From a bacterium (GTDB taxonomy: Bacteria > Patescibacteriota > Minisyncoccia > Phycocordibacterales > UBA2100): a DNA stretch of 62,484 nucleotides. The position numbers were made by a program, and so were the translations under genes. The DNA lies in NCBI GenBank assembly GCA_030647655.1, contig JAUSJH010000018.1:1-62484 (forward strand), read 5' to 3'. Under the pieces are notes generated by a model that had not been told where the DNA came from, made no database searches, and saw only the letters and a list, made by a program, of their open reading frames with translations. Numbering within the stretch: the first letter of the stretch is position 1; every line of letters starts with the position of its first letter. Shown here piece by piece: positions 1-62,484 of the stretch.

Positions 1-2789
1 CCGAGATCGATCATCTCACCTGACGCGAGGTCCACGCCGTAGCACTTTTGACAGACGCCTCGGTAGACTTTGCAGGTCATTGGTGAGCGGACGATGACTT
101 CTTTGATACCTGCAGTGTCTTCTATTTTCTTGGCGTCGTCGCGAGTGAGCATGACATTGCGCTTGAAGATGACTTCAGTGCCGGCCATTGCATCCTCCGC
201 GAGTACGCGGCCATTGACGCGATCAGCGAAACTGCCGCCGATGTTTTCCTTGCCCGGGCGCTTGATGAGAGCACCATCTTTGGTACCGCAATCAGCTTCC
301 AAGATGATGACATCGTGTGACACATCGAAGAGACGGCGTGTGAGGTAACCAGCGCGTGCGGTGTTGAGCGCGGTGTCAGCGAGACCTTTGCGGGCGCCGT
401 GTGTCGAGATGAAGTATTCGATCGGAGTGAGGCCTTCTTTCAAGCTGGATGTGATGGGGAATTCGATGATTTCTCCGCGCGGGTTCGTGATGAGACCTTT
501 CATACCCACCATCTGGTGGAGCTGGACCACGGAACCGCGCGCGCCCGAGGTAATCATGTCGTGGACAGGGCCGTGCTCGTCGAGTGCGTCAACTACGTGC
601 TTGCGGAGTTCTCCGGAGACCTTGCCCCATATCTCAATCGTCATGCGGCGGCGCTCATCTTCGGTGAGGAGTCCGCTCTGGTAGTTCTCGATTTCTTTCG
701 CCGCCTTCTCGCGCCCCGCGCGGACCAGTTCTTCTTTCTGCTTAGGCACTACGACGTCCGAGATGGCCCACGTGATGCCTGCGTGAGTCGCATAACGGAA
801 GCCGAACGCCTTAATCTTGTTGAGAATTACGGGGATGCCATCGAGCTTGTAGTGAGTGACGAGGTCCTGCACGAGTGCGCCCATGCGCTTGTTGGTAATC
901 TCTTCGTTCAGGTACGGAAAATCGCTTGGGAGGACGGAGTTGAAGAGGAGGCGACCGACAGTCGTCTCGAATACACGCCCTCCGAACTGTGCATACTTTT
1001 TGTTCTCACTCGGCAAAACCTTTATCTTCGCGCGCAAATCGATAGCGCCGAAGTCGTACGCGGTGATGGCGGCATTGGTGGAAGGATGCGCTGTCCCCTC
1101 GCCTTTCGCTTTTTCGATAGCACGCGTCATCCAGTAACAGCCGAGCACGATGTCGAGGAGCTTCGAGGCGACGACGACGTCCCCGGACCCCGGCTTCAAG
1201 ACGTTCTTGTTGGCCGACATGATGAGTTTCGCTTCAAGCTGTGCGGCTTCCGAGAGTGGCACGTGGACGGCCATGGCGTCACCGTCGAAGTCGGCGTTGT
1301 ATGCGGGACAGACAAGCGGGTGCACCTGAATCGCATTGCCTTCGATGAGAACGGGGCGGAATGCTTGGATTGATTGACGGTGCAGAGTCGGTGCGCGATT
1401 CAAGAGCACGTATTTATCCTTTATCGCCTCTTCAAGGATGGGCCAGACCTCCGGCGCCTCATCTTCGATGAGGCGGCCGGCGCCGCGGATGTTGTAAGCA
1501 AGCTCGCGCGCAAGGAGTCCTGCGATTACGAACGGGCGGAAGAGCTCCAAAACCATGTGCTTCGGCAACCCGCATTCATCGAGTGCGAGATCCGGTCCGA
1601 CGACGATGACCGAGCGACCGGAGTAATCCACGCGTTTTCCGAGGAGATTCTGGCGAAGATACCCGTGTTTGCCTTTGAGGTAATCAGCGAGCGACTTTAA
1701 AGCACGGCGGCGGCCTCCCAAGATCCCAAGCACGCCCGCGCCGCGACGCATCGAGTTGTCGAGAAGCGCGTCTACGGCTTCCTGCAAAATCCTTTTTTCA
1801 TTGCGCAAAATCACCTCAGGCGCGTGTATGGCGAGGAGTCGCTTCAAGCGATTGTTGCGGTTGATGACGCGACGGTAGAGATCGTTCAAATCCGAGCTCG
1901 CGTGGCGGCCGCCTTCGAGTGCGACCATTGGGCGAAGCGCCGGCGGCACGACGGGGAGGCGCGTCAGGAACATCCATTCTGGGCGCACCCCTGCCCGTTG
2001 CAGACTTTCGGCGAGCCCCAAGCGTTTGCGCAGTTTGTCGCGATCGGCAACGCCGGACTTCTCGTACTGTTCTTTCACTTTCTTGATGAACTGTCCGATG
2101 TCGATGTGTTTCAAAATATTGTAGAGAGCCTCGGCTCCGATGAGGGCACGGAACATTGCGCCATATTTGACGGCAAAGAGGTGATACGACGCCTCGTCCA
2201 AAACGGCACCCATGCGGATGGACTCGATCTCTTTCTTCGCCTTTGTGGCGCGTTCCTTAAGATCGGTTTTCACCTCGGCGCTTGCGGCCGATTTGTTCTT
2301 GGTCTGGAATTCCTGCTCGAGATCTTTCAAAAGTCTGTCGCGCTCTTTCTCATCCACGTGTGTCACGATGTATCCTGCAAAATAGACGACCTTCTCCACC
2401 TCGGCGGCAGAAAGGCCGAGCATCAAGGCAATGCGTGATGGAATACCGCGCAAAAACCAGATGTGGGAAACCGGAGTCGCGAGATCGATGTGGCCCATGC
2501 GCTCTCTTCGCACGATAGCACGTGTAATCTCTACACCGCACTTCTCGCAGGTAATGCCGCGGAAGCGGATACCGCGGTATTTGCCGCAGTAACATTCATA
2601 ATCTTTTTCCGGACCGAAAACGCGCTCGTCGAAAAGACCGTTCTTCTCGGGGCGCTGGGTTCGATAGTTGATGGTCTCGGGCTTTGTTATCTCGCCGAAG
2701 CTCCACTCCAAAACGCGATCTGGTGCCGCGAGACGCATCGCGACTGCTTCGAAATCTTGCGGAATCATATCTTTCTTTTTCATAGCCAT
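1..2789 (-). CDS. rpoC: DNA-directed RNA polymerase subunit beta' (partial, runs off left edge)
   Basis: Manual minus-strand translation from ATG at 2789 (alt 2783): Zn-finger CYCGKY...[25 protein letters not shown] and catalytic NADFDGD; directly downstream of rpoB; no stop before position 1. Confidence 0.98.
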
Positions 2790-2800
2790 AGGAATTTTGA

Positions 2801-5800
2801 TTAGAAGTTCTGCGAACCGCCTTTAAATTCGATGTCGATACCCAAGCCACGCAAGTGCCGGACCAAGACACTGAAAGTGGCGGGGGTGTTCGACTCTTCA
2901 ATGCGTTTTCCGGAAACGATGGCATCGAACGCGGCGCTTCTTCCGAGGATGTCGTCGGATTTAATGGTGAGGATTTCGCGCAAGCTGTATGCGGCACCGT
3001 AGCCCAAGAAGGCCCAGACTTCCATTTCCCCCACGCGCTGACCGCCATTCTGTGCTTTGCCGCCCAAGGGTTGCTGTGTCGTGAGCGAGTAGGGGCCGAT
3101 GGAACGCATGTGGATTTTGTCCTCAACCATGTGGTGGAGCTTCAAGATATACATGACGCCTACGGAAACCGGCTGTGCAAAAGCTTCGCCGGTGCGTCCG
3201 TCGAAGAGAATGCGCTTGCCTGTTTCGGCAACGCCGGCGGCCTTTAGCTCGCTGCGGATCTCTTGTTCGGTAGCTCCCGCAAATGATGGCACAACTGCCT
3301 GATAGCCGAGCATGTCGGCGGCAAGTCCGAGATGGAGCTCGAGGATTTGCCCCAAGTTCATACGCGAAGGAACGCCCAACGGAGTAAGAATGATGTCCAC
3401 CGGATTCCCTTCCGCGTCGAACGGCATGTCTTCCTCGGGAAGAATGCGCGAAATGACACCCTTGTTGCCATGCCGGCCCGCGAGCTTATCGCCCACCGAA
3501 ATCGTGCGGAGCTGCGCGACCTCGACGTGCACACGCTTTATGACGCCGCTTTCGAGCTGGTCGCCGGTCTCGCGCGAAAATATCTTGACACCGATAACGC
3601 GGCCGCGTTTCCCGCCCTCCATACGAAGAGAGGTGTCTTTCACGTCTTTCGCCTTCTCGCCGAAGATCGCGTGTAAGAGCCTTTCTTCGGGCGTGAGCTG
3701 CGTCTCGCCTTTCGGCGTTACTTTGCCGACCAGAATATCTCCCGAGCGGACTTCTGCGCCGATACGAATAATGCCGTCTTCGTCGAGATTACGAAGCTTG
3801 AATTCGCTGACGTTCGGAATGTCGTGGGTCGTAACTTCCGCACCAAGTTTGGTGTCCCTTACGACGCAAATAAACTCTTCCATGTGTATGGAAGTGAAGC
3901 GTGCTTCCTTGGCGAGACGTTCTGAAATGACGATGGCGTCCTCGAAGTTGGCACCGAACCACGGCAAAAAGGCGACGCGTACGTTCTGACCGATGGAGAG
4001 CTGGCCGCCGACCGAAGTGGATGTATCGGCAAGAAGGCCGCCCTTTTTCACCGTGTCGCCGACAGATACGGCGGGGCGCTGGTGGAAAGTGGTAAAGCCG
4101 TTGGTTCGGGAGAAATTGACGAGTGTGTGTTCTTTGGTCTTTCCTTCTGCATTTTTGACCTTTATCATTTGAGCGTCTGCATACACGACCTCACCTGCCT
4201 CTTCTGCAAGGACAAGGCGGCCCGAATCGCGTGCCGCGGCGGCCTCCACTCCGGTTGCAACGACCGGTGCCTCGGGCACCACGAGCGGGACCGCCTGCTT
4301 TTGCATGTTCGAACCCATGAGGGCTCGGTTGGCGTCGTCGTTCTCGACAAAAGGAATGAGCGAGGTCGCAACCGAAAAGGGCTGATTGGTGGCAACCTCC
4401 ATGAAATCCACCTGCTCGCGCTTCACGAGGGTCGGATTCCCTTCGCGCCGCACTTCCACCATTTTTACCGAAATGTGACCGTCCTCATCGCGCGGGGTCG
4501 CCGCGTGCGCGATAGCATACTGTTCTTCCTCGAGTGCATTTAGATAAACGATACTTTTGGTCACTGTTCCCTTCTCGACTTTTGCATATGGGGTTTCGAT
4601 GATGCCGAATTCGTTGGGACGCGCGTAGAGCGACATGTGCAATACGAGCCCGATGTTCTTGCCTTCGGGAGTGTGGATGGGGCAGACGCGGCCGTAGTGC
4701 GAGGAGTGCACATCGCGGACCTCGAGACCTGCACGCTCCGAGGTAAGCCCACCGCGCCCGAGTGTCGAGAGCGTGCGCAAGTGCTCGATCTCGTCGAGCG
4801 TATTGTATTGCTGCATGAGCTGAGAGAGTTGGTCGGTCGTGAAAAATTCCCGTATCGCCGCTTGAAACGGGCGTGGATTGATGAAGGAAACCGGATTGGT
4901 GGTCTCCGCGTCTACCATCGCCATACGGTCCTGAATGTTGCGCTTCATGCGTGAGAGTCCCACGCGCATGCGGCCCTCGAGAAGCTCGCCTGCAAAACGC
5001 ACGCGTCGGAAGCCAAGGTGGTCAATATCGTCTGCCTGAGCGAGCGGGTCGGCGTTCAATTCGGCGATGTGGGTGATGATGCGAACGATATCGGAGAGCG
5101 TGAGCGTCGAATTAACGAGATCTTTTTCAGAAATGCCGAGGCCGAATCTTCGGTTGAAATGAAAGCGGCCGACGCGGGAGAAATCATAGCGATCCCCCGA
5201 GAGGATGGATTCCACGTGAGCGCGGGCCGACTCGGGTGTTGCTATGTCGCCATCGCGGAGCCTTCTATAGATCTCGACGAATGCCTCCTCGGGCGTCATC
5301 GCATGGTCATGTGCGAGTGTCGACGCAACCGCGTCCCGAGCGAGCGGGGACTTTTCAAATGCAGAGAGTATTTTCTTCTCGGTCGCGAGTCCCAAGACGC
5401 GCAAAAGCGAAGTTACCGGAAACTTCCGCTTACGGTCTATCTTAACGTAAATGCCTCCATCCGCGTCGGATTCTATTTCTATCCAGACTCCGCGGGCGGG
5501 AATTATCTTGGCGGCAAAATAATTGTTGCCTTTGTAGGGAATGGACTCGAAGAAGACGCCGTACGAGCGCGCAAGCTGCGGCACGACGATTCTCTCGACA
5601 CCGTTGATGATGAACGTGCCGTGCGGTGTCATCCATGGAAAATCTGCAAGGAAAATCTCCTGTTCCTTTTCATCTCCCGTCGTTTTGTTCTTCAAGCGGA
5701 CGACCATCGAGAGCGGCGCTTCGTAGGTGCGCATGGCGCGCTTCGCGTAGTGCTCGTCCCAGCGCAGTTCACCGAAAGTGAATTTCACCAGCTTCAATTC

Positions 5801-5977
5801 GAACTTCTTTGCGGAGTGGTCGGTGATAGGGGAAAACTCCTTGAAGACACGCTCCGCGCCACCCTCCACGAATTGTCGGAAGGATGCGATCTGACTCTCG
5901 ACGAGCGAGGGGAATTTGACGAGCGGCTCTCGGAATTTGCCGAAGTATTTCTGCGGTCGCATTTTTGTCTTCGCCAT
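2801..5977 (-). CDS. rpoB: DNA-directed RNA polymerase subunit beta
   Basis: 1058 aa; GDKLAGRHGNKGV, HYGRVCPIHTPEG, GGQRVGEMEVWA motifs. Confidence 0.99.
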   Translation of the reverse strand: MAKTKMRPQKYFGKFREPLVKFPSLVESQIASFRQFVEGGAERVFKEFSPITDHSAKKFELKLVKFTFGELRWDEHYAKRAMRTYEAPLSMVVRLKNKTTGDEKEQEIFLADFPWMTPHGTFIINGVERIVVPQLARSYGVFFESIPYKGNNYFAAKIIPARGVWIEIESDADGGIYVKIDRKRKFPVTSLLRVLGLATEKKILSAFEKSPLARDAVASTLAHDHAMTPEEAFVEIYRRLRDGDIATPESARAHVESILSGDRYDFSRVGRFHFNRRFGLGISEKDLVNSTLTLSDIVRIITHIAELNADPLAQADDIDHLGFRRVRFAGELLEGRMRVGLSRMKRNIQDRMAMVDAETTNPVSFINPRPFQAAIREFFTTDQLSQLMQQYNTLDEIEHLRTLSTLGRGGLTSERAGLEVRDVHSSHYGRVCPIHTPEGKNIGLVLHMSLYARPNEFGIIETPYAKVEKGTVTKSIVYLNALEEEQYAIAHAATPRDEDGHISVKMVEVRREGNPTLVKREQVDFMEVATNQPFSVATSLIPFVENDDANRALMGSNMQKQAVPLVVPEAPVVATGVEAAAARDSGRLVLAEEAGEVVYADAQMIKVKNAEGKTKEHTLVNFSRTNGFTTFHQRPAVSVGDTVKKGGLLADTSTSVGGQLSIGQNVRVAFLPWFGANFEDAIVISERLAKEARFTSIHMEEFICVVRDTKLGAEVTTHDIPNVSEFKLRNLDEDGIIRIGAEVRSGDILVGKVTPKGETQLTPEERLLHAIFGEKAKDVKDTSLRMEGGKRGRVIGVKIFSRETGDQLESGVIKRVHVEVAQLRTISVGDKLAGRHGNKGVISRILPEEDMPFDAEGNPVDIILTPLGVPSRMNLGQILELHLGLAADMLGYQAVVPSFAGATEQEIRSELKAAGVAETGKRILFDGRTGEAFAQPVSVGVMYILKLHHMVEDKIHMRSIGPYSLTTQQPLGGKAQNGGQRVGEMEVWAFLGYGAAYSLREILTIKSDDILGRSAAFDAIVSGKRIEESNTPATFSVLVRHLRGLGIDIEFKGGSQNF

Positions 5978-6210
5978 GGTTGCAACAGGCTACCCGTGGG
6001 GCGCCAGAGGCGCTCCAGGTGTGACTTCGGTTATTAAATTTTCGTATATATGAGACTTTGTCTCATGCTGCCTGCGTCGCTCGGAAATTAAAATGCAAAG
6101 CATTTTCATTTCACTCGCTATCCTCGGCAGAACAAATGCATCTTTCGATGCTACCCTACTTTTCTCCAAAAGCGCAACCGCAACTCAATCAGCTCTTGAA
6201 ATGTCCGCAG

Positions 6211-6239
6211 AGTATAAGCGAGGTGCTCTGGAGTGTCAA
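6211..6239 (-). promoter_or_regulatory. sigma70-type promoter upstream of rpoBC
   Basis: Minus strand TTGACA-17nt-TATACT; implies a ~225-nt leader before the rpoB ATG. Confidence 0.75.
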
Positions 6240-6250
6240 GCGTTTTCGGG

Positions 6251-6691
6251 CTACTTGTACTTTTGTACCTTTGTAAGCATTATAACGAGCTCTTTTGCAG
6301 TGCCATCTGACATTTGAGCTTCTTCTTCATGGGGTCTATGTCTCACATTTCCCGTAGCGAAGAGGCCCTCAAGTTCTTTCCAGAGAAGTGTGGCGCGCGA
6401 AGCATATCCCTCCTGCACTGAAGCGACATAATAATCATAGGGTTCTGCTTCGTGATAATCCTTTGCGGGAGTGATACCTATGGCGCCGATAATGTTCCAG
6501 TATAATGTCCGCGCTGTACTCCAGCGCTTCTGTAAAATAACGTTAGCACTCGCGTTTGACTGACTTTCTGAATCTCCCGTATTTTTTCTCTGAAGATCCT
6601 TGGCTAATTCTAGTGCCGCTTTTTTGAATAGTTCCTGCCGCTGCAATTCGAGTGAGTTCTGTTGAAGCGACTGGGGCTTTTCTGGATTCAT
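6251..6691 (-). CDS. hypothetical protein (visibly AT-richer than flanks)
   Basis: 146-aa ORF filling the trmD-rpoB gap; no recognised motif. Confidence 0.6.
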   Translation of the reverse strand: MNPEKPQSLQQNSLELQRQELFKKAALELAKDLQRKNTGDSESQSNASANVILQKRWSTARTLYWNIIGAIGITPAKDYHEAEPYDYYVASVQEGYASRATLLWKELEGLFATGNVRHRPHEEEAQMSDGTAKELVIMLTKVQKYK

Positions 6692-6701
6692 GTTGTATAT
6701 A

Positions 6702-7343
6702 TTACCTCCGCGTGCGTTTTTTCCACTCCTCTATCTTGGCGTGGTGGCCGGATTTGAGGACCTCCGGCACCTTGTACTTTTTGCCTTTCCAGACCAAAAC
6801 ATCAGGACGTGTGTAGACCTCGGGGCTTGATACGCGGCTCGCTTCGAGCGATTCGGCTTTACCCAAGACGCCGGGGACAAAGCGCGAGATGGCATCAATA
6901 ACGGTTGCCGCGGGAAGCTCGCCGCCAGTCAGAACGTATGGGCCGACGGAGACTTTCTTCGCTTTGAGTATTTTTTGTACGCGTGCATCCACGCCCTCGT
7001 AGTGCCCGCAGATAAAAAGAATGCCTTTCTTTTTTGAGAGCTTCTTCGCCATCGCCTCGTCGAACAACTTCCCATCGGTCGAGAAAAATATCTTTTCGAC
7101 ACCTTCCTTATTCCCTATCGCCTTGTGTGCCGCTCGCAACACGCCGTCGGGTTCCAAGACCATCCCAGGTCCACCACCATACGGTCGCCTATCCACACGA
7201 CCGTATTTGTCGCGGGTGAATTTCTTCGGGTCGTAATATGAAATCTTTATCTTCTTCGCCGCGAGCGCGCGGCCGATGATTGAGCTCTTGAGATATGGCT
7301 CGATGGATTCGGGAAATAAACTGATTATGTGAAAGTGGAGCAT
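6702..7343 (-). CDS. trmD: tRNA (guanine37-N1)-methyltransferase
   Basis: VDRRPYGGGPGMVL, ICGHYEGVDARV, YVLTGGELPA, YTRP motifs. Confidence 0.97.
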   Translation of the reverse strand: MLHFHIISLFPESIEPYLKSSIIGRALAAKKIKISYYDPKKFTRDKYGRVDRRPYGGGPGMVLEPDGVLRAAHKAIGNKEGVEKIFFSTDGKLFDEAMAKKLSKKKGILFICGHYEGVDARVQKILKAKKVSVGPYVLTGGELPAATVIDAISRFVPGVLGKAESLEASRVSSPEVYTRPDVLVWKGKKYKVPEVLKSGHHAKIEEWKKRTRR

Positions 7344-7373
7344 GGTATTCCGTGGTGTGGTATCCTTTATCTT

Positions 7374-7688
7374 ATGGGAAAACTCATCTTATTTCTGTGG
7401 TCGCTAGCGGGAAGCATGGCTTTGCAGATGGGTTGGATTGTAGCGCTTGGGCTTATAGACATTGCAAAGGGTGTAGCGCTCGATTGCCCTCAATTTAGTT
7501 TTTGGGGACCAACTGTACATAATGTCTGCTCATTCGGAGAATATATGTCCTACTCAATAACGTGGGTAACGATGATTAACGTACTGTCTCTCGGCCTCCC
7601 TACACTAGTCATCACGCTGGTGCTTTTCTTAATTTTACTGTTCGTCCAAAAAATTCGATCGATTGCTACTCCCCCTTCAAATCCTTGA
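7374..7688 (+). CDS. small hypothetical membrane protein
   Basis: Hydrophobic segments at both ends; ATG 7 nt after a TATCCT -10-like box; antisense to neighbours, slight overlap with khpA end. Confidence 0.5.
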   Translation: MGKLILFLWSLAGSMALQMGWIVALGLIDIAKGVALDCPQFSFWGPTVHNVCSFGEYMSYSITWVTMINVLSLGLPTLVITLVLFLILLFVQKIRSIATPPSNP

Positions 7689-8040
7689 TGACGTCGTCCA
7701 CCGTCGTGTCGCGCACGTAGGGCTTGGCGGGGCCCGAGTCAATTTCGCCTGCGCCACCCATACTGCGCTCGCCCCGCCCTTCGCGGGGCTCGCTTCCCTC
7801 CGGCTCTTCAATCTTGAGATTGACCCGCGCATCGTTCTTCATCCCGACCACGCGCAAGACGGTGCGGATGGCTTTGGCGGTCGCACCAGAGCGGCCGATG
7901 ACCTTGCCCATGTCGTCTTTGTGCACCGAGAGCGTGAGAAGGACTCCCATCTCATCCACCGTGCGATTAATCTTTACGTCATTCGGATTGTCAACCAATG
8001 CCTTTACCACATAGTCCAAAAATTTCTCATCTTGTTCCAT
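7666..8040 (-). CDS. khpA: KH-domain RNA-binding protein (KhpA/YlqC family)
   Basis: DMGKVIGRSGATAKAIRT (GxxG KH loop); position downstream of rpsP. Confidence 0.9.
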   Translation of the reverse strand: MEQDEKFLDYVVKALVDNPNDVKINRTVDEMGVLLTLSVHKDDMGKVIGRSGATAKAIRTVLRVVGMKNDARVNLKIEEPEGSEPREGRGERSMGGAGEIDSGPAKPYVRDTTVDDVIKDLKGE

Positions 8041-8079
8041 ATCTGAATTGCTATCTTCTAATGGTCTTTTTAGTATACC

Positions 8080-8541
8080 TTATGCGGCCGGCGTCTCCAC
8101 AACATCAGGCGTTTTCTTTTCTACCACTGGCTCCTCTGGTTTTGCCTCTTCGGCAGGAACTTCTGCGGGCGTCTCTGCGGGAGCTACAACTTCTTCCTTC
8201 TTCGCCTCGCCAGAGCCTTCCTCGCCCGTAGTAGCTTTAGCAGAGTCGGGGGCGACGGCGGGTGCTGGTTCTTTGTATTTCGGAAGTACGTTTATCTTCT
8301 TCGCATTCAAAATGCCGAGCGAGACAAGCATATTGTGCACCGTGTCCGACGGCTTGGCGCCTACCGACATCCAATATTTGATGCGTTCGGCATTGAGTAC
8401 GCGCTCCTTGGTCTTGGGGTTGTAGGTGCCGACTTTCTCTACGACGTTGCCTGTCTTGGGACCCTCAGTGTGTTCCACTACGACAATGCGATATGAAGGC
8501 GTATTTATGCGCCCCGTCCTTTGCATTCGTATCTTCAACAT
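8080..8541 (-). CDS. rpsP: 30S ribosomal protein S16 with acidic Pro/Ala/Glu-rich C-terminal extension
   Basis: MLKIRMQRTGR...YRIVV...GTYNP...ERIKYWMSVGAKPSDTV. Confidence 0.96.
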   Translation of the reverse strand: MLKIRMQRTGRINTPSYRIVVVEHTEGPKTGNVVEKVGTYNPKTKERVLNAERIKYWMSVGAKPSDTVHNMLVSLGILNAKKINVLPKYKEPAPAVAPDSAKATTGEEGSGEAKKEEVVAPAETPAEVPAEEAKPEEPVVEKKTPDVVETPAA

Positions 8542-8554
8542 ATGTCGCGACACT

Positions 8555-8660
8555 GTACCCCATGAGATAAAAATAGTCCAGTTTATTTACCCTGACATTC
8601 AGGTACGTGCGGCGCGCTACTTTGTTCAATATTCGGAATGACTTATCTCACGGGGTGTAC
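8555..8660. mobile_element. ~106-bp inverted-repeat-bounded element (copy A)
   Basis: Arms gtaccccatgagataa (8555-8570) and ttatctcacggggtgtac (8643-8660); same arms as element at 31794-31900. Confidence 0.6.
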
Positions 8661-8674
8661 CAGATAACTATATA

Positions 8675-8709
8675 AAATCAACGGCCGGCGCCCCGCAGTG
8701 GGCGCCGGC
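8675..8709 (-). terminator. putative intrinsic terminator
   Basis: 10-bp GC stem gccggcgccc/gggcgccggc (8684-8709) followed on minus strand by a weak T-rich tract. Confidence 0.5.
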
Positions 8710-8722
8710 ACATGACACGTTG

Positions 8723-9004
8723 TCAGCCGTGCGAAAAGCGGTCGTCAGGCAACGAAGGGTCGGAGGCCCCGAGCTCCGGCCGATCCGGAAACGGAAACTG
8801 ATCCGCAGGCCGTTCGACTTTTTCGAAGTCCTCCGCCGGCAACCAGCCACCGTAGCCGATGTGCAGTCCTGCCAACAAGACCTTCCAGCCGTCTCTGCCG
8901 AGCATCACCGCGTCAACGGTGTAGTTATCTCGAACCGGCATATGGACGCCCGCCTTCGGACGCACTTGGTCGTCGGGGTCGAATGGTACTCTCTGACCCT
9001 CCAT
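8723..9004 (-). CDS. small hypothetical protein, possible SH3/KOW-like beta-barrel
   Basis: MEGQRVPFDPDDQVRPK...YTVDAV...WKVLLAG...WLPAEDFEKV pattern resembles small SH3-like barrels; purine-rich SD-like (AAGG) upstream; fold call is inference. Confidence 0.5.
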   Translation of the reverse strand: MEGQRVPFDPDDQVRPKAGVHMPVRDNYTVDAVMLGRDGWKVLLAGLHIGYGGWLPAEDFEKVERPADQFPFPDRPELGASDPSLPDDRFSHG

Positions 9005-9082
9005 GACACCTTCTCTCGCTCGGCGAACATGCGACGCATGTTCTCCCAACCGAGCTTCCGACGACACTCTACGCTTCGTATG

Positions 9083-11308
9083 TTATTTGGCAACCTTTTC
9101 CGCCTCCTCTAATTTCACCGACAACAACTTTGATACGCCGTCCTGCCCCATGGTGACGCCATAAAGCTCGCCGGCGGCGGACATGGTCGCCCTATTGTGG
9201 GTGATGACGATGAGTTGTGATTTTGCCCCAAGTTCTTTTATCATGTCGGCGTAGCGCTTTGAGTTGGCTTCGTCGAGCGCGGCGTCGGTCTCATCAAGAA
9301 TTAAAAACGGTGGGGGATTCACTTGGCTCATAGAAAAGATGAGTGCGATGGATGTAAGCGCACGCTCGCCGCCCGAGAGCACTTCGAGCCCGCGGATTTT
9401 CTTTCTCGGGAGCGAGACATCAATAGAAAGACCGGCATATAACTCTTCTTCTTCATCAATCCCTTCTTCGCCATCGTCATCCTCCTCACTTTCCGTGTCA
9501 AGGACGGTCCTTGACACGCGGCGGCGGGGCTCCTCGACCTCGAGCTTGGCGTAACCACCCCCGAACAATTTATTGAAGAAGCCTTTGAGCGCTTCGTTGA
9601 TGTGCTTTAGCCCTTCGGTGAATCGAGCGTCAATGGTCTTTTCCAGCTCGGCAATGATGTCCTCGAGTTTCCCAGCCGAAGATTCGAGGTCGGCGAGTTC
9701 CCTCGCAAGAAATTCTTCGCGCTCTTTAGTCTGTTTGAATTCCCGCACGACGGCATCCCCGCTCCCCACCCCCGATTCCTCTATTTTTATCTTCAAGCGC
9801 TCGATATCGCGGCGGCGCTTATCTTGTCGTTTCCTATCTTCCTCGAGAAGTGCACCTTCCGGCACTCCTGCCTTCTCCCAACCATGCACCGCTTCTCCGA
9901 TGAGTGCGATGCCTTCCCGCACTTCTTCCTCGAATCGCGCGCGCAAAATCGCGAGTGCGGTGCGTGCGCTCGAAACGGCGCCGAGTTTGGCTTGCGCCTC
10001 ACGCACCTGTCCCTCCAATTCCACCAAGTCGCGCTCGGCAGTGAATCCTGCCTCGCGCGCTTCCGCAATTTTCTTGCGTAGTGTTTCCAGCTCACCCGCG
10101 AGCGCCGTTTCCTCTTTGCGCACGCGCTCAAGTGAATTCGCGAGCGAATTCACTTGCTGGCGCACTTCTTCGTTGGTCTCGGGTGCCGAGCCGGAAAGCC
10201 CGTCGACAAAAGCCTTGATGCGCTCACGAATCTGTCCGAGACGGCTTTTGAGCTTCACTATATCGGTCTCCCGCTCGGCTTCTGCGACAGTCAGAGAAAG
10301 CTCGCGCGCGAAGCTACGCACATGCGGCACGGGGACTATCTGCTCCACAGTGATGGTGTTGGCCTCGAGTGCTCCTTCGGCGCGTCCGAGCTCTCGGGTG
10401 AGTTTTTCACTCTCGCGACGCGCCTCCGATAGTTTCCCTTCCCGCTCCGACAACTTCTTTTGCAACTCTTGCAGGGCGCCTTGCCCCGCCGAAGCTTTTG
10501 CCGAACGGGTTTGCGAGACCGATTCGTTTAACTTTTTCAACTCGTGCACTTGTGCCTGTTCTTCTTGGCGAAGCCGTGCGTCTTCCTGCGTAATCCACGC
10601 GTTCTCGCGCGCGAGGTAGTCACTCAATTTCACAGCAAGCTCTTCCTTCATCTCACGGGCTTTCTCTATCTTTTCCACCTGCACGCGCAAGAAATTGATG
10701 TGCGGCGCGAGCTCGCGCCGGAGCGATTTTGTCTTATCGATATTATTCCCTGTCTCCTCGAGTTTGCGCTTGCTCTCCGCTTTCTTGTGCTGGTAGAGCT
10801 TCAGGCCGAGCGCGTCTTCCACCATCTCTCTGCGCTCGCGCGGGTGCGCATTCAATATCCTGTCCGCCTCACCTTGCGAAATTATCTGATAGCCCGAGCC
10901 GCCGATATTCGCTCCAGCGAGGAGGCGGGTGACGTCTTTGAGCCGCACCTGCGTGCCGTTCAACAAATACTCATTTTGCCCGTCGCGATAGACGACACGT
11001 TCCACCGTGACCTCCTTGAAGTCCAAATCCAAGAGGCGTTTTGAATTATCAAAAACCACTTTCACCCCCGCGCGATTCATGCGCGGCAAGGAAGGCGAGC
11101 CGCCCCAGATGAGGTCTTCGCCGCGCTTGCTTCTCATGGATTTCATCGATTGCTCGCCCAAGACGAAACGGAACGCCTCCGCGACATTGGACTTGCCCGA
11201 GCCATTCGGCCCGACAGCGGCGGTGATAGGGGACCCGAATACGAGCTCGGTCTTTTTGCCGAACGACTTGAATCCAGACAGTTCTATTGATTTCAAACTA
11301 AGAAACAT
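9083..11308 (-). CDS. smc: short SMC-family ATPase (no recognisable hinge)
   Basis: Walker A GPNGSGKSN, Q-loop IISQG, signature LSGGE, Walker B/D-loop LDETDAALD, VITH; central coiled coil; downstream of rnc. Confidence 0.88.
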   Translation of the reverse strand: MFLSLKSIELSGFKSFGKKTELVFGSPITAAVGPNGSGKSNVAEAFRFVLGEQSMKSMRSKRGEDLIWGGSPSLPRMNRAGVKVVFDNSKRLLDLDFKEVTVERVVYRDGQNEYLLNGTQVRLKDVTRLLAGANIGGSGYQIISQGEADRILNAHPRERREMVEDALGLKLYQHKKAESKRKLEETGNNIDKTKSLRRELAPHINFLRVQVEKIEKAREMKEELAVKLSDYLARENAWITQEDARLRQEEQAQVHELKKLNESVSQTRSAKASAGQGALQELQKKLSEREGKLSEARRESEKLTRELGRAEGALEANTITVEQIVPVPHVRSFARELSLTVAEAERETDIVKLKSRLGQIRERIKAFVDGLSGSAPETNEEVRQQVNSLANSLERVRKEETALAGELETLRKKIAEAREAGFTAERDLVELEGQVREAQAKLGAVSSARTALAILRARFEEEVREGIALIGEAVHGWEKAGVPEGALLEEDRKRQDKRRRDIERLKIKIEESGVGSGDAVVREFKQTKEREEFLARELADLESSAGKLEDIIAELEKTIDARFTEGLKHINEALKGFFNKLFGGGYAKLEVEEPRRRVSRTVLDTESEEDDDGEEGIDEEEELYAGLSIDVSLPRKKIRGLEVLSGGERALTSIALIFSMSQVNPPPFLILDETDAALDEANSKRYADMIKELGAKSQLIVITHNRATMSAAGELYGVTMGQDGVSKLLSVKLEEAEKVAK

Positions 11309-11374
11309 TGATACCCATTGTACCAAACCTAAAAGCGAGCCTTGGCATTTGTATTTCTCAACCTTAAGCGAGCG

Positions 11375-11470
11375 CGGATGTTCCCTTTTGCCGTCTTCGT
11401 AGCGCCGACGGGCGCGAGACCGAGCGCTGGCCTAGCAAGGCCAGACAGCGACGGCAAAAGGGAACATCCG
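11375..11470. repeat. perfect 21-bp inverted repeat enclosing two small hairpins
   Basis: cggatgttcccttttgccgtc (11375-11395) / gacggcaaaagggaacatccg (11450-11470); inner hairpins gcgcc-gacg-ggcgc and ctggcc-tagcaa-ggccag. Confidence 0.85.
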
Positions 11471-11481
11471 TCGAGCGCCCC

Positions 11482-12171
11482 CTACCATCCCTTCGCCGCA
11501 AGGGCTTTCTGCGCGGCATCCTGCTCCGCTTCCTGCTTTGAGCGGCCGGAGCCTTCTGCGACTTTTTCCTCTCCGATGTAAGCGCCGACGACAAACACCT
11601 TGTTGTGGTCGGGGCCGGACTGGTCCATCAGCTTGTACGTCGGGGTCACGCCGTGTTTTTCTTGCGCGATTTCCTGCAGTTTGCTCTTGGCATCCTGCCA
11701 CAAGCGCTTCTCGACGACCTCATCGGTCTTGTGAAAAATCTGAGTCGCAATAAAGCTCTTTGCCGTTCCGTATCCGGAATCAAGATATAAAGCACCTATC
11801 AAGGCCTCGAATGCATTGGCAAGGATTATCTGTCGAGCGCGGCCCATGTCGCGCGCTTCGCCACGACTAAGCAGAAGATATTCATTGATGCCAAGTTTGG
11901 TGGCGGCGTCCGCAATGCTCACAGTATTCACAAGAGCCGCGCGGTAAGCGGTCAGGTCACCTTCGGGCTTGTCGGGATATTTGGCATACAAAAATTCCGT
12001 GACTACGAGTTCCAAGACGGCGTCACCGAGGAATTCCAGCCGCTCATTGTGTTCGCGGCCGGCGCTTCGATTTTCGTTGAGGTGCGAGCGGTGCGTGAAG
12101 GCTTGCTCAAGAAGCTCCTTCTTGTTGAACACATAGCCAATCTTAGTCTCAAAGGATGCTAGATCCGCCAT
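11482..12171 (-). CDS. rnc: ribonuclease III
   Basis: HNERLEFLGDAVL signature, ANAFEALIGALYLD, C-terminal dsRBD. Confidence 0.98.
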   Translation of the reverse strand: MADLASFETKIGYVFNKKELLEQAFTHRSHLNENRSAGREHNERLEFLGDAVLELVVTEFLYAKYPDKPEGDLTAYRAALVNTVSIADAATKLGINEYLLLSRGEARDMGRARQIILANAFEALIGALYLDSGYGTAKSFIATQIFHKTDEVVEKRLWQDAKSKLQEIAQEKHGVTPTYKLMDQSGPDHNKVFVVGAYIGEEKVAEGSGRSKQEAEQDAAQKALAAKGW

Positions 12172-12173
12172 AT

Positions 12174-13151
12174 TTATTTCCGGCGTGAACGCGTCGAGCG
12201 CTCTACCGGAGCAGGCTTCGCCCGTGATTCTACGACTGATGGCTTTTCTTTTTGCGCCAGTACGTTGATGGCGGGCACGATTATCTTCAATGTGTCGTCA
12301 TAGAAATTCAAGTCTCCGACGGCCGAAAGAGGGAACCACTGCGCGTCGTCAAGGCCTCCGCTCGAGCCCAGACGTAGTTCACTAAAAGGGGATTCTGCGA
12401 GAAAATAACTCACGCGCTTGCGTTTCTTGCCTCCATCTATCTTGGAATCGTTCGCGATATACTCATTGACCCCGAGTTCCTGTACTATTTTTATATCGAG
12501 ACCCATTTCTTCTTTTATCTCGCGAACAGCACCGGCTTGTATATCCTCCCCTTCTTCTATCTTTCCCTTGGAAAGCGTCCAGTGACCGAAAATATCGTGT
12601 ACGAACGCGAGATACGTCTCCCCTTCCGAGCGAGCGTAGACGACGGCGCCGGCTAGGTGTTCGGTCGGCATCTTAGCTGGTTTACTCCCCGTTTCCTTGC
12701 GCACTCCCCCTTCATTTTTGCCCGGCTCGCCCAATTCCACGTAGACGGCGCCGAGAACTCCGTTCACGAAGCGGCCCGACGAATTACTGCCGAATGCTTT
12801 GGCGAGCTCTATCGCCTCGTTGATTGCAACCTTGGCCGGAACCTGTGTTCTGTCCGCGAAAAGAAGCTCGGTCAAGCCCAATCGCAGGACGTTGCGGTCG
12901 ATGGCGCTTATCTTATCGATGGGCCACTCGGGTGCCGCACGGATGATGACCTCGTCTATTTCATTCTGCTTCACTATCGCCGTCTGTAGGAGATTCTTCA
13001 TGAACGGCATATCGCTCTCGCGCGCGCCGAATTCCTTTCCATAGTCGGCAAGGCGCGAGAATCCTTCGTCGTTAGTCATTTTCCCCTCCGAAGCATCGCG
13101 CTCAAAAAGCACTTGGAGAACCACCGAACGAGCAAGGTGCCTATTTGCCAT
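12174..13151 (-). CDS. nusB: NusB antitermination factor fused to C-terminal Nudix hydrolase
   Basis: NRHLAR...IDRNVLRLG...VAINEAIELAKAFG...RFVNGVLG; then complete Nudix box GKIEEGEDIQAGAVREIKEEMGL. Confidence 0.93.
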   Translation of the reverse strand: MANRHLARSVVLQVLFERDASEGKMTNDEGFSRLADYGKEFGARESDMPFMKNLLQTAIVKQNEIDEVIIRAAPEWPIDKISAIDRNVLRLGLTELLFADRTQVPAKVAINEAIELAKAFGSNSSGRFVNGVLGAVYVELGEPGKNEGGVRKETGSKPAKMPTEHLAGAVVYARSEGETYLAFVHDIFGHWTLSKGKIEEGEDIQAGAVREIKEEMGLDIKIVQELGVNEYIANDSKIDGGKKRKRVSYFLAESPFSELRLGSSGGLDDAQWFPLSAVGDLNFYDDTLKIIVPAINVLAQKEKPSVVESRAKPAPVERSTRSRRK

Positions 13152-13219
13152 ACACGAAGAACAACTTCACTGCTTCAGTATACACAAGAAAATAAAGAAC
13201 AAACGAAAACGGGTGTGTA

Positions 13220-13492
13220 TTAAGTTTTCGCTGGTTCTTTTTCTTTTGTCTCGGCGGTTTGCCCGCTCGCGCGCAATTCTGTTTGCTTGCGCTTATCACG
13301 GCGCGCATCACGCTTGGCGCGTGCGACGATATCAATAATTACATTGCCATTGTACTTGCCGCACTCCGGACACGCGCGATGCGACATACGTGAGGCGCCG
13401 CACTCACACTTCGCAAGGCGCTGACCCGCAATTGCGTGGTGGCTCCGCCGCATAGCGGTCTGGGAGCGATTTCTGCGCATTCGTACAACCAT
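13220..13492 (-). CDS. rpmF: 50S ribosomal protein L32 (Zn-ribbon type) with basic C-terminal extension
   Basis: MVVRMRRNRSQTAMRRSH...CECG...HRACPECGKY. Confidence 0.9.
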   Translation of the reverse strand: MVVRMRRNRSQTAMRRSHHAIAGQRLAKCECGASRMSHRACPECGKYNGNVIIDIVARAKRDARRDKRKQTELRASGQTAETKEKEPAKT

Positions 13493-13515
13493 AATCCGCA
13501 GTCTACTGCGGAAAG

Positions 13516-13608
13516 TAACAAATATCAAGTTTCAAGTATCAAGAAATCCTCTTCTTCTAATTGAAACTATTTTATTTGTTTGATACTTGCTACCTGTTAC
13601 TTGATACT
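13516..13608. repeat. inverted array of degenerate 7-mers (consensus TATCAAG / CTTGATA)
   Basis: taacaaa-tatcaag-tttcaag-tatcaag then tttgata-cttgcta-cctgtta-cttgata. Confidence 0.65.
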
Positions 13609-14196
13609 TCCGCTGACAAAGTCCGAGCAAAACGATGTCCGGTGTAGCGGACACAAACCATGCTTGTGTATCATTTTTTGATGCCGCGGCGTGCCGTAGC
13701 CTTTGTGAGCACGAAAATCGTATGCGGGATATTTCTCTGCGAGTCTCTGCATCAATCTGTCGCGCGTGACCTTGGCGGCGATGGAAGCGAGCGAGATGAC
13801 GGGCTCGGATTCGTCTCCGCGGATGATGGTCTTTTGCACGGTGAATATTTCCGGCGCGCGCAAGCTGCCATCAAGGCGGATTTCGCACTGCTCCGGCGTA
13901 GCATCAAGCTTGATGAGACAGCGCGTGAGCGCCGAGTGAATAGCAAAGACGATGCCGCGGCGGTCTATTGTCCCCGCGGCAGAAAAAGAAACCGAAAAAT
14001 CCAACATGCCCGCCTGCCGCATTGCACGCAACTTTCTATACCACTCTTCGCGTGCAAACGGCGTCAACTGTTTTGAATCCCGCACACCTTTCAAGATTTT
14101 CCAATCAAAATCGTGCGGGACCATGACCGCGCCGACGGCAACGGGGCCCGCGAGCGGCCCCCGCCCCGCCTCATCGATGCCTATGAGATATCTCAC
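13597..14196 (-). CDS. rnhB: ribonuclease HII
   Basis: GIDEAGRGPLAGPV, DSKQL, ISLASIAAKVTRD, HKGYGT, HRTSF. Confidence 0.97.
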   Translation of the reverse strand: MRYLIGIDEAGRGPLAGPVAVGAVMVPHDFDWKILKGVRDSKQLTPFAREEWYRKLRAMRQAGMLDFSVSFSAAGTIDRRGIVFAIHSALTRCLIKLDATPEQCEIRLDGSLRAPEIFTVQKTIIRGDESEPVISLASIAAKVTRDRLMQRLAEKYPAYDFRAHKGYGTPRHQKMIHKHGLCPLHRTSFCSDFVSGSIK

Positions 14197-14207
14197 CCAT
14201 TAATCAT

Positions 14208-14243
14208 AACAACAAACAGGACCGCGACACCGCCGCGGTCCTG
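14208..14243 (-). terminator. intrinsic terminator
   Basis: 10-bp stem caggaccgcg/cgcggtcctg followed by TTTGTTGTT on minus strand. Confidence 0.75.
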
Positions 14244-14267
14244 CAAACACGGAAATTGGACTCGGCT

Positions 14268-14489
14268 TCAGCCTTGTCCGGTGCCGGGCTCAACAACGCC
14301 AACTTGACCCTTGACACGCCGTTGGCCATCGCCTTTGCGTGTTCCCGGCACCAAGCCCGCTGGGTTGTGCGGGTCGTAGGATTTGTCCTGATCACGATAG
14401 ATCCTGCTCGCGCCGATGTGGTGAGTTTCGCCCCCCAGAGCTGCACTTCTTTCGACAACCAGATCCTTATCCTTCCTCTTCTTCGCCAT
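14268..14489 (-). CDS. small basic hypothetical protein (73 aa)
   Basis: GGGAG SD, upstream TTGACT-17-TAGAGT promoter-like, downstream terminator. Confidence 0.6.
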   Translation of the reverse strand: MAKKRKDKDLVVERSAALGGETHHIGASRIYRDQDKSYDPHNPAGLVPGTRKGDGQRRVKGQVGVVEPGTGQG

Positions 14490-14652
14490 GATCTACTTCT
14501 CCCGATTAGGATTCAAGTCTGGCGACTGCCGCCTGACCTGTAGGCACGCATATTCAAACAACCAGACCGCACTCTAAATGTCGGCTTGAAAGAAGTCAAA
14601 GCCTGTCTGCGCAGGCAGATGGGGAAAACTCGCGATGATATACTCTCCCTGC

Positions 14653-14703
14653 ATGTCGTCCGCCTTTGCTAAAGCTTCGGCGGGACAAGCGCGCGCACTA
14701 TGA
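14653..14703 (+). other. 16-codon leader ORF built from a palindromic repeat, stop overlapping dnaE start (ATGA)
   Basis: TATACT (14639-14644), 8 nt, ATG 14653, MSSAFAKASAGQARAL*, TGA 14701-14703 overlaps ATG 14700-14702. Confidence 0.5.
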
Positions 14704-17700
14704 AAACTGATTTTGTGCACTTGCATACTCATTCGCACTATTCCCTTCTTGAAGCACTGCCAAAAATCCCCGACCTTGTTGCCACGGCCAAGATTGATGG
14801 GCAGGAAGCGCTCGCACTCACCGACAACGGCAATCTCTACGGCGCAATAGAATTTTACAAGGAGTGCACGGAGAACGATATCAAGCCTATTATCGGCGTT
14901 GATTTTTTCGTGGCGCCCCGCACGCGGCACGACAAAGAACACCGCGTCGACGACCACACTTCACGGCTCGTACTTCTGGCGAAAAACGAGGTCGGATATC
15001 GCAATCTTCTCCAGCTCGTCTCCACATCGCACCTCGAAGGTTTTTATTATCGCCCGCGTATTGATTGCGAGCTCATCGAGAAACACCGCGAAGGCCTTAT
15101 CGCCATTCTTCCTTCTTTCGGCGGAGAACACGCGAAACTTTTGCGCGATGGCAATACGGAGCGCGCGCGCGAAATGCTGGATTGGTACAAGAAAATATAC
15201 GGAGAGGAGCTCTTTTTGGAAATAACTCGTCATCCGGAGATAGACGGTCACGAGAAACAGATGCAGGCGCTTATCTCGCTCGCGCACGACGCAAACGTAC
15301 CGATTGTCGCCGCCCACGACACGTATTACCTGAAACAGGAAGATGCGCTCGCGCGCGAGCTCGTCGTGAAGATTCGCACAGCCACCGTCTTGAATCGCGA
15401 CTTCGAACAAAGTGCCCATGACTTCTCATTTATCCCCCGCGCGCGTGCCCTCGAGCTCTTTGCCGATATTCCAGAAGCACTTGAAAATACCGCCCGAATC
15501 GCCGAAATGTGTGAGCTCAAATTAAAGCTCGGTAAAGCCATATTCCCCGGCTTTCCGGTCCCCAAAGGTTCTAGTGACGATATAGAGCTGCGCATACTTG
15601 CCGAGAGTGGAGTCAGCGAGCGTCAGATGAAAGACACACCGGAATTACGCAAGCGCATTGACTATGAACTCAAAATAATTGCCGACAAAGGCTATGCCTC
15701 GTATTTTCTTATCGTCGCCGATCTCCTGCGTCATGCGCGCTTGACCGGCATTTTCACCAACACACGCGGCTCGGCAGCGGGCTCCCTTGTCTCGTACCTC
15801 TCCGGCATTACGACGGTTGACCCTATCGAATTCAACATGCCGTTCGAGCGTTTTCTCAATCCTGAACGGCCGTCCGCGCCGGATATCGACATGGATATCG
15901 CCGACAACCGGCGCGACGAGCTCATCGAATATGTGCGGCACAAATACGGCGAGGACAAGGTGGCGCAAATCGGCACGTTCGGCACGATGATGGCGCGCGC
16001 CGCGGTGCGCGACGTCGCACGCGCGCTCGGACATCCCTACGGTCTAGGCGACACGATTGCCAAGCTCATCCCCTTTGGCAAACAGGGATTCCCCGTCACG
16101 CTCGAGAAAGCCCTGAAAGACACACCAGAGCTTGCGCAGATGTACAAGACAAGCGCCGACGCGCGTGAGATTCTCGACCTCGCGCAAAAGATAGAAGGGA
16201 ACGCGCGTCACGTCGGTGTACACGCCGCCGGAGTCGTCATCGCGCCCACTGCCGTCAGTGATTTCTCCCCCATCCAAATAGACCCGAAGGGCAACCACAT
16301 CATCACTCAATACGACATGTACAGCATAGCCGATGAGTATGGCGGCATCGGTCTCCTGAAATTTGATATCCTCGGCCTCACCAACCTGTCGGTCTTGGCG
16401 GATTCTGTGGCAAGAGTGAAGGTGCGGCTTGGTCTTGACGTGGACCTCGACAAGATCCCGCTTGACGACAAAAAAGTGTACGAACTTCTCACGCGCGGCG
16501 AAACACTCGGCGTCTTCCAAATGGCAGGCAGTGGCATGACCTCCTACCTCAAAGACCTGAAGCCCACGGTAATCCATGACATAAACGCAATGGTGGCGCT
16601 CTACCGCCCCGGCCCAATGGCATTCATTCCAGAGTATATCGAGCGCAAGAAGGATCCCGCGCGCGTGAAATATCTCGATCCGCGCATGGAAGAAATACTA
16701 AAGCCGACATATGGCGTCCTCATTTATCAAGACGACGTCATGATGATAGCGGTTCAGCTCGCCGGCTACTCGTGGGGCGAGGCCGATAAACTCAGGAAAG
16801 CGATGGGGAAGAAGATACCCAAAGAAATGGCCGCCCAAAAAGAGAAATTCGTCTCGGGCTGTGCCGCGGGTGGCATGAAGAAAGATGTGGTGCAGAAATT
16901 GTGGGAACAGATAGAAACATTCGCCGCCTACGGCTTCAACAAGGCGCACGCCGCTAGCTACGGCAACCTAGCGTACAAGACGGCATACATGAAGGCCAAC
17001 TTCCCCATCGATTATATGGCTGCGGTCTTGACCGCCGACGCGGGCGACGTGGAAAAGATAGCGGAGGTGGTCGCGGAGTGCAAGCGCATGGGGATTAATG
17101 TACTCCCACCTTCGGTTAATGAGAGTAAAGGAAATTTCACAGTCAAAGATGAGAAAAATATACGCTTCGGACTCTATTCCATCAAGAATTTCGGCACCGG
17201 CGTGGCCGATTCCATCATTGCCGCAAGAGACGCTAATGGGTCGTTTACTGACATCGCGAACTTACTTTCCCGCATCCCCGATAAGAATCTCAACAAGAAA
17301 TCGCTCGAATCGCTGATACAGTGCGGTGCCTTCGACGATATGCAAATAAGTCGCGGCGAGCTCATGGCGAACGTCGAGACGCTCCTCACTTTTCACCGCG
17401 AACATCTCAACACTCCGAAGAATCAGGGCCTGCTGTTCGGTACCATGAGCTCGCCGCGGCTTTCGCTCTCGTTGCAACACGCCCCGCCCGTGCTACTCGA
17501 GACGCTGCTCGGATGGGAAAAAGAATTGCTCGGTCTCTACATTTCGGGCCACCCGCTCGACAAGTACAAAGACAAATTCAAGGACGAGAAAAAGAGTATC
17601 AAGCACGCCAAAGAACACCTTCGCGGCGTCGAGACCGTCATCGCTGGATTCATAGAAAGCGCTCGCATCAATCAGACGAAAAATGGAGAGCGTATGGGAT

Positions 17701-17870
17701 TCTTGAAGGTCGCCGACTTCTCGGATTCCATCGAGGTCGTCGTTTTTCCACGCACATTCAAGGAATACGAAAAGATTATGCTCACCGGCGCCTGCATAGC
17801 CGTCAAAGGAAAAATATCCGAGCGCAATGGCGAAATGAGTTTTGTTGTAGAACGCGCGAAGTCGTTGTAA
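14700..17870 (+). CDS. dnaE: DNA polymerase III alpha subunit
   Basis: PHP HLHTHSHYSLL, GRGS-like TRGSAAGSLV, catalytic PDIDMD, LLKFDILGL, YGFNKAHA, C-terminal OB fold. Confidence 0.98.
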   Translation: MKTDFVHLHTHSHYSLLEALPKIPDLVATAKIDGQEALALTDNGNLYGAIEFYKECTENDIKPIIGVDFFVAPRTRHDKEHRVDDHTSRLVLLAKNEVGYRNLLQLVSTSHLEGFYYRPRIDCELIEKHREGLIAILPSFGGEHAKLLRDGNTERAREMLDWYKKIYGEELFLEITRHPEIDGHEKQMQALISLAHDANVPIVAAHDTYYLKQEDALARELVVKIRTATVLNRDFEQSAHDFSFIPRARALELFADIPEALENTARIAEMCELKLKLGKAIFPGFPVPKGSSDDIELRILAESGVSERQMKDTPELRKRIDYELKIIADKGYASYFLIVADLLRHARLTGIFTNTRGSAAGSLVSYLSGITTVDPIEFNMPFERFLNPERPSAPDIDMDIADNRRDELIEYVRHKYGEDKVAQIGTFGTMMARAAVRDVARALGHPYGLGDTIAKLIPFGKQGFPVTLEKALKDTPELAQMYKTSADAREILDLAQKIEGNARHVGVHAAGVVIAPTAVSDFSPIQIDPKGNHIITQYDMYSIADEYGGIGLLKFDILGLTNLSVLADSVARVKVRLGLDVDLDKIPLDDKKVYELLTRGETLGVFQMAGSGMTSYLKDLKPTVIHDINAMVALYRPGPMAFIPEYIERKKDPARVKYLDPRMEEILKPTYGVLIYQDDVMMIAVQLAGYSWGEADKLRKAMGKKIPKEMAAQKEKFVSGCAAGGMKKDVVQKLWEQIETFAAYGFNKAHAASYGNLAYKTAYMKANFPIDYMAAVLTADAGDVEKIAEVVAECKRMGINVLPPSVNESKGNFTVKDEKNIRFGLYSIKNFGTGVADSIIAARDANGSFTDIANLLSRIPDKNLNKKSLESLIQCGAFDDMQISRGELMANVETLLTFHREHLNTPKNQGLLFGTMSSPRLSLSLQHAPPVLLETLLGWEKELLGLYISGHPLDKYKDKFKDEKKSIKHAKEHLRGVETVIAGFIESARINQTKNGERMGFLKVADFSDSIEVVVFPRTFKEYEKIMLTGACIAVKGKISERNGEMSFVVERAKSL

Positions 17871-17872
17871 TA

Positions 17873-17901
17873 TTGACAATTTGGAGGAGACAGGTTATAA
17901 C
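17873..17901 (+). promoter_or_regulatory. sigma70-type promoter
   Basis: TTGACA-17nt-TATAAC. Confidence 0.75.
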
Positions 17902-17943
17902 AGCACCTGCGTCCTCTTGAACATTGTGACTGGAGAAAAAGCG

Positions 17944-18285
17944 ATGGATATTCTTCGTAGACTGGCCGCAGATACGGCCACCGAGATCCGCTCCGCAAAC
18001 GGACCGGGTCCATGCACGCAAGCGCTCGCGAACTACTTCAACTCGCTGATCACCACCATCGTGAGAACCAAGTCGGTCGTGTTCGATCACCGATATTGGA
18101 CGAAGATAGTGCGGGCGATGGGTGCAAACGGCGCCCACGGCGATGAGAATCTTCTGCTGTGGGTCTCGGCGATGGGTGGACAAATAAGCCTCCTGCTCAT
18201 CGCGCACCAAAAACAGGTGCCTCGTGAGCACCTGAAAACAAGCGTGCTCGCATTTTGTGATGCGGTCGAAAGTGTCGACGGCTGA
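17944..18285 (+). CDS. hypothetical helical protein (monocistronic cassette)
   Basis: GGAG SD before ATG 17944; own promoter and terminator. Confidence 0.65.
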   Translation: MDILRRLAADTATEIRSANGPGPCTQALANYFNSLITTIVRTKSVVFDHRYWTKIVRAMGANGAHGDENLLLWVSAMGGQISLLLIAHQKQVPREHLKTSVLAFCDAVESVDG

Positions 18286-18309
18286 ACAGGCGTTCCCTCC
18301 TCCAAAAAC

Positions 18310-18341
18310 CGGTCGCCGCGCTCTTCGCGGCGGCCGTTTTT
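18310..18341 (+). terminator. intrinsic terminator
   Basis: cggtcgccgcg-ctctt-cgcggcggccg + TTTTT; A-run upstream. Confidence 0.8.
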
Positions 18342-18382
18342 ACTTTTTACATACTGCAAAAAGTTGTTATGATGTCTGAATC

Positions 18383-19627
18383 ATGAACGAACCGGCCAAG
18401 GATGCGGAAAACAGAGACCACAAAAAGCTGGGGAAGGAGCTCGATCTTTTCACCTTCTCCGACGCCGTCGGCAAAGGCCTTCCGCTCTGGACACCAAAAG
18501 GTTCAGTCATCCGTCGCGAGCTCGAGCGATTTATCGTAGACGAGGAGATCCGCCGCGGCTACCTGCATGTCTATACGCCCGATATTGCCAAGCTCGACCT
18601 CTACAAGAAATCCGGCCACTACCCGCACTACAAGGATTCGATGTATGCGCCGATAGTTATTGACGACGAGGAATACATGCTGCGGCCGATGACGTGCCCG
18701 CATCATTTCGAACTCTATCTCGACAAGCCGCACAGCTATCGAGAGCTCCCCATGCGCATCGCCGAACTCGCCAAGCTCTATCGCTATGAGCAATCGGGCG
18801 AGCTGATGGGCCTCCAGCGTGTACGCACATTCTGCCTCGCTGATGCGCACATCATCTGTGCCACCGAAGAGCAGGCGGCTGATGAAATCTCGAAATCTCT
18901 CGATCTTATCGAATACGTCGCGGGAGTCTTTGGTCTTAAACAGGAAACGGATTATCATTTCCGTCTCTCGCTCGGCGACAGGAATAATACGGGAAAATAC
19001 TACAAGAACGACGCCGCGTGGGAAAAGAGTGAAGCCCTTTTGCGCGACCTGCTCAAAAAACGCGGCGAGAAATTCGAGGAGGCAAAAGACGATGCCGCGT
19101 TTTACGGCCCAAAGATAGACGTCCAAATGAAGAACGCGAATGGCAAAGAAGACACTGCTTTCACCGTGCAATACGACTTTTGTATGCCCGACAGATTCGA
19201 CCTCACGTACGTCGCGACTGATGGCTCCAAGAAGCGCGCGTTCGTCGTACACCGCTCATCCATAGGCGCTATAGAGCGTATTGTGGCCTTCCTCATCGAA
19301 CATTACGCCGGTGCCTTCCCCCTCTGGCTCTCGCCGGTACAGGTGAAGCTCCTACCGATTTCCGAAAAGCACGCGGGGTATGCGAAAGAAATCCTCGAAC
19401 AACTCCGCGCCGAAAACATCCGCGTCGAGCTTGCCGAAGGAGATAGTTTGGGCAAGCGCATACGCGACGCCAAAATGGAGAAAGTTCCTTATGTACTTGT
19501 GGTCGGTGATGCGGAGGTTGAGGCAAAAACGGCCACACTCGAGGGCCGCGCGGGAAAAGTGGGCGCGCTACCAATCGCCGATATCATTGTGAAATTGAAA
19601 GAGGAAATACGAACGCGCGCCGCTTAG
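18383..19627 (+). CDS. thrS: threonine--tRNA ligase, short form (no N-terminal TGS/editing domains)
   Basis: Starts at RDHKKLGKELDLF; LRPMTCPHH, YRYEQSGEL.GLQRVR, AFYGPKID, HRSSIGAIER, anticodon domain. Confidence 0.96.
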   Translation: MNEPAKDAENRDHKKLGKELDLFTFSDAVGKGLPLWTPKGSVIRRELERFIVDEEIRRGYLHVYTPDIAKLDLYKKSGHYPHYKDSMYAPIVIDDEEYMLRPMTCPHHFELYLDKPHSYRELPMRIAELAKLYRYEQSGELMGLQRVRTFCLADAHIICATEEQAADEISKSLDLIEYVAGVFGLKQETDYHFRLSLGDRNNTGKYYKNDAAWEKSEALLRDLLKKRGEKFEEAKDDAAFYGPKIDVQMKNANGKEDTAFTVQYDFCMPDRFDLTYVATDGSKKRAFVVHRSSIGAIERIVAFLIEHYAGAFPLWLSPVQVKLLPISEKHAGYAKEILEQLRAENIRVELAEGDSLGKRIRDAKMEKVPYVLVVGDAEVEAKTATLEGRAGKVGALPIADIIVKLKEEIRTRAA

Positions 19628-19640
19628 ACGGCGCGCGCTC

Positions 19641-19675
19641 AACAAAAACTCCCCCGTTGGGGGAGTTTTTGTTTT
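19641..19675. terminator. bidirectional terminator between convergent genes
   Basis: aacaaaaactccccc-gtt-gggggagtttttgtt 15-bp stem. Confidence 0.85.
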
Positions 19676-19704
19676 CACCTTAGAGCTCTTGGGCGGCGGC
19701 GAAA

Positions 19705-21111
19705 TTAGTTGCGCGTAATTACGATGCGCGGAGCACTGCCATCCTTAGCGCGTGTGAGCACCATCGAATCAGTTGTCCCGATGCGAGTTGTCTCTACAGG
19801 CTGTGCCTCAAAGACCCTAAGCGCATCCACAAGATGCGCCGGGCGATCGCTTAGCGATATAGCTGGGAGATTCTGGAGGGGCGAGAGTGTCGGTTCGACA
19901 GGAGCTACGGCAACTACCGGAGTTTCCATTCTTACAACTTCCCTCTTTGAGCTTCCGAGCATCGCTCCGGCGAGCGCGAATGCGCCACCTTTGTAGTAGA
20001 CCAAGAGGTAGGCGCCGGCGGCTGCGAAGGAGAGCATCGAGAGCCAGTACATCGCGTTCCCTACCGGACCGAAATCGAAGCCGGTGTACGGGATCTGTGA
20101 GAGCGAGACGTACGAAGAGGTCGGAGTGTAGCGGAAGCTAGTCTGGCACGTGTTCGTACCACCTGGGCCCGTTACCGTCATCGTATAGATGGTGTTGCCA
20201 GTCGGGTACACCGCCCTCGTTCCGTAGGTCGAAACAGAACCAACGTTCGGGCTGATGTAGGCCGACGTCGCGTTCCCCGATGTCCAACTCAAGGTCGCCA
20301 ATTGGTTACTGTAGGAACCGTAATTGCCACTGGCGTTGTTTGAGATGGTGATTGTGCAGTACGGCTGGGGTTGCGTGTACGTCGGGGGGGTCGGGTACGT
20401 GGGATAGGTTGGGTAGACGTACTGGATCGGGTACGTGGTCTGGGTCTGCGAGACCGGCGTGACCACTGATACCGTGTTCGTGTTGACGTTGTTGTTATTG
20501 TTCGTGTTGGTGTTCACGATGTTAATCGGCTGCGCTGGATGCTGTTGCTGTTGCTGTTGCTGTTGTTGCTGCTGTTGCTGTTGCTGCGGCTGTTGCTGTT
20601 GCGGCCGTGGGTACGAAGGAGCGTAGTAGTTAGACGGCGCGCTGAAGGAGAACGGTCGCGAGGGAGAGTAACTTGAGCCGCCGCAACTTCCACATCCGCC
20701 GCCGCTGTAACCACAGTTCGAACCACAACCATAGTCGCGCTCCGAGTAACCTACTCCGTCTTGGACCGTGTACGTCTGATATGTGTCATACGTGTCATAA
20801 ACGTCGTACGCGTCCCATGCGTCATAGGTGTAATCGATGGAATCCGTATAACTCGGGTAGTAAGCATCGTACGTGTAGTCGATGGAGTCGGTGTAGCTTG
20901 GGTAGTAAGCATCGTACGTGTAGTCGATGGAGTCGGTGTAGCTTGGGTAATACGAACCGTATGTGTAGTCGATTGATTCGACATAACTTCCCGAGCAGTA
21001 ATCACACCCATAGCCTTCTTGTGCGAAGACTTGCGGTGCCGCTACCACAAAAAGACACATTATCATTACGGCAAGAATCCCGACACGCACACTATTTTGT
21101 AATGTATACAT
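19705..21111 (-). CDS. secreted low-complexity surface protein with IPYTG motif + transmembrane helix (candidate sortase substrate)
   Basis: Signal peptide, YDAYYPSYTDSIDYT repeats, Gly/Cys stretch, poly-Gln, Asn-rich tract, small Ig-like domain, LSQIPYTG then hydrophobic helix ending in YYK. Confidence 0.8.
   Translation of the reverse strand: MYTLQNSVRVGILAVMIMCLFVVAAPQVFAQEGYGCDYCSGSYVESIDYTYGSYYPSYTDSIDYTYDAYYPSYTDSIDYTYDAYYPSYTDSIDYTYDAWDAYDVYDTYDTYQTYTVQDGVGYSERDYGCGSNCGYSGGGCGSCGGSSYSPSRPFSFSAPSNYYAPSYPRPQQQQPQQQQQQQQQQQQQQQHPAQPINIVNTNTNNNNNVNTNTVSVVTPVSQTQTTYPIQYVYPTYPTYPTPPTYTQPQPYCTITISNNASGNYGSYSNQLATLSWTSGNATSAYISPNVGSVSTYGTRAVYPTGNTIYTMTVTGPGGTNTCQTSFRYTPTSSYVSLSQIPYTGFDFGPVGNAMYWLSMLSFAAAGAYLLVYYKGGAFALAGAMLGSSKREVVRMETPVVAVAPVEPTLSPLQNLPAISLSDRPAHLVDALRVFEAQPVETTRIGTTDSMVLTRAKDGSAPRIVITRN
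20855..20944. repeat. intragenic 45-bp tandem repeat (2 exact copies, degenerate flanking copies)
   Basis: gggtagtaagcatcgtacgtgtagtcgatggagtcggtgtagctt x2. Confidence 0.9.
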
Positions 21112-21151
21112 ACGACTCGTTAATTACTCGTTATTTTGGCTAATTACGTGC

Positions 21152-21179
21152 ATTATACTCATAAATCTCGACGTGTCAA
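21152..21179 (-). promoter_or_regulatory. consensus sigma70 promoter
   Basis: TTGACA-16nt-TATAAT on minus strand upstream of 21111. Confidence 0.8.
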
Positions 21180-21257
21180 GCCCCCGTTATAGGTAGTTTT
21201 GGGTCGCGGAATAGGAACATCCGCGACCCATTGCTCTTACTCATGTGCTTTCTCCGC

Positions 21258-21713
21258 TTAGGGCGAGACATAACCGGGGCAAGCTGGCCCCAAAAGGCAC
21301 ATCTCGAGCCGCCGAGTCTTCAGCACATCGGCTAGTTCCCCCGCGGCTCGGGTGCGTCGCGAATAGTACTGCACCACTCCGCCGGGTCCATAGACGCACA
21401 TGTAGACCTCTTCGGTTGCTTCACCGAACCAGCCGCAACCAACGCGATGGGTCACCCAGCCTGCCTTCACGTTCTTGTTGCGAGGAGCACGCCAGCGCGA
21501 TTTACCGGTCTCATCTCGAACGACAAGACCAGTTGTGCCCGCGATGGAGGGCGCGACGACCTCGACGAAGCAGCTCGTGCGGCCATGACCTCTGGAGCCC
21601 TCGCCCCAGCATGGGACGCCCGAACAAAGTTTCTTGGCCGCCTGAGCCGAAACTGGTGCCAAAGCGAGAAGAACCGTGGATAGAACAACAAAGATCACTT
21701 GAATCACTTTCAT
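21258..21713 (-). CDS. secreted Cys-containing hypothetical protein
   Basis: Signal peptide ending AQA-A, several Cys, GGAGG SD. Confidence 0.75.
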   Translation of the reverse strand: MKVIQVIFVVLSTVLLALAPVSAQAAKKLCSGVPCWGEGSRGHGRTSCFVEVVAPSIAGTTGLVVRDETGKSRWRAPRNKNVKAGWVTHRVGCGWFGEATEEVYMCVYGPGGVVQYYSRRTRAAGELADVLKTRRLEMCLLGPACPGYVSP

Positions 21714-21829
21714 GGCATCCTCCAGCCATTAGCTCCCGTACAACGCCCGAGTGCAGAAGGCTCTGTCCTTTATACGATGGACGTCATTAGGTAGTATCAC
21801 GGAGCACACATGAACGCAACATTAATATC

Positions 21830-21864
21830 AAAAAAGAAGAAGACGAGCTGGGTTGCAGCTCGCC
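21830..21864 (-). terminator. intrinsic terminator
   Basis: ggcgagctg-caacc-cagctcgtc + TTCTTCTTTTTT on minus strand. Confidence 0.7.
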
Positions 21865-21899
21865 TTCGCCGATGCGGAATAATCCGCAACGGAAGCCTT

Positions 21900-22394
21900 T
21901 CAAGTCTTCGGGCGCGTCCCGCACACCACGTGCGCGATGCCTTTGGCGCCGTCCGGACCAATCACCGCCTTGTCGTACCGATGACCGGGCGGCTTGCCCT
22001 TGCAGTTCGGGTCGTTGTTCAGGTCGGGCGAGACCTTCTGGAGCTCTGCCACGTTCGTCTCGCGACGAACGCAGGCGTCAATCTGGTCTACGTAGACCGA
22101 ATCTAGGACCAGGCAAGTTCCCTTCGCCGCAACTGGCGGAGCCGTCACGACCGGAGCCGCAGGAGGAGCCTTGGCCTCCTTTACGAGCTTGTTCAGCTGC
22201 TCGATTTGGGCCGTAGCAATCGGACCGCGGACGAAGTAGTCGTAGGCTGCGAGCCCGCCGAGGACGAGGACGAGCGCCACGGCACAACAGGCCGCGAAGC
22301 GACCGAGCCCACGATACCAAGGCGTCGATTTTTGATTGAGATTCCGTTTTCTCGCCGCACGGCGACGAGCAGCAAGCTGTTGTTTGGTCGGCAT
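21900..22394 (-). CDS. membrane-anchored hypothetical protein with Cys-containing outer domain
   Basis: Basic N-terminus, single TM, Pro/Ala linker, Cys pairs; GAGGAGG SD. Confidence 0.75.
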   Translation of the reverse strand: MPTKQQLAARRRAARKRNLNQKSTPWYRGLGRFAACCAVALVLVLGGLAAYDYFVRGPIATAQIEQLNKLVKEAKAPPAAPVVTAPPVAAKGTCLVLDSVYVDQIDACVRRETNVAELQKVSPDLNNDPNCKGKPPGHRYDKAVIGPDGAKGIAHVVCGTRPKT

Positions 22395-22477
22395 GGCTAT
22401 TTCCCTCCTCGGGTTAAGCCGGTTGAATCAAAGAGCGCGTCCCACCACGGGACGCACCCGTAGTTGACTCACGGAGG

Positions 22478-22505
22478 ATTATAGCACCCCAATCGGGATT
22501 GTCAA
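22478..22505 (-). promoter_or_regulatory. sigma70 promoter with extended -10
   Basis: TTGACA-16nt-TATAAT with TGn before the -10. Confidence 0.8.
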
Positions 22506-22532
22506 GGCTATTATATGGCTTAAACCGTGCAT

Positions 22533-22574
22533 AAAAAAGAAGCAGCGCCCCCTCCGTCGTAGAAGGAAGCGCTG
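22533..22574 (-). terminator. intrinsic terminator
   Basis: cagcgc...gcgctg stem followed by CTTCTTTTTT on minus strand. Confidence 0.65.
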
Positions 22575-22593
22575 TGTTCGGCATCGAGCCGAT

Positions 22594-23076
22594 TCAATAC
22601 CGCGGCAGAGACGTGCGCACTTCGCCGGTCCGCCGGTTGACATACACGGTCCGCTCGGATCCCGGAACGATGTGCGTCCGGAGGGATCCCGGAACAATGT
22701 GCGTCCGGAGGGATCCCGGAACAATGTGCGTCGCGGTGGTCTTGCGGGGCTGTTGGCGAGTCTGCCTACCATGGGCGTCTTGCCTCTGCCCATGACCACG
22801 CATGTCGTGACGGGCGTGACCACGATTTGCGCGATGCGCTGGCGCCGCGTGACGATACGGGCGATGCGATTTCGCGTGACTGCGCTTTGCGCGATGCGCT
22901 GGCGCTACGTGACCGCGGTAGACGTTGCGGTCCTCGTAGGTGTTGATGGGGCTGCCATAACGCGGTTCGCCCTTGCGGAACACTTTGTCCTCGTAGGTGC
23001 CTGAGAAGGCGGTGGCCGGAGCGAGCGAAAGTGTGGCGCCGATCAAGGCGAGTGATAGAACGACTCTTTTCAACAT
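22594..23076 (-). CDS. secreted His/Arg-rich hypothetical protein with THIVPGS(L/E)R tandem repeats
   Basis: Signal peptide; AGGAGG SD; 27-bp repeat x~3 at 22657-22732. Confidence 0.75.
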   Translation of the reverse strand: MLKRVVLSLALIGATLSLAPATAFSGTYEDKVFRKGEPRYGSPINTYEDRNVYRGHVAPAHRAKRSHAKSHRPYRHAAPAHRANRGHARHDMRGHGQRQDAHGRQTRQQPRKTTATHIVPGSLRTHIVPGSLRTHIVPGSERTVYVNRRTGEVRTSLPRY

Positions 23077-23139
23077 GCTGTCCTCCTGACAGTTGATGTT
23101 GCCCGCAAACTCCTACGGAGTCTGTACGGACTAGTTGGG

Positions 23140-23168
23140 ATAATACATTAGAACTGCCCAGAAGTCAA
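23140..23168 (-). promoter_or_regulatory. sigma70-type promoter
   Basis: TTGACT-17nt-TATTAT. Confidence 0.6.
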
Positions 23169-23205
23169 TAGTGTGAAAAACCCAGAAAATAAGCCCCAAA
23201 TGAGA

Positions 23206-23292
23206 CTACCGAGCGAATGTGACCGCGCGCCCTATCTCGACAGCGTAGCCGATTTCTACGGGACGCGCGACCTCGACTGCATGAGCGATGGT
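23206..23292 (-). pseudogene. 3' remnant of a paralogue of the His-hexapeptide repeat gene
   Basis: Translates TIAHAVEVARPVEIGYAVEIGRAVTFAR*, 22/28 identical to the C-terminus of 23900-24505. Confidence 0.8.
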
Positions 23293-23305
23293 GAAGGGAA
23301 TGAAA

Positions 23306-23587
23306 TCATCGATCTTGCGCGCCATGAAAAATACCCAGAATGACAACCTCTCTGCCCTTTCGGCTCAATTCATACACAATCACGTAAGGCAATCCTTTTA
23401 CCAAAAGTTCATGGGTATTTCTTGCAGCGCCAATCCGGCCCATTCGGGGAAAGAGGCCGATTGAACGAACGGTGAGATGGATACGGACAACGATTCCGAC
23501 TGCCGCGGACGGATTGCGCCCTTTGACATATGTGTATATTTCGGCAACATGCCGACGAGCTTCAAGTGTGTACTGCGGACCCTTCAT
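23306..23587 (-). CDS. RelE/ParE-family toxin
   Basis: YTLEARRHVAEIYTY...FPRMGRIG...HELLVKGLPYVIVY...VVILGIFHGAQDR; ATGA overlap with upstream small gene. Confidence 0.85.
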   Translation of the reverse strand: MKGPQYTLEARRHVAEIYTYVKGRNPSAAVGIVVRIHLTVRSIGLFPRMGRIGAARNTHELLVKGLPYVIVYELSRKGREVVILGIFHGAQDR

Positions 23588-23817
23588 AGACCGCAGCTCT
23601 TCCAGAGCGCGGTCATTTCTCGCTTTGTCGCAAGACGTGTTTTGCCGGTGTGCAGATTGCGTTGAATTCGTTTTACTTCCCTGACCTGTTCGTCCGTAAG
23701 ATGATAACCCCCGTTACCGCTCGTCATATGGACGAACAACGCCTCCGCAGCCGCATCCTGATTTTCGGCGGGAAGTTCCCGGAGCTGTTCGATCGCCTGT
23801 TCAAGCAACTTGGTCAT
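23584..23817 (-). CDS. putative antitoxin (addiction-module type)
   Basis: 77 aa, MTKLLEQAIEQLRELP...LTDEQ, translationally coupled upstream of the toxin. Confidence 0.75.
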   Translation of the reverse strand: MTKLLEQAIEQLRELPAENQDAAAEALFVHMTSGNGGYHLTDEQVREVKRIQRNLHTGKTRLATKREMTALWKSCGL

Positions 23818-23899
23818 ACCCTAAAGTGTACCACAACCCCAAATATCAAGGCAACGAAAACCCCAGCGAACCTTCGGTACACAAGTCAGACTTGTGTAT

Positions 23900-24505
23900 T
23901 TAGCGGGCGAATGTGACCGCGCGACCTACTTCAACGGCGTGGGCGATTTCGACAGGACGCGCGACTGAAACTGGGTGAGCGATAGAGACCGAGTGGGCGA
24001 TGCTGACAGGATGCGCGATGTTGACCGCGTGAGCGATCTCCACCGGATGAGCTATATCGATAGGGCGACCGATAGCGTCAGCTTTGATGGAGGCAATGTC
24101 TACGGCGTGAGCGATGTCTACGATGTGGCCAATATCGACGGGACGCGCGACATCGACGATGTGCCCTACTTCAACCGGATGAGCGATGTTGACGGGATGT
24201 GCGATGAACACAGGGTGCGCTACAGAAACAGGATGAGCGATGTTGACGGGATGTCCGACGTTCACGACGTGGCCCACGCTCACGGGATGGCCCACGCCAA
24301 CGGAGTGCCCGACCGATGCCGGGTGTCCGACAGAGGCGGGATATCCTGCCGAAAATGGATGTCCGATGCTAACGGGCTCCGCGATGGAGACCGGATAGGC
24401 AATCACGCATCCACACGTTGCCGCAGAGACGATTTGTGCAGGGTCTATAAGAGACCCACCTAGGACAGCTACGCCAAGCGCGAGGAGAAGCGTCCTTTTT
24501 TGCAT
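23900..24505 (-). CDS. secreted His-rich hexapeptide-repeat protein (predicted beta-solenoid)
   Basis: Signal peptide, CGC, ~26 repeats of [IV][AG]H[PA]V[SNED]; alternative start at 24526. Confidence 0.8.
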   Translation of the reverse strand: MQKRTLLLALGVAVLGGSLIDPAQIVSAATCGCVIAYPVSIAEPVSIGHPFSAGYPASVGHPASVGHSVGVGHPVSVGHVVNVGHPVNIAHPVSVAHPVFIAHPVNIAHPVEVGHIVDVARPVDIGHIVDIAHAVDIASIKADAIGRPIDIAHPVEIAHAVNIAHPVSIAHSVSIAHPVSVARPVEIAHAVEVGRAVTFAR

Positions 24506-24533
24506 TGTACGGATTGTCTGAAACATACGTATG

Positions 24534-25253
24534 TTAGAGCGAGCCAATGAAATCCGCCTCGACGATGAAGCGTGCGCTCTTACCGGTCAGTGTGTCGCAC
24601 GTGACGAGCGTGAGCTTCGTCCCCTGTGTGGGCGAAAGGTCTATCGTCGTATCGCCCACATCAACGCTGCGTACGGAGGTTACGCTGTAGAGATAGTTTT
24701 TGCCTTTACCCTCGAGCGTAATCGTATCGCCCACGGAAAGTTCCGGCGCTCGATTGAAAGCCTTATACATTTGGTTTTTCACGACCGGCAAGTGCGACGA
24801 GTGGCCGAAGATGAGAACGTTCCCTTCCTCGCCGAGACGCGCGGAATCGACGTAGCGAATGGGCCCTTTCTTTAGATATTCATCCAGTACGGAAAGGTCG
24901 CGACTTTCGATATTTTGCACCGGCAAATCGAGGTCGATGGCCGAGATTTTGATGCGCTCGGGCAACGTCGTCTCTACAGGTGTCGCGGTTTTGGATGTGA
25001 CAATTTCTTCACCAAGTTCCGGCAGATCTGAGAGCGCAAGTGTCTCTGTTCTCACTCCGCCGTAAGCGGAGACCGGCTCGGTTCCACTTGTGGTGAGCGA
25101 TCCGCCAGCTGGCGGAGAACCATCTATGTAGTACGGTACGAAACCGATAGAATCCGCGACGGAGACCGCGCAGAAAAATACCATTACGACGGCGGCAAAA
25201 AACACCCGCTTCGGCGGTCTTTCGTGAACTTGATATTGAGGACGTGTACTCAT
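24534..25253 (-). CDS. sortase
   Basis: N-terminal TM, RIKISAIDLDLPV, GNVLIFGHSS (His), TLVTC (Cys), ARFIV (Arg) catalytic triad. Confidence 0.9.
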   Translation of the reverse strand: MSTRPQYQVHERPPKRVFFAAVVMVFFCAVSVADSIGFVPYYIDGSPPAGGSLTTSGTEPVSAYGGVRTETLALSDLPELGEEIVTSKTATPVETTLPERIKISAIDLDLPVQNIESRDLSVLDEYLKKGPIRYVDSARLGEEGNVLIFGHSSHLPVVKNQMYKAFNRAPELSVGDTITLEGKGKNYLYSVTSVRSVDVGDTTIDLSPTQGTKLTLVTCDTLTGKSARFIVEADFIGSL

Positions 25254-25363
25254 AGAGAGCCGCGATAGTACACTATAAATATACCTTTGTCAATCCCACT
25301 CTTTCGGAATAAATAATGGGCGGGATTGACAAAGAGCAAGATATATGTAAGTATACCGATAAT

Positions 25364-26320
25364 ATGGCAGAACAGGTGCACACAGAGACCCGCACAACCA
25401 CACACACGCAAGTAGAGCAGAGGCAGAGCATGCTTTCCAACGTCCTCGCGATTATCGGCTTCATCATTCTCATTGTCATCGTGCTCTGGGGTCTTTTCCA
25501 CATCGCCTCTCTTAGTCAGCCGTGGCTCTCTTCCCTCTTCAAGAAGGCAGCTCCTGCACTCACGGTTACCATTCCCTCAAACGCGATTTCTGGAGATTCC
25601 ATCACCGTAAGCTGGAAATATTCGACACCCGAGAAGGGTATGTACGCGTTTTTGTACCAGTGCAAAAATAATTTTCGTTTTGAAACAACGGGTAACGCCT
25701 CTGCGATTCCCTGCGGTGCGGCATATGCCATTCAAACGACAAGCAACACGGTGGGCGTTACGCCAACCCTCTCCGGCACGGCCTCTACGAGCGTCCCCGT
25801 TTCTGTCATCTTCATACCAAGCGCGACAAGCTCGAAGCAGGCACAGGGAACTGCAACAGTCGTCGTGCATCCGAAAGTTGTGACGATGACTCCGGTGGAG
25901 CCAGCACCCGTAACTCCTGCAAAACCGGTAACCCCGACGCCGGTCAACCGCGGCCCTGCCGATCTCTCCGTCAGCATTATCTCCGTCACGTCGGACGGTT
26001 CGGGCAACGCGGTCGCGACCTTTGATATCGGCAACGTCGGCGGGAACGCTTCGGGCTCGTACTACTTCACCGCACAGCTTCCGATGAACGGCGGCTACAC
26101 ATACACTTCTCCCGTCCAATACTCGCTTGCGCCCGGTGACCACATCGTAAACACCCTGCGCTTCGCGCAAGCAGTATCCGGAAACGTCTCCGTCGTTGTC
26201 GACCCGCAGAATATGGTGAGCGAGTCGAGCGAGAGCAACAATTACACCTCGCAATTTCTCAACACGCCCTACAACTACAACCAGCCGTACTATCCAAACC
26301 AGTACCCGTACGTGTACTAA
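25364..26320 (+). CDS. membrane-anchored CARDB-domain protein
   Basis: N-terminal TM; Pro/Thr linker; ADLSV...IGNVG...LAPG...VVVDPQNMVSESSESNN CARDB pattern; Tyr/Pro-rich tail. Confidence 0.8.
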   Translation: MAEQVHTETRTTTHTQVEQRQSMLSNVLAIIGFIILIVIVLWGLFHIASLSQPWLSSLFKKAAPALTVTIPSNAISGDSITVSWKYSTPEKGMYAFLYQCKNNFRFETTGNASAIPCGAAYAIQTTSNTVGVTPTLSGTASTSVPVSVIFIPSATSSKQAQGTATVVVHPKVVTMTPVEPAPVTPAKPVTPTPVNRGPADLSVSIISVTSDGSGNAVATFDIGNVGGNASGSYYFTAQLPMNGGYTYTSPVQYSLAPGDHIVNTLRFAQAVSGNVSVVVDPQNMVSESSESNNYTSQFLNTPYNYNQPYYPNQYPYVY

Positions 26321-26340
26321 ACTTAGTTAGATTGAGATAA

Positions 26341-26384
26341 CAAAAAGGCGCCCCACGTTTTGTCGAGGGGCGGCCTTTTGTTTT
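26341..26384. terminator. probable bidirectional terminator
   Basis: aaaaggcgcccc...ggggcggcctttt between convergent genes. Confidence 0.6.
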
Positions 26385-28500
26385 AGACGTCGAGTGTCGC
26401 CTCCCTCGCGTGGCTTTGAATGAATGACTTACGCGCGGGGACGTCGGTGCCCATGAGCATGTCGAAGACCATGTCGGCTTCCTGCGCGTCCTCGATGGCG
26501 ACCTGCTTCAATATGCGGCGTGCAGGGTCCATTGTCGTTTCCCACAATTCTTCAGAATTCATCTCGCCCAAGCCTTTGTAGCGTTGAACAGAGACTTTTG
26601 CGGTTTTCCCGACGCTCCGACCTTCATCGGAAGTCGGGACCCCGACTTCGACTTCGTCGAGCGTCGGGGCTTCCAGCGGCATATCCTTGCCCACGAGCCT
26701 GATGCGTTCCTCGTCGGAATATGCATAGTGAATTTCTTTTCCTTTGCGCACCTTAAAAAGCGGCGGCTGGGCGATGTAGAGATATCCGCCGTCTATTACC
26801 GGTCGGAAGTGGCGGTACATGAGCGTGAGGAGAAGTGTGCGAATGTGCGCGCCATCCACGTCGGCATCGGTCGCAATGATTATTTTGTGATAGCGCAACT
26901 TCGCGACATCGAAAATATCGCCTATCGCAGTCCCGAGCGCGACAACAAGATTACGTATCTGCTCGGAGGCGAGCATCTTGTCGAGGCGTGCGCGTTCGAT
27001 GTTGAGTATCTTGCCGCGCAGAGGAAGCACGGCCTGTATGCGACGGTCGCGGCCCATCTTTGCAGTGCCGCCGGCCGAATCACCTTCTACGATAAAGAGC
27101 TCCGATTCTTCCGCGCTTTTGCTCTGGCAATCGGCGAGTTTACCGGGAAGCGTCATGCCATCCAAGGCGCCCTTGCGCAAAATGCTGTCTTTGGCGGCTT
27201 TGGCGGCTTTGCGCGCCTTCATCGCGAGCGCTATTTTCCCCAGAATAGCGCGCGCGTCGTCGGGATGCCCTTCGAGGAACGTGCTGAATGCTTCGGCAAA
27301 GACGCTATCGGTCGCACCACGCGCCTCGACACTTCCGAGTTTCGACTTGGTTTGGCCTTCGAATTGCACTTCGCGCATTTTGACCGAAATAACCGCCGTA
27401 AGACCTTCCAAGACGTCGTCGCCGGTAAAGGTATCGCTCTCCTTGCCGCCATTCCCATTTTTTATCTGTGAATTCAAGGTGCGCGTAAGTGCGCCCTTGA
27501 ATCCTGTCACGTGCATGCCGCCTTCGGCGTTGTAGATGTTGTTGGCAAAAGCCGAAAGACGTGAGGTGATATCGTCTACATACTGCAGAGCGATTTCCAC
27601 CGAGACACCGTCTTGTTCTTTCTCGATGTGGAAAATATTCTTATGGATCGGTTCGAGATAGCGGTTTTGGAATGCGACAAGAGAGCGTAAGCCTCCTTCA
27701 AAATAGAACGATGTCGAGGGGGCATCGAGCCCAAGTTCACGCAAATAAAATACGTCTGCCCCGTTAGAGCGCGAAGTGTCTCTAATGGGGTCTTTGTCCA
27801 CCTTTCTGAAATCCAGGATAGAAATACGCAGTCCCCGAACAAGGTACGCCTGCTGGCGCATGTGCGCGACGATGGTATCGGAGTGGAGCTCGCGGTCGGG
27901 GAAAATCTTGGCATCGGCCTCGAAAGTAATTATAGTCCCGTGCAGTTTTGAAGAATCGATTTTCTTCGTTTTGCCGATAGGCTTGCCGCCGTCTTTGTAT
28001 TCCTGCATATATTTTCCCCCATCGCGATACACCTCTGCACGCACATGCGAGGAGAGTGCGTTGACGACCGAGACGCCTACGCCGTGCAATCCGCCCGATA
28101 TCTTGTATCCTTCGCCACCGAATTTCCCTCCGGCATGGAGCTTGGTCATTACCGTCTCGAGCGTTGAGACTTTTGTCTTGGGATGTATTTCCACAGGGAT
28201 ACCGCGACCGTTGTCGGCGACGCGTACGCGATTGTCCGGCAGAAGGGCTATCTCGATATCATCCGCAAACCCGCCCATCGCCTCGTCGCGCGAGTTGTCG
28301 AAGACTTCCCAGACGAGATGATGGAGTCCCGAGGTACCGGTCGTCCCGATATACATACCGGGACGGCGTCGCACCGCCTCCAACCCCTCGAGAACGGTAA
28401 TGTCGCTCGCTCCGTAAGAAGAAGTCCCTACTTTAGGGCTCTTTACCTTCCCTCCGGAGGAGGGTCCGCCTCCGGCGGATTTCGCCTTCTTTTTAGCCAT
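26383..28500 (-). CDS. gyrB: DNA gyrase subunit B
   Basis: VRRRPGMYIG, DNGRGIP, GGLHGVGVSVVNALS, EGDSAGG, PLRGKILN, DADVDGAHI, QRYKGLGEM. Confidence 0.95.
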   Translation of the reverse strand: MAKKKAKSAGGGPSSGGKVKSPKVGTSSYGASDITVLEGLEAVRRRPGMYIGTTGTSGLHHLVWEVFDNSRDEAMGGFADDIEIALLPDNRVRVADNGRGIPVEIHPKTKVSTLETVMTKLHAGGKFGGEGYKISGGLHGVGVSVVNALSSHVRAEVYRDGGKYMQEYKDGGKPIGKTKKIDSSKLHGTIITFEADAKIFPDRELHSDTIVAHMRQQAYLVRGLRISILDFRKVDKDPIRDTSRSNGADVFYLRELGLDAPSTSFYFEGGLRSLVAFQNRYLEPIHKNIFHIEKEQDGVSVEIALQYVDDITSRLSAFANNIYNAEGGMHVTGFKGALTRTLNSQIKNGNGGKESDTFTGDDVLEGLTAVISVKMREVQFEGQTKSKLGSVEARGATDSVFAEAFSTFLEGHPDDARAILGKIALAMKARKAAKAAKDSILRKGALDGMTLPGKLADCQSKSAEESELFIVEGDSAGGTAKMGRDRRIQAVLPLRGKILNIERARLDKMLASEQIRNLVVALGTAIGDIFDVAKLRYHKIIIATDADVDGAHIRTLLLTLMYRHFRPVIDGGYLYIAQPPLFKVRKGKEIHYAYSDEERIRLVGKDMPLEAPTLDEVEVGVPTSDEGRSVGKTAKVSVQRYKGLGEMNSEELWETTMDPARRILKQVAIEDAQEADMVFDMLMGTDVPARKSFIQSHAREATLDV
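26608..26646. repeat. palindromic element translated in frame within gyrB
   Basis: cccgacgctccgac...gtcgggaccccgac; encodes VGVPTSDEGRSVG; related copy at 54635-54659. Confidence 0.6.
28451..28479. repeat. palindromic element in gyrB N-terminal extension
   Basis: cctccggagg plus tccgcc-tcc-ggcgga; related tccgcc-agct-ggcgga at 25101-25116 in the sortase. Confidence 0.55.
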
Positions 28501-28609
28501 ATTTGATTGATTGAGTATAGCAAAAAACAAGCTGTTTGCCTAGACCCAAAAGGTGGGTATAGTGGGTATGGACCGACAATGAAGTCGGCTGAAAAAGTGA
28601 GGAAGCGCG

Positions 28610-28938
28610 ATGAAGATTCGTTGGTTTCTCGGTGGTTTGCTGACGGTCGTCGTGGGTGCCGGCATCCTAACGGCAAAAACATCGATGACGGAAGGCTCAT
28701 GCCATATCAAGATGCTTGCGCTTGCGCTTGATTGCCCATGGGTTGCAACATTGGTGCCCTTGGGACTGATCGATAGCGACGATAGCCTCGGCACAATGCA
28801 TAATGGAGATATCTTTATCTGTCGATGGCCGGCACTACACGTGTTCGGCATTGCGATGCCAACACGCAAAATCCACAGCACACGCAAAATCGACAGGCCG
28901 AAATGCATGCGGCCTCGGATACGCTGGCATCTCAATAG
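28610..28938 (+). pseudogene. possible secreted small protein gene, probably frameshifted
   Basis: GAGG SD and signal-peptide-like start at 28610; that frame reads through the terminator into pheT, while another frame stops at 28936-28938 just before the terminator. Confidence 0.3.
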
Positions 28939-28945
28939 CCAACTC

Positions 28946-28976
28946 GGCCCGGGCGTCTCGCCCGGGTCTTTTTCTT
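28946..28976 (+). terminator. intrinsic terminator
   Basis: ggcccgggc-gtctc-gcccgggtc + TTTTTCTT. Confidence 0.7.
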
Positions 28977-30768
28977 ATCTCACTTGCCAGCCTTTTTCTG
29001 CGACAGCGGCATTTACTTTTTCCATAATCAAATTTGCTTCCGCATCAGTCAACGTCTTTTCGAATGACTGAAAGACAAGACGGAATGCGAGCGATAATTT
29101 CTCCCCTTTTTCGAATGTGTCGAAAAGTTCGCTACGCACGAGAAGCTCCCCCGCTTGTGCGCGGATAACGTTCAGCACTTCAACAGGCCCCGTTCCTTGT
29201 GAACACCACAGGGCAATATCGCGCACTATGAATGGGTATTTTGAGAATGTTTTGTAGCGTTCAGTTTTTGAAATCGGCAAGTCGTCGTAGGCGGAAGCCG
29301 CGACAACACCGAGCGGTTCTTCCGAGATTATACCTCCCTCTTCTGCCGTACCGACCATCATCATTTCTTTATTATCCTTCCACACGGCGCCAACCTCAAA
29401 CAACTTTACTTTGTAAAGTTGAAGCAGGTCCTTATTGCGTGTATTTCTCTCAAGCGCGTCTTTCAGCCCATCGGTCAGATTCGCACGAAGGTACGGACGC
29501 ACGCCGTCTACTTTGTTTGCGATGACGCGCTCGCCTTTGTCGGCAAATACAGACGTGAATACTTCGGAATAACCTTCCGAAATAAGTTTTTCACGCATCT
29601 GCTCGGCGGCGTAAAAGTTCTTGTTGATTTCCGGCTTCTTCGGAAACGGTGATAACTCGGTTGTGGGGATTTTGTCGTAGCCCACGATGCGAGCGACCTC
29701 TTCTATCAGATCTTCGGGAATGACAAGGTCGAGCCGCTCGAAAGGTGGTGTAATGACAAAATCCCCGCCGCCTATTTCAAACGGCAAATCAAGCCGCTTG
29801 AACGCGTCTACAACATCTGATTCTGCAAGTTTGGTTCCAAGGACGGCGTTGATTTTCTGGAGCGATACAGATACGGTCCATTTCTCTTGCGGCTTCGGAT
29901 ACTCATCAACGAATCCCGCGACTGCCCCACTGGCAAGCTTCACGATGAGATCGGTAGCGGCCCGTAGACCGTATGCCGTGAGCTCGGGAGAGATGACTTG
30001 CTGAAAACGGTCCGATGCGTCGGTACGTAGATTTAAAGTCTGCGAAGCTTTCCTGATGGCCACGCCATCCCAATTCGCAGCTTCGAGAATAATGGCAGTC
30101 GTCGCTTCATCAATTCCTGTTGGCTTACCACCCTTGATACCGGCGATGCTCACCGTCTCGCCCGTATTCCCGTCGGCAATTGTGAGCATGGTGGGCGTGA
30201 GCGCGTATTCTTTGTCATCAAGCCCGAGCATCTTTTCCCCCTTTTTCGCCAAGCGCACATCAAGAGCCCGTACTCCTTTATTCTCGGTAAGTTTTGCCGC
30301 ATCGAAGGCGTGGAGCGGCTGACCGATGTTGAACATCACGTAGTTTGTTGCGTCCACGATGTTGTTGATGCTTTTCTGGCCGATGCTCTCAAGCGCCGTG
30401 CGCAGCCAATCGGGCGAAGCCCCTACTTTGACGCCTGTAATGTATGCCGCACTAAAGCGCGGGCAAAGCTGCGGATTTTCAATCGTCACTTCGAGTGCCT
30501 CAGTTTTTGGTTCCAGCTTGATGTCGGTTATGCCGTACGGATGCGGTACGAGCGGAAGATTCAATATCGCCGAGACCTCTTTCGCAATTCCGCGATACGA
30601 GAGACAGTCGCGCCCGCGATTTGGCGTTACCTTCACGTCGAGAACGATATCGCCTTCATGTCGTCCAATACTTTCTACCTCAAACGCGTGAAATGTTAGT
30701 GCCTCCGAAAGCCCTTCCGGCAGAGGTTTTTCAAAATATGTCTGGAGCCAGTTACGCGAGATTTTCAT
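28975..30768 (-). CDS. pheT: phenylalanine--tRNA ligase beta subunit, short form (no tRNA-binding OB insert)
   Basis: TPNRGRDCLS, INNIVDATNYVM.IGQPLHAFD, RLDLVIPEDLIEEVARIVGYDKIP, C-terminal FDX-ACB (SKYPFIVRDIA). Confidence 0.95.
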   Translation of the reverse strand: MKISRNWLQTYFEKPLPEGLSEALTFHAFEVESIGRHEGDIVLDVKVTPNRGRDCLSYRGIAKEVSAILNLPLVPHPYGITDIKLEPKTEALEVTIENPQLCPRFSAAYITGVKVGASPDWLRTALESIGQKSINNIVDATNYVMFNIGQPLHAFDAAKLTENKGVRALDVRLAKKGEKMLGLDDKEYALTPTMLTIADGNTGETVSIAGIKGGKPTGIDEATTAIILEAANWDGVAIRKASQTLNLRTDASDRFQQVISPELTAYGLRAATDLIVKLASGAVAGFVDEYPKPQEKWTVSVSLQKINAVLGTKLAESDVVDAFKRLDLPFEIGGGDFVITPPFERLDLVIPEDLIEEVARIVGYDKIPTTELSPFPKKPEINKNFYAAEQMREKLISEGYSEVFTSVFADKGERVIANKVDGVRPYLRANLTDGLKDALERNTRNKDLLQLYKVKLFEVGAVWKDNKEMMMVGTAEEGGIISEEPLGVVAASAYDDLPISKTERYKTFSKYPFIVRDIALWCSQGTGPVEVLNVIRAQAGELLVRSELFDTFEKGEKLSLAFRLVFQSFEKTLTDAEANLIMEKVNAAVAEKGWQVR

Positions 30769-30770
30769 AT

Positions 30771-31031
30771 TCAGCCCGTTAGAGATAGAAAACGCTTGAG
30801 ACGATTCTTTATGTACCGCTTCCCCATACCAGTTTTTAAATACTTCTCGCGCGTATATGCGTCAGACTGCTCCCTGCACGCCTCGTAGTACATCAGTTCG
30901 AACGGATGTCGTTTGGCCGTGGCAACCATTTGACCGCCGTTATGTTGTCTCAGGCGTTTTCGTAGATCGTTTGTACACCCGGTATACCATTTACCATCAA
31001 CTTTGCTTCGGAGTACGTAGGTGTAGTGCAT
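30771..31031 (-). CDS. GIY-YIG nuclease family protein
   Basis: YTYVLRS...WYTGCTNDLRKRLRQHN...YYEAC...AYTREKYLK. Confidence 0.92.
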   Translation of the reverse strand: MHYTYVLRSKVDGKWYTGCTNDLRKRLRQHNGGQMVATAKRHPFELMYYEACREQSDAYTREKYLKTGMGKRYIKNRLKRFLSLTG

Positions 31032-31050
31032 AAAGAATCTCTAACGGGCT
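30773..31050. mobile_element. GIY-YIG cassette bounded by perfect 14-bp inverted repeats, between pheS and pheT
   Basis: agcccgttagagat (30773-30786) / atctctaacgggct (31037-31050). Confidence 0.7.
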
Positions 31051-31786
31051 AAAACTGATTGATGAACCGCAAATCGGCGGAATGCATAAGACGGATGTCG
31101 TCGATGCCCCAACGCAGAAGCGCGAGACGGTCGAGCCCCATGCCGAAGGCAAAGCCCTGATACTTTTTCGGGTCGACGCCCGCGTTCTTGAGCACATCCG
31201 GATGCACCATGCCCGCACCCATCATTTCTATCCACCGGTCTTTCAGCTTTTCCGGAACATTCGCGCCAACGAGCCGCATATCCACTTCGACCGACGGCTC
31301 GGTGAATGGAAAGAAGCTCGGACGGAACCGTATCTCGACTGACGCGCCTTTAAACAACTCTTTGAGAAATCGTTCGAGCGTTCCTTTGAGATTTGCGAGT
31401 GTTACATCCTCACCCACGGCAAGCCCTTCTATCTGAAAAAATTCCGCTTCGTGCGTCATGTCGGTCGCCTCGTTGCGGAAGACTTTGCCTGGCACAATGA
31501 CACGGTACGGTGGCACAATGCCCTTCTTCATCTGCGTCTCCATGTAGCGCACCTGGACGGGAGAAGTGTGTGTGCGCAGTACGTAACCCGGCTCATCTTT
31601 GATGAAAAAAGTGTCCTGCATGTCGCGCGCGGGATGGTCCTTGGGGACATTGAGGGCGTCGAAATTGTGCCATTCGTCTTCGAGAAGCGGGCCTTCCGCG
31701 CAAGTAAAGCCCATGCGATAAAATATCTGATTCGCCTCGCGGATGAGGGATGAAATAGGGTGAATGTGCCCTCGTGTTTTCTCCAT
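31049..31786 (-). CDS. pheS: phenylalanine--tRNA ligase alpha subunit, short form (no N-terminal coiled-coil arm)
   Basis: GHIHP, NFDALNVPKDHPARDMQDTF, LRTHTSPVQ, RFRPSFFPFTEPS, GFAFGMGLDRL. Confidence 0.96.
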   Translation of the reverse strand: MEKTRGHIHPISSLIREANQIFYRMGFTCAEGPLLEDEWHNFDALNVPKDHPARDMQDTFFIKDEPGYVLRTHTSPVQVRYMETQMKKGIVPPYRVIVPGKVFRNEATDMTHEAEFFQIEGLAVGEDVTLANLKGTLERFLKELFKGASVEIRFRPSFFPFTEPSVEVDMRLVGANVPEKLKDRWIEMMGAGMVHPDVLKNAGVDPKKYQGFAFGMGLDRLALLRWGIDDIRLMHSADLRFINQF

Positions 31787-31793
31787 ACACGAC

Positions 31794-31900
31794 AGTATAC
31801 CCCATGAGATAATAATTCTAATTTTCCGAGAAAATCTCTCCGCAGCAATCACCTAGACAGTCGAAGATACTTTAAAACTGCTTATCTCACGGGGTATACT
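31794..31900. mobile_element. ~107-bp inverted-repeat-bounded element (copy B)
   Basis: agtataccccatgagataa (31794-31812) / ttatctcacggggtatact (31882-31900), 18/19 complementary. Confidence 0.65.
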
Positions 31901-32717
31901 AGAGAGAAATCTCGTAGAGCGCGCTGCCGTCCTTCACGATGAGATGCCCGTTGACGATGCGGAAGTCTGCACCGGCTCGCGGATACAGGGGCACAGTAAT
32001 CGCCGTCGGGCGGATATCCGCTTCGCCCAAGAACACGCCGCCCTCGATGGTAGCGTAGACGATGCCACCGCCGAAAAATGCCGCCGTGCGGGAGGTCTGT
32101 TTGCCGCGCTCGATCGGTATTTCGCGCACACAATATGAGGGCCGGCCGCAAAAATTGCTCGGCGGGGACGACTCTGCATCGATGCGAACATATACATCGC
32201 CATGCTCGACGTAAAGCGCGGCGCCTCGCGTACCCTCGGTGGTTGTCGCAACAGGTACATCAAAAGCCGAACGGTAAAGAAGCGCGGTCGGCGGCGTGAT
32301 AATAGCGGTCGAGGATGCCCCTGTATTCGTTCCTGTAAGCAGACGGATCGGGATGATTTCTTTGGGGACGAGAAGCGCGCGTACGTCGGTCACGAGCTGC
32401 TGCTCGACGACGAGCGTGCGGTACCACGGATAATCCCCCTCCCGCGATACATGGAGCGCGTAGGCGCCAGGGGTGAGATTGTCGAGATAGAATCCGCGAT
32501 TCAATATCCCGCTTGTCCCGATCTCCTCGCCGTTGAGCGAAACATGAGCATCAGAGTACGGCACCGAGATAAAAATGCCTCCGGTTTGCACGAACCCGAG
32601 TCCGCTTTTGAAACGATATCCGCCTGCATAGAAAAAGACGAAGGGGAGACAGAGAAAGAAAAGTGTTATGAACGCAAGAAGATAGATGCGGCGTTTGAGA
32701 CGTGAGAGCGGTTGCAT
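31899..32717 (-). CDS. PEGA-domain membrane protein
   Basis: N-terminal TM then TGGIFISVPYSDAHVSLNG...LTPGAYALHVSREGDYPW PEGA-like pattern. Confidence 0.75.
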   Translation of the reverse strand: MQPLSRLKRRIYLLAFITLFFLCLPFVFFYAGGYRFKSGLGFVQTGGIFISVPYSDAHVSLNGEEIGTSGILNRGFYLDNLTPGAYALHVSREGDYPWYRTLVVEQQLVTDVRALLVPKEIIPIRLLTGTNTGASSTAIITPPTALLYRSAFDVPVATTTEGTRGAALYVEHGDVYVRIDAESSPPSNFCGRPSYCVREIPIERGKQTSRTAAFFGGGIVYATIEGGVFLGEADIRPTAITVPLYPRAGADFRIVNGHLIVKDGSALYEISL

Positions 32718-32781
32718 AGAGGACAGGGTATCGCCACTAGCCACTAGTGTCTAGCGAAGAATCAAAGAAACTGATGAATTG

Positions 32782-34347
32782 TTATTTCCCCATTGGCTGA
32801 ACCATAGTGGCTAACTTTCTATGCTTCGGCGTCACCCAGAATCCGAGGTAACGACCTGTGAGGAGCCGTATTTGTGAGTCGAGTCCGGGTATAGAGCTGA
32901 AAATGACCATCGTCGCCGGCACTAGTGTCCACTGCAAAAGGAGCATGAGGCTCCGGAAGCGCCCGTACTCGAGCGGTCGCGCGGGCACTAAGTACATCGA
33001 GATCGCAGCAGAGAACACGAGCCCGAACATCGCGGCAGAAAGGAATCCTTTTGCGACAAGCGGAAGGCTGTACGAAAGCACTGTCGCATTGAATTTGTCG
33101 CCGCCGACCAAGAGCGGGAGCCAGCCGAGCGCAAAGAGGATAAGTGGATGCGTCACCAAGGACCAGAAACCCTCGAGCTGGACGGCCGCCGCCCGAAGTT
33201 TCTTGTAAAGTGGGATGCGCGGATTCTTGCAGAAAGCGAAAAGAATGTAGGGGATGTTTTCCGCGCCGTAGGTCCACCGGCGATGCTGAAGATAAATATT
33301 CTTGACTGTGCCTAAGAAGGTCGGGGCGACATTCGCATCCATCGAGACGGGATACGCCATTGGTATCACCTCATAGTCGCCGTCATTCCTAACGAAAAGA
33401 TTCCAAAAAATTCGCGAGTCTTCCGATACGATGTTGCGCTGCCAATAGCCCACCCTGTAGAGCTGGCTAAAGGGAATGGCATGCGAAGAAAAAGTCGCCA
33501 ATTTTTCCGGCCGCTCCTGTTGTATCATCTGCCAGAACGAGCTCGAATACGCGATGACCCGAGAAAGCATCCTCGCCTGCCAGATGTTGTTGTTATAGAG
33601 CGGGACAGGTTGGAGCGATACACGCTCCGGATTCTCGGCAGTAAGAAAATGCCACGTAAGGCAGGCAAAGTAGTGCGGGTAGACTACGGTGTCGATATCG
33701 AACGCCGAGACGATGGTGTGTTCATAGGGAATGCTACGCGCATCAAGTATCCGCTGTCGGGCTTCTTCCGCCGCATATGACATGTTGGAGCCCTTACCTC
33801 GAAGCTCTCCTTCTACTCCGTCGGGGTGGACCGTCACGATACAATCGAGGAAATATGAGCCGAATTCGCCCGCGACGCGCTCCGCGATCTGAAGCTGTGC
33901 CGCTCCACCGCGCTCCTCAACAGCGATTACAACAGCTATACGGTGCGGGTCCCCTATTGCGCCCAGCAATCCGCGCACGCTCTCGGCGACCACCTCATAG
34001 CCTTCCATGTAGAACGGAAATATGACGAGATGCACGATGTGCTCATGCCGCAAGTCCTTGAGACGCTCGCTCCAATCTACGCGCAGGTTGTGTTGGATGC
34101 GTTTAAAATTGTGACGAAGGTGGATGGAAAGATACGTGGTCTTGAAAAGCCAGTAAACAGAAAAAGCGATTGTGAGATACGCCGCCCACGCAGGCTTCAT
34201 GAATGAGAAGGCAACAAAGAGGATGAGGGTCCCTATCGAAAGCAGCCCTGGCAACATTTCGAAGAAGCGGTAGAGGACACGGTCGAGGCCGGTTAGATCG
34301 CTCGCGCGACCGACGTGTAAATACCAATACGGGTCTTTGTGTTCCAT
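32782..34347 (-). CDS. processive membrane glycosyltransferase family 2
   Basis: KGSN, FDIDT (DxD), SED, QHRRW (QxxRW), TM helices at both ends; true start MEHKDPYW (upstream ORF extension is the tRNA). Confidence 0.85.
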   Translation of the reverse strand: MEHKDPYWYLHVGRASDLTGLDRVLYRFFEMLPGLLSIGTLILFVAFSFMKPAWAAYLTIAFSVYWLFKTTYLSIHLRHNFKRIQHNLRVDWSERLKDLRHEHIVHLVIFPFYMEGYEVVAESVRGLLGAIGDPHRIAVVIAVEERGGAAQLQIAERVAGEFGSYFLDCIVTVHPDGVEGELRGKGSNMSYAAEEARQRILDARSIPYEHTIVSAFDIDTVVYPHYFACLTWHFLTAENPERVSLQPVPLYNNNIWQARMLSRVIAYSSSFWQMIQQERPEKLATFSSHAIPFSQLYRVGYWQRNIVSEDSRIFWNLFVRNDGDYEVIPMAYPVSMDANVAPTFLGTVKNIYLQHRRWTYGAENIPYILFAFCKNPRIPLYKKLRAAAVQLEGFWSLVTHPLILFALGWLPLLVGGDKFNATVLSYSLPLVAKGFLSAAMFGLVFSAAISMYLVPARPLEYGRFRSLMLLLQWTLVPATMVIFSSIPGLDSQIRLLTGRYLGFWVTPKHRKLATMVQPMGK

Positions 34348-34358
34348 AGGTGAGCTTG

Positions 34359-34431
34359 AGCCGCCTCCCAGACTCGAACTGGGGACCTTCTCTTTACAAA
34401 AGAGTTGCTCTACCAACTGAGCTAAGGCGGC
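34359..34431 (-). tRNA. tRNA-Thr(TGT)
   Basis: GCCGCCT/AGGCGGC acceptor, GCTC-AGTTGGTA-GAGC D-arm, TTTGTAA anticodon loop, CCCAG-TTCGAGT-CTGGG T-arm; CCA not encoded. Confidence 0.95.
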
Positions 34432-34433
34432 GT

Positions 34434-34844
34434 CTAGATATTGTGCCCGTTGTCAGTTGTTGTATCAAGTCCGTTACCATTCTTATGCTCCGCGACTTTC
34501 TTCAAGAATTCGGAGCGCGTGTCGCGTTTCTCGAAGCGGTGCTTGTAGGACATAAGGTCAGCGAGCTGGTGCGCATGCCGCTCGGCAAAACGCGCTACTG
34601 CCGCGAGCCCGAGCGCGGCTTCGTGTATCGTGATGCGCGAGAGGCGCGCGGCCTCTGGCGGCAGTTTCTCAAGATCGACACGCAAGGCCGTGAGAAGCGT
34701 CTTCAAGAGAATCGCATGGGCATCGAGTTTGCCTCGTATGCCGGGCGCAAGTACGCGCCCGTGCCTCATTTCCCAGTTCTTAAGTAGTAAAAGAAGCACG
34801 ATACTTACGAGAGAGACCACGAAGAGTATCGCTGAAAAAGTCAT
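34434..34844 (-). CDS. hypothetical single-pass membrane protein
   Basis: N-terminal TM then helical basic domain; fills the tsf-tRNA gap. Confidence 0.7.
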   Translation of the reverse strand: MTFSAILFVVSLVSIVLLLLLKNWEMRHGRVLAPGIRGKLDAHAILLKTLLTALRVDLEKLPPEAARLSRITIHEAALGLAAVARFAERHAHQLADLMSYKHRFEKRDTRSEFLKKVAEHKNGNGLDTTTDNGHNI

Positions 34845-34847
34845 ATT

Positions 34848-35432
34848 CTATTTCACGGAGAGGCGTTCGAAACGCGCAACCTCTATTTTCTCGCCGAATT
34901 TTTGCACTGCGGAATCAATAAGTTGCTGGATAGTAATGCTCGCATCTTTGACGTATGGCTGTTCGAGAAGGACACGCTCTCCCAAATAACTCCCGACTTT
35001 GCCTTCGATGGCTCTTGCGCGTGAGGCCTCCGGCACCTTTGCCGCTTCTGCCGCAAAGACTTCGCGGGCGGCTTTGAGATCACTTTCCTTCACATCGTGG
35101 CGCGAAATAAATTGCGGTCTCATCGCCGCAACGTGCATGGCGATATCGTATGCAAGTTTGGAAAATTCCTCATTTTTTGAGACAAAATCAGTCTCACACA
35201 TGAGCACGACGGACCCGACGACGGAGCCGCCGGCATGCGTGTATGCGGATGCGACCCCCGCACCCAAGGTTCGATCGGCCTTCTTGCCAGCGATGGTCGA
35301 GCTTTGCTTGCGCAATATTATTTTTGCCCTTTCGGTGTCACCACCAGCCTCTTCGAGAGCCTTCTTGCATTGCATGATGGACACACCGGTCTCGTCCCGC
35401 AATGCTTTGACCATGTCAGTTGAAATTTCCAT
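34848..35432 (-). CDS. tsf: elongation factor Ts (short form)
   Basis: VKALRDETGVSIMQCKKALEEAGGD, CETDFV, LLEQPYVKD. Confidence 0.95.
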   Translation of the reverse strand: MEISTDMVKALRDETGVSIMQCKKALEEAGGDTERAKIILRKQSSTIAGKKADRTLGAGVASAYTHAGGSVVGSVVLMCETDFVSKNEEFSKLAYDIAMHVAAMRPQFISRHDVKESDLKAAREVFAAEAAKVPEASRARAIEGKVGSYLGERVLLEQPYVKDASITIQQLIDSAVQKFGEKIEVARFERLSVK

Positions 35433-35435
35433 ACG

Positions 35436-35498
35436 GTAAGTATCAGGTATTGCGTAATAAGTATCAAGCCAGTGCCTGATACCTGTGTGCCTTACTTA
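35436..35498. repeat. inverted array of degenerate 7-mers (second locus)
   Basis: tatcagg-tattgcg-taataag-tatcaag then cctgata-cctgtgt-gccttac. Confidence 0.55.
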
Positions 35499-36211
35499 TT
35501 CGCAGGTTGAACCTTCTCGACTGTCGCGACCTTTTTCCCCTCCGCATACGCCTCCGCAAGCAGGTTGGTGACGAGTGCGATAGAGCGGACGGATGTGTCG
35601 TTGCCGGGAATTGGATGCTGAACGAGAGAGAAATCGCAATCCGAGCTCGAGAGTCCGACCACGGGAATGCTGAGCTGGTTGGCTTCCTGCACGGCAGTAT
35701 CCTCGTGCCGCGTATCGATGATAAAGAGTGCCGCGGGAAGCTCTGCCATTTTTACCAGCCCGCCGAAGCGACCCAAAAGCTCCGTAATCTCGCGGTCGAT
35801 CATGAGACGTTCGCGTTTTGTGTACTTTTCCAACTCCCCACTTTCGCGCTCGCTCATCAATTTTTGCAGACGGTCGATGCGCTTGCGAATGTTCTTGAAA
35901 TTCGTCAGCGTACCTCCTATCCAGCGGCCCGCGACGTACGGTGCGCCCACTCGCTCTGCCGCCTCTTTCACAATACCTACCGCCTCGTGCTTGCCGCTAA
36001 CGAAGAGGACTTGTTTGCCTTTCCCGGAAATAGAAGCCACAAATGCGCGCGCCGCCTCGAGGCGCCTTTCTGTCTCTTCGAGATCGAATATGTCTGTGCG
36101 ATCCTTTGTACCGAAGATGTATGTAGCGGCACTCGGGTGTCGGCGCGCCCGTGCGTAGCCGAAATGTGCTCCTGCTTCAAATAGCGTTTGGATATCGGTC
36201 GTTGCGGCCAT
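35492..36211 (-). CDS. rpsB: 30S ribosomal protein S2
   Basis: LFEAGAHFG, RWIGGTLTNF, AVQEANQLSIPVVGL..SDCD, PIPGND. Confidence 0.97.
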   Translation of the reverse strand: MAATTDIQTLFEAGAHFGYARARRHPSAATYIFGTKDRTDIFDLEETERRLEAARAFVASISGKGKQVLFVSGKHEAVGIVKEAAERVGAPYVAGRWIGGTLTNFKNIRKRIDRLQKLMSERESGELEKYTKRERLMIDREITELLGRFGGLVKMAELPAALFIIDTRHEDTAVQEANQLSIPVVGLSSSDCDFSLVQHPIPGNDTSVRSIALVTNLLAEAYAEGKKVATVEKVQPANK

Positions 36212-36232
36212 ATTTCGAGGATACTAACAAAA

Positions 36233-37219
36233 TTAGTCGTCCGTGGCAACCGGCTCGCCCTCTTCGGCCTTCGAGAGGGATTTGATAATAGTGCCGATGG
36301 AGCCCGCCATTATCTTTGGCACATTGGACCATGATTCCTTGATGCGATGGTCGGTCACGCGGTCCTGCGGGAAATTGTAGGTGCGTATCTTTTCAGAGCG
36401 ATCTCCGGTACCCACTTGCGCTTTTCTATCAGACGCGCGTGCACGCGCTTCGCGCTCATCTTGTTCCTGTTGTAGCCTGCTCGTGAGCAATTTCATGGCT
36501 TTCTCTTTGTTTTGGGCCTGACTTCTCTCGGACGTGCATTTTACGTCCATGCCTGTCGGTTTGTGGATAATACGGACCGCTGTTTCCACTTTGTTTACAT
36601 TTTGCCCGCCTGCGCCGCCAGAACGCGACGTTTCTATCTCCAGATCTGCAGGATTTATTTCTATCTTCGTGCGCTTATAGATGGGAAGTATCGCCACCGA
36701 TGCTGTCGAAGTGTGTATGCGACCAGCCTTTTCAGTAGCCGGCACGCGCTGCACACGATGCACTCCCGTTTCAAATTGCAACTCGCGATATGCGTTCTCG
36801 CCCTTTATCTCGAATTGCGCTTCCTTCAAACCGCCGAGAGCCGCGCGCGATTCATCTAGCGATTTGGCTTGCCAGCCGCGCGATTCCGCGTAACGCAAAT
36901 ACATGTTCGCAAGCTCTTCTGCGAAAAGTGATGCCTCCTCGCCGCCGACCCCCGCACGCACCTCGACGACGACCTCATTGGGCCATTCGCGCTCGTTATC
37001 GGAGCCAACGATACTCTCTATCTGCTTCAGTAAGGTATCTTTCTGGGCCTCAATCTCGTTCAATTCTTTTTCGGCAAGTTCTTTCATCGCGGGATCAACT
37101 TCGATGAGTTCCTGTGCGTCTTTTTCCGCCTTTGAAAGGCGTTGCCATTCGACAACAAGAAAAGAAACACGATGGTCTTTCGCGTAATCCTCGGGCTTTA
37201 TGATTGGGGTCTCTGTCAT
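36233..37219 (-). CDS. prfA: peptide chain release factor 1
   Basis: [12 protein letters not shown] (PxT), [37 protein letters not shown]. Confidence 0.95.
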
Positions 37220-37303
37220 ACGAAAATTATAGTCGCTTCTTGCCGCAACACCAACTCGCGCATCATGAAAGCGCGAATTGGTGCTGGGCTGCGACCAACA
37301 AAG

Positions 37304-37645
37304 TTACTTCTCCGATTTACGAGATGCTTTCGGTTGAGATGTCTTTTTCGATTTTGCTGCGGATGCTCTGGTCTTGAATTTCTCCACGCGTCCTGCGGTA
37401 TCAATTGTCTTGGCGGTTCCTGTATAAAAAGGATGCGACGCACTTGAAATTTCGACTTGAAATACAGGATATTGCTTGCCGATTTCCCCTAAGCCCTTCT
37501 GGCCTGGCGAGCCGTCTTCGTCGGCTTTAGCCCACTTATCGGTCTTAGTAGTCTCCACTGTGGAACCAATGAGAAAACGCTTCCCGCTCGTGGAATCCTC
37601 GAATATTACCTGCCTATAGTTTGCCGGATGAATGTCCTTTTTCAT
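37304..37645 (-). CDS. rpmE: 50S ribosomal protein L31 (type B, Cys-less) with internal insertion
   Basis: [17 protein letters not shown]...[13 protein letters not shown]...GRVEKF. Confidence 0.93.
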
Positions 37646-37652
37646 GCTTTGC

Positions 37653-37710
37653 CCGTCCGAAGCCTTCTTTGACCTTCGTAGCTTTAGCGAAGTAGGTTGG
37701 CGAAGGAGGG
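37653..37710. repeat. palindromic repeat element upstream of rpmE
   Basis: ccttcgtagctttagcgaagtagg core; shares the GCTAAAGC core with 14659-14685 and with the L31 insertion. Confidence 0.55.
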
Positions 37711-37792
37711 TCGCCAAAACATACCATATATGTTAGAACTGTGCCAGTTGTTCGGGGTTCGCCCGACGACATTAACCGCTTCGGAGGACACA

Positions 37793-38122
37793 ATGAGGTG
37801 CTTTGTTCTTGTGGCTTTAGCCGCGTTAGCAATTGTTTGGACAGCTCCTGCGAAAGCTGACGACGACCTGGGGAAAAGACTCCTTGTCGTCGCATCAACG
37901 GACTGCGGCCCTGGCCCGGGATCTTTGTATAATTCCGGCACAGCTGCCTGCAACGTCGCAAAGACGATGGCGTTCACGGCCTACGGCCAGCGGATTATTC
38001 TGCTCAACCAATGCACAGCATCCGGTATCTGGATGACTAGGTGCGAGAAAAATCGTACCAAATTCGACGAAGCAATCGAAGCCCGGTTGTTCGGCAAGAA
38101 AGCGGACACGGCCAGCCGCTGA
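37793..38122 (+). CDS. secreted Cys-containing hypothetical protein (monocistronic cassette)
   Basis: GGAGG SD, signal peptide ending AKA-D, 4 Cys in the mature part, downstream terminator. Confidence 0.75.
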   Translation: MRCFVLVALAALAIVWTAPAKADDDLGKRLLVVASTDCGPGPGSLYNSGTAACNVAKTMAFTAYGQRIILLNQCTASGIWMTRCEKNRTKFDEAIEARLFGKKADTASR

Positions 38123-38148
38123 TCGACTGCCAGCTACCTTCTGGCGAA

Positions 38149-38192
38149 CGGCTCGGCGTGCGTACCTGTACGCGCCGAGTCGTTTTTCTTTT
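38149..38192 (+). terminator. intrinsic terminator
   Basis: cggctcggcg...gtac-ct-gtac...cgccgagtcg + TTTTTCTTTTT. Confidence 0.75.
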
Positions 38193-39529
38193 TACTGATT
38201 CAAAATGTCTATCTCGCCCTGTATCTTATCCGTTAGATCCATCACGCTGTCGCCATAGGGAGCGACGCTGGATTTGTTCCAGTTACTTCCGGCAAAATAC
38301 TTGAGTGCTGCCGTACGTTCCGAACTACGCGTACCGCCGTCGGCACCGTTGTCCTCCATGAGAAGTGCGGTCGCAAAAATGGCGGTACGTGCACTCCACG
38401 GGTCGGGAAATGTCTCGCCGGTGAGGCGGCCCAAGCGGTCCTTGTAGAGCATCCATGTCGAGGGAATGAATTGCGATGGACCCATCGCCCCACCATAATA
38501 TGAAACTCCCTGTGGACACGAAACCGCGGTCGTGTACCAGTTGCGCCCCAAAGCATCAAGTATTGTCTGGAACGGCACCGTGTCGCGCGGCGCCTTCATC
38601 ACGTTTGAAAATACTTTCCCTGTATTTTTCCCCACACCGCTCCCAGTCTGCATGTTCTTGACATAGCACGAGCCCACGTTCTTCCCGAGATCCGACTCCT
38701 GTGTGAGTATCGCGAGAATGAGCGCAGGACGCACTCCCGTCCCCTTTGATGCGTCCTTTGCGTAATCATATGCGGTCCCGAATGGAATGGCACTCGAATC
38801 GCGGAGCCCGAAAAGTGCCGTGCGTATCGCTGCGGCCTGCTTTTGCTTGTCGGCGATGAGTTGCTGATAGGTCTTTTCCTGACCTTTCGTTACTGATAGG
38901 ATATTTTGTTTCTGTTTTTCGTCGTTCTGCACGGCCTGTTTGGCCAAGACCTGCACCGTGCGCACCTTTTGCGCCTCATCTTCTTTCTCCTCGAGCGCCA
39001 CTTTACGACCCGAAAGATCAAAGCGGAGCGCCGCCATTTCTGTGAACGATTCACCAAGCGCACGCTGGAGGGTCTGGAAATCATCGATGTCTTGGAAGAA
39101 ATCGTTCAGATTCTTGGCGAGAGCCAATTCTGCGAGCGACAGGTCGTCGATCTCGCGCGTACGCCGCAGGAGCTGGGCAAGCGCTTCTTGCCCGCGCGCG
39201 ACCTTGGCATCCACGGCACGAATAGCAGACTGCTTCTCTGAAATGTTGGTCTTGATCTGGGAGAGCGCGACGTCGCTCTTTTTTATCTGGAGCTGGGCGG
39301 TCTTGATTTTGTTGTCAAGTATACTGATGTCGCGCTCAAGTGTTGTGCGCTGTTTTTGCAGGTCCGTGAGAGTGCCCTGATTGTTCGCGATGTCCTTCTC
39401 TATTTTATCGAGCTCTGCCTGCAGTGCCGCACGCTCCTCGACACTCGTCACGGCGAGCGCTTGTTGTGGCAACGCAGAGAACCCCGCACACACGAGTACC
39501 ACAAAAAGGCCTGCCCACATCGAGCGCAT
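38192..39529 (-). CDS. secreted coiled-coil protein with C-terminal lytic transglycosylase/lysozyme-like domain
   Basis: Signal peptide, long coiled coil, LILAILTQESDLG, GGAMGPSQFIPSTW, DPWSARTAI, AALKY. Confidence 0.85.
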   Translation of the reverse strand: MRSMWAGLFVVLVCAGFSALPQQALAVTSVEERAALQAELDKIEKDIANNQGTLTDLQKQRTTLERDISILDNKIKTAQLQIKKSDVALSQIKTNISEKQSAIRAVDAKVARGQEALAQLLRRTREIDDLSLAELALAKNLNDFFQDIDDFQTLQRALGESFTEMAALRFDLSGRKVALEEKEDEAQKVRTVQVLAKQAVQNDEKQKQNILSVTKGQEKTYQQLIADKQKQAAAIRTALFGLRDSSAIPFGTAYDYAKDASKGTGVRPALILAILTQESDLGKNVGSCYVKNMQTGSGVGKNTGKVFSNVMKAPRDTVPFQTILDALGRNWYTTAVSCPQGVSYYGGAMGPSQFIPSTWMLYKDRLGRLTGETFPDPWSARTAIFATALLMEDNGADGGTRSSERTAALKYFAGSNWNKSSVAPYGDSVMDLTDKIQGEIDILNQ

Positions 39530-39570
39530 GACACTACAGTATACCAAAGCTCTCACACTGCTTCGACGCG

Positions 39571-40260
39571 CTACTCTTTCTTTTCTTTCTTTTCTTTTTT
39601 CTCCGCTTTTTCCTCTTTTACCCCAGAGGCGGACCCGTCTTTGGCGGGTACAGCTCCCTCCTCCGGCTTTTCGGTCGTGATTATTGTCTCCGGCGGCGGC
39701 GTTATCTCTACCTTCTCTTCCCTGAATTCGGTGACGGATGCGACTATCTCTTCGCCATGCACAATAAGGGTTGCGCTTGGTGGGAGTGTAATCTCGGAAG
39801 CGGTTATGCGGTCGCCGACATTCACGAGCTTCGTGAGGCCAACGGATAGATGGTGCGGCAGTTCTGTCGGTAAAACCTCGATTTCTATCTCGTGAAGCGC
39901 TTTGACGACAATGTGGCCCGCTTTTTCCGCAGGTGCTACGCCAGTCCATTCGAGCGGTACTTTGATCTTGATTTTCTTTCCCTTCTCGAGCACGTAGAAA
40001 TCGGCATGCAAAAGCTGCCCGTTTACCGGATGGAACTGCGTATCATGGATGAGGGTATCCTTGTCTTCTCCGACACCCTTTAGGGTCACGATGGTCGTCT
40101 CTCCCGCTTCGCGCCACACGTGCGCAAGCTTGCGGGCATCCACGGAGATCGCGGTCGCCGCCTGTTTGGGACCATAAAAAACAGCGGGTACGGCGCCATG
40201 CTTGCGCAGTGTATCTGCGGATTCATTCGCTTCACGCGGCTTTACTTCAAGCGCTAACAT
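39571..40260 (-). CDS. rplY: 50S ribosomal protein L25/Ctc
   Basis: LRKHGAVPAVFYG, QFHPVNGQLLHADFY, IEIEVLPTELP. Confidence 0.94.
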   Translation of the reverse strand: MLALEVKPREANESADTLRKHGAVPAVFYGPKQAATAISVDARKLAHVWREAGETTIVTLKGVGEDKDTLIHDTQFHPVNGQLLHADFYVLEKGKKIKIKVPLEWTGVAPAEKAGHIVVKALHEIEIEVLPTELPHHLSVGLTKLVNVGDRITASEITLPPSATLIVHGEEIVASVTEFREEKVEITPPPETIITTEKPEEGAVPAKDGSASGVKEEKAEKKEKKEKKE

Positions 40261-40334
40261 GGCGAGCAGTATACGGATTTGCGGCGCATATGCAAATATC
40301 TGGGCGAATAAATTATTATGCTACAATTCTTTTC

Positions 40335-41318
40335 ATGCAGTATGACTTCGTCGCTATCGGCGACATCACGACCGACGCGTTTATCAAGCTCAAAGACGCA
40401 GAGGAGATGATGAATCACAATACGCGCGAGCTATGCGTGCGCTTCGCCGATAAAGTACCGTACGAAGAGGTCATCGAGGTGCGGGCGGTTGGCAACGCGG
40501 CGAACGCTGCCGTTTCTGCGAAGCGTATCGGCCTTACGTCGGCACTTATCGCACGCGTGGGTGACGACGAAAATGGCAGGAATTGCCGTGCGACTCTGAA
40601 GGAAAATGGTGTCGCCGACGAATACGTCGAGACACAGGCGGGACTTCCTACCAACTATCACTACGTCCTCTGGTTCGGCGCCGAGCGCACCATCTTGGTC
40701 AAACAAACGAAATTCACCTATTCGATGCCGCGGTTCGAGAGTCCGCCGAAATACATCTATCTCACCTCGCTCGGCGAAAGCGCCAAAGATTTCCACCATG
40801 AGATCGCGGCCTACGTGCACGAACACTCCGAGACCAAGCTCGCCTTCCAGCCCGGCACGTTCCAGATAAAGCTCGGCGCCGAAGAACTTAAAGACGTATA
40901 TGCCGTGACCGAGATATTTTTCTGCAACAAAGAGGAGGCACAGAAGATTCTCGGCTCGGCCGAGGGTAACGTGAAGAATCTTATGGAAGGGTTGCGGGAA
41001 CTCGGCCCAAAAATCGTCGTCGTTACCGATGGTCCGAATGGTTCCAACATTCTCGATGGGAGTGGCGCATGGCATGTACCTATGTATCCCGATCCTGCGC
41101 CGCCCGTTTCTCGTACTGGTGCGGGAGACGCGACGGCATCCTCGACCGTTTCCTACATCATGAAAGGTCTCGCGCCCAAAGACGCGCTTTTGCGTGGCAT
41201 GATAAACGCCGCCTCGGTGGTGCAAGGCGTCGGTGCGCAGACAGGACTTCTGACGGATAAAGAAATTGAAGCATGGGACGCGAAGCGACCGGCGGATTTT
41301 GTAGCAACGGAGCTCTAG
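40335..41318 (+). CDS. PfkB-family carbohydrate kinase
   Basis: GNAANAAV, VGDDENG, NKEEA, VTDGPNGS, RTGAGDA. Confidence 0.92.
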   Translation: MQYDFVAIGDITTDAFIKLKDAEEMMNHNTRELCVRFADKVPYEEVIEVRAVGNAANAAVSAKRIGLTSALIARVGDDENGRNCRATLKENGVADEYVETQAGLPTNYHYVLWFGAERTILVKQTKFTYSMPRFESPPKYIYLTSLGESAKDFHHEIAAYVHEHSETKLAFQPGTFQIKLGAEELKDVYAVTEIFFCNKEEAQKILGSAEGNVKNLMEGLRELGPKIVVVTDGPNGSNILDGSGAWHVPMYPDPAPPVSRTGAGDATASSTVSYIMKGLAPKDALLRGMINAASVVQGVGAQTGLLTDKEIEAWDAKRPADFVATEL

Positions 41319-42307
41319 GCACTCTTCCGCGACACTACTTTCTTCACTGCTTCCACAATGTGGGAGACACCCATACCGTAGTGCTCTATCAATTCTTTTG
41401 GTGTGCCGGATTGGCCGAATTTGTCGTGCACGCCGACAAACTCGATTGGTGTGGGACATACCTCTGCGAGTAATTCAGCGATTGCGCCTCCCAAACCTCC
41501 CATTATCTGGTGTTCTTCGACGGTAACAACGGCACCCGCGCCACGCGCAAGCGAGTGGATTATCTCGCGGTCGAGTGGTTTTATTGTGTGCACATTGGTG
41601 ACCGAAACCGCGATGCCTATTTCTTCTAACTCCCGCGCCGCGAGAAGTGCTTGGTAGAGGAGGTGCCCTGTCGCGAAAATCGCGACGACAGGAGAGTCGG
41701 ATTTCCACACGACATTCGCCTTCCCTATTTCAAATGGTGTCTCGGCTGTTGTCATGATCGGCGTCTTGTCGCGTCCGAAGCGCATGTAGCCGGGCTTGCC
41801 GGCCTTAGCGAGCGCGAGCGTTGCCTTGCGCCCCTCTTCAGAGTCGCACGGAGAAATAACTATCATATTCGGAAGCGCGCGCATGAGCGCGATGTCCTCA
41901 AGCGCTTGGTGTGTGGCGCCATCGGGCCCGACAGAGACCCCCGCATGCATGCCGCAGACCACGACTGGCACATTGTTGAGACAAATAGTCGTCCGTATCT
42001 GCTCCCAATTCCTCCCCGGAGAGAACGTCGCGTACGAGGTGATGAAGGGGAGCTTGCCGTAATTGGCCATGCCCGCGGCGACCGTCGCCATATTCTGTTC
42101 GGCAACACCCACCTGCACAAAACGCTCCGGAAATGCTTTTTGGAAATGGTGCGCCTGCGTTGATTCTGCAAGGTCAGCCGTCAAGACGACGACTCGCTCA
42201 TCTAGTTTCCCCGCTTCAACGACACCCTTGCCAAACCCCTCGCGTGTCGAGGCCATGTCGGGTTTATCGAAAATATTAGCGGCAAGTTTTGCTTCTGGAT
42301 TGATCAT
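41315..42307 (-). CDS. transketolase C-terminal (pyrimidine-binding) subunit
   Basis: LTADLAEST, VGVAEQNM, VGPDGATHQALED, VTVEEH, GQSG. Confidence 0.93.
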   Translation of the reverse strand: MINPEAKLAANIFDKPDMASTREGFGKGVVEAGKLDERVVVLTADLAESTQAHHFQKAFPERFVQVGVAEQNMATVAAGMANYGKLPFITSYATFSPGRNWEQIRTTICLNNVPVVVCGMHAGVSVGPDGATHQALEDIALMRALPNMIVISPCDSEEGRKATLALAKAGKPGYMRFGRDKTPIMTTAETPFEIGKANVVWKSDSPVVAIFATGHLLYQALLAARELEEIGIAVSVTNVHTIKPLDREIIHSLARGAGAVVTVEEHQIMGGLGGAIAELLAEVCPTPIEFVGVHDKFGQSGTPKELIEHYGMGVSHIVEAVKKVVSRKSA

Positions 42308-45300
42308 ATATATGATAGCGAGTGTCTTAAGGTATTCATGAGCCAAGTGAAAAATCTCTCTACAATGCCGGGTGAGGAGGCGGTGGCGAGGTTGGAGGAG
42401 GAGTTCGTATCGGAAGTCACGGCTACCGGAAGCGCAGCGACGTAATCAACTGCAATATTGGGACGCACGTCGCTTGCGGAGGCACCGGCGCGGCAGACGC
42501 GGACGTAACGCGCAGGGCTCGCCGAAATGTTCGCGAAATTTTGTGTGCGTTTAGCCGCCGAGAATACAAGCGTGCCGAGCGTTGTCCAGTTTATTTTGTC
42601 GGTACTTGCGAATACATTGCCTCCGGAATTTGTGCCGCAATAGGTTCCGGTGCAAGAGTCGCCGCAGATAGAATCGGGTGTCCAGTAGTCTACGCGCAGA
42701 TTGGAAAAAGACCGCACTGAGCCAAAATCTATATCAATGCATGAAGTGACGGCGTGCGCATCGACGATGTAGGCGATCTGGCCGTCTCTAAATGAGAGAC
42801 CGGCGGGTTGTGAGTCATCTGTCCTTGCACTCGAAACAGAACAGTAATTCGGCACGGTCGCCGCCGTTGCCCCCGGAGGTATAACGCCCGTAACGATGCC
42901 GGTAATCCATTGAGAAGCTCCCGTGACAGCACACGATGCAAATTGGTATGCCCTGGAGAGTACTCCATTGGTGCAGACGCGACTTTGAGAAACGCACTGT
43001 GCTCCGGCAGGGACAGATGATGTTTGGTATGCGGTCACCGATGCACCATTCGCAACGGTGCTGCCGTTGAAGGTACATGATGCACCGGGGCTGGTATTGG
43101 AAACGGTAACGGAGACTGCCGCGGACGTTCTTGTGTTCCCCGCCGCATCGCGCGCGACTGCGGTGATCGAATGTGACCCGTTCGAGACTGTAGTGGTGTT
43201 CCATGATGTTGAGTACGAAGACGCCGTGCCTGTTGTGTCTTCTGCACCGACATTCGTACCATCAACCTTGAACTGCACGCCTGCAACTGCGATGTTGTCA
43301 GAGGCTGTGGCGGTGATGTTCACTGTGCCCGAGACGGTTCCTGTGGCAGGTGCGGTGAGAGAGACTGTGGGTGCGGTGGTGTCGGACGAGCCGCCGGTGA
43401 GAGGAATTTCTACCTCGACTACTGTTGGAATACCAATCGAGCCGTCTGCAACTTTATGATTTTTGTCTCTGACCTCTTGAAGGAAAAGGATCTTCCCATT
43501 CACGAGAGCCGCGCCGCTCTTCGCTTTCATCGTGAATACTTGATTGTAGGAATATTCAGTACGCGAATACCCAGTTAGGGAAAACGTGCGGACATTCCAT
43601 GTGTTCCCGCCATCCATACTCGTCGCTATCTTTCCTCCGCCGAGCACGTCGATACGCGAGCCGTTGACCACGATATTGTGCTGGGACCCGACTATTCCGG
43701 GGATCGGCGCACCTCTGCTCCACGCACCAGTAGTTTTGTTGATTGTATAGAGATACACAGGAACCCCGGTTGCTTCTGTTCGCGCTCCCACAAGATAAAG
43801 CGTGTTTTGCCCATCAAAATCCATATCTTCTTGATGAAACTGCGTGTCATTCGCTCGATTTCCCAACTCTACTGCGCTCACTTTGTTAGACGCATAGTTG
43901 CTCAAGAGTACGAGTTTGTTCTTTTCGCGCTGCGCATTATTTTCTGCGCCCGGATACAAGAACGCACCTGCCACAATCAAGAGTTTATCGCCCCATGCAT
44001 ACATGTTGGGATAAATATACAGAAGGCCCGGTTCATTCAATACCACGTACGGGCCACCCCAAACGCCGTTGCGGTAGGCCCCGCAGCGAAAGTTTTGCAC
44101 TCCGGTACCGTTCGAACTCCTGTCGTACCCGCAGGTGTACAGCGTATCGGAGTCAGCCGCATATGCGACGCCAAGATATCCGATATATCTGCCCTGCGGC
44201 CAACCCGACATATCAACACTGATAGGTGCCGAGAGCGTACCGCTCGAGGCCCTCGTGAATTTGTAATGGACCATCTGATTCACGCTAGCGCCCCCCTCCG
44301 TCGCATATATGAGATGAAGCGTGCCATTCTTATCGACGACAAGGCTCGGCGGCTGGTGCGCGTTGTGCGCAGGAATGTGCTTCGCGAGCGTCCAGCCCGC
44401 CGTAGGGTTATTCTCGTCAAACTTGTAGATGTCAACGGGAAAACCGACTCTCTCATTAGTGCCCACTGTCCTGTTCATGGGGATTTGCAACGTCGCGTAG
44501 CGATAGCGCCCGACACGGATGTACTTCGAACTATGACGCCCCCAGAGAGTTTCGAACTCCGCGTTTGGATCCGGGCCAATCACGCGCCGCGCTGAGTATG
44601 TGCTAGTCGTTGGTGCATCCACGGAGCACGACGCATATTGATACGAGGTATTTCCTGAGAGTACGCCATTGGTACAAGTGCGCTGGACGCTTGAGCACGT
44701 TTGTCCATACGGTACGGAAGGCGTGTTGTAAAACGCTCGCGACTGTCCGCTCGGGACCTCCACATCATCCAACGTGCAGGAGGCGGCCGGCGCGTTCGAC
44801 ACCATCAGATCCCTTGCCTTGCTCGTACCCCCAACGGTCGTGACGGTAAGGCTATAGGTGGCCGGAGGAATGTCGGAGGGAACAGTGAAGCTGATGGTGG
44901 TGCCGTCAGAAGAGGGTGCCGGTATGGCGGTGCTCTGTGCGCCGAAGAACGTATCCCAAATGAGCGCGACGGCGGCGGCGAGGATGCCATTGGGCTTCTT
45001 GGTGAGGCGGACGGTATTGCTTGGGGCGAAGTTGGCACCGGTGATTATCTCCTGTGCTCCTTGTGCAACCGGATTCGGAGACAGGCCGGAGATAGTAGGA
45101 AGAGGCAGGCTCGGGGTGCACGTGGAGAACGCGTAGGTTCCCGTGAGAGTGCCGTTTCCGCAAACACGTGACTGCGATGCACACGTTTGTCCCACGGGGA
45201 CAGACGCGGTTTGATGCGCGGTCACACTTGCACCGTGCGCGACAGTTTGTCCATTGAACGTACAGGAGAGAGGTGCGGCCGTGGAGCAGGTACGGTACTG

Positions 45301-46740
45301 GTGGGTGGTCGGTGCAGAGAGGACTCCGTTGGCACAGGTGCGTGTTTGTGCGATGGATGAACAAACTTGGCCGAAGGCGACGGTGCGTGCGGAGTACGCG
45401 GTCACGAAGGAACCGTGGGAGACGGTGGTGCCGTCGAGGGTGCAGGAAGAAGGTTGACCCGGAGTGCATGTGGCGTTTTGGTATGTTCCCGACAGCACTC
45501 CATTAGTACAGAGTCTTGACTGTGAGATGCAGGTTTGGTCGAAGGGTACGGAGGCACTCTGGTATGCGGTGATGGAGTTTCCGTTCAATACCTGTGCTCC
45601 GTTGAAAGTACAGCTGGTGGGTTGTCCCGGCGTGCAGGCGGAGTATGCGTATGTGCCGGAGAGAGAGCCGTTCGTACACGTGCGGGTTTCAGAGGTGCAG
45701 GTATTGCCGACGGGGACGGAGGAGGATTGATAGAAGGTGTGGGAAGAGGCGTGCGGGATTGAGACGCCGTTTTGTGTGCAAGAGGCGGGTTCTCCTGTTG
45801 TGCAGGAGGTGTATATATTGAGGGAGCTTCCGGTGAGGACTCCGTCGGAGCAAGTACGGGACTGCGCGTACGTGGCACATTGTTCGCCGAAGGGAGCGTT
45901 GGTGCGGGAATACAGCGTCTGGGATGCGCCGTGTGAGAACGTGACACTGCCGAGTGTGCAGGAGCGAGGTGGTGGGGGTGGAGGGCTTCCTCCACCTCCG
46001 CCTCCTCCGCCGCCTCCACCTCCTCCTCCACCGCCTCCACCTCCGGTACTTCCTCCACCAGTTGTTCCTCCTGTTCCAGTACCAGTTCCTGTTCCACCTC
46101 CGGCGGCTGCTCTCGTTGCAATGAACGTTCTCGTCCTCGGACCCACTGCTCCGTATCCTGTTGTGTTTGGTGAGCCTGTAGAGACGATGCCGCTCTGCAC
46201 TTGGAATCGTTGTACGGCGGCTTCGGTGAGAGCGCCGAAGAAGCCCGTGGCGGAGTCGGTAGAGAGAAAGCCTTCTGCGATGAGAATGTGCTGGAGGATG
46301 ATGACGTCTTCTCCGGTACTTCCTTTGGATAGAGTGCGGGTGATGGCAGAGGTTGTTGGAGTTGGTGTGGGAGTTGGAGTAGGAGTGGCAACTGTTCCTC
46401 CGCAGGAGAGGGTGATGGCGGCACGGGTCCTTGGTCCCACTGCTCCGTATCCTGTGGTTGAGGGTGTGCCGCTGGAGACGAGGGAGTGAGATGCCTGCCA
46501 CTGCTTGACCACCGCTTCGGTGGTGGGGCCGAAGTATCCGGTCACGGAGTCTTGGGTGAAGTCTGCGTATTCTTGTGTGAAGAAGGTCTGGAGGGCTTTG
46601 ACATCGTTGCCCGAGACACCGCGCGATAGAGTGCGGGTGAATGTGGGGCAGGTGGAGGCGTGGGAAAAGAGAGGCATCGCGAGGAAGAGCCCCGTGAAGA
46701 TTACGAGAACGATGTGACGAGTTAGTGTCATGTTGATCAT
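42304..46740 (-). CDS. giant modular surface protein (2x peptidoglycan-binding domain, poly-Gly/Pro linker, 7x four-Cys repeat, IPT/TIG-like, BNR/Asp-box propeller, Ig-like, Cys-rich discoidin-like domain)
   Basis: LSRGVSGNDVKALQ...TGYFGPTTEAVVKQWQ x2; SCTxNG...C...RxCxNGxL...Y..C repeats; SMDGGNTW; DTTAPTVSLTAP...VAGVQFKVDG. Confidence 0.85.
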   Translation of the reverse strand: MINMTLTRHIVLVIFTGLFLAMPLFSHASTCPTFTRTLSRGVSGNDVKALQTFFTQEYADFTQDSVTGYFGPTTEAVVKQWQASHSLVSSGTPSTTGYGAVGPRTRAAITLSCGGTVATPTPTPTPTPTTSAITRTLSKGSTGEDVIILQHILIAEGFLSTDSATGFFGALTEAAVQRFQVQSGIVSTGSPNTTGYGAVGPRTRTFIATRAAAGGGTGTGTGTGGTTGGGSTGGGGGGGGGGGGGGGGGGGSPPPPPPRSCTLGSVTFSHGASQTLYSRTNAPFGEQCATYAQSRTCSDGVLTGSSLNIYTSCTTGEPASCTQNGVSIPHASSHTFYQSSSVPVGNTCTSETRTCTNGSLSGTYAYSACTPGQPTSCTFNGAQVLNGNSITAYQSASVPFDQTCISQSRLCTNGVLSGTYQNATCTPGQPSSCTLDGTTVSHGSFVTAYSARTVAFGQVCSSIAQTRTCANGVLSAPTTHQYRTCSTAAPLSCTFNGQTVAHGASVTAHQTASVPVGQTCASQSRVCGNGTLTGTYAFSTCTPSLPLPTISGLSPNPVAQGAQEIITGANFAPSNTVRLTKKPNGILAAAVALIWDTFFGAQSTAIPAPSSDGTTISFTVPSDIPPATYSLTVTTVGGTSKARDLMVSNAPAASCTLDDVEVPSGQSRAFYNTPSVPYGQTCSSVQRTCTNGVLSGNTSYQYASCSVDAPTTSTYSARRVIGPDPNAEFETLWGRHSSKYIRVGRYRYATLQIPMNRTVGTNERVGFPVDIYKFDENNPTAGWTLAKHIPAHNAHQPPSLVVDKNGTLHLIYATEGGASVNQMVHYKFTRASSGTLSAPISVDMSGWPQGRYIGYLGVAYAADSDTLYTCGYDRSSNGTGVQNFRCGAYRNGVWGGPYVVLNEPGLLYIYPNMYAWGDKLLIVAGAFLYPGAENNAQREKNKLVLLSNYASNKVSAVELGNRANDTQFHQEDMDFDGQNTLYLVGARTEATGVPVYLYTINKTTGAWSRGAPIPGIVGSQHNIVVNGSRIDVLGGGKIATSMDGGNTWNVRTFSLTGYSRTEYSYNQVFTMKAKSGAALVNGKILFLQEVRDKNHKVADGSIGIPTVVEVEIPLTGGSSDTTAPTVSLTAPATGTVSGTVNITATASDNIAVAGVQFKVDGTNVGAEDTTGTASSYSTSWNTTTVSNGSHSITAVARDAAGNTRTSAAVSVTVSNTSPGASCTFNGSTVANGASVTAYQTSSVPAGAQCVSQSRVCTNGVLSRAYQFASCAVTGASQWITGIVTGVIPPGATAATVPNYCSVSSARTDDSQPAGLSFRDGQIAYIVDAHAVTSCIDIDFGSVRSFSNLRVDYWTPDSICGDSCTGTYCGTNSGGNVFASTDKINWTTLGTLVFSAAKRTQNFANISASPARYVRVCRAGASASDVRPNIAVDYVAALPVAVTSDTNSSSNLATASSPGIVERFFTWLMNTLRHSLSYI

Positions 46741-47162
46741 ACGTGCAAAAGATTGAGACCTATATCTTCATCGAGACCGCGAAGAAGCGGCTGGGTCACA
46801 AGCCAGAGACAGAGTTCGAGCGTCACGGCAACCGTCGCAGACCGGAGGTGCCCTCCGATGCACTCAAGAGTTTCATCGCACCTTGAAAGCACCGCGTGCG
46901 CATGGACGAGGGGTCGTTCATTAAGCTCGGAAACATTGCCGTCCATACTCGCGACCTCGAGCGGCCCTTCTTCTTCACGGAACACGTATCTACGATTTAC
47001 CAGATCATAATAGCCAATTTCCACATCCTTGACGGCACCGATCGCCTGAAACTGCGCCCAGTGCACGTCCTGCTCTTCGCAAAAACGCGTCAACGTGTCT
47101 ATGAGCTCTTCCTCACGCGAGAGTACTAGGAAAAAACCATTGTGTATTTGGATAGCTTGCAT
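46737..47162 (-). CDS. PPC/DUF296 domain protein
   Basis: LSREEELIDTL, AIGAV, EVASMDGN, VHAHAVLS, GGHL, TLEL. Confidence 0.88.
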   Translation of the reverse strand: MQAIQIHNGFFLVLSREEELIDTLTRFCEEQDVHWAQFQAIGAVKDVEIGYYDLVNRRYVFREEEGPLEVASMDGNVSELNERPLVHAHAVLSRCDETLECIGGHLRSATVAVTLELCLWLVTQPLLRGLDEDIGLNLLHV

Positions 47163-47163
47163 A

Positions 47164-48051
47164 TTACGGATGCCCGACCGCAACATTTTTTTGTACCGTG
47201 CGGAGCTCCGCCAAGAAAACCTCTTTCTGCTTGTCGGCGGGGATTTTGTCGGTCGGGCCTTTGCCAGGCGGATTGCCGTGCCAGCGATAATCGTTTTCAA
47301 TGGTCGGCACACCTTTGCCGGGGATGGTGTGCGCGAGGATGAGGGTCGGTTTTTCCTTAATAGCTTTCGCCTCATCGCAGGCGGCGACGAATTGCGGGAT
47401 ATTGTGGCCATCTACCTCGATGACATGCCAGTTGAACGCGCGGTACTTGTCGGCCATAGGCTCGAGCGGCATCACATCCTCTGTGTTGCCGTCTATTTGA
47501 ATGTTATTGCGGTCCATAATGGCGGTCAGATTGGTCAGCCGGTATTTACCAGCGAACATCGCGGCTTCCCACGTATTGCCTTCTTCCTGCTCGCCGTCCG
47601 ACATCGCGCAGAAAACGCGAAATGTCTTGCCGTCCATGCGCGCGGCATAGGCGTATCCGGCGGACTGTGAGAGCCCGCTTCCAAGTGGCCCCGATGTGGT
47701 TTCCATACCGGGCAACATATCGCGCTCCGGATGCCCTTGCAGTCGCGAGCCGAATTTGCGAAGTGTCATACATTCCTCAATAGGAAAATATCCAGCATGC
47801 GCCATTGCGGCATAGCGCACGGGGACGATGTGGCCGTTGGAGAGCATCAGGCGGTCGCGCAGTGGCCACTCGGTATTTTTAGGATCGTGCTTCATGACGC
47901 GGAAATAGAGCGCCGTGAAAATGTCCGCCATGCCGAGCGGCCCCGACAAGTGGCCGGAGCCTGCGGCAACAAGCATCTCGATTATGGTTACACGAATGGC
48001 ATTGGCACGCTGTTCGAGTTTCTTTATCTCTTGGTCGGTTAGCGCTTCCAT
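47164..48051 (-). CDS. transketolase N-terminal (TPP-binding) subunit
   Basis: SGHLSGPLG, RDRLMLSNGH, RLQGHP, TSGPLGSGLS, SDGEQEEGNTWEA, DRNNIQIDG. Confidence 0.94.
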   Translation of the reverse strand: MEALTDQEIKKLEQRANAIRVTIIEMLVAAGSGHLSGPLGMADIFTALYFRVMKHDPKNTEWPLRDRLMLSNGHIVPVRYAAMAHAGYFPIEECMTLRKFGSRLQGHPERDMLPGMETTSGPLGSGLSQSAGYAYAARMDGKTFRVFCAMSDGEQEEGNTWEAAMFAGKYRLTNLTAIMDRNNIQIDGNTEDVMPLEPMADKYRAFNWHVIEVDGHNIPQFVAACDEAKAIKEKPTLILAHTIPGKGVPTIENDYRWHGNPPGKGPTDKIPADKQKEVFLAELRTVQKNVAVGHP

Positions 48052-48127
48052 TAATAGCAATATAGCAGACTTTGTTACGCGAACCGCCGTCAAGTCCTGT
48101 GGACTTACGAAGCCCTTCTACCCGACC

Positions 48128-48805
48128 CTAGAGAGCCTGCTTTGCGATTTGCATCAACTTCTCGTACGCCGCTTTCGGGTCGGGCGCTTTTGATATCGCA
48201 GAACCAATGCCAAACCGCGTGGCTCCCGCTCGAACCAAGTCGGCGATATTGGATTCTGCAACACCACCATCGACTGAAATTTTGACTTCGGGAAACTGCA
48301 TATGAAACTGTGCGATGCGCGCCGGTGCCGAAGGGTCATAAGGAATTCCCTGTGTTCCAATCGTTGCGATAGACATCAGATGCACGACATCACACGCCGG
48401 CACAAGCGGAGCGATAACCTCAAATGGTGTCGGGAGAAGGAGGCCGAGACCGACCTCTTTCGCTCCCGCCTGTCTCCACGCATTGAGTGCGCCGTGCGCT
48501 TCGTTCGTATCAGCAAAAGCTTCCGCGTGTCCCATGATACGCACGGCGCCGGCGTGCGCAAAAGCGATCCCAAGTTCTCGCGGCTCTTCAATCATGAGAT
48601 GCACATCGGCAGAGAGACCTCGTACTGCGCCAAGACCAAAGGCACGAAATTCCCCCTGCTTCACGTATGGCCATGTGATATGCGGAGCAAAAAGTCCATC
48701 ATCGACATCGATATGGATGGCGGTCGTGAACGAACGAATTCGCTCTGCCCCCGCCGCTAAATCCTCTTCATCGCGAGGCACGTACGTCGGGATTATTTCG
48801 ATCAT
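48128..48805 (-). CDS. rpe: ribulose-phosphate 3-epimerase
   Basis: IHIDVDDGLFAP, DVHLMI, VHLMSI...GTQG, ISVDGG, GSAI. Confidence 0.9.
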   Translation of the reverse strand: MIEIIPTYVPRDEEDLAAGAERIRSFTTAIHIDVDDGLFAPHITWPYVKQGEFRAFGLGAVRGLSADVHLMIEEPRELGIAFAHAGAVRIMGHAEAFADTNEAHGALNAWRQAGAKEVGLGLLLPTPFEVIAPLVPACDVVHLMSIATIGTQGIPYDPSAPARIAQFHMQFPEVKISVDGGVAESNIADLVRAGATRFGIGSAISKAPDPKAAYEKLMQIAKQAL

Positions 48806-48816
48806 GGAAAAACTCG

Positions 48817-49245
48817 CTACGGGCCAACAACATAATTGCCGTCAGGCGCAGGCCCACCGAGCCCTGTCGATCCTATGTTGCACGACGAGACTGGCTGCGG
48901 CGTCGTTTCCAACATAGCGCCAAGGCAATAAAACTCACCGCCTTCCGACCTGTGTGTATAGGTGTAATCATCACCCGTTCCGGGATCCTTCGGCACGTTA
49001 GCGATATAAGAGGAACCAATCGAAGAAAGATCGGGCGGATATGCTGGCACTGGCTGGTCACTGTAATAGAGCTCCATGGCCACCTGTAGCTGCTTTAAGT
49101 CAGCAAGGCGGCGAGCATCGCGCCCCTTCTTCCGCGCGCCATTAAGCGACGCAAGTACGACAGACGAGAGGAGTCCGATAATCGCAATCACGACCAAGAG
49201 TTCGATGAGCGTGAAGCCCCGAGATTTCTGTGCAGATGTAAACAT
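48817..49245 (-). CDS. type IV pilin / T2SS pseudopilin-like protein
   Basis: Class III signal KSRG|FTLIELLVVIAIIGLL; ARKKGRDARRLADLKQLQVAMELYY; DP motif; C-terminal Cys pair. Confidence 0.9.
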   Translation of the reverse strand: MFTSAQKSRGFTLIELLVVIAIIGLLSSVVLASLNGARKKGRDARRLADLKQLQVAMELYYSDQPVPAYPPDLSSIGSSYIANVPKDPGTGDDYTYTHRSEGGEFYCLGAMLETTPQPVSSCNIGSTGLGGPAPDGNYVVGP

Positions 49246-49260
49246 AGAGAGTCTGAATAA

Positions 49261-49506
49261 TTAATAGGTGGCGGTTCCCCAGTTCGGCGTCGTTGGGACA
49301 TTGGAAGAACCCGAGCTACTCATATAAACAAAAATGGCAACTATCAGAGCAATGACCCCAATTCCAATCAACACATACTCTGCCTCTTTTCGCGATGACA
49401 CAAGTCCCCATGCGACAAGTTTGCCGCTAAAGTCGAAGCCTCCTGAAGCTACGGGCGGCCTGCCAAACTCATTCTGGTCGTCGGTCTGAAATTGCATCTC
49501 ACTCAT
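49261..49506 (-). CDS. small hypothetical membrane protein
   Basis: 81 aa, single TM; -10 TATACT 6 nt upstream of ATG. Confidence 0.7.
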   Translation of the reverse strand: MSEMQFQTDDQNEFGRPPVASGGFDFSGKLVAWGLVSSRKEAEYVLIGIGVIALIVAIFVYMSSSGSSNVPTTPNWGTATY

Positions 49507-49560
49507 AGGATGAGTATACCCTGTTGGTATGAGTTGTATAGATTAAGTGTGGATTGCGTA

Positions 49561-50010
49561 TCAGGACCTCTCTTCTATCCTCATTATCTTCTTGAGTCGC
49601 CGTAAGTGCCGATCCTCTCCGCTGAAAGACGTGGAAAGAAATGCTGCGATTATATCCCGAGCTTCTTCTGCAGTGAGTGCATCGCTTGAAAGCGCGACCA
49701 CGTTGGCATCGTTGTGCTCGCGCGCGTGCTGTGCTTCTTCCTTCGTCCGAGCGACCACGGCCCGCACGTCCTTGACCTTATTCGCAACGATTGCGGCTCC
49801 GGCACCGGAACGACACAGGAAAATGCCGCGGGCGTTCATATCTTCTCCGATCTTTTGCGCCGCCGGATACATAAAATCCGGATAGTCGTCCGCAGGGTCG
49901 AGCGTATGTGCGCCCTCATCTATAACGTCGTACCCCTGAGTCAAGAGGTATGCCTTCAGCGCCTCTTTGAGGTTGAACCCGCCGTGATCCGTCGCCAGAT
50001 ATACCTTCAT
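49561..50010 (-). CDS. rpiB: ribose-5-phosphate isomerase B (RpiB/LacAB family)
   Basis: TDHGG, DDYPD, LCRSGAG, ANKVKDVRA, AREHNDANVVAL, RHLRRL. Confidence 0.92.
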   Translation of the reverse strand: MKVYLATDHGGFNLKEALKAYLLTQGYDVIDEGAHTLDPADDYPDFMYPAAQKIGEDMNARGIFLCRSGAGAAIVANKVKDVRAVVARTKEEAQHAREHNDANVVALSSDALTAEEARDIIAAFLSTSFSGEDRHLRRLKKIMRIEERS

Positions 50011-51017
50011 GACCTTAGGCGCTTTGCGACTTCGGAGACGTGCTCGATGAGCGTGTGCGTGTAGCCCATTTCGTTGTCGTACCACGCGAGGACTTTCACC
50101 AAGAGGCCGTCGACGACGCGCGTCATGCCGAGGTCGGCTATCGCGCCATATGGCAGACCGAGAATATCAGATGAAACGAGAGGCTCGTCGGAGACTGCAA
50201 ACACGCGTTTCCAACGGTCGGTTGCGGCGGCCTTTCTCATCGCATCGTTCACCTCTTCGACAGTGGTCGGGCGCGATGGAGTGAAGGTTATGTCGACGAT
50301 GGAGCCGGAAGGCACCGGCACGCGCACCGCGATGCCGTCGAATTTGCCTTTGAGTTTCGGATATGCGATCGCTGTCGCCTTCGCCGCACCTGTGGAAGAC
50401 GGCACGAGATTTTGTGCGCCTGCCCTACCGCGACGGAAATCGTCGGGCGCCGTGCCGTCGACGATACCCTGCGTTGCCGTATAGGCGTGGGTGGTGTTGA
50501 GAAGCGCCCGCTCGATGCCGATGGCTTCATCCAAAATGCCGATAAGAGGGCTCGCGCAATTGGTCGTGCACGACGCGTTCGATGTGATGTCGCACGTACC
50601 GAATTTCTCTTCGTTGGCGCCGATGAGAATGGTTTCTACGCCCTCGCCTTTGCCGGGTGCGGTGATGACAACCTTTTTCGCTCCCGCATCAATGTGCGCA
50701 TGCGCCTTCGCTCCATCTGTAAAATATCCGGTCGACTCGATGACGATATCGACCTTCATGTCCCTCCACGGCAACTTCGCCGGATCTTTCTCCGCAAAGA
50801 CCGGAATGGTTTTCCCGTCAACGACAAGCGCCTTGTCCGCCAACGCGACAGAGAACTTCGCGCGGCCATAGACCGTGTCGTATTTCAAAAGGTAGGCGAG
50901 ATTTTCCGCCGGCGCCAAATCATTCACGGCGACAATCTCAAATTCTGCGCGCCCATGGACTGCTCGCATGAATCCCCTGCCAATTCTCCCGAACCCATTT
51001 ATTGCTATGCGTGCCAT
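50007..51017 (-). CDS. gap: type I glyceraldehyde-3-phosphate dehydrogenase
   Basis: INGFGRIGR, SNASCTTNC, PSSTGAAKA, WYDNEMGY. Confidence 0.97.
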   Translation of the reverse strand: MARIAINGFGRIGRGFMRAVHGRAEFEIVAVNDLAPAENLAYLLKYDTVYGRAKFSVALADKALVVDGKTIPVFAEKDPAKLPWRDMKVDIVIESTGYFTDGAKAHAHIDAGAKKVVITAPGKGEGVETILIGANEEKFGTCDITSNASCTTNCASPLIGILDEAIGIERALLNTTHAYTATQGIVDGTAPDDFRRGRAGAQNLVPSSTGAAKATAIAYPKLKGKFDGIAVRVPVPSGSIVDITFTPSRPTTVEEVNDAMRKAAATDRWKRVFAVSDEPLVSSDILGLPYGAIADLGMTRVVDGLLVKVLAWYDNEMGYTHTLIEHVSEVAKRLRS

Positions 51018-51080
51018 GGTCAACCTATTATATCCTATTCTGTATCAATGCGTGCGCACGATGACGGTTTCCTTTGAATA

Positions 51081-52052
51081 TTACTTGAAACTGCTTCCCG
51101 AGCTTGCTCTTTTTGGCGTGGTAATAGAAATAAAACTCACTGTCGGGTCGACATATGCTTCGGAGCCCATCGTCAGCTCTATCCCCTTGTTGCCGTTACG
51201 AATTATCGTAGTACCGCCACTAGCGTTAAACAGCAAGTCCGAAGTACGGGCAGCTAGCACGACATGGCTGGTTGCGGTGCCTCCTCCACCTTGCAGTGTG
51301 CCGCCGAGCCAAGATACCCGAGATGCGGACGCATACAACACCGTTTTGCTACCACCCTTAACCGTAAGGTTGTAGCCTGGCCACGTCGAAGCCCAGAAAT
51401 ACGAATCGTAATATATCTCCAACACTGCTGGAGCAGTCGTATTGCCCGAATAGTCTATTGATACGTTATCATCTTTGGCGCGCAGATAGACTGTGCCACG
51501 GCCTGTTTGTATCATGGACTTGTTTCCTGACTGCCACTCGCCGGCGATTGCGGTGAGCCATAACGTACCGCCGCCACGAACCATTATCTGTGCAAACTGC
51601 TCCCATGCGTCGTTATAGTTGTTCAAAGGTTTTGATATCTGTCGGATAGTGATGCCGCCGATATAGACGATTGCACCTCCGGAGATGTTCATCTCTGCGG
51701 TGACCACGGCGCTACGCGGACCGGTTATCGCTATGGATTTGCGGATTTGAACGGGAACAGTACTGTCGTATGTTCCGGCGGCAAGTTGCAAGGTCTTCAT
51801 ATCATTTGTCATCGCGACACCGCGCGTGAGCGTTTGGCACGGCTGAGCGGACGTGCATGAATTCGAGTCGTTGCCCGAAGGAGAGATATATACGTCAGCC
51901 ACGCCAGACGCCGCAACTTCCATCGAAGCTGGTTCCGTTGCGACCTCCGCTGTAGCAAACATGCCGGATCGGTTGAATGCGGAAACGCTGGCCACACCAG
52001 TCAGAACAAGCGCGAACAAAAGTGCATATATGTGGAGGGGTTTGAATTTCAT
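51081..52052 (-). CDS. secreted pectin-lyase-fold (DUF1565-like) beta-helix protein
   Basis: Signal peptide; VYISPSGNDSNSCTSAQPCQTL...LQLAAGTY pattern followed by beta-helix-like rungs. Confidence 0.7.
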   Translation of the reverse strand: MKFKPLHIYALLFALVLTGVASVSAFNRSGMFATAEVATEPASMEVAASGVADVYISPSGNDSNSCTSAQPCQTLTRGVAMTNDMKTLQLAAGTYDSTVPVQIRKSIAITGPRSAVVTAEMNISGGAIVYIGGITIRQISKPLNNYNDAWEQFAQIMVRGGGTLWLTAIAGEWQSGNKSMIQTGRGTVYLRAKDDNVSIDYSGNTTAPAVLEIYYDSYFWASTWPGYNLTVKGGSKTVLYASASRVSWLGGTLQGGGGTATSHVVLAARTSDLLFNASGGTTIIRNGNKGIELTMGSEAYVDPTVSFISITTPKRASSGSSFK

Positions 52053-52134
52053 GTGGCCATTATAACCTATAGCTATACCGAGAGGGCAACTCTGGGGTCA
52101 TCCACGGGTTGAAAGCACGCCTAGAATATGGCGT

Positions 52135-54552
52135 TCAAGTGTGCCTTATGTTCATAATGAGATTCGCGAGCCACACAAAGAATCTCTCTACGAGGCCAGG
52201 TGAGGAGGCGGAGGCGAGACTGTCTTTGGGCTCCGATCTATCGGACGCACTCTCACTTGCAGTAGAAAGCACATCACCCAAAGGCATCTCAACTTCCAGA
52301 ATTGCCTGCCTTCCAGTGGTAAGATTTCGCACATTTTCCAAAAGCAGTATCCTGTCGTCGGGCAGAGCCGCACCGCTCTTTGTTTTCATGATGTGTGTAC
52401 GCACATATGCATAGTCGTTGAGCGGATATCCGGCTATTGTGTACGGACTCACCGACCACGTAGTTCCGGCATCTATGCTCACCGCATGTTGGCCATTCCC
52501 AATCACGTCAATCCGCGCACCGTGGACAATAAGATTGTGCCCCGCTTCATTCGTTTGGGCGCCGAAGCCGGCAATGGGAAGCCATATCTTCTTCCGAAAT
52601 CCCGTAGCAGTATCGATCACAAAGAGGTAGTTGGCATTGGTTGCAAGAGCCGTCCCCAGAAGGTAGAGGGTGTGTTGGCCGTCAAAATCTATATCTTCTT
52701 CAAAGAATTGCGTGCTGTTGCTTATGTTTCCGAGCGTCGCTTTGGAGTCAACGTGCGACCCATATCCACTCACCAGAATAAAGCGGTTGAGCTGACGTAT
52801 ATCGTAGTCGGCTTGGTCCATATGAAGACCGGAAGCAATCCGTAACTTATCACCCGATGCATACAGATTGGGGTACAAGAGCCGACCGCCCACTTCTTTT
52901 GAGATTTCGTAGGCCTGACTCCAGGCTCCACTGCGGTACGCTCCACAGCGAAAGATGTCCGATATATGATCGGTCGCACAGAAGTAGATGGTATCGGAGT
53001 CTACAGCATATGCCACACCGTGGTAGGCAAAATAAAAATTCCCTAGTAACGAATTGAAGGGCGAGGTATTAATAATCTGTGGTGAAGAGAGCGTGCCTGT
53101 CGAGGCCCCGGTAAATTTGAGGTGCGCCAGTTTGCCATTAGCATCATCGTAGAGTATGTTAAGTGCGCCATTGTTATCCAAAATCAACGATGGTGGCTGA
53201 TGTGCGTCTTTGCTCGGTTGCATCCACGCGAGTTGCCATCCGCTGCCCGGAGCATTCTCATCAAAACGGTAAATAGCAGCTGGTATCGGAAGTGTTGTTA
53301 AGTCGTTCTGAAGTACCGCGTAGCGGTAATGCCCTACACGCACATATTTTGGGCTGTGGCGGCCCCACATCAGCGTGAGTTGGGAGAGCGCGTCTGTAAT
53401 AATAGGGCGGGGCGTATACTCCTGCGCGGCGGCGACGGTACATTGAGCGAAGCGATATTGAAGCTCGCCCGACAACACTCCGTTGGTACACGTTCTCGTC
53501 TGGACATACGAAGAGCAGAGCGCGGGAGGTGCCACGATGGATGTAGAATAGAATGTGGCCGATTGTCCGGACAAAATCTCTACGCCATTGAGTATGCAAG
53601 GAGCTTGTGTGTTCAGTACATTTGCGGTACGTGCTGCAGATACTTTGATATTTCCCGACGCGTCAGTAGCGATGGCGACCACCGTATGCGGCCCGTCTGC
53701 GACACGAGTTGTGTCCCATGAGGCTGAATATGGAATTGTGGTATCTCTATCGCCTACACTCGCATTGTCGACTTTGAATTGCACGCCCGCCACACCTTTT
53801 TCGTCGGAAGCCGTTGCGGATAGTACGATTGCGCCCGATATAATTTGATTATTCGCCGGAGTGTAGAGGGAGACAGAGGGAGGAGTCGTGTCGGGAAACA
53901 CTGTATTCCCCGCCAAAAAGTCAACCGCAATACCTCCCCGGACAAAGCTTGCGGCTGCACCCGCGCGGCACACCCGGGCGTAGCGTAGAGGCATTGTTGA
54001 GACTTTCGCATAATTCACCGTGCGCTCAATCGTCGAATATGGCAGGGAGCCGAGTAGTGTCCACGTCGCCTTGTCTCTGCTCACTAATATGTAGCCTCCC
54101 GGGTTGGTTCCGCAATAGTTTCCGGTACACGAGTTGCCGCAGATGGAATTCGGCATCCAATAATCCACGCGCAGAGAGGAGAAAGACCGCACCGAGCCGA
54201 AATCCATGTCAATGCATGAAGTAACGGCGTAGCTGCCTACTCTGTATGCAATATTCCCTTTGCGGTAAGAAAGTCCTGCAGGAAGCGAGTCATCAGTTTT
54301 GAGTCTGGCGATTGAGCAGTAGTTCGGCGTAGTCGTTGCGGAAACTCCCGGCGGTATGACGCCAGAAACCGCGCCCGTAATCCACGCCGGTGCAACCGCC
54401 AACGCCTCTGTGGCCGCCGTTGCCACATCTGGTGCCAACATTTCTTCGGCGACCGCCAGATTGTTGCCCTGAAATAAGGCAGACGAAACAATAAGTAGAA
54501 GAACGAGACCGAGAAGGATCAGGAGTGGGTATACTCTCGGACGAAGGGTCAT
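52135..54552 (-). CDS. modular surface protein (Cys-rich discoidin-like, Ig-like, four-Cys repeat, BNR propeller)
   Basis: Same domains as 42304-46740 in different order; RPRVYPLL signal-anchor; shared C-terminal SSPGLVERFFxWL motif. Confidence 0.85.
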   Translation of the reverse strand: MTLRPRVYPLLILLGLVLLLIVSSALFQGNNLAVAEEMLAPDVATAATEALAVAPAWITGAVSGVIPPGVSATTTPNYCSIARLKTDDSLPAGLSYRKGNIAYRVGSYAVTSCIDMDFGSVRSFSSLRVDYWMPNSICGNSCTGNYCGTNPGGYILVSRDKATWTLLGSLPYSTIERTVNYAKVSTMPLRYARVCRAGAAASFVRGGIAVDFLAGNTVFPDTTPPSVSLYTPANNQIISGAIVLSATASDEKGVAGVQFKVDNASVGDRDTTIPYSASWDTTRVADGPHTVVAIATDASGNIKVSAARTANVLNTQAPCILNGVEILSGQSATFYSTSIVAPPALCSSYVQTRTCTNGVLSGELQYRFAQCTVAAAQEYTPRPIITDALSQLTLMWGRHSPKYVRVGHYRYAVLQNDLTTLPIPAAIYRFDENAPGSGWQLAWMQPSKDAHQPPSLILDNNGALNILYDDANGKLAHLKFTGASTGTLSSPQIINTSPFNSLLGNFYFAYHGVAYAVDSDTIYFCATDHISDIFRCGAYRSGAWSQAYEISKEVGGRLLYPNLYASGDKLRIASGLHMDQADYDIRQLNRFILVSGYGSHVDSKATLGNISNSTQFFEEDIDFDGQHTLYLLGTALATNANYLFVIDTATGFRKKIWLPIAGFGAQTNEAGHNLIVHGARIDVIGNGQHAVSIDAGTTWSVSPYTIAGYPLNDYAYVRTHIMKTKSGAALPDDRILLLENVRNLTTGRQAILEVEMPLGDVLSTASESASDRSEPKDSLASASSPGLVERFFVWLANLIMNIRHT

Positions 54553-54581
54553 ACAGGCACTCTATTGTACTACGGGATACG

Positions 54582-54680
54582 TCATGGTTGCGGTGCTTCT
54601 GCGGTTGGTGCTGGAGGCGGTTCTAGTGTAGCTTCGACGCTTTCGGTCGGGGTCCCGACCTCTTCGACCCCCACAACAGA
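54582..54680 (-). pseudogene. 3' remnant of a Pro-rich gene ending ...EAPQP*
   Basis: tcatggttgcggtgcttctgc identical at 54582-54602 and 58257-58277; no upstream ATG in frame. Confidence 0.5.
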
Positions 54681-54827
54681 CCTATTCGGCGATGTATTTC
54701 GTAACTATCCGAAGACCATTTCTACGTACTTAAAAGATATTGAGCTCTCACCCGTGAGGCCTTACCTCTTCGAGTAGGGATATCTGGATTTACGAAATCC
54801 AGATTTTGTGCTCACATGTACATCTTA

Positions 54828-56891
54828 TTACCTAGCGAGCACGTAATCAACAGCGGCGTTGCTAATCGCAGCGCTACCCCCGCCTCTGCAGACGCGCACA
54901 TAGCGGAAGGGCGTGGGCGATGTGGCCGTGTTGCTTGTGAGCGTGAGCGATGGGGCCAGGCTTGTGAGGCGACTCCATGCAGAGGTGGCGCGGCTCGTGC
55001 TCGTGAACACATGCAGTGACGGATAGGTACTGCAATACGTCCCCGAGCACGAGTCTCCGCAGATAGTTTTGAGCATACGGTATCCGATCTTCGCCTCCGT
55101 ATACTGGGTACTACCAAAGTCAATGTCAAAGCAGGCGGTTACGCCCAGCCCCGCAATGGTTGAATATCCACCGGTGGCCTGTGCGAGCCCTGCCACTTGC
55201 CCGTTCTCGGTCCGTGCATTTCCGATTGTGCACGCGATACCGGCAAGCCCAGAGACCGGAAGTATGGTGCCGCTCTGCCATTGCGCTACTGGTGCGGGGG
55301 GAAACACCGCTCCTGCTCCATTTCCAACAATTGTATTAATTGAAGATACTGTATTACTTGTAGCATATGCGCCTGTGCCTGCGATTTCTACGCCATAGCG
55401 TGGATTGAACTTGATGATATTCGCGCTACTTGCATCGCCATCTTTACCCACGGAATTATTCAAAGCGTCTTTAATATAAATGCCATCCCTTGCGTTCCGA
55501 ATTGCAATTTGACCGGTAACATCAGTGCCAATCTTGTTGCCGATAATGTTATTGTCGTGCGCTATCCAATTGAGGGGGTTTGTGGTCAGAGGGTCTGTAT
55601 TCGCGGCTGCCCCCGCAGGGTCGCCACGTATCCAGATACCGTCATTTGTATTTCCCGATATGAGATTGCCCTGTATCGTTGCCGTTTGAGCTTCAAAAAT
55701 AATTATCCCCCACGTGCCGTTCCCCAACGGGCCCGTACCGGACGCATTTGTCCCGATATAGTTTCCTACCACAAGATTGTCGTGACTAAAGCCCTTGTGG
55801 CCGAAGTGGGGCTCCGGAGTGGTTGGCGTCGGTGGCGAGCCGTCAAGATTGATGCCGTGCCGGTTGTTACCGGAAATAACGTTGCGGGCAAGCGGGTTAT
55901 ACCCGCCAATCTGGTTGTTCGGGCTATTGTGCAGAAGAATTCCCGTACGGATGTTCGGTATTTTGTACGACCCGGTGATATCCGTGCCTACATAATTCCC
56001 CTGGACGACGTGCCCGCTGGATTTGTCTCCTGCAATATTAATGCCGTATACGCCATTTCCTGAAATAATATTTCGATACTGCACTCCCGGGCCGCCAATG
56101 GTATTTTTGTCCGACTGACGAATAGAAATCCCGTTCCCGTTCCCAGTGCCGTTAGCGCCATTGCCAACGGCTGCTGTGCCAGCCGCATTGGTCCCTATCA
56201 GGTTGTTCAAAATCCAATTTCCCGTGGAGCCCTCCGGAATACTTATCCCGTTTTCTCCATTCCCGGAAATGACGTTCCTCTCCTGCGGGAGCGGCCCGCC
56301 GATTTGGTTGCGTGACGACGTGCTAACAAGAATGCCATTCCCTTTATTTGCACTTGCCGCCAAGCCGTCTGCACGAGTGCCGATATAGTTTCCTATGATT
56401 TTATTTGAGCCTCCTCCATTTAAATTGATTCCGTCTCCCGTAAAATTCTGAATCACGAGTCCTTGCACAGTGCTACCGCCCGCCTTTATCGTAAGGCCTG
56501 TGCTAGTGCTTGCGCCCATACATGAACCGTTGAGAATGATAAGCGGGGTGCCGGCATATCCGCTTTGCGTGGTACCGTCAATATGCACCGGTTTGGTGAT
56601 GTCCGGCAACGGAGAGGTGGGGCAAATCCGTTTTGAACTGGTGCTGATATTAAAGACAATCCGCCTTGTACCGCTTGCAAGCGCATTTGATTGCAAGATA
56701 GCCTCCCGCAAAGAGCCGGGACCGGAATCGTCCGTAGTCGTGACATATTGGATTCCGGCTGTGACCGCAGCGGCGGATTGAGACGAACTCATACGACCAC
56801 CAATAGTAGGGGCGAATGAAATAAGAAACAGAACAAAGAGAAGAAAGCCGAGAAGAGTCAGGAGTGGGTATACTCTCGGACGAGGGGTCAT
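54828..56891 (-). CDS. surface protein with CSLREA-type N-domain, parallel beta-helix repeats and C-terminal Cys-rich discoidin-like domain
   Basis: DDSGPGSLREAILQSN; repeated GNYIGT..G...NxISGN..GI rungs; ICGDSCSGTYC. Confidence 0.85.
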   Translation of the reverse strand: MTPRPRVYPLLTLLGFLLFVLFLISFAPTIGGRMSSSQSAAAVTAGIQYVTTTDDSGPGSLREAILQSNALASGTRRIVFNISTSSKRICPTSPLPDITKPVHIDGTTQSGYAGTPLIILNGSCMGASTSTGLTIKAGGSTVQGLVIQNFTGDGINLNGGGSNKIIGNYIGTRADGLAASANKGNGILVSTSSRNQIGGPLPQERNVISGNGENGISIPEGSTGNWILNNLIGTNAAGTAAVGNGANGTGNGNGISIRQSDKNTIGGPGVQYRNIISGNGVYGINIAGDKSSGHVVQGNYVGTDITGSYKIPNIRTGILLHNSPNNQIGGYNPLARNVISGNNRHGINLDGSPPTPTTPEPHFGHKGFSHDNLVVGNYIGTNASGTGPLGNGTWGIIIFEAQTATIQGNLISGNTNDGIWIRGDPAGAAANTDPLTTNPLNWIAHDNNIIGNKIGTDVTGQIAIRNARDGIYIKDALNNSVGKDGDASSANIIKFNPRYGVEIAGTGAYATSNTVSSINTIVGNGAGAVFPPAPVAQWQSGTILPVSGLAGIACTIGNARTENGQVAGLAQATGGYSTIAGLGVTACFDIDFGSTQYTEAKIGYRMLKTICGDSCSGTYCSTYPSLHVFTSTSRATSAWSRLTSLAPSLTLTSNTATSPTPFRYVRVCRGGGSAAISNAAVDYVLAR

Positions 56892-56915
56892 ATACGCATT
56901 CCATTGTACTACGAG
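56770..56915. repeat. 146-bp promoter+signal-anchor cassette, copy 1
   Basis: 144/146 identical to 58106-58251; partial third copy at 54509-54574. Confidence 0.92.
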
Positions 56916-56925
56916 GTATTTCATT

Positions 56926-58227
56926 TTATGGGGCGCTTGAAAGTTGCTTTACCATATCGTCGCTTGGGATGTTTTTGCTGAACGCAAATTCTTGAAGGTA
57001 GCAATTACATATAGGGCCCCCGTGTCCGTAGGAACCGCCCAGTACGGCAACTCTCAAAATTGGTGGCCACGTATTGGCGTGCTCGTTGATGCGAACATCG
57101 CTACCGTCGAGGGCGACGACCGCGCGCAGGCCGGTGGCATTCATGGCTCCGACGAACGTATGCTGACCCTTGACGAACGGGCGCAGTGGGTCGAAGCCTT
57201 GGGCGTTGTTGTCCCCGTTCATAGCGGTCATGCCGTAGTGTGCAGTAATCGGGTTCCCGTTGAAGGAGACGCGGTGATAATCGTCGTCCTTGGCCGTGTG
57301 CAATGACAGCATGGTGATGCTATGTACGTCTTGGTTTGAGTAGAACTTGACCAGCACACTGCCATTCGGGACCGGAAAGTGAGCGCCAAGGGGGACCAAC
57401 GCCATCGTGACGTGGTCTTGCTCGCGCGTCACGGGCGTCGCCCCGACCTCCATTGGTGAGGTCTTAAAGGCACCGTTCTCGTTGAGCACGAAGTCAACGC
57501 CGAACTCATCGCCCCTTGTCTCAACTTTGAAGCCGACCTTCGGATTGGCGAGCGTCCGCGACGGAATATCCTTCCACGCCCACCGGCTGTTGGGGGGTGT
57601 TATATCTGTCCAGTGCGCGCCGCCGTCCATTGTCATAAACAGCTGTCCGGTACCGGTGCCGATTCTCCTAACGAAAGCGGACTGCGAGCGAACTGACGAC
57701 GGCAACGTAATCTTTTGCAAGACCGTGGCGTTATTTGCCGTCGCCTTGATACGCGATGCCGAGTGGGCAATGCCGTCCACACCGGCAATACCGCGCGTGA
57801 CGAGCATATTGGTGCGGACCCATACCGATGCCGTCAAGTCCCGATTGTAAAGTGCAACGAACGTGCGGACGCCCTCAATGAGCGCACCGCGATCTGACCG
57901 TCGCAGAGTGTTCGGCGGAACTTTCTTCCAAACGCCAGCAGTATTATCAATCCAGGCAGATGATGCGCGTTGTGTTTTAATGCCGAGTGCACCGATCGTC
58001 GTCGGGCCGTTGAGATAGGCGCGGTTGTTAGCGAAGTCGACATCCATAAACATGCTGGGGGTGGGCCATGCTTGTGCGCCGAGGATAACTGGCACCACGA
58101 CAGCGGCGGCGGATTGAGACGAACTCATACGACCACCAATAGTAGGGGCGAATGAAATAAGAAACAGAACAAAGAGAAGAAAGCCGAGAAGAATCAGGAG
58201 TGGGTATACTCTCGGACGATGGGTCAT
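56926..58227 (-). CDS. surface protein with phage head-spike/tail-fibre-like carbohydrate-binding modules
   Basis: QRASSAWID..G...RRSDRGALIEGVRT and ENGAFKTSP...TPVTREQD resemble TRASxA...GLLIEGxRTN and EAGAFATSYIP...VTRAAD motifs of phage structural proteins. Confidence 0.65.
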   Translation of the reverse strand: MTHRPRVYPLLILLGFLLFVLFLISFAPTIGGRMSSSQSAAAVVVPVILGAQAWPTPSMFMDVDFANNRAYLNGPTTIGALGIKTQRASSAWIDNTAGVWKKVPPNTLRRSDRGALIEGVRTFVALYNRDLTASVWVRTNMLVTRGIAGVDGIAHSASRIKATANNATVLQKITLPSSVRSQSAFVRRIGTGTGQLFMTMDGGAHWTDITPPNSRWAWKDIPSRTLANPKVGFKVETRGDEFGVDFVLNENGAFKTSPMEVGATPVTREQDHVTMALVPLGAHFPVPNGSVLVKFYSNQDVHSITMLSLHTAKDDDYHRVSFNGNPITAHYGMTAMNGDNNAQGFDPLRPFVKGQHTFVGAMNATGLRAVVALDGSDVRINEHANTWPPILRVAVLGGSYGHGGPICNCYLQEFAFSKNIPSDDMVKQLSSAP

Positions 58228-58251
58228 ATACGCATTCCATTGTACTACGAG
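58106..58251. repeat. 146-bp promoter+signal-anchor cassette, copy 2
   Basis: See copy 1. Confidence 0.92.
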
Positions 58252-58323
58252 ATGCATCATGGTTGCGGTGCTTCTGCCGGCGGTGGTAGCTCTAGTGCAG
58301 GAGCGGGTGACGGAGATGGTTGG

Positions 58324-58539
58324 CTAGTCCTTGAAAATATAGTTACAGGAAAGCCTTGTATCGCGCATTATTTTCCGAAGTAATCCTGGACCTATCACGT
58401 CATGTAACGGCACAGTTGTCGGCGACAGTGTCGGATGTTTGAGCCGAACATGGCTACCTGTTGTGCGAACTTGAACATATCCGACTCGTTCAAGTCGCTT
58501 GATAATCTGCGCACCCGATATGCGCGGAATATGCGGCAT
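58324..58539 (-). CDS. hicA: HicA-family toxin
   Basis: ISGAQIIKRLERVGY.QVRTTGSHVRLKH...TTVPLH...GLLRKI. Confidence 0.88.
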   Translation of the reverse strand: MPHIPRISGAQIIKRLERVGYVQVRTTGSHVRLKHPTLSPTTVPLHDVIGPGLLRKIMRDTRLSCNYIFKD

Positions 58540-58542
58540 ATA

Positions 58543-58773
58543 CTAAACAGTAATGACGTGTACGCTCACGCTTGACGCAGTCCCAGCAACATCTTCCGTC
58601 TTCTGCTCCGCAAGGCACGCCTCCGTCGCTTCGCGCACGTTCAGAAGTGCCTCCTCCATGTTTTTGCCTTGACTATAGCAACCAGGGATTGCGGGATTCG
58701 TAGCAACAAAGAAGCCCCCATCGTCTTTCTCAACGATGATTGGAAATGATTGTGTGCTACGGATTCCTTTCAT
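58543..58773 (-). CDS. hicB: HicB-family antitoxin (short, no DNA-binding domain)
   Basis: IIVEKDDGGFFV..PAIPGCYSQGKNMEEALLNVREA. Confidence 0.88.
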   Translation of the reverse strand: MKGIRSTQSFPIIVEKDDGGFFVATNPAIPGCYSQGKNMEEALLNVREATEACLAEQKTEDVAGTASSVSVHVITV

Positions 58774-58826
58774 GATGGCAGTATACCCCCGCGAGATAAT
58801 AGTTTCAATGCACCACATTATATACG

Positions 58827-61800
58827 CTACGGGGTGGTTGAGATCGCGCTTCCAGTATCGGTGCCGCTCCCCCCATCAGCGGGCGGGGTTTCGGATGGCG
58901 GAGGTGTAGGAGCAGGAGCAGGAGCGAGCTCTGGTTGTGGCGCTGGTTCAGGTGCGGGCGTTGGCTCCGGTGCAGGAGTCGGAACGGGGGCTGGCACTGG
59001 TTCCGGGGAAGGTTCTGGTGCAGGCGACGGCTCTGGCGCAGGGGTGGGGGCCGGAGCGGGCTCTGGTGTTGGAGCGGGTGCGGGTGAAGGTTCAGGAGCC
59101 GGAGCCGGCGCAGGTGGGGTTGATGTCGCGTCCGTAGGAGGAGGAGTGCTTCCGCCGGCACCTCCGGCACCGCCCGTGTCTCCGGCCTGCGGCGGCGCGC
59201 TCTGCGCGCCGCCGCTCCCACCGCTTCCGCTTCCCACATTCCCCGAGTTGCTACCCGCCCCTGCCGCAAGCAATGAATCGAGTTGTACCTTGGTGATGCA
59301 GGTCTCCCCGCCTTCGCCCGAGACGCAAAGCTTGTCGGTGTGCACTTCTTTGGCGAAGACTTTCTCAAAGATGCCGGTCGCGGCGTAGAGCGCTTCTTTA
59401 AACGCGCGAATCACTATGTCGCCGAGACCGGAAATCGCGCTCTTCAGTCCATCCGACGCATCAGTAAATGATGCGTACCACGGCGTCGACGATGCAAATT
59501 GCTCTCTCGGCGTCGTGGTCGCGCTCACCAATTCCCCCGCCGATGTCGTCGCAAGAAGCGGCTGGACCTCTAGATTGAGTTCTTGTATCGCCTTTATAGT
59601 CGGAGAAACAAGGGCCTGATATTGAATCCCCCACGGGTCTACATGCGGGTCCGCGCCGCCAACGTGGACGAACTGGGGAAAGACATCGTAAAGTTCTTGA
59701 GCGATAAGGCCTGTCTTCCGGCCCTCCTCCCCTTCGAAGTTGAAGTCAACAACGTGGATATTCATAAGATTGGCGAGCGAGGAGGAAGTATTCGTAATAT
59801 CGGATTTCAAGCGGACGTCCGAGGGGATAACACATCCACCAGTTGTTGCACCGCGAAGAGAGCCGTTGGAATCTACGATACACACACCTCGATTTCCATT
59901 GTTATCAGCCGAAAGACCGGAAAAGGCCACTGGGCCAGTTGCCGTAAGATTGAGCATACCTGTGATTGAACCGACACTATTTATGGTAAGCGCTCCGCCT
60001 CCAAAAGTTGCAACACCGGTATTGGAGATCGACCAGTCAGTGCTGCCATCGCTAATCGTATTGCTGAAATTAGCTGCGGTCGCAATAATTGTGCCGGTAA
60101 AGGTGGGAGAAGCCGAAAGCACCATGTTGCCCGTTCCCGTAACCGCGTTGGAAAGTGTAACGCCGCCGTATTGTAAGGTGCCATTCGTACCTCCTGCCGT
60201 AGACGCGCCGATAACTACATTTCCACCGACTGAGAAAAGTTTTGATGGTGATGTCGTCCCGATGCCGACGTTGCCGGAAGAGTCAATGCGCATGGCTTCG
60301 GCAGGGCCGCTCCCTGTTCTGAAAACAATGTCTCCTGTTGTAGTCCCATTGTCAAAATAGAAGTCTGGGTCGGATTTCTTGCCGCCCAAAATGCGCATCC
60401 CGACCGCGCCGAGCTCACCGTTAAAGATAAGGGAATTATAGCCGTTGGAAGTGCCAATTATTTGTAAGTCCGTTTCAGCTCCAGTTGATACTACAAATTT
60501 CGATCCCGGTGTTGTGGAGCCAATCCCGACGTTGCCGCCATTCGCAATCGTGAGATACGTCGAGGTGGCATAGACATCGGTTGACGTACCGATTTGGAGA
60601 CTCCCGAGGACCGAGCGGAACGTCCAGTGTTTTGCGTTTACCCCCGCAAGGGTGTCGGTCAAGGTGAGCTGGCCGCGGAAGGTTGAATCTGCGCTCGTGG
60701 TGGCGAATTGTGCGGGCCAGTAGGGAGAGGTGGTGCCGACACCGATGCGATTTGCTCCGTTGAGGAAGATGCCGAAGACATCATTTGTCGAAGATGCCCA
60801 CTTGGAATTGGGGCCAGCTCCTCCACCGTCATCAACTTCGCATCCGAAGTTACCCGCTGTCCACGTCAGCACATTGTTTGACGAACAGTCTATAAGACCG
60901 TCGGCAAAGAAGTCAGAAGTGGAAGCGACACCGGAAACAGTGAGCGCGGTGGATGAGGCATACGGGAATCTGTTGGCGACGAGCCCTGTGGAGTAGAACG
61001 TGAGAGCTGTGGGAGTGGTCGTTGCGCGAAGCGAGCCACCTGCATCAATCCACGGCAAGACACTTGCAAGTCCGGCACTCGAGAAAATTGCGTTTCCTGT
61101 GATTGTCATGTTGGTCGTCGTGGCGTCTGTCGAGCTCGCGTTGACCATTCTCAAATTGGTAATCGTCGAAGTGCCGGAGTTCACGATGATGCCGCCTGTG
61201 AACGAGAGACGGGTCGAGGTGGCGTCAGATGGGAAGGGCCATGAGTAGCCATTCTTGTTGTTGAAGGTCGTCCAGTCGGTGGAGGAGAGACAGCCCGCGG
61301 CGCTTCCGCTTCCGACGGTGCAGTCGACGGCCAAAGCGCCGCCCACCGCAGAGCGTCCCGCCGTGACCGTGATGCCGTTCGTACCCGAGACGGTTCCTGT
61401 CGCGACAGAGGAGAGATTGCCCGTGCCGTTGCCGTATATGAGTTGGGAGGAGGTGAAGGTGTCGACACCGGTACCACCCTTTGCAACAGCGAGAGTGCCC
61501 GTGATATTCGCAAGTGTCGTCGTTGCGACCCACGAAGACGCTCCGTCGATGAAGGTGAGGACGTATCCGGGAGTGCCGACGCCGAAGAATGTTGACGTGG
61601 CGATGGAGCGGGCGTCCCCCGTTGAACCGGTCTGGTTGCCGAGGATGCTCGCGGCGGCGACTTGGGCGAGATTGGCAAACGGAAGGTCGCCCGTGACGTC
61701 GAGGGTGAGGTCAACCGTGGCACAGGTCGCCGCACCTGCTCCGTTGAGACTTCTGACAAATTGATTGGTGCAGGAGGCACCGGCGTATTCGGATAGCGTT

Positions 61801-62484
61801 CCTCCTGCGTCGGCAAGCGGAATGGCGGAGGTAATCCCTTGAAGGATGGTGGTTCCTGTGATTGTCATGTTTGTCGTCGTGGCGTCCGTTGCAGAAAAGC
61901 GTGAGCTGTTCAAGAGTCCTGTGGTAGTGGCGTTGACCGACTTCAATGAAGTCGTTTCAAGAAAGCCTGTTGTCGTCGCGTTGGTAGCGTACAGAGAGGT
62001 GGCGAAGAAGCTCGTCGTGGTTGCGTCGGTGCCGTATATGCGGGTGAACTTGGCGTCGGTTCCTTCGAGTTTGAAGATAGTCGAGCTCGCGGTGGTGGAG
62101 GTGGCGTTGAAGTACGGAGCGGCAATCTTTGTCCACACTTCGAGTCCTGCGGCAAAGGTGGAGGTGGCGGTGGATTCAACGGCGATTGGGACGGTCGAGG
62201 TGGGACGTATCGCCTGCACACCGAAGAGGTTGGAAAACTGACTCCATGATTCTCCGAATCCTCCGATACAGGTGCCATTGAGTGACCAGCATCCTGCCGT
62301 CAGATTCACTCCGTTCCCGAAACTGGAGGTCGCGGTACTCGATACATACAGGGCTTTGGAAAGTGTGGTGGAGGCGTTGGTGAGGGTCAAGATGGTGGAA
62401 GTAGAATTCAGGGCATCAGAGGTGGTGCCGATGGAGAAGACTCCCGAGGCGGAGGTGAGGTTCCAGTGCTTCAGGTTCACGCCT
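58827..62484 (-). CDS. giant Thr-rich tail-fibre-like surface protein with peptidase S74 (intramolecular chaperone) domain; partial, 5' end beyond window
   Basis: ATST/NATTT repeats, GNVGIGTTSP repeats, PSDVRLKSDI...GLIAQEL...IQYQAL..PTIKAIQEL, Pro-Ala-Glu-Thr tail; frame open at right edge. Confidence 0.88.
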   Translation of the reverse strand, partial: GVNLKHWNLTSASGVFSIGTTSDALNSTSTILTLTNASTTLSKALYVSSTATSSFGNGVNLTAGCWSLNGTCIGGFGESWSQFSNLFGVQAIRPTSTVPIAVESTATSTFAAGLEVWTKIAAPYFNATSTTASSTIFKLEGTDAKFTRIYGTDATTTSFFATSLYATNATTTGFLETTSLKSVNATTTGLLNSSRFSATDATTTNMTITGTTILQGITSAIPLADAGGTLSEYAGASCTNQFVRSLNGAGAATCATVDLTLDVTGDLPFANLAQVAAASILGNQTGSTGDARSIATSTFFGVGTPGYVLTFIDGASSWVATTTLANITGTLAVAKGGTGVDTFTSSQLIYGNGTGNLSSVATGTVSGTNGITVTAGRSAVGGALAVDCTVGSGSAAGCLSSTDWTTFNNKNGYSWPFPSDATSTRLSFTGGIIVNSGTSTITNLRMVNASSTDATTTNMTITGNAIFSSAGLASVLPWIDAGGSLRATTTPTALTFYSTGLVANRFPYASSTALTVSGVASTSDFFADGLIDCSSNNVLTWTAGNFGCEVDDGGGAGPNSKWASSTNDVFGIFLNGANRIGVGTTSPYWPAQFATTSADSTFRGQLTLTDTLAGVNAKHWTFRSVLGSLQIGTSTDVYATSTYLTIANGGNVGIGSTTPGSKFVVSTGAETDLQIIGTSNGYNSLIFNGELGAVGMRILGGKKSDPDFYFDNGTTTGDIVFRTGSGPAEAMRIDSSGNVGIGTTSPSKLFSVGGNVVIGASTAGGTNGTLQYGGVTLSNAVTGTGNMVLSASPTFTGTIIATAANFSNTISDGSTDWSISNTGVATFGGGALTINSVGSITGMLNLTATGPVAFSGLSADNNGNRGVCIVDSNGSLRGATTGGCVIPSDVRLKSDITNTSSSLANLMNIHVVDFNFEGEEGRKTGLIAQELYDVFPQFVHVGGADPHVDPWGIQYQALVSPTIKAIQELNLEVQPLLATTSAGELVSATTTPREQFASSTPWYASFTDASDGLKSAISGLGDIVIRAFKEALYAATGIFEKVFAKEVHTDKLCVSGEGGETCITKVQLDSLLAAGAGSNSGNVGSGSGGSGGAQSAPPQAGDTGGAGGAGGSTPPPTDATSTPPAPAPAPEPSPAPAPTPEPAPAPTPAPEPSPAPEPSPEPVPAPVPTPAPEPTPAPEPAPQPELAPAPAPTPPPSETPPADGGSGTDTGSAISTTP

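What the first reader, a model, noticed from the sequence alone, without database searches (positions are those of the whole stretch)
8555..8660. IR-bounded ~106-bp element whose arm supplies the -10 box of essential genes (copies at rpsP, pheS, hicB)
Two elements (8555-8660, 31794-31900) share near-identical terminal arms (ACCCCATGAGATAA / TTATCTCACGGGGT) and the same total length, but have unrelated ~70-bp cores. Both have the same A/C mismatch, which is a G:T wobble on the minus strand. A solo arm (agtatacccccgcgagataa) lies at 58780-58799. In all three places the arm reads outward as TTATCTC..GGGG-TA(T/C)A(C/G)T, 6-10 nt before an ATG (rpsP, pheS, hicB). This suggests a non-autonomous mobile element or recombination site that delivers near-leaderless promoters and has been domesticated by core genes.
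Basis: partly seen in the sequence, partly recalled or inferred. Interest (0 to 1): 0.72.

Follow-up and report, generated by a model that had tools for sequence, protein, structure and literature searches.

The report
Tiny mobile elements in promoter boxes
The two ~100-base inverted-repeat stretches are gene-less copies of a tiny mobile DNA family of ultra-small (CPR) bacteria. The family lands in the TATA of promoter -10 boxes, and its full-length ~280-bp relatives carry only a miniature GIY-YIG nuclease gene, so it may be a new kind of transposon.

Summary
Five copies of TTATCTCRYGGGG lie in the window (0.26 expected): two inverted pairs upstream of rpsP and pheS, and one degenerate solo arm upstream of hicB.

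The arms are not peculiar to this genome. They recur almost letter for letter in about 50 Patescibacteria assemblies, usually as inverted pairs with cores of 33-39, 68-77 or about 255 nt.

Several results show a mobile element with terminal inverted repeats:
- The pairs are flanked by 4-bp direct repeats (TATA; also TACA/TGTA, TCTA, TTTA).
- Abutting copies share exactly 4 nt.
- Related copies sit in unrelated flanks.
- Close relatives carry the same -10 box and ATG with no arms.

So the -10 box is the duplicated target, not something the arm supplies.

The ~255-nt class encodes an 80-86-aa single-domain GIY-YIG nuclease. Six of six such genes examined are bracketed by these same arms. The window holds a sister element with variant arms, inserted exactly between pheS and pheT.

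Best reading: these are non-autonomous copies, probably mobilised in trans by that nuclease, and tolerated because insertion rebuilds the leaderless promoter.

The parts
8554..8557 (.). Element 1, left 4-bp direct repeat TGTA (target-site duplication). On the minus strand it is the TACA of the rpsP -10 hexamer TACAGT (8557-8552).
   Evidence: Sequence. A relative in run X4 is identical up to 8557 and diverges exactly at the GGGG|TACA boundary.
8558..8570 (.). Element 1, gene-proximal arm (terminal inverted repeat): CCCCATGAGATAA, which reads TTATCTCATGGGG on the minus strand. It occupies about -25 to -13 of the rpsP promoter.
8571..8642 (.). Element 1 core, 72 nt, in the 68-77-nt size class. 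It is unrelated to other cores. Its rpsP-side end carries a weak -35-like TGGACT 17 nt from the -10.
8643..8655 (.). Element 1, distal arm TTATCTCACGGGG
8656..8659 (.). Element 1, right 4-bp direct repeat TGTA. The outward hexamer TGTACC lacks the final T of a -10 box, so it is probably not a promoter.
8539..8541 (-). rpsP start codon, 10 nt after TACAGT (near-leaderless)
   Evidence: Ribosomal_S16
31796..31799 (.). Element 2, left 4-bp direct repeat TATA. On the minus strand it is the first four bases of the pheS -10 hexamer TATACT (31799-31794).
   Evidence: Empty-site relatives L120-L130 have TATACT followed by 6-9 nt and the ATG, without arms.
31800..31812 (.). Element 2, gene-proximal arm CCCCATGAGATAA
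31813..31881 (.). Element 2 core, 69 nt
31882..31894 (.). Element 2, distal arm TTATCTCACGGGG
31895..31898 (.). Element 2, right 4-bp direct repeat TATA. It overlaps the stop codon region of the upstream 272-aa gene. With the next two bases it forms TATACT, a promoter-like site that faces antisense into that gene.
31784..31786 (-). pheS start codon, 7 nt after TATACT (leaderless spacing)
   Evidence: tRNA-synt_2d
58786..58799 (.). Degenerate solo arm CCCCCGCGAGATAA upstream of hicB. The -10 TATACT is at 58785-58780 and the ATG at 58773. No intact partner was found.
   Evidence: HicB_lk_antitox; HicA_toxin next door
30774..31049 (-). Sister element of the same superfamily: a 276-bp unit carrying only an 86-aa GIY-YIG nuclease gene (30774-31031). 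It lies between 13-nt inverted arms GCCCGTTAGAGAT (31049-31037) and ATCTCTAACGGGC (30786-30774), inserted exactly between the pheS stop and the pheT ATG.
   Evidence: relatives have pheS-TAA-AT-ATG-pheT; PF01541, E 2.7e-17

Best explanation
Elements 1 and 2 are gene-less (non-autonomous) copies of a family of very small transposon-like elements that is spread across the Paceibacteria-type CPR bacteria.

A copy consists of two 13-nt terminal inverted repeats (CCCCRTGAGATAA ... TTATCTCAYGGGG) around a core of free sequence but fixed length (about 35 or about 72 nt). It is flanked by a 4-bp target-site duplication of the form TANA/TNTA, usually TATA.

Full-length members (about 280 bp) have the same arms around a single gene for an 80-86-aa, single-domain GIY-YIG nuclease. 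That nuclease is the most likely enzyme that recognises the arms and moves both kinds of copy. The arms may be read as the stem they form in single-stranded DNA, as shown for the Ssn nucleases.

The copies seen today sit in the TANA of pre-existing -10 hexamers of leaderless promoters. There the duplication rebuilds TANANT on the gene side, so the gene keeps its promoter. The arm then becomes the promoter's spacer (-25 to -13), and the adjoining core end is shaped into a weak -35 (TTGAA).

How firm each step is:
- Shown by sequence comparison: the arms, the duplication, the empty sites, the paralogous copies, and the nuclease genes inside identical arms.
- Inferred: that the nuclease is the mobilising enzyme, that it acts on single-stranded DNA, and that the hexamers are used as promoters.
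For: They come overwhelmingly from about 50 Patescibacteria assemblies; the ~19 hits in other phyla are single copies without a partner.

**2. Partner arms sit at fixed distances.** Of 151 strict arms, 115 have an inverted partner. Core lengths fall into 33-39 nt (57 pairs), 68-77 nt (44) and 253-256 nt (3).

**3. Target-site duplication.**
- 67 of 102 pairs have TATA on both sides.
- Among pairs with other flanks, 7 are direct repeats (TACA, TGTA, TCTA, TTTA, including window element 1) against 0.31 expected.
- Only 1 is an inverted repeat, against 0.35 expected.
- Abutting elements share exactly 4 nt in 10 of 12 cases.

**4. Empty sites.**
- Thirteen PheS relatives (73-91% identical) have TATACT, then 6-9 nt, then the ATG, with no arms. 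There are no arms anywhere in 363 kb of PheS-related loci.
- Relatives in runs X1 and X4 join the smc stop to rpsP through 26 and 11 nt. The X4 form is identical through TACAGTGTCGCGACATATG and breaks exactly at GGGG|TACA.

**5. Mobility.**
- L023/L079 and L041/L077 are pairs from the same genome on different contigs. Their cores are 88-89% alike, and homology stops at the TATA.
- L001/L050 have related cores in unrelated flanks in two different genomes.

**6. Promoter context.**
- The ATG lies 6-8 nt after the hexamer in 46 of 82 arms with an ORF start within 25 nt.
- 50 of 52 gene-proximal hexamers end in T, whereas distal hexamers often end in C or A. These are the reverse complements of the GG/GC that normally precede a -10.
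- A TTGAA signal at 17-bp spacing is clear at proximal core ends and much weaker at distal ends.
- The downstream genes are unrelated housekeeping genes.

**7. The nuclease.**
- The ~255-nt cores of L053 and L102 encode a GIY-YIG protein.
- Four further homologues fetched by protein identity (L211, L214, L215, L223) are all bracketed by the canonical arms.
- At least 12 of the 86-aa homologues end in LSHGV*, which is the translation of TATCTCACGGGGTA.
- About 100 of 120 homologues of the window's own protein end in FLSLTG*, the translation of the variant arm TATCTCTAACGGG. That variant arm brackets the gene in three phyla.
- Protein subfamily and arm type change together, and the catalytic-type residues Y3, Y5, G18, R26, H30 and E50 are invariant.
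- Genomes with gene-less copies also hold a nuclease copy with the same arms: CAMTYD01 (L102), CALREG01 (L053) and VMGC01 (P0179).

**8. Published analogue.** Ssn single-domain GIY-YIG nucleases bind and cut single-stranded DNA at hairpin repeats that also flank their own genes (PMC11893778).
Against: - No transposition event, no cleavage and no transcript has been observed.
- Most cores within one genome are unrelated, including the two in this window. Yet both arms are nearly always intact (partner arms are either 0-1 mismatch or absent), and the window holds no excess of decayed arms. Ordinary MITE families look different. This pattern could mean selection on the arms in place.
- At the orthologous rpsL site of two Kaiserbacteria, the arms are 35/36 identical while most of the core cannot be aligned.
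- The fixed core lengths are unexplained.
- Hydrolytic GIY-YIG nucleases are not known to act as transposases.
- The variant-arm elements show no clear duplication. Two of six canonical-arm nuclease copies lack TATA flanks.
The only copy in the window has the variant arms.
Confidence: 0.68

Rival explanations
1. Host promoter/operator module. The 13-19-nt sequence is the binding site of a conserved host protein: a regulator, an unusual sigma domain or a polymerase-associated factor. It is used in inverted pairs at fixed distances, for example for looping or insulation, and it evolved in place at each promoter.
For: - The arms are conserved almost letter for letter across a class.
- Spacing is quantised.
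- Partner arms are either intact or absent, with no decayed copies.
- The arms are conserved at the orthologous rpsL site while the core diverged.
- The proximal arm always lies at -25 to -13.
Against: - The flanks are direct repeats, not inverted ones, which a symmetric binding site does not predict.
- Copies with related cores sit in unrelated flanks.
- Close relatives run the same genes from the same -10 without arms.
- Identical arms bracket a nuclease gene whose C-terminus they encode.
- The downstream genes form no regulon.
- Distal arms mostly lack a usable -10 or -35.
Confidence: 0.1
2. Domesticated Ssn-like system. The arms are hairpin-forming repeats kept by the host and cut in single-stranded DNA by the small GIY-YIG nuclease for a cellular purpose, such as limiting incoming or single-stranded DNA, as proposed for NTS/SsnA in Neisseria. 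The copies are spread only occasionally, and the nuclease is not a transposase in the usual sense.
For: - Published biochemistry of Ssn nucleases and their repeats, with the same repeat-gene-repeat layout.
- One nuclease copy sits at a conserved place, next to or inside the RNase P RNA gene and beside a TPR gene, in distant Parcubacteria. This suggests long vertical residence.
- The arms are maintained in place.
- Pairs are C/C or C/T at arm position 9 and almost never T/T (1 against 12 expected), which points to a sequence-specific reader.
Against: - This reading does not explain the 4-bp duplications, the exact siting in -10 boxes, or the fixed core lengths.
- Membership of the Ssn clade (cd10448) could not be tested. 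The nearest solved relatives are UPF0213 proteins.
- It is compatible with the best explanation rather than exclusive of it.
Confidence: 0.15
3. A conventional DDE transposase encoded elsewhere moves the arms. A 4-bp duplication and CCC...GGG ends would fit an IS1380/piggyBac-like or IS5/IS701-like enzyme. On this reading the GIY-YIG gene is only cargo or a nested homing gene.
For: A 4-bp target duplication and short terminal inverted repeats are classic features of DDE transposition (own knowledge of the IS families). GIY-YIG nucleases have no known strand-transfer activity.
Against: - No pair of arms 0.5-6 kb apart enclosing a larger gene was found in 118 loci.
- The nuclease gene is built into the arms: its start lies 8-10 nt after one arm and its stop lies in or beside the other. 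Its subfamily co-varies with arm type.
Confidence: 0.07

Closest known systems
Correia elements (CREE/NEMIS) of Neisseria, and bacterial MITEs in general
   Same: Like them, these are roughly 100-bp elements with terminal inverted repeats and a short TA-containing target duplication. They come in discrete size classes, sit just upstream of genes, and form promoter -10 sequences at the junction with the flank (own knowledge of Correia elements; features tested here).
   Different: - The arms are unrelated in sequence.
- The cores are not conserved between copies.
- The family spans a whole class of bacteria, not one genus.
- The target is the -10 box itself.
- The partner element encodes a GIY-YIG nuclease, not a DDE transposase.
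Ssn single-domain GIY-YIG single-stranded-DNA nucleases with NTS/SRM hairpin repeats (Chenal et al. 2025, PMC11893778)
   Same: Both have a nuclease of about 90 aa that consists of the GIY-YIG domain alone. In both, the gene is bracketed by the same repeat that is dispersed through the genome, enzyme and repeat co-vary, and the authors themselves note the likeness to an insertion sequence.
   Different: - The Ssn repeats are ~30-nt self-contained hairpins. Here the two arms are separated by 35, 72 or 255 nt.
- Target duplications, gene-less two-armed copies and -10-box siting are not described for Ssn.
- Membership of cd10448 was not testable here. The nearest solved structures are UPF0213 proteins.
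REPIN-RAYT systems (REP doublets with an IS200/IS605-type Y1 transposase)
   Same: Both are short inverted-repeat doublets dispersed in intergenic DNA. Both have a single small enzyme gene flanked by the same repeats, and both persist for a long time in a lineage (own knowledge; the analogy is also drawn in PMC11893778).
   Different: The enzyme here is a GIY-YIG nuclease, not an HUH/Y1 enzyme. REPINs have no target duplication and are species-specific in sequence.
IS200/IS605 'peel and paste' elements
   Same: Both depend on hairpin-forming ends, insert next to a specific tetranucleotide, and are very small.
   Different: In IS200/IS605 the target tetranucleotide sits on one side only and is not duplicated. 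The transposase is HUH, and the elements exceed 600 bp.

Membership tests
MITE (non-autonomous element with terminal inverted repeats) | Terminal inverted repeats | tested here: met
   The arms are 13 nt, with one mismatch in both window elements. The same arms occur in 102 pairs elsewhere.
MITE (non-autonomous element with terminal inverted repeats) | Target-site duplication (direct repeat) flanking the element | tested here: met
   The repeat is 4 bp. There are 7 non-palindromic direct matches against 0.31 expected, and 1 inverted match. Abutting copies share exactly 4 nt.
MITE (non-autonomous element with terminal inverted repeats) | Empty-site alleles in relatives | tested here: met
   Empty sites were found at pheS and at rpsP. 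At rpsP the left boundary is blurred by an extra inserted gene.
MITE (non-autonomous element with terminal inverted repeats) | Copies within a genome share internal sequence | tested here: not met
   Only 2 of about 16 genomes with two or more sampled copies show related cores. The window's two cores are at background similarity.
MITE (non-autonomous element with terminal inverted repeats) | An autonomous partner with the same ends | tested here: inconclusive
   Units of about 280 bp with identical arms carry a GIY-YIG gene. That this gene moves them is not shown. Presence of such a unit in this genome was not testable.
Ssn / SRM system (cd10448) | Single-domain GIY-YIG protein of about 90 aa | tested here: met
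   The proteins match PF01541 only and are 80-86 aa long. The catalytic-type residues are invariant.
Ssn / SRM system (cd10448) | Gene flanked on both sides by the dispersed repeat | tested here: met
Ssn / SRM system (cd10448) | Falls in the cd10448 clade; cuts single-stranded DNA at the repeat | not testable with these tools
   No CDD library and no SsnA sequence were at hand. The best matches among solved structures are the UPF0213 proteins 1zg2 and 1ywl.
REPIN-RAYT / IS200-IS605 | HUH (Y1) transposase associated with the repeats | tested here: not met
   The only gene found between the arms is a GIY-YIG gene. No larger arm-bounded unit exists in 118 loci.
Sigma-70-type promoter giving a leaderless mRNA | A TANNNT hexamer 6-8 nt before the start codon, with a -35 at about 17 bp | tested here: met
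   In the window the -35s are weak, and the consensus scan does not call the rpsP or pheS promoters.
Sigma-70-type promoter giving a leaderless mRNA | Mapped transcription start at or next to the ATG | not testable with these tools
   No RNA runs hold these sequences.
Palindromic operator of a global regulator (e.g. RDRM/DdrO type) | Symmetric site, a coherent regulon, and origin in place | tested here: not met
   The flanks are direct repeats, not inverted ones. The downstream genes are unrelated. Copies have moved between loci.

The most novel reading that the evidence does not exclude
An 80-86-residue protein that consists only of a GIY-YIG nuclease domain is by itself the 'transposase' of a new mechanistic class of DNA transposon.

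The class would comprise ~280-bp autonomous units, possibly the smallest self-contained mobile elements of cells, and 64- and 101-bp gene-less copies.

The enzyme would read the two arms as a stem in single-stranded DNA and insert with a 4-nt stagger at TANA. It would find its targets in -10 boxes because these are the places where RNA polymerase melts the DNA.

The ~72-nt class would be dimers of the ~35-nt class that have lost the central arm-TATA-arm hairpin (72.2 against 2 x 35.5 nt).
Probability: 0.35. Interest if true: 0.9.

Novelty: new variant of a known kind. Interest (0 to 1): 0.74.

Why it matters
Three things would follow if the reading holds.

- **A new way of moving DNA.** No known transposase family would be involved, and the element is small enough (about 280 bp) to be rebuilt and tested easily.
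- **How selfish DNA survives in tiny genomes.** In a 0.9-Mb, gene-dense genome it would persist by landing where the insertion repairs what it breaks, namely the -10 box of leaderless promoters.
- **A warning for annotation.** The most conserved 'promoter motif' of a whole class of uncultured bacteria would be an insertion scar and not a regulatory signal.

The nuclease/arm pairs could also extend the toolbox of sequence-specific single-stranded-DNA nucleases opened by the Ssn family.

Tried and rejected
- **Whole-genome census.** Copy number and the nuclease inventory of this genome are therefore unknown.
- **Transcription start mapping.** No RNA run holds the window, L038 or L031.
- **Strain-level presence/absence.** Look-ups by exact protein for PheS and S16 returned only the sample the window was assembled from.
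- **Rfam.** Nothing lies at the elements; the window holds only tRNA-Thr. The idea that the plus arm of element 1 drives an SRP-like RNA was dropped: the hairpin there is the terminator of the inserted 93-aa gene.
- **G:T wobble marking the transcribed strand.** Rejected: the T-type arm is gene-proximal in 23 pairs and distal in 17.
- **Cores as internal-deletion remnants of the nuclease gene.** There is no similarity beyond chance 8-10-mers.
- **A conserved motif at the centre of the 72-nt cores.** None was found.
- **Decayed arms in the window.** Seven weak matches against 5.3 expected.
- **DnaA box, attC-type, Xer-type or invertase-type recombination sites.** Considered from the 28-nt palindrome formed by abutting arms. 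Not pursued, because the 4-bp direct repeats and isolated half-sites fit staggered-cut insertion better.
- **A literature search for this motif or element in CPR bacteria.** Nothing was found.

Full report
**Observation**

The motif TTATCTCRYGGGG occurs five times in the 62-kb window against 0.26 expected. Four copies form two inverted pairs. The fifth, upstream of hicB, is a degenerate solo arm.

Read base by base:
- Element 1: TGTA | CCCCATGAGATAA | 72-nt core | TTATCTCACGGGG | TGTA (8554-8659).
- Element 2: TATA | CCCCATGAGATAA | 69-nt core | TTATCTCACGGGG | TATA (31796-31898).

The two cores are no more alike than chance (0.61 in a global alignment).

On the minus strand the proximal arms are followed by:
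- TACAGT, 10 nt, then the ATG of rpsP;
- TATACT, 7 nt, then the ATG of pheS;
- TATACT, 6 nt, then the ATG of hicB (solo arm).

The distal arms face no gene. The distal arm of element 1 points at the intrinsic terminator of an upstream 93-aa gene. The distal arm of element 2 overlaps the end of the upstream 272-aa gene.

**The arms are not peculiar to this genome**

I scanned one genome per prokaryotic species for TTATCTCAYGGGGTAYA. About 100 of them come from roughly 50 Patescibacteria assemblies: Kaiserbacteria, Nomurabacteria, Campbellbacteria, Ryanbacteria, 'Paceibacterota', and MAGs labelled Saccharibacteria. The ~19 hits in other phyla are single copies without a partner, as chance predicts.

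- Of 151 strict arms, 115 have an inverted partner upstream.
- Core lengths fall into three sharp classes: 33-39 nt (57 pairs), 68-77 nt (44 pairs, including both window elements) and 253-256 nt (3).
- Where an ORF follows, its start lies mostly 6-8 nt after the hexamer.
- The genes are of every kind: pyrophosphatase, L25, the clamp-loader subunit, DHFR, RNase H, deformylase, enolase, YchF, RRF, RuvC.

This is not a regulon.

**Insertion or home-grown promoter?**

Four results decide for insertion.

*First, the flanks.* In 67 of 102 pairs both flanks are TATA, which is a palindrome and therefore uninformative. Among the rest, seven pairs carry the same non-palindromic tetranucleotide on both sides in direct orientation (TACA, TGTA, TCTA, TTTA). 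Only 0.31 such pairs are expected from the marginal frequencies. Only one pair is inverted, against 0.35 expected. Window element 1, TGTA...TGTA, is one of the seven. A symmetric protein-binding site predicts inverted flanks. A staggered cut at the target predicts direct ones.

*Second, abutting elements.* They share exactly four bases between GGGG and CCCC in 10 of 12 cases. This is expected if a second copy lands in the duplicated TATA of the first.

*Third, empty sites.*
- Thirteen loci whose PheS is 73-91% identical to the window's have TATACT, 6-9 nt and the ATG, but no arms. There are no arms anywhere in 363 kb of PheS-related loci.
- Contigs of relatives in two groundwater runs join the smc stop codon to rpsP through only 26 or 11 nt.
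- One of these relatives is identical to the window through TACAGTGTCGCGACATATG and diverges exactly between GGGG and TACA.

*Fourth, copies have moved.*
- In assembly DATDVZ01, L023 and L079 are two copies with 89% identical cores on different contigs.
- In assembly CAYPGH01, L041 and L077 are a two-unit array present on two contigs.
- L001 and L050 share a core family in two different genomes.

In each case homology ends at the TATA and the flanks are unrelated.

**What this means for the -10 box**

The arm does not supply it. The hexamer is there in relatives without the element, and its first four bases are what is duplicated.

This also explains the distal hexamers. Proximal hexamers end in T in 50 of 52 cases (TATACT, TATAAT, TATAGT). 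Distal ones are often TATACC, TATAGC or TATATC, which are the reverse complements of the GG, GC or GA that normally precede a -10 box in these genomes.

After insertion the arm occupies -25 to -13. The adjoining core end shows a TTGAA signal at 17-bp spacing that is clear on the gene side (0.46-0.48 bits) and much weaker on the far side. The cores have therefore been shaped into -35 regions where that matters.

About a dozen other leaderless-type promoters in the window have no arms.

**The partner element**

The ~255-nt 'cores' of L053 and L102 are not cores. They encode a GIY-YIG protein.

That protein is homologous (52% and 47% identity) to the 86-aa ORF at 30774-31031 of the window, which matches PF01541 at E 2.7e-17. 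The window ORF sits exactly between the pheS stop and the pheT start. It is bracketed by the 13-nt inverted repeat GCCCGTTAGAGAT / ATCTCTAACGGGC. Relatives have pheS-TAA-AT-ATG-pheT at that place.

The variant arm differs from the arms of the finding mainly by two extra bases: TATCTC-TA-ACGGG against TATCTC-AYGGGG.

The two homologue searches returned about 2,600 and 1,700 proteins respectively, almost all 80-86 aa long.
- About 100 of the 120 closest relatives of the window protein end in FLSLTG*, the translation of the variant arm.
- The variant arm brackets the gene in Patescibacteria, Elusimicrobiota and Omnitrophota.
- In the other subfamily, at least 12 of the 86-aa proteins end in LSHGV*, the translation of TATCTCACGGGGTA.
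- All four members of that subfamily whose DNA I fetched (L211, L214, L215, L223), together with L053 and L102, are bracketed by exactly the arms of the finding. The ATG lies 8-10 nt inside one arm, and the stop lies in or next to the other.

Protein subfamily and arm type thus change together, and Y3, Y5, G18, R26, H30 and E50 are invariant.

Three assemblies with gene-less copies (CAMTYD01, CALREG01, VMGC01) also hold such a nuclease unit. In L102 the nuclease unit itself sits in the -10 box of the leaderless ychF gene.

**Most likely mechanism**

The published Ssn family gives a precedent. Those are single-domain GIY-YIG proteins of about 94 aa that bind and cut single-stranded DNA at hairpin repeats, and the repeats also flank their own genes. 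The authors remark that the layout is that of an insertion sequence (PMC11893778).

Here the two arms can pair as a 13-19-bp stem in single-stranded DNA.

I therefore propose that the small nuclease recognises the arms, cuts at the arm/TANA boundary, and mobilises both its own ~280-bp unit and the gene-less 64- and 101-bp copies. Copies survive mainly in -10 boxes because that is where insertion is harmless.

| Claim | My odds |
|---|---|
| Mobile element with a 4-bp duplication in -10 boxes | about 0.85 |
| The GIY-YIG nuclease is the mover | about 0.55 |
| It acts on single-stranded DNA | lower, and inferred only |

**What does not fit neatly**

- Cores within a genome are mostly unrelated, yet partner arms are either intact (36 of 52 with 0-1 mismatch) or absent (13). 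Few are intermediate.
- At the orthologous rpsL site of two Kaiserbacteria the arms are 35/36 identical while most of the core cannot be aligned.
- The arms are therefore maintained, either by selection in place or by the enzyme.
- Core lengths are quantised without any conserved sequence. The means are 35.5 and 72.2 nt, so the longer class is close to twice the shorter. That would fit dimers that lost the central arm-TATA-arm hairpin, but no central motif supports this.
- At arm position 9, pairs are C/C (33) or C/T (67) and almost never T/T (1 against 12 expected). It suggests that at least one arm must read CCCCGTG. It shows no bias towards the gene side.

**Rivals**

- A host operator or sigma-site module explains the conservation and the spacing. 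It does not explain the direct-repeat flanks, the moved copies, the empty sites or the nuclease genes. I give it about 0.1.
- A domesticated Ssn-like repeat system with a cellular role is compatible with most of the data and with the best explanation (about 0.15).
- A DDE transposase encoded elsewhere, with the nuclease as cargo, is unlikely given how the gene is built into the arms (about 0.07).

**Limits**

- No RNA data exist for any of the sequences tried.
- Nothing here shows cleavage, transposition or transcription directly.
- Earlier notes of this scan on other genomes reached similar and also conflicting readings. I reached the duplication idea and the nuclease link before reading them. 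I took from them only the pointer to the Ssn paper.

Noticed in passing
window 30774-31049: A 276-bp unit carries only an 86-aa GIY-YIG nuclease gene between 13-nt inverted arms (GCCCGTTAGAGAT / ATCTCTAACGGGC). It is inserted exactly between the pheS stop and the pheT ATG. Twelve close relatives of PheS lack it; a 94%-identical copy sits in the same slot in other Kaiserbacteria.
   Followed up: yes
window 8684-9070: Between smc and element 1 lies an extra 93-aa gene of unknown family (8726-9004, no Pfam hit) with its own intrinsic terminator (8684-9709 region; stem 8684-8709). It is absent from relatives in runs X1 and X4. It is preceded by TAGAGTGTCG (9070-9061), a near copy of the rpsP promoter core TACAGTGTCG (8557-8548). 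The cassette seems to have entered with a duplication of the rpsP promoter.
   Followed up: partly
window 27759-27790: A 32-nt mini hairpin made of the variant arms, CCCCGTTAGAG-9 nt-TCTCTAATGGGG, again with a G/A (G-T) difference. It lies inside the 719-aa ORF 26383-28539 (minus strand).
   Followed up: no
L228 460-1175 and L214 370-825: In distant Parcubacteria a canonical-arm GIY-YIG unit sits at a conserved place, beside a divergent ~800-aa TPR gene. Its right arm runs straight into GAGGAAAGTCCG of the RNase P RNA (RF00010, E 2e-15, below the gathering score). The layout suggests the unit lies in the P3 stem-loop of the RNA, with the arms acting as the P3 stem.
   Followed up: partly
102 arm pairs in L001-L118 and the window: At arm position 9 (TATCTCA[C/T]GGGG), pairs are C/C (33) or C/T (67), but T/T only once against 12 expected. 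Both window elements are C/T.
   Followed up: partly
window 31871-31900 (+): The distal arm of element 2, together with its flank, makes a promoter-like site (TTAAAA-17-TATACT, 9/12). It points antisense into the 3' end of the upstream 272-aa gene.
   Followed up: no
L124 about 2330-2490: In a PheS relative the same intergenic slot upstream of pheS holds a different inverted-repeat element, with arms GGTACCCAAGGACTAAGGG about 100 nt apart. L122 has a simple hairpin there. This gene junction seems to collect palindromic inserts.
   Followed up: no
L064 2700-3300: Thirteen arms lie within 600 bp at the end of a 243-kb contig of an uncultured bacterium: a dense nest of abutting and overlapping copies. 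L108, L041 and L077 show tandem arrays with periods of 67 and 101 bp.
   Followed up: partly
window 58327-58773: A HicA toxin / HicB-like antitoxin pair lies directly downstream of the degenerate solo arm. Upstream lies a 1217-aa surface-type protein with a long Pro/Ala/Glu-rich C-terminal region.
   Followed up: partly

What the first reader, a model, noticed from the sequence alone, without database searches (positions are those of the whole stretch)
19705..26320. Candidate sortase-dependent surface-display system with a non-canonical IPYTG sorting signal
A sortase with an intact His/Cys/Arg triad (24534-25253) lies within ~3.5 kb of a secreted protein (19705-21111). That protein ends its extracellular part with LSQ-IPYTG, followed by a hydrophobic helix and a Lys. 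This resembles LPxTG, but with Ile for Leu and a ~90-aa cytoplasmic tail ending in a beta-rich motif instead of a short basic tail. The sortase is followed on the same strand (probably co-transcribed) by a His-repeat secreted protein and is divergent from a CARDB protein. Sortases are best characterised in Firmicutes and Actinobacteria. A CPR version could anchor proteins to its own wall, polymerise them, or even ligate them to a host envelope.
Basis: partly seen in the sequence, partly recalled or inferred. Interest (0 to 1): 0.82.

Follow-up and report, generated by a model that had tools for sequence, protein, structure and literature searches.

The report
CPR sortase with PYTG-tagged surface protein
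An ultra-small, uncultured Kaiserbacteria-type bacterium keeps an intact but unclassified sortase a few genes away from a secreted surface protein whose invariant IPYTG tag, a membrane helix and, unusually, a long conserved cytoplasmic tail make it the likely but unproven substrate of a lineage-specific version of Gram-positive cell-wall anchoring.

Summary
ORF 19705-21111(-) encodes a 468-aa protein: signal peptide, Tyr/Asp repeats, polyQ, one Cys-bracketed Ig-like domain, VSLSQ-IPYTG, a TM helix and a 95-aa tail ending in a beta-hairpin. ORF 24534-25253(-) is a true sortase (Pfam E 8e-19; H151, C219 and R228 invariant) that reaches no curated class.

PYTG is present in all ~350 homologues examined. 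AlphaFold places it in a disordered linker between the Ig domain and the TM helix. The same tag also occurs on relatives with a short basic tail, some with unrelated ectodomains and some directly beside the sortase. One LPYTG variant passes NCBI's LPXTG-anchor model.

The sortase lies upstream on the same strand in 38 of 42 related species loci, and in 26 of 26 detections in a sister VPYTG lineage. However, the whole gyrB-CARDB-sortase-...-PYTG-thrS-dnaE block is syntenic, so linkage alone proves little.

The best reading (~0.7) is a sortase substrate cut at T|G and attached to the cell's own wall. Lys-mediated pilus polymerisation is unlikely, because the ectodomain has no lysine. The conserved tail is unexplained. 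I rate this a new variant of a known kind. Cleavage is untested.

The parts
19705..21111 (-). Gene for the 468-aa PYTG surface protein: signal peptide, Tyr/Asp repeats, Cys cluster, polyQ/polyN, Ig-like domain, sorting-type signal, TM helix, cytoplasmic tail
21022..21111 (-). Sec-type signal peptide (residues 1-30, ...VFA|QE)
   Evidence: 169/190 full-length family members have an N-terminal hydrophobic stretch
20137..20361 (-). Cys-bracketed Ig-like beta-sandwich (residues 251-325). Relatives have 1-7 tandem copies
   Evidence: AlphaFold pLDDT ~95. C8 and C78 invariant. Only generic PKD/Ig fold matches. Tandem copies seen
20080..20109 (-). Sorting-type signal VSLSQ-IPYTG (residues 335-344). 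Predicted cut between T343 and G344
   Evidence: P, Y, T and G are 100% conserved, Q at least 95% and L(-3) at least 90% in 116 module ORFs. Lies in a low-pLDDT linker
20056..20079 (-). Conserved extracellular juxtamembrane block FDFGPVGN
   Evidence: Absent from some short-tailed relatives
19993..20055 (-). Transmembrane helix AMYWLSMLSFAAAGAYLLVYY
   Evidence: AlphaFold helix at model residues 104-128, pLDDT 84-96
19708..19992 (-). 95-aa cytoplasmic tail. The last 21 residues (19708-19770, DSMVLTRAKDGSAPRIVITRN) form a conserved beta-hairpin motif
   Evidence: D204 and R223 invariant; M, G, P, I, I at least 90%. Hairpin pLDDT 76-87. The motif is found only on PYTG proteins, 79/79
21152..21179 (-). 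Perfect sigma-70 consensus promoter (TTGACA-16-TATAAT) 41 nt upstream of the ATG
19610..19641 (-). Terminator-like hairpin (14 bp stem) after the PYTG gene
24534..25253 (-). Sortase, 239 aa: N-terminal TM anchor (25149-25211), disordered linker, catalytic domain (24537-24962) with H151 (24801-24803), C219 in TLVTC (24597-24599) and R228 (24570-24572)
25011..25040 (-). Invariant LALSDLPELG segment in the sortase linker. It resembles the substrate signal, with Leu in place of the scissile Thr
   Evidence: Absent from sortases of the VPYTG lineage
25265..25293 (-). Promoter-like site (10/12 match) 12 nt upstream of the sortase ATG
23900..24547 (-). Secreted His-rich hexapeptide-repeat protein, overlapping or abutting the sortase stop. 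A homologue directly follows the sortase in about half of related loci
25316..26320 (+). N-terminally TM-anchored CARDB/Ig-like protein, divergent from the sortase. The pairing is conserved in both the IPYTG and VPYTG lineages
21258..23076 (-). Variable island of three small secreted or membrane proteins (151, 164 and 160 aa) between the sortase and the PYTG gene. None has a sorting signal
23306..23817 (-). ParE toxin/antitoxin pair inserted into the cluster. Not part of the system

Best explanation
This is the Kaiserbacteria-lineage version of sortase-mediated surface display. The 468-aa protein is exported by Sec and held in the membrane by its single TM helix, with the VSLSQ-IPYTG signal exposed just outside the membrane in a flexible linker. 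The membrane-anchored sortase has an intact His151/Cys219/Arg228 triad and falls outside the curated classes. Inferred step: the sortase recognises [ILV]PYTG, cuts between Thr343 and Gly344 to form a thioacyl intermediate, and transfers the ectodomain (Tyr/Asp repeats, polyQ, Ig-like domain) to an amine of the cell's own peptidoglycan precursor. The stub Gly344-Asn468 stays in the membrane. It comprises the conserved FDFGPxGN block, the TM helix and a cytoplasmic tail ending in the PRIVIxR hairpin. Because the stub is conserved, it or the uncut precursor probably has a second role, such as retention, positioning or signalling. Shown here: the gene anatomy, the sortase fold and triad, the invariance and portability of the tag, and the conserved locus. 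Inferred: recognition, cleavage, the acceptor, and any role of the tail.
For: The sortase is genuine: Pfam PF04203 E 8.4e-19; the triad aligns to solved sortases and is invariant; the AlphaFold model matches class E, A, C and D sortase structures at E ~1e-9. The tag is [IV]PYTG in 120/120 homologues and IPYTG in 115/116 further representatives. The module profile finds 891 clusters (50% identity) at E<=1e-3 among 1.84 billion proteins. P, Y, T and G are 100% conserved in 116 ORFs from related loci, with I, L, V or M at position 1. The tag lies in a low-confidence linker between a confident Ig domain and the TM helix, as expected for a linear recognition motif. Topology is right: signal peptide, one TM helix, Lys/Arg after it. 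Portability: 21/115 module ORFs end 32-74 aa after the tag with a short basic tail. Two of these (L072, L077) lack the Ig domain and the FDFG block, and several lie 4-66 bp upstream or 364-430 bp downstream of the sortase. The L072 LPYTG C-terminus passes NCBIfam TIGR01167 LPXTG_anchor (17.2 vs 15.9 bits). No other recurrent xPx[TSA][GANSD]+TM pattern was found in real genes in ~1.2 Mb of related loci. Sortase is upstream on the same strand in 38/42 species loci with at least 6 kb upstream (47/47 co-directional), and in 26/26 detections (7/7 with at least 6 kb) in the VPYTG sister lineage. A wall to anchor to is indicated by PG_binding_1 and SLT proteins in the window and a YkuD protein in L001. 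Ile-, Val- and Tyr-first signals are established for pneumococcal pilins (PMC5640630).
Against: There is no biochemical evidence of cleavage. The window's own signal matches no curated sorting-signal model, even at E<=10. The median tail after the tag is 109 aa, with a conserved C-terminal motif. As far as I know, no characterised sortase substrate has that. The residues after TG (FDFGPxGNxxYW) are more conserved than in canonical signals, which could mean the region works uncut. Sortase-PYTG linkage is embedded in a syntenic block that includes gyrB, pheT, thrS and dnaE in nearly all loci of both lineages, so it is no tighter than linkage to housekeeping genes. Four loci with at least 7 kb upstream show no sortase (L024, L049, L058, L082).
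Confidence: 0.7

Rival explanations
1. The protein is an uncut bitopic membrane protein. Here PYTG-FDFGPxGN is a conserved juxtamembrane structural or interaction element (possibly a relic of a sorting signal). The protein works as an intact transmembrane link between a variable ectodomain and a cytoplasmic partner that binds the C-terminal hairpin. The nearby sortase acts on other proteins, such as the short-tailed ones.
For: The tail and post-TG block are long and conserved, and the tail motif is exclusive to this family. The VPYTG lineage also keeps a conserved but different C-terminal motif, and some members have 258-282 aa tails. Linkage to the sortase can be explained by synteny. No curated sorting-signal model matches.
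Against: An invariant xPxTG placed exactly where sortase signals lie, in a disordered linker, is hard to explain as a structural element. The same extended tag (V-S-L-[ST]-Q-x-P-Y-T-G) is shared with canonical short-tailed proteins next to the sortase. No other candidate substrate class was seen in ~1.2 Mb.
Confidence: 0.2
2. The sortase polymerises the PYTG proteins into a pilus- or fibre-like structure, as class C sortases do.
For: The architecture of tandem Ig-like domains resembles that of pilins and adhesins. Some genomes have 2-4 tandem PYTG paralogues. A sortase-adjacent relative gives a weak, sub-threshold SpaA/prealbumin-fold hit (20.4 vs 23.1 bits).
Against: The window protein's ectodomain has no lysine. 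114/187 family ectodomains have none, and Lys frequency is 0.4% against 4.5% in the tails. No Lys is invariant in the Ig domain. Only one sortase is in the locus, with no class C-type DPW/DPF lid motif noted in its sequence. The CARDB-like partner has no conserved ectodomain Lys either.
Confidence: 0.05
3. The sortase ligates the ectodomain to a host-cell envelope amine, attaching the episymbiont covalently to its host.
For: The only support is the general episymbiotic lifestyle inferred for CPR (abstracts) and the variable, adhesin-like N-terminal regions.
Against: No data here point to a host acceptor. The sortase is membrane-anchored with a ~60-residue linker, which fits action at the cell's own membrane surface. 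The organism appears to have its own peptidoglycan.
Confidence: 0.03

Closest known systems
Housekeeping sortases (class A, e.g. S. aureus or S. pyogenes SrtA; class E, e.g. Streptomyces coelicolor SrtE1 and Thermobifida fusca SrtE) with LPXTG/LAXTG cell-wall sorting signals
   Same: N-terminally membrane-anchored sortase fold with a His/Cys(TLxTC)/Arg triad. The substrate has a signal peptide and xPxTG followed by a hydrophobic helix and basic residues. Short-tailed relatives have the full canonical tripartite signal, and one passes TIGR01167.
   Different: The sortase reaches no curated class threshold: best is class E at 38 bits vs a 160 cutoff, and TIGR01076 scores 36.7 vs 39.35. It is 20-27% identical to solved structures. 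The signal is an extended V-S-L-[ST]-Q-[ILV]-P-Y-T-G with an invariant Tyr at the normally variable X position. The main substrate family carries a ~100-aa conserved cytoplasmic tail instead of ending after a few basic residues.
Pneumococcal pilus subunits RrgB (IPQTG), RrgA (YPRTG) and RrgC (VPDTG) with class C sortases (PMC5640630)
   Same: A non-Leu first residue (Ile or Val) in an xPxTG signal, and Ig-like or tandem-domain ectodomains.
   Different: No pilin-motif lysine (0 Lys in the ectodomain). There is a single sortase, not a set of class C enzymes.
CPR sortase family fam000526 of Meheust et al. 2019 (PMC6744442)
   Same: That paper reports a sortase family in more than half of CPR genomes. 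This sortase is most likely a member, though this was not tested against their family.
   Different: The passages on sortase found in that paper do not mention a cognate sorting signal or substrates. The PYTG module, its tail and the conserved locus are not described in any paper I could find.
Pam pili of Ca. Mycosynbacter (CPR, PMC13278184)
   Same: CPR-specific surface structures built from Ig-like-fold subunits.
   Different: Pam pilins assemble by donor-strand exchange with chaperone-usher-like factors and occur mainly in Saccharimonadia and Microgenomatia. No sortase or PYTG signal is involved, and no relation is shown here.

Membership tests
Sortase superfamily (Pfam PF04203) | Sortase domain above the Pfam gathering score | tested here: met
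   68 bits vs a 26.6 cutoff, E 8.4e-19
Sortase superfamily (Pfam PF04203) | Catalytic His, Cys (TLxTC) and Arg present and aligned | tested here: met
   H151, C219 (TLVTC) and R228 align to 5GO6/2KW8 and are invariant in 56 homologues
Sortase superfamily (Pfam PF04203) | Eight-stranded beta-barrel sortase fold | tested here: met
   The AlphaFold catalytic domain has pLDDT 80-97. Foldseek matches 136 PDB chains at E<=1e-3, and the top 50 listed are all sortases
Sortase superfamily (Pfam PF04203) | Transpeptidase activity on a sorting signal | not testable with these tools
   Needs a biochemical assay
Curated sortase classes A-F and GN (NCBIfam) | Score above the class-specific cutoff | tested here: not met
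   Best is class E at 38.1 bits vs 160. Classes D, C, F and GN score 23-32 bits vs ~160. TIGR01076 scores 36.7 vs 39.35
LPXTG-type cell-wall sorting signal (TIGR01167 / Pfam Gram_pos_anchor) | Match to the curated anchor model | tested here: not met
   The window C-terminus gives no hit at E<=10 in Pfam or NCBIfam. Only the short-tailed LPYTG relative L072 passes TIGR01167 (17.2 vs 15.9 bits)
LPXTG-type cell-wall sorting signal (TIGR01167 / Pfam Gram_pos_anchor) | xPxTG pentapeptide followed by a hydrophobic segment, on a protein with an N-terminal signal peptide | tested here: met
   IPYTG at residues 340-344, helix at 353-373, signal peptide at 1-30
LPXTG-type cell-wall sorting signal (TIGR01167 / Pfam Gram_pos_anchor) | The protein ends in a short positively charged tail right after the hydrophobic segment | tested here: not met
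   A 95-aa tail follows in the window protein, and the family median is 109 aa after the tag. The feature is met only in the 18% short-tailed class
LPXTG-type cell-wall sorting signal (TIGR01167 / Pfam Gram_pos_anchor) | The signal is portable across unrelated passenger domains | tested here: met
   L072 and L077 lack the Ig domain. L009, L086 and P0095 carry an additional domain type, and N-terminal regions are highly variable
LPXTG-type cell-wall sorting signal (TIGR01167 / Pfam Gram_pos_anchor) | Cleavage between Thr and Gly and linkage to peptidoglycan | not testable with these tools
   Needs biochemistry or proteomics
Sortase-assembled pilins | A conserved nucleophilic Lys (pilin motif) in the subunit | tested here: not met
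   0 Lys in the ectodomain, and no invariant Lys in the family

The most novel reading that the evidence does not exclude
The sortase acts as a maturation (site-1-type) enzyme on a two-part precursor. One cut at PYT|G yields a wall-linked, rapidly evolving ectodomain. It also yields a separately functional membrane stub, whose conserved juxtamembrane block and cytoplasmic C-terminal motif (PRIVIxR hairpin here, IDPFIxSQIxRA in the VPYTG lineage, folded 260-280-aa domains elsewhere) report or position surface assembly from inside the cell. In the IPYTG clade, the sortase would in addition be gated by its own linker pseudo-substrate (VALSxLPxLG).
Probability: 0.2. Interest if true: 0.8.

Novelty: new variant of a known kind. 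Interest (0 to 1): 0.6.

Why it matters
How CPR/Patescibacteria build their envelope and display the proteins they use to contact hosts is largely unknown. Sortases were known to be enriched in CPR, but I found no published substrate or signal. A defined tag ([ILV]PYTG) and a conserved locus would make that question directly testable with one recombinant enzyme and one peptide. The locus contains a sortase, a CARDB-like partner and one to four PYTG proteins, and the window's PYTG gene has a consensus-strength promoter. The tag would also allow prediction of the sortase-displayed surface proteome across hundreds of Paceibacteria genomes. The conserved cytoplasmic tail behind a sortase-type signal breaks the textbook rule that the signal ends the protein. 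If cleavage occurs, this would be a case where the leftover C-terminal fragment is under selection, suggesting that surface anchoring is coupled to something inside the cell. A sortase with a strict Tyr at the X position and extended upstream recognition could also be useful as an orthogonal ligation enzyme.

Tried and rejected
Genome-wide motif counts, sortase copy number and phyletic co-occurrence therefore could not be done. I substituted ~1.2 Mb of related loci plus 0.44 Mb of metagenome loci.
2. I first took the near-universal sortase-PYTG linkage as strong evidence. I downgraded it after finding that the whole pheT-gyrB-CARDB-sortase-...-PYTG-thrS-dnaE block is syntenic. This also holds in the divergent VPYTG lineage, so no independent genomic context was obtained.
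3. Covariation test of the sortase linker pseudo-substrate against the substrate motif: VPYTG-lineage sortases lack LPxLG altogether. There is no simple covariation, so the idea stays a side observation.
4. CARDB-like partner as a Lys acceptor: it has no conserved ectodomain lysine.
5. Fold search of the substrate C-terminal model gave only generic Ig/PKD matches, none at E<=1e-3. A sequence search against PDB found nothing.
6. Relation to the new CPR Pam pili (PMC13278184): different taxa and a different assembly mechanism. Rejected as a match.
7. CnaB/SpaA domains in sortase-adjacent relatives: only a sub-threshold Pfam hit, not counted as evidence.
8. A literature search for 'IPYTG' returned only unrelated papers.
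9. Structure prediction returns no coordinates, so docking of the linker or the tag in the sortase groove could not be examined.

Full report
**Observation.**
ORF 19705-21111(-) encodes a 468-aa protein. In order it has:
- a Sec-type signal peptide (residues 1-30);
- 15-residue Tyr/Asp repeats, a Cys cluster, a polyQ run and an Asn/Thr-rich stretch;
- one Ig-like domain bracketed by two invariant Cys (residues 251-325);
- VSLSQ-IPYTG (335-344), then FDFGPVGN;
- a 21-residue hydrophobic helix (353-373), then Lys374;
- a 95-aa tail ending DSMVLTRAKDGSAPRIVITRN.

ORF 24534-25253(-) is a sortase. It scores 68 bits on Pfam PF04203 (E 8.4e-19). GH (H151), TLVTC (C219) and R228 align to solved sortases and are invariant in 56 homologues. 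The His-repeat gene overlaps its 3' end, and a CARDB-domain gene is divergent from it. In the six-frame scan of the window, only one xPx[TSA]G hit lies in a plausible gene and is followed by a TM-like helix.

**Organism and wall.**
Named homologues of both proteins come from Candidatus Kaiserbacteria and other Paceibacteria/Parcubacteria. The window also encodes PG_binding_1 and SLT-domain proteins, and a relative's cluster holds a YkuD protein. A peptidoglycan wall is therefore likely.

**The tag is an invariant linear motif.**
- All 120 best homologues carry [IV]PYTG, 118 of them IPYTG.
- A 51-position profile of the tag plus TM helix (A1) finds 891 cluster representatives at E<=1e-3, and 351 at E<=1e-10, among 1.84 billion proteins.
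- Of the 116 new representatives among the top 150, 115 have IPYTG.
- In 116 module ORFs from related loci, P, Y, T and G are 100% conserved, Q(-1) is at least 95% and L(-3) at least 90%. Position 1 is I, with rare L, V or M.
- AlphaFold (69-sequence alignment) gives a confident Ig sandwich (pLDDT ~95) and TM helix. The tag sits between them in an unstructured segment of pLDDT 50-65. That is how an enzyme recognition motif looks, not a structural element.

**Family architecture.**
Members have a signal peptide (169/190), a highly variable Tyr/Asp/Gly/Ser/Thr-rich repeat region, and 1-7 tandem Cys-bracketed Ig-like domains. These are followed by the tag, the TM helix and the tail. Ectodomains are nearly free of lysine: none in the window protein, none in 114/187 members, and 0.4% overall against 4.5% in the tails.

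**Two tail classes.**
Most members have a long tail, median 109 aa after the tag. It ends in a conserved T.D.M....G..PRIVI.R motif, predicted as a beta-hairpin. The motif is found only on PYTG proteins, 79 of 79.

However, 21 of 115 module ORFs in related loci stop 32-74 aa after the tag with a short basic tail. That is the canonical tripartite sorting signal.
- L072 (…SLTQ-LPYTG-…RLRLVG*) and L077 lack both the Ig domain and the FDFG block.
- L009, L018 and L086 lie 4-66 bp upstream of the sortase, and L072 and L077 lie 364-430 bp downstream.
- The L072 C-terminus passes NCBIfam TIGR01167 LPXTG_anchor, 17.2 vs 15.9 bits.
- The window's own signal matches no curated model.

So the tag is portable and grades into the canonical signal. 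No other recurrent xPx[TSA][GANSD]+TM pattern occurs in real genes in ~1.2 Mb of related loci.

**The sortase.**
It has an N-terminal TM helix, a ~60-residue disordered linker and a confident catalytic domain. That domain matches class E, A, C and D structures about equally, at E ~1e-9 and 20-27% identity. It reaches no NCBIfam class cutoff; the best is class E at 38 vs 160 bits. It is a true sortase of no curated class.

**Genomic linkage and its limit.**
A scan of one genome per species found 264 module loci.
- In the 79 loci kept, a clade sortase is present in 38 of the 42 with at least 6 kb of upstream sequence.
- It is always on the same strand, 47 of 47, at 0.36-8.5 kb.
- But almost every locus shows the same order: pheT-gyrB-CARDB(-)-sortase-[His-repeat]-variable small secreted genes-PYTG gene(s)-thrS(-)-dnaE(-).
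- A metagenome scan for VPYTGLDLG recovered a sister lineage with a much more divergent sortase (140-176 bits vs 300-370 on the same HMM). The synteny is the same: 26 of 26 sortases are upstream and co-directional, and 7 of 7 loci with at least 6 kb upstream have one.

The association is therefore ancient and stable. It is no tighter than linkage to thrS, so it cannot by itself prove functional coupling.

**Transcription.**
The PYTG gene has a perfect TTGACA-16-TATAAT promoter 41 nt upstream and a 14-bp-stem terminator after it. It is its own unit and is probably strongly expressed. The sortase has a 10/12 promoter 12 nt upstream and is tightly coupled to the His-repeat gene.

**Mechanism.**
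The most likely reading (~0.7) is sortase cleavage at T343|G344 and transfer of the ectodomain to the cell's own wall precursor.
- Polymerisation through lysine is disfavoured by the lysine-free ectodomain.
- Host ligation has no support.
- The main rival (~0.2) is that the long-tailed proteins act uncut as bitopic proteins.

The conserved stub is unexplained. The VPYTG lineage also keeps a conserved but different C-terminal motif ([GD]ID[PS]FI.SQI.RA), and some members have 258-282-aa tails. A conserved cytoplasmic end behind the signal is therefore a general, old property of the family.

**Side observation.**
In 116 of 120 sortases of this clade, the disordered linker holds V-A-L-S-x-L-P-x-L-G. 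This mirrors the substrate's V-S-L-[ST]-Q-[IL]-P-Y-T-G, with Leu at the scissile Thr position. It could be a cis pseudo-substrate or lid. VPYTG-lineage sortases lack it, so its meaning is open.

**Literature.**
- Sortases are known to be enriched in CPR (PMC6744442).
- 'Sortase motifs' on CPR surface proteins have been mentioned (PMC5220378).
- Ile-, Val- and Tyr-first signals are known in pneumococcal pilins (PMC5640630).
- No held paper contains IPYTG in this sense, and I found none that describes a CPR sortase signal, its substrates or the tail.

**Earlier scan notes.**
Earlier notes of this scan describe the same pairing in other genomes. They are unchecked AI notes. I used one, (V/L)PYTGLDLG, to design the metagenome scan, and I verified what I cite.

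**Verdict.**
I rate it a new variant of a known kind, with interest 0.6. Cleavage, the acceptor and the role of the tail remain to be shown.

Noticed in passing
window 25011-25040 (-): The sortase's disordered linker holds an invariant LALSDLPELG. The consensus V-A-L-S-x-L-P-x-L-G occurs in 116/120 clade members and mimics the substrate signal V-S-L-S-Q-I-P-Y-T-G, with Leu at the scissile Thr position. It may be a cis pseudo-substrate or lid. Sortases of the VPYTG lineage lack it.
   Followed up: partly
window 21152-21179 (-) and 22478-22505 (-): There are two perfect 12/12 sigma-70 consensus promoters (TTGACA-16-TATAAT) within 1.4 kb. One lies before the PYTG gene and one before the 164-aa membrane protein gene. 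Each downstream gene is followed by a strong terminator-like hairpin.
   Followed up: partly
window 20095-21021 (-), ectodomain of the PYTG protein: The 309-aa ectodomain has no lysine (Tyr 15%, Thr 13%, Ser 13%, Gln 10%). Across the family, Lys is 0.4% in ectodomains against 4.5% in tails. This could reflect avoidance of sortase self-ligation, protease resistance, or simply repeat composition.
   Followed up: partly
L072:6349-7320, L077:5802-6887, L009:3026-4876, L018:89-2194, L086:10001-11785: A second class of [IL]PYTG proteins has short basic tails and sits directly beside the sortase. Two members lack Ig domains. L009, L086 and P0095 carry IKETFD...VVFKN domains with a weak, sub-threshold SpaA/prealbumin-fold hit.
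   Followed up: partly
L087-L156 (metagenome loci): The sister VPYTG-LDLG lineage has the same synteny. Its tails end in a different conserved motif, [GD]ID[PS]FI.SQI.RA. L089 and L143 have 258-282-aa tails ending ...SSYS.G.TGAK.ALTRALA.LGA. Sortases of this lineage carry a VDALPDP-type motif just after the TM helix.
   Followed up: partly
window 23209-23817 (-): A ParE toxin/antitoxin pair is inserted inside the surface-protein cluster. Next to it is an ORF fragment at ~23209 that is similar to the His-repeat protein (phmmer hit).
   Followed up: no
window 25316-26320 (+): An N-terminally anchored CARDB/Ig-like protein is the most constant neighbour of the sortase, divergently transcribed in both lineages. 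Its conserved residues include a Cys pair and a C-terminal Tyr-rich end, but no conserved ectodomain Lys. Its role is unknown.
   Followed up: partly
window 42304-46740, 52135-54552, 54828-56924, 58827-62480 (all -): Several very large predicted surface proteins lie elsewhere in the window, with PG_binding_1, Big_7, right-handed beta-helix and Peptidase_S74 chaperone domains. None carries a PYTG signal.
   Followed up: no
window 25212-25253 (-), sortase N-terminus: The short cytoplasmic N-terminus of the sortase has a conserved KPP (P14 invariant). It could be a contact point for the substrate's cytoplasmic tail, but this was not tested.
   Followed up: no

What the first reader, a model, noticed from the sequence alone, without database searches (positions are those of the whole stretch)
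23900..24505. Secreted hexapeptide beta-solenoid with a histidine ladder, next to sortase
About 26 near-perfect hexapeptides match the [LIV][GAED]xx[STAV]x pattern of left-handed beta-helices, with His at position 3 in 19 of them and often Pro at position 4. Stacked rungs would line up His residues on the edges: a possible metal-binding, pH-responsive or self-polymerising fibre. It has no acyltransferase domain and no LPxTG, so its link to the upstream sortase is open (a CGC motif follows the signal peptide).
Basis: partly seen in the sequence, partly recalled or inferred. Interest (0 to 1): 0.7.

Follow-up and report, generated by a model that had tools for sequence, protein, structure and literature searches.

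The report
Sortase-linked secreted His-rich hexapeptide-repeat protein
An uncultured ultra-small groundwater bacterium (Kaiserbacteria, CPR) encodes, directly after its sortase gene, an exported 201-residue protein made of 26 six-residue repeats with a histidine in 19 of them; the gene pair is conserved and undescribed, but its fold and role are unproven.

Summary
Minus strand 23900-24505 encodes a signal peptide, a CGC motif and 26 hexads (P-V-x-I/V-A/G-H). All 19 His sit at one repeat position and 17 of 18 Pro at the next. The periodicity is far beyond chance, and third codon positions are scrambled, so the repeats are old and selected as protein.

The sortase link holds. A sortase lies immediately upstream in all 8 metagenome loci that carry a close relative. 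A secreted hexad-repeat protein follows the orthologous sortase in about 38 of 70 assessable Kaiserbacteria-like species genomes. The repeat flavour (AHPV, GYPV, SYPTG, SVPTS) tracks the sortase tree. The sortase's likely true substrate is a nearby protein with an invariant IPYTG signal plus a membrane helix; the hexad protein has no sorting signal.

The fold is not settled. However, two AlphaFold2 runs gave pLDDT 40 and 48 with no strands. Pro or Ala also occupies the position where the LbH sequences aligned here have Asn or Gly.

His is not conserved among relatives, where Tyr, Arg, Thr or Ser take its place. The "ladder" is therefore a lineage-specific decoration.

Verdict: a new, fast-evolving CPR surface-protein family of beta-solenoid type, function unknown.

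The parts
23900..24505 (-). Gene for the exported hexapeptide-repeat protein (201 aa plus stop), P0001
   Evidence: Relatives in the same orientation after a sortase.
24422..24505 (-). Signal peptide, residues 1-28: MQKR, a hydrophobic core, then VSA|A
   Evidence: Read directly from the sequence. The same N-terminal architecture appears in all relatives. The cleavage site is inferred from the -3/-1 rule.
24407..24415 (-). C31-G-C33, the only two Cys of the protein, at the mature N-terminus
   Evidence: CxC or Cx3C is found at this place in 17 of 44 family members and is absent in 15.
24089..24394 (-). Hexad array 1: 17 hexads, residues 38-139
24065..24088 (-). Eight-residue break (IKADAIGR) holding K141, the only Lys of the mature protein. 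It corresponds to the 'DLYGPGKLFAL' break of close relatives.
23903..24064 (-). Hexad array 2: 9 hexads, residues 148-201, ending ...GRAVTFAR
   Evidence: The C-terminal AVTFAK/R ending is shared with L009, L029, L036, L042 and L049.
24534..25253 (-). Membrane-anchored sortase (239 aa) with invariant His151, Cys219 (TLVTCD) and Arg228
   Evidence: Pfam Sortase 8.4e-19, 68 bits against a cut-off of 26.6. Alignment A2. No NCBIfam sortase class reaches its cut-off.
25265..25293 (-). Promoter-like site (TTGACA-17-TACTAT) just before the sortase ATG. No such site lies between the sortase and the hexad gene.
   Evidence: This is a consensus match only; the number of matches is no higher than in shuffles.
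25316..26320 (+). Divergently transcribed N-terminally anchored protein with a CARDB domain, a conserved neighbour of the sortase
   Evidence: Pfam CARDB 1.6e-7. A homologue is present in 67 of the 80 genome loci, mostly directly upstream on the opposite strand.
23584..23817 (-). ParD-like antitoxin (77 aa), part of an inserted toxin-antitoxin cassette downstream of the hexad gene
   Evidence: Identified by its position overlapping parE; it has no strong Pfam hit.
23306..23587 (-). ParE toxin (93 aa)
   Evidence: Pfam ParE_toxin 1.1e-10
23206..23301 (-). Remnant of a hexad-protein C-terminus (IPFTIAHAVEVARPVEIGYAVEIGRAVTFAR*) immediately after the parE stop
   Evidence: Translation. 70 of 96 nt are identical to 23900-23995.
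23192..23207 (-). Terminator-like hairpin plus T-run right after the remnant's stop, probably the original terminator of the hexad gene
   Evidence: consensus match only
19705..21111 (-). Secreted Tyr/Asp- and Gln-rich 468-aa protein with SLSQ-IPYTG-FDFGP plus a membrane helix. It is the likely real substrate of the sortase.
   Evidence: The motif is invariant in homologues of 25 fetched loci, mostly a few kb downstream of the sortase and in a few upstream.

Best explanation
The gene encodes an exported, non-enzymatic repeat protein. It is the conserved operon partner of the housekeeping-type sortase of Kaiserbacteria-like CPR bacteria.

After signal-peptide removal, about 173 residues remain: a CGC pair followed by 26 hexads. 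Two aliphatic positions (Val at i+4, Ile/Val at i) and a small residue (Ala/Gly at i+1) are held constant. The i+2 position (His here) and the i+5 position (Ser/Asn/Asp/Glu) vary.

The most likely reading is a short beta-solenoid rod of the hexapeptide (LbH-like, triangular) type. As inferred, Val and Ile stack inside, while His and the polar residue point outward in rows. The rod would be about 4 nm long if there are three hexads per turn.

It is made together with the sortase, the CARDB membrane protein and IPYTG-anchored proteins. It probably serves as a structural or adhesive element of the cell surface. It is not itself a canonical sortase substrate.

The His rows are a lineage-specific version of a planar-residue decoration (His/Tyr/Arg in relatives). 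With generic pKa values, the calculated net charge moves from about -4 at pH 7.5 to about +13 at pH 5.5.

Shown: export signal, repeat anatomy, selection on the protein, operon and synteny, vertical co-inheritance with the sortase. Inferred: the fold, the surface location and the role.
For: - Repeat anatomy and statistics.
- Third codon positions are scrambled while the amino-acid pattern is kept.
- Mature-chain composition is 47% Val+Ala+Ile. Scaled hydropathy is 0.57 against a Uversky boundary of 0.42, which is unlike a disordered protein.
- The family profile hits only LbH structures in the PDB: 38 of 38, best LpxD at 1.3e-6, in the same register. 17 of 28 members hit Pfam LbH_EIF2B and 4 of 28 hit Hexapep. 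P0001 weakly matches NCBIfam LpxD models over residues 32-194.
- A sortase lies directly upstream in all 8 loci that hold close relatives.
- A secreted hexad protein starts within about 30 nt of the sortase stop in most cases, in about 38 of 70 assessable species genomes.
- Repeat flavour follows the sortase tree: 21 changes against a shuffled mean of 44.6, with 0 of 200 shuffles as low.
- CARDB and IPYTG proteins are conserved neighbours.
- Similar hexad arrays form N-terminal modules of secreted enzymes elsewhere (ribonuclease, alpha/beta hydrolase).
Against: - AlphaFold2 predicts no strands and gives low confidence: pLDDT 39.7 with a 7-sequence alignment and 48.4 with 28 sequences.
- P0001 is far below the Pfam and NCBIfam cut-offs: 20 bits against 54, and 20 against 207.
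- Pro (17 of 26) or Ala, Ser, Ile or Val occupies i+3. The LbH sequences aligned have N, G, R, D or E there. From memory, that position may need a left-handed backbone conformation that Pro cannot adopt.
- The SYPTGS-type proteins in the same genomic slot put Tyr where Val would face the core, which a tight triangular helix could not hold.
- Similarity between repeat proteins can be convergent.
- Synteny among related small genomes is not fully independent evidence of a functional link.
- About half of the related genomes lack the gene, so it is dispensable.
- There are no expression data; only DNA runs were found.
Confidence: 0.5

Rival explanations
1. It is an extended, non-globular wall-zone polymer (polyproline-II or beta-strand-like, possibly modified) that acts as a flexible spacer or brush on the cell surface. 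It is not a solenoid.
For: AlphaFold2 gives coil at pLDDT 40-48 in both runs. Pro recurs every sixth residue. Proteins in the same genomic slot include Ser/Thr/Pro/Gly/Tyr-rich hexads (SYPTGS, SVPTSx) that look like mucin- or extensin-type sequences.
Against: The mature chain is very hydrophobic (Val+Ile 31%, scaled hydropathy 0.57), which is unlike known disordered spacers. Two aliphatic positions and a small residue are strictly kept in the beta-helix register, and the profile hits are exclusively LbH.
Confidence: 0.2
2. It is an obligate oligomer or fibre: either an intertwined three-chain beta-helix stapled by the N-terminal CxC, or an end-to-end or amyloid-like polymer (an extracellular bactofilin-like filament). 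It folds only on assembly, which would explain why a monomer prediction fails.
For: The monomer AlphaFold2 runs failed despite a fold-like composition. A CxC pair forms the only Cys residues in 17 of 44 members. No capping domains are present at either end. The best library hit to the hexads (P0004) matches Pfam Bactofilin at 40 bits against a cut-off of 27.9.
Against: 15 of 44 relatives have no Cys at all. P0001 and its family do not hit Bactofilin themselves. No multimer prediction could be run. There is no 18-residue super-period.
Confidence: 0.15
3. Its main job is chemical. It would be a His-rich extracellular metal store or buffer (Zn, Ni, Cu) or a pH sensor, with CGC plus 19 His as ligands.
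For: The mature chain is 11% His, all at one repeat position, plus a CGC pair. The calculated charge swings by about 16 units between pH 7.5 and 5.5.
Against: His is not conserved. Orthologous proteins have 0-14 His and use Tyr, Arg, Thr, Ser or Gln at that position, so metal binding cannot be the family's conserved function. No metal transporter or chaperone gene was found among the neighbouring genes scanned.
Confidence: 0.1
4. It is a non-canonical partner of the sortase reaction: the protein acceptor (through K141 in the conserved break, or through its N-terminal amine) onto which IPYTG proteins are ligated, or a pseudo-substrate or regulator of the enzyme.
For: The adjacency is tight and long-conserved, and the gene is co-inherited with the sortase. 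Lys is nearly absent from the mature chains except in the central break (GPGK / SIKA) and at the C-terminal end (TFAK, KIGK). IPYTG substrates lie in the same neighbourhood.
Against: The Lys in the break is not universal (several subtypes lack the break), and the window's C-terminus ends in Arg. An unanchored acceptor would release the product. Half of the genomes with this sortase lack the gene. There is no biochemical evidence.
Confidence: 0.1

Closest known systems
Left-handed beta-helix (LbH) hexapeptide-repeat proteins: LpxA, LpxD, GlmU, serine acetyltransferase, gamma-carbonic anhydrase (Pfam Hexapep PF00132, LbH_EIF2B PF25084)
   Same: Both have tandem hexads fitting [LIV][GAED]xx[STAV]x in the same register. 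The family profile finds only these folds in the PDB (best E 1.3e-6).
   Different: This protein is exported, has no catalytic or capping domain and is far below the curated cut-offs. Pro or Ala replaces the Asn or Gly seen at i+3. The fold is not recovered by AlphaFold2.
Housekeeping sortase loci of monoderm bacteria (class A and E sortases with LPXTG/LAXTG substrates)
   Same: There is a membrane-anchored sortase with an intact His/Cys/Arg triad. A nearby substrate-like protein has a PxTG-type motif (IPYTG), a hydrophobic helix and a charged tail.
   Different: The gene directly coupled to the sortase is a repeat protein with no sorting signal. The sortase fits no NCBIfam class (best is class E, 38 bits against 160). 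The motif is IPYTG.
Sortase-assembled pilins of Gram-positive bacteria
   Same: Both are small secreted proteins encoded next to a sortase, and Lys is rare and concentrated at a few places.
   Different: There is no LPXTG sorting signal, no pilin motif, no Ig-like (CnaA/CnaB) domain and no Pfam pilin hit.
Bactofilins (PF04519), beta-helical polymer-forming proteins with roughly 18-residue windings
   Same: Both have a hexad-like periodic pattern of aliphatic and small residues, and neither has an enzymatic domain. The top library hit to these hexads matches Bactofilin.
   Different: Bactofilins are cytoplasmic and right-handed, and P0001 and its family do not match the model.
Repeat-ladder beta-solenoids of the cell exterior (insect and bacterial antifreeze or ice-binding proteins with Thr ladders; silk-moth chorion hexapeptide repeats) - recalled from memory
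   Same: These are short secreted repeat proteins in which one repeat position forms an outward row of identical side chains.
   Different: There is no sequence relation, the repeat lengths and ladder residues differ, and nothing was tested here.

Membership tests
LbH hexapeptide-repeat superfamily (Pfam Hexapep / LbH clan) | Tandem hexads matching [LIV]-[GAED]-X2-[STAV]-X | tested here: met
   23 hexads match when scanned in fixed registers. In the 26 hexads, I/V at i occurs in 24, A/G at i+1 in 26, and V at i+4 in 22.
LbH hexapeptide-repeat superfamily (Pfam Hexapep / LbH clan) | Score above the curated cut-off of a family model | tested here: not met
   P0001 scores 20 bits on LbH_EIF2B against a cut-off of 54 and has no Hexapep hit. 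It scores 20 bits on the NCBIfam LpxD model against 207. In the family, 17 of 28 members weakly hit LbH_EIF2B and 4 of 28 hit Hexapep.
LbH hexapeptide-repeat superfamily (Pfam Hexapep / LbH clan) | Sequence-profile similarity to solved LbH structures | tested here: inconclusive
   Profile A3 against the PDB gives 38 of 38 hits as LbH proteins, with the best E at 1.3e-6. This is significant, but repeat-against-repeat similarity may be convergent.
LbH hexapeptide-repeat superfamily (Pfam Hexapep / LbH clan) | Three-sided left-handed parallel beta-helix fold | tested here: inconclusive
   AlphaFold2 gave pLDDT 39.7 and 48.4 with no strands. The alignments were shallow and no multimer run was possible.
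LbH hexapeptide-repeat superfamily (Pfam Hexapep / LbH clan) | A turn-compatible residue (typically Asn, Gly or Asp) at i+3 | tested here: not met
   In P0001 the position holds P 17, A 4, S 2, I 2 and V 1 of 26. The aligned LpxD and 3mqg hexads have N, G, R, D or E there. The structural requirement itself is recalled from memory.
LbH hexapeptide-repeat superfamily (Pfam Hexapep / LbH clan) | An acyl- or acetyltransferase or carbonic-anhydrase active site at trimer interfaces | not testable with these tools
   There is no non-repeat domain. The oligomeric state is unknown.
Sortase substrates (cell-wall sorting signal) | A C-terminal LPXTG-type motif, a hydrophobic helix and a cationic tail | tested here: not met
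   The protein has no P.TG motif and no C-terminal hydrophobic segment, and it ends ...AVEVGRAVTFAR. The neighbouring 468-aa protein has IPYTG plus a helix.
Sortase-assembled pilins | A pilin-motif Lys, Ig-like CnaA/CnaB domains and a sorting signal | tested here: not met
   There are no Pfam pilin or Cna hits and no sorting signal. The single Lys (K141) lies in the central break.
Bactofilin (PF04519) | A match to the bactofilin domain model | tested here: not met
   There is no hit at E<=0.1 for P0001 or at E<=0.01 for the 28 family members.
Sortase (for the upstream gene) | A sortase domain with the catalytic His, the TLxTC Cys and Arg | tested here: met
   Pfam Sortase scores 68 bits against a cut-off of 26.6. 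H151, C219 and R228 are invariant in A2. The class is unassigned.

The most novel reading that the evidence does not exclude
The hexad protein would be the dedicated extracellular partner of the Kaiserbacteria sortase. In this reading it is an uncapped beta-solenoid rod, stapled or polymerised through its N-terminal CxC. Its rare, conserved Lys in the central break (K141 here) serves as the protein acceptor onto which IPYTG surface proteins are ligated. That would be a two-component, LPXTG-independent surface fibre. Its outward H/Y/R ladder diversifies quickly, perhaps for host or phage interactions.
Probability: 0.1. Interest if true: 0.8.

Novelty: new variant of a known kind. Interest (0 to 1): 0.5.

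Why it matters
CPR (Patescibacteria) bacteria make up a large share of bacterial diversity, yet their cell envelope and the way they attach to hosts are poorly known. This locus is a conserved surface-building module kept at the same place next to gyrB: the CARDB protein, the sortase, the hexad-repeat protein and the IPYTG-anchored proteins. The hexad protein is its most rapidly evolving part.

If it is a beta-solenoid rod, it would be a rare case of the hexapeptide beta-helix motif used outside the cell with no enzyme attached. Its exposed ladder (His, Tyr, Arg or Thr) would be freely exchangeable. That matters for CPR surface biology and offers a natural scaffold for pH- or metal-responsive protein materials. 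If it takes part in the sortase reaction, it would extend what sortases are known to do.

Tried and rejected
- **Scanning genomes with the hexad alignment** (search for related loci) failed because no stretch was conserved enough. I used the sortase alignment instead.
- **The genome search and the fetch from genomes** were shut, so the rest of this genome could not be searched for paralogues or further IPYTG proteins.
- **Fold search** was not run, because both models are low-confidence coil and the matches would be meaningless.
- **An 18-residue super-period** (three hexads per turn) was looked for and not found. Identity falls smoothly at lags 6, 12, 18, 24 and 30.
- **Lipoprotein** was rejected: AATC is not a lipobox, and relatives have D/N/S-C-x-C.
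- **Canonical sortase substrate or pilin** was rejected (no sorting signal).
- **An ORF artefact on the antisense strand** was rejected. The plus-strand ORF 23975-24463 is the mirror image of the repeats. The minus-strand reading has the signal peptide, the operon position and more than 40 relatives with the same architecture.
- **Recent slippage expansion** was rejected because third codon positions are randomised.
- **Expression evidence:** only DNA runs from groundwater or sediment hold the sequence.
- **Literature:** no paper in the library links Kaiserbacteria or Patescibacteria sortases to a hexapeptide-repeat protein.

Full report
**What is there**

The reported interval is exactly one minus-strand gene, 23900-24505 (201 aa, ATG start). 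The product starts with a typical signal peptide (MQKR, a hydrophobic core, then VSA|A). Next comes C31-G-C33, the only two cysteines. The rest is nothing but six-residue repeats:
- 17 hexads (residues 38-139);
- an eight-residue break (IKADAIGR) that shifts the register by two;
- 9 more hexads running to the C-terminal ...GRAVTFAR.

Written as P-V-x-I/V-A/G-H, the 26 hexads have the following composition:

| Position | Residues |
|---|---|
| i+3 | Pro 17 |
| i+4 | Val 22 |
| i+5 | polar (S, D, N, E) |
| i | Ile/Val 24 |
| i+1 | Ala/Gly 26 |
| i+2 | His 19, Arg 4 |

All 19 His of the protein, and 17 of its 18 Pro, lie at these fixed positions.

Lag-6 identity is 0.556, against at most 0.216 in 10,000 shuffles. 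At the DNA level the units are only 65-78% alike. Identity between units is 0.66 at codon positions 1+2 but 0.34 at position 3. The repeats are therefore old and maintained by selection on the protein.

**Neighbourhood in the window**

- Twenty-eight bases upstream on the same strand ends a membrane-anchored sortase, 24534-25253 (Pfam Sortase 8.4e-19). It has invariant His, TLVTCD Cys and Arg. It fits no NCBIfam sortase class; the best is class E at 38 bits against a cut-off of 160.
- A promoter-like site precedes the sortase, and none lies between the two genes (consensus match only).
- An N-terminally anchored CARDB-domain protein is transcribed divergently (25316-26320), and beyond it lies gyrB.
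- Downstream of the hexad gene sits a ParD/ParE cassette (23306-23817).
- Directly after the parE stop lies a 31-codon remnant, IPFTIAHAVEVARPVEIGYAVEIGRAVTFAR* (23206-23301). 70 of its 96 nt match the 3' end of the hexad gene. A terminator-like hairpin follows it.
- The toxin-antitoxin pair therefore landed in or beside an older copy of the gene's 3' end.

**Relatives**

The protein is rare in sequence space. The word-indexed search of 5.8 billion proteins found 2 relatives, and a profile search found 7. The exhaustive representative search gave 123 hits, but most are other kinds of hexad proteins.

The true relatives are 168-222 aa long. Each has a signal peptide or N-terminal anchor, often a CxC, sometimes an acidic Tyr/Glu-rich stretch, and then AHPV/AHAV-type hexads with a central break. 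In all 8 metagenome loci that carry one of them, the gene immediately upstream is a sortase.

Using the sortase alignment I fetched 80 loci from species-representative genomes. All are Candidatus Kaiserbacteria, Paceibacterota or other Patescibacteria MAGs.
- In about 38 of 70 assessable loci, the gene right after the sortase is a small secreted protein with strong lag-6 periodicity. The gap is typically 6-30 nt and the genes sometimes overlap.
- The repeat flavour differs: AHPVxI (as here), GYPVxI, SYPTGS, and SVPTSx/SVTVAx.
- On a sortase tree these flavours are clustered: 21 changes against a shuffled mean of 44.6, with 0 of 200 shuffles as low. The pair is therefore inherited together and the repeats diverge in place.
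- One large sortase clade mostly lacks the gene, so it is dispensable.
- Hexad proteins are 27-47% identical to the window's, while the sortases are about 46-72% identical in their best segments. The hexad protein is the fast-evolving partner.

**The sortase's substrate**

The hexad protein has no P.TG motif and no C-terminal helix. The 468-aa secreted protein at 19705-21111 carries SLSQ-IPYTG-FDFGP followed by a hydrophobic helix. The same motif is invariant in homologues in 25 of the fetched loci, mostly a few kb downstream of the sortase and in a few upstream of it. This is the obvious substrate. The hexad protein's link to the sortase is thus genomic (operon, co-inheritance). It is not that of a canonical substrate.

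**Fold**

Evidence for a beta-solenoid of the hexapeptide type:
- The constant positions (aliphatic at i and i+4, small at i+1) and the variable ones (i+2, i+5) are those of the LbH motif.
- A profile of 28 family members searched against all PDB sequences returns 38 hits at E<=1.
- 17 of 28 members weakly hit Pfam LbH_EIF2B and 4 hit Hexapep.
- The mature chain is far too hydrophobic for a disordered protein: scaled hydropathy 0.57 against a boundary of 0.42.

Evidence against:
- AlphaFold2 gave only coil. pLDDT was 39.7 with 7 sequences and 48.4 with 28.
- All curated models are missed by wide margins.
- Pro or Ala sits at i+3, where the aligned LbH sequences have Asn, Gly, Arg, Asp or Glu. 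From memory, that position may need a backbone conformation Pro cannot take.
- The SYPTGS-type proteins in the same slot would put Tyr in the core.

I therefore rate a beta-solenoid of some kind at about one half. The rivals are an extended spacer and an assembly-dependent fibre (an intertwined trimer or a bactofilin-like polymer). The best library hit to these hexads does match Pfam Bactofilin.

**The histidines**

The i+2 position is the family's variable, outward position. Relatives use Tyr, Arg, Thr, Ser or Gln there and carry 0-14 His. The window's protein has the most of the 44 examined. The His rows are thus a lineage-specific decoration and not the conserved function.

They still give this protein distinctive chemistry. 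With generic pKa values, the calculated charge goes from about -4 at pH 7.5 to about +13 at pH 5.5. Closely spaced imidazoles plus CGC could also bind metal. Neither property was tested.

The CxC pair is frequent (17 of 44) but absent in 15 of 44. Lys is nearly excluded from the mature chains, except in the central break and at the C-terminal end in many relatives. This is the only hint for a role as a sortase acceptor.

**What is known**

No paper in the searchable library connects Patescibacteria or Kaiserbacteria sortases with a hexapeptide-repeat protein. Earlier unchecked notes of this scan describe the same gene pair in other genomes with the same open questions. They agree with what I found here but are not independent evidence.

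Hexad arrays of a related type occur as N-terminal modules of secreted enzymes in other bacteria (a ribonuclease and an alpha/beta hydrolase). That fits a rod or stalk role outside the cell.

**Verdict**

This is a real, well-defined and undescribed CPR protein family. It is a new variant of the hexapeptide-repeat (beta-solenoid) kind in an extracellular, sortase-coupled, non-enzymatic setting. This window carries its most His-rich member. The fold and the function remain inferences. Interest is moderate.

Noticed in passing
window 23206-23817 (-): A ParD/ParE toxin-antitoxin cassette sits between the hexad gene and a diverged 31-codon remnant of a hexad-protein C-terminus (...GRAVTFAR*). A terminator-like hairpin follows at 23192-23207. 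The cassette seems to have been inserted into or beside an older gene copy and now lies inside the sortase transcription unit.
   Followed up: partly
window 19705-21111 (-); L004, L010, L012, L014, L032, L036 and others: The sorting-like signal S[LT][ST]Q-IPYTG-[FL]D[FL]GP plus a membrane helix is almost letter-perfect in 25 fetched loci. It is followed by a 30-150 residue cytoplasmic tail instead of the usual short cationic tail.
   Followed up: partly
window 24534-25253 (-), sortase residues about 74-84; alignment A2: The linker between the sortase's membrane helix and its catalytic domain carries LS[DN]LPELG[DE]E, an LPxxG-like string. It is present in 5 of 8 aligned orthologues. Not tested.
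   Followed up: no
window 22594-23076 (-): A 160-aa secreted protein has a His/Arg-rich stretch (HRAKRSHAKSHRPYRHAAPAHRANRGHARHD) and three THIVPGSLR repeats. L001 (7706-9431) carries three paralogous secreted proteins with RVF[RK]G[ST][ED]RVF repeats ending in ...CDIAVN[RH]QTGE[KR]xVIAGSC. No family match was found.
   Followed up: no
window 58830-62483 (-): A very long open frame (at least 1218 aa, running off the window) has a region of strong lag-6 periodicity (0.64). Its antisense reads as GAGSGAGVGS-type repeats (58750-59385, +). This is another repeat-rich surface-type protein.
   Followed up: no
L019, L035, L038 (just after the sortase): In some genomes that lack the hexad gene, the slot after the sortase holds a 73-74 aa protein plus a 226-231 aa protein. 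It looks like a two-gene module of unknown type. Together with the ParDE cassette in the window, this may mean the site attracts small two-gene insertions.
   Followed up: no
P0013, P0006, P0004 (library proteins): Related xVxxGRxV hexad arrays occur as N-terminal modules of secreted proteins that end in a ribonuclease domain or an alpha/beta hydrolase. They also occur in a 3172-aa protein whose hexads match Pfam Bactofilin.
   Followed up: partly
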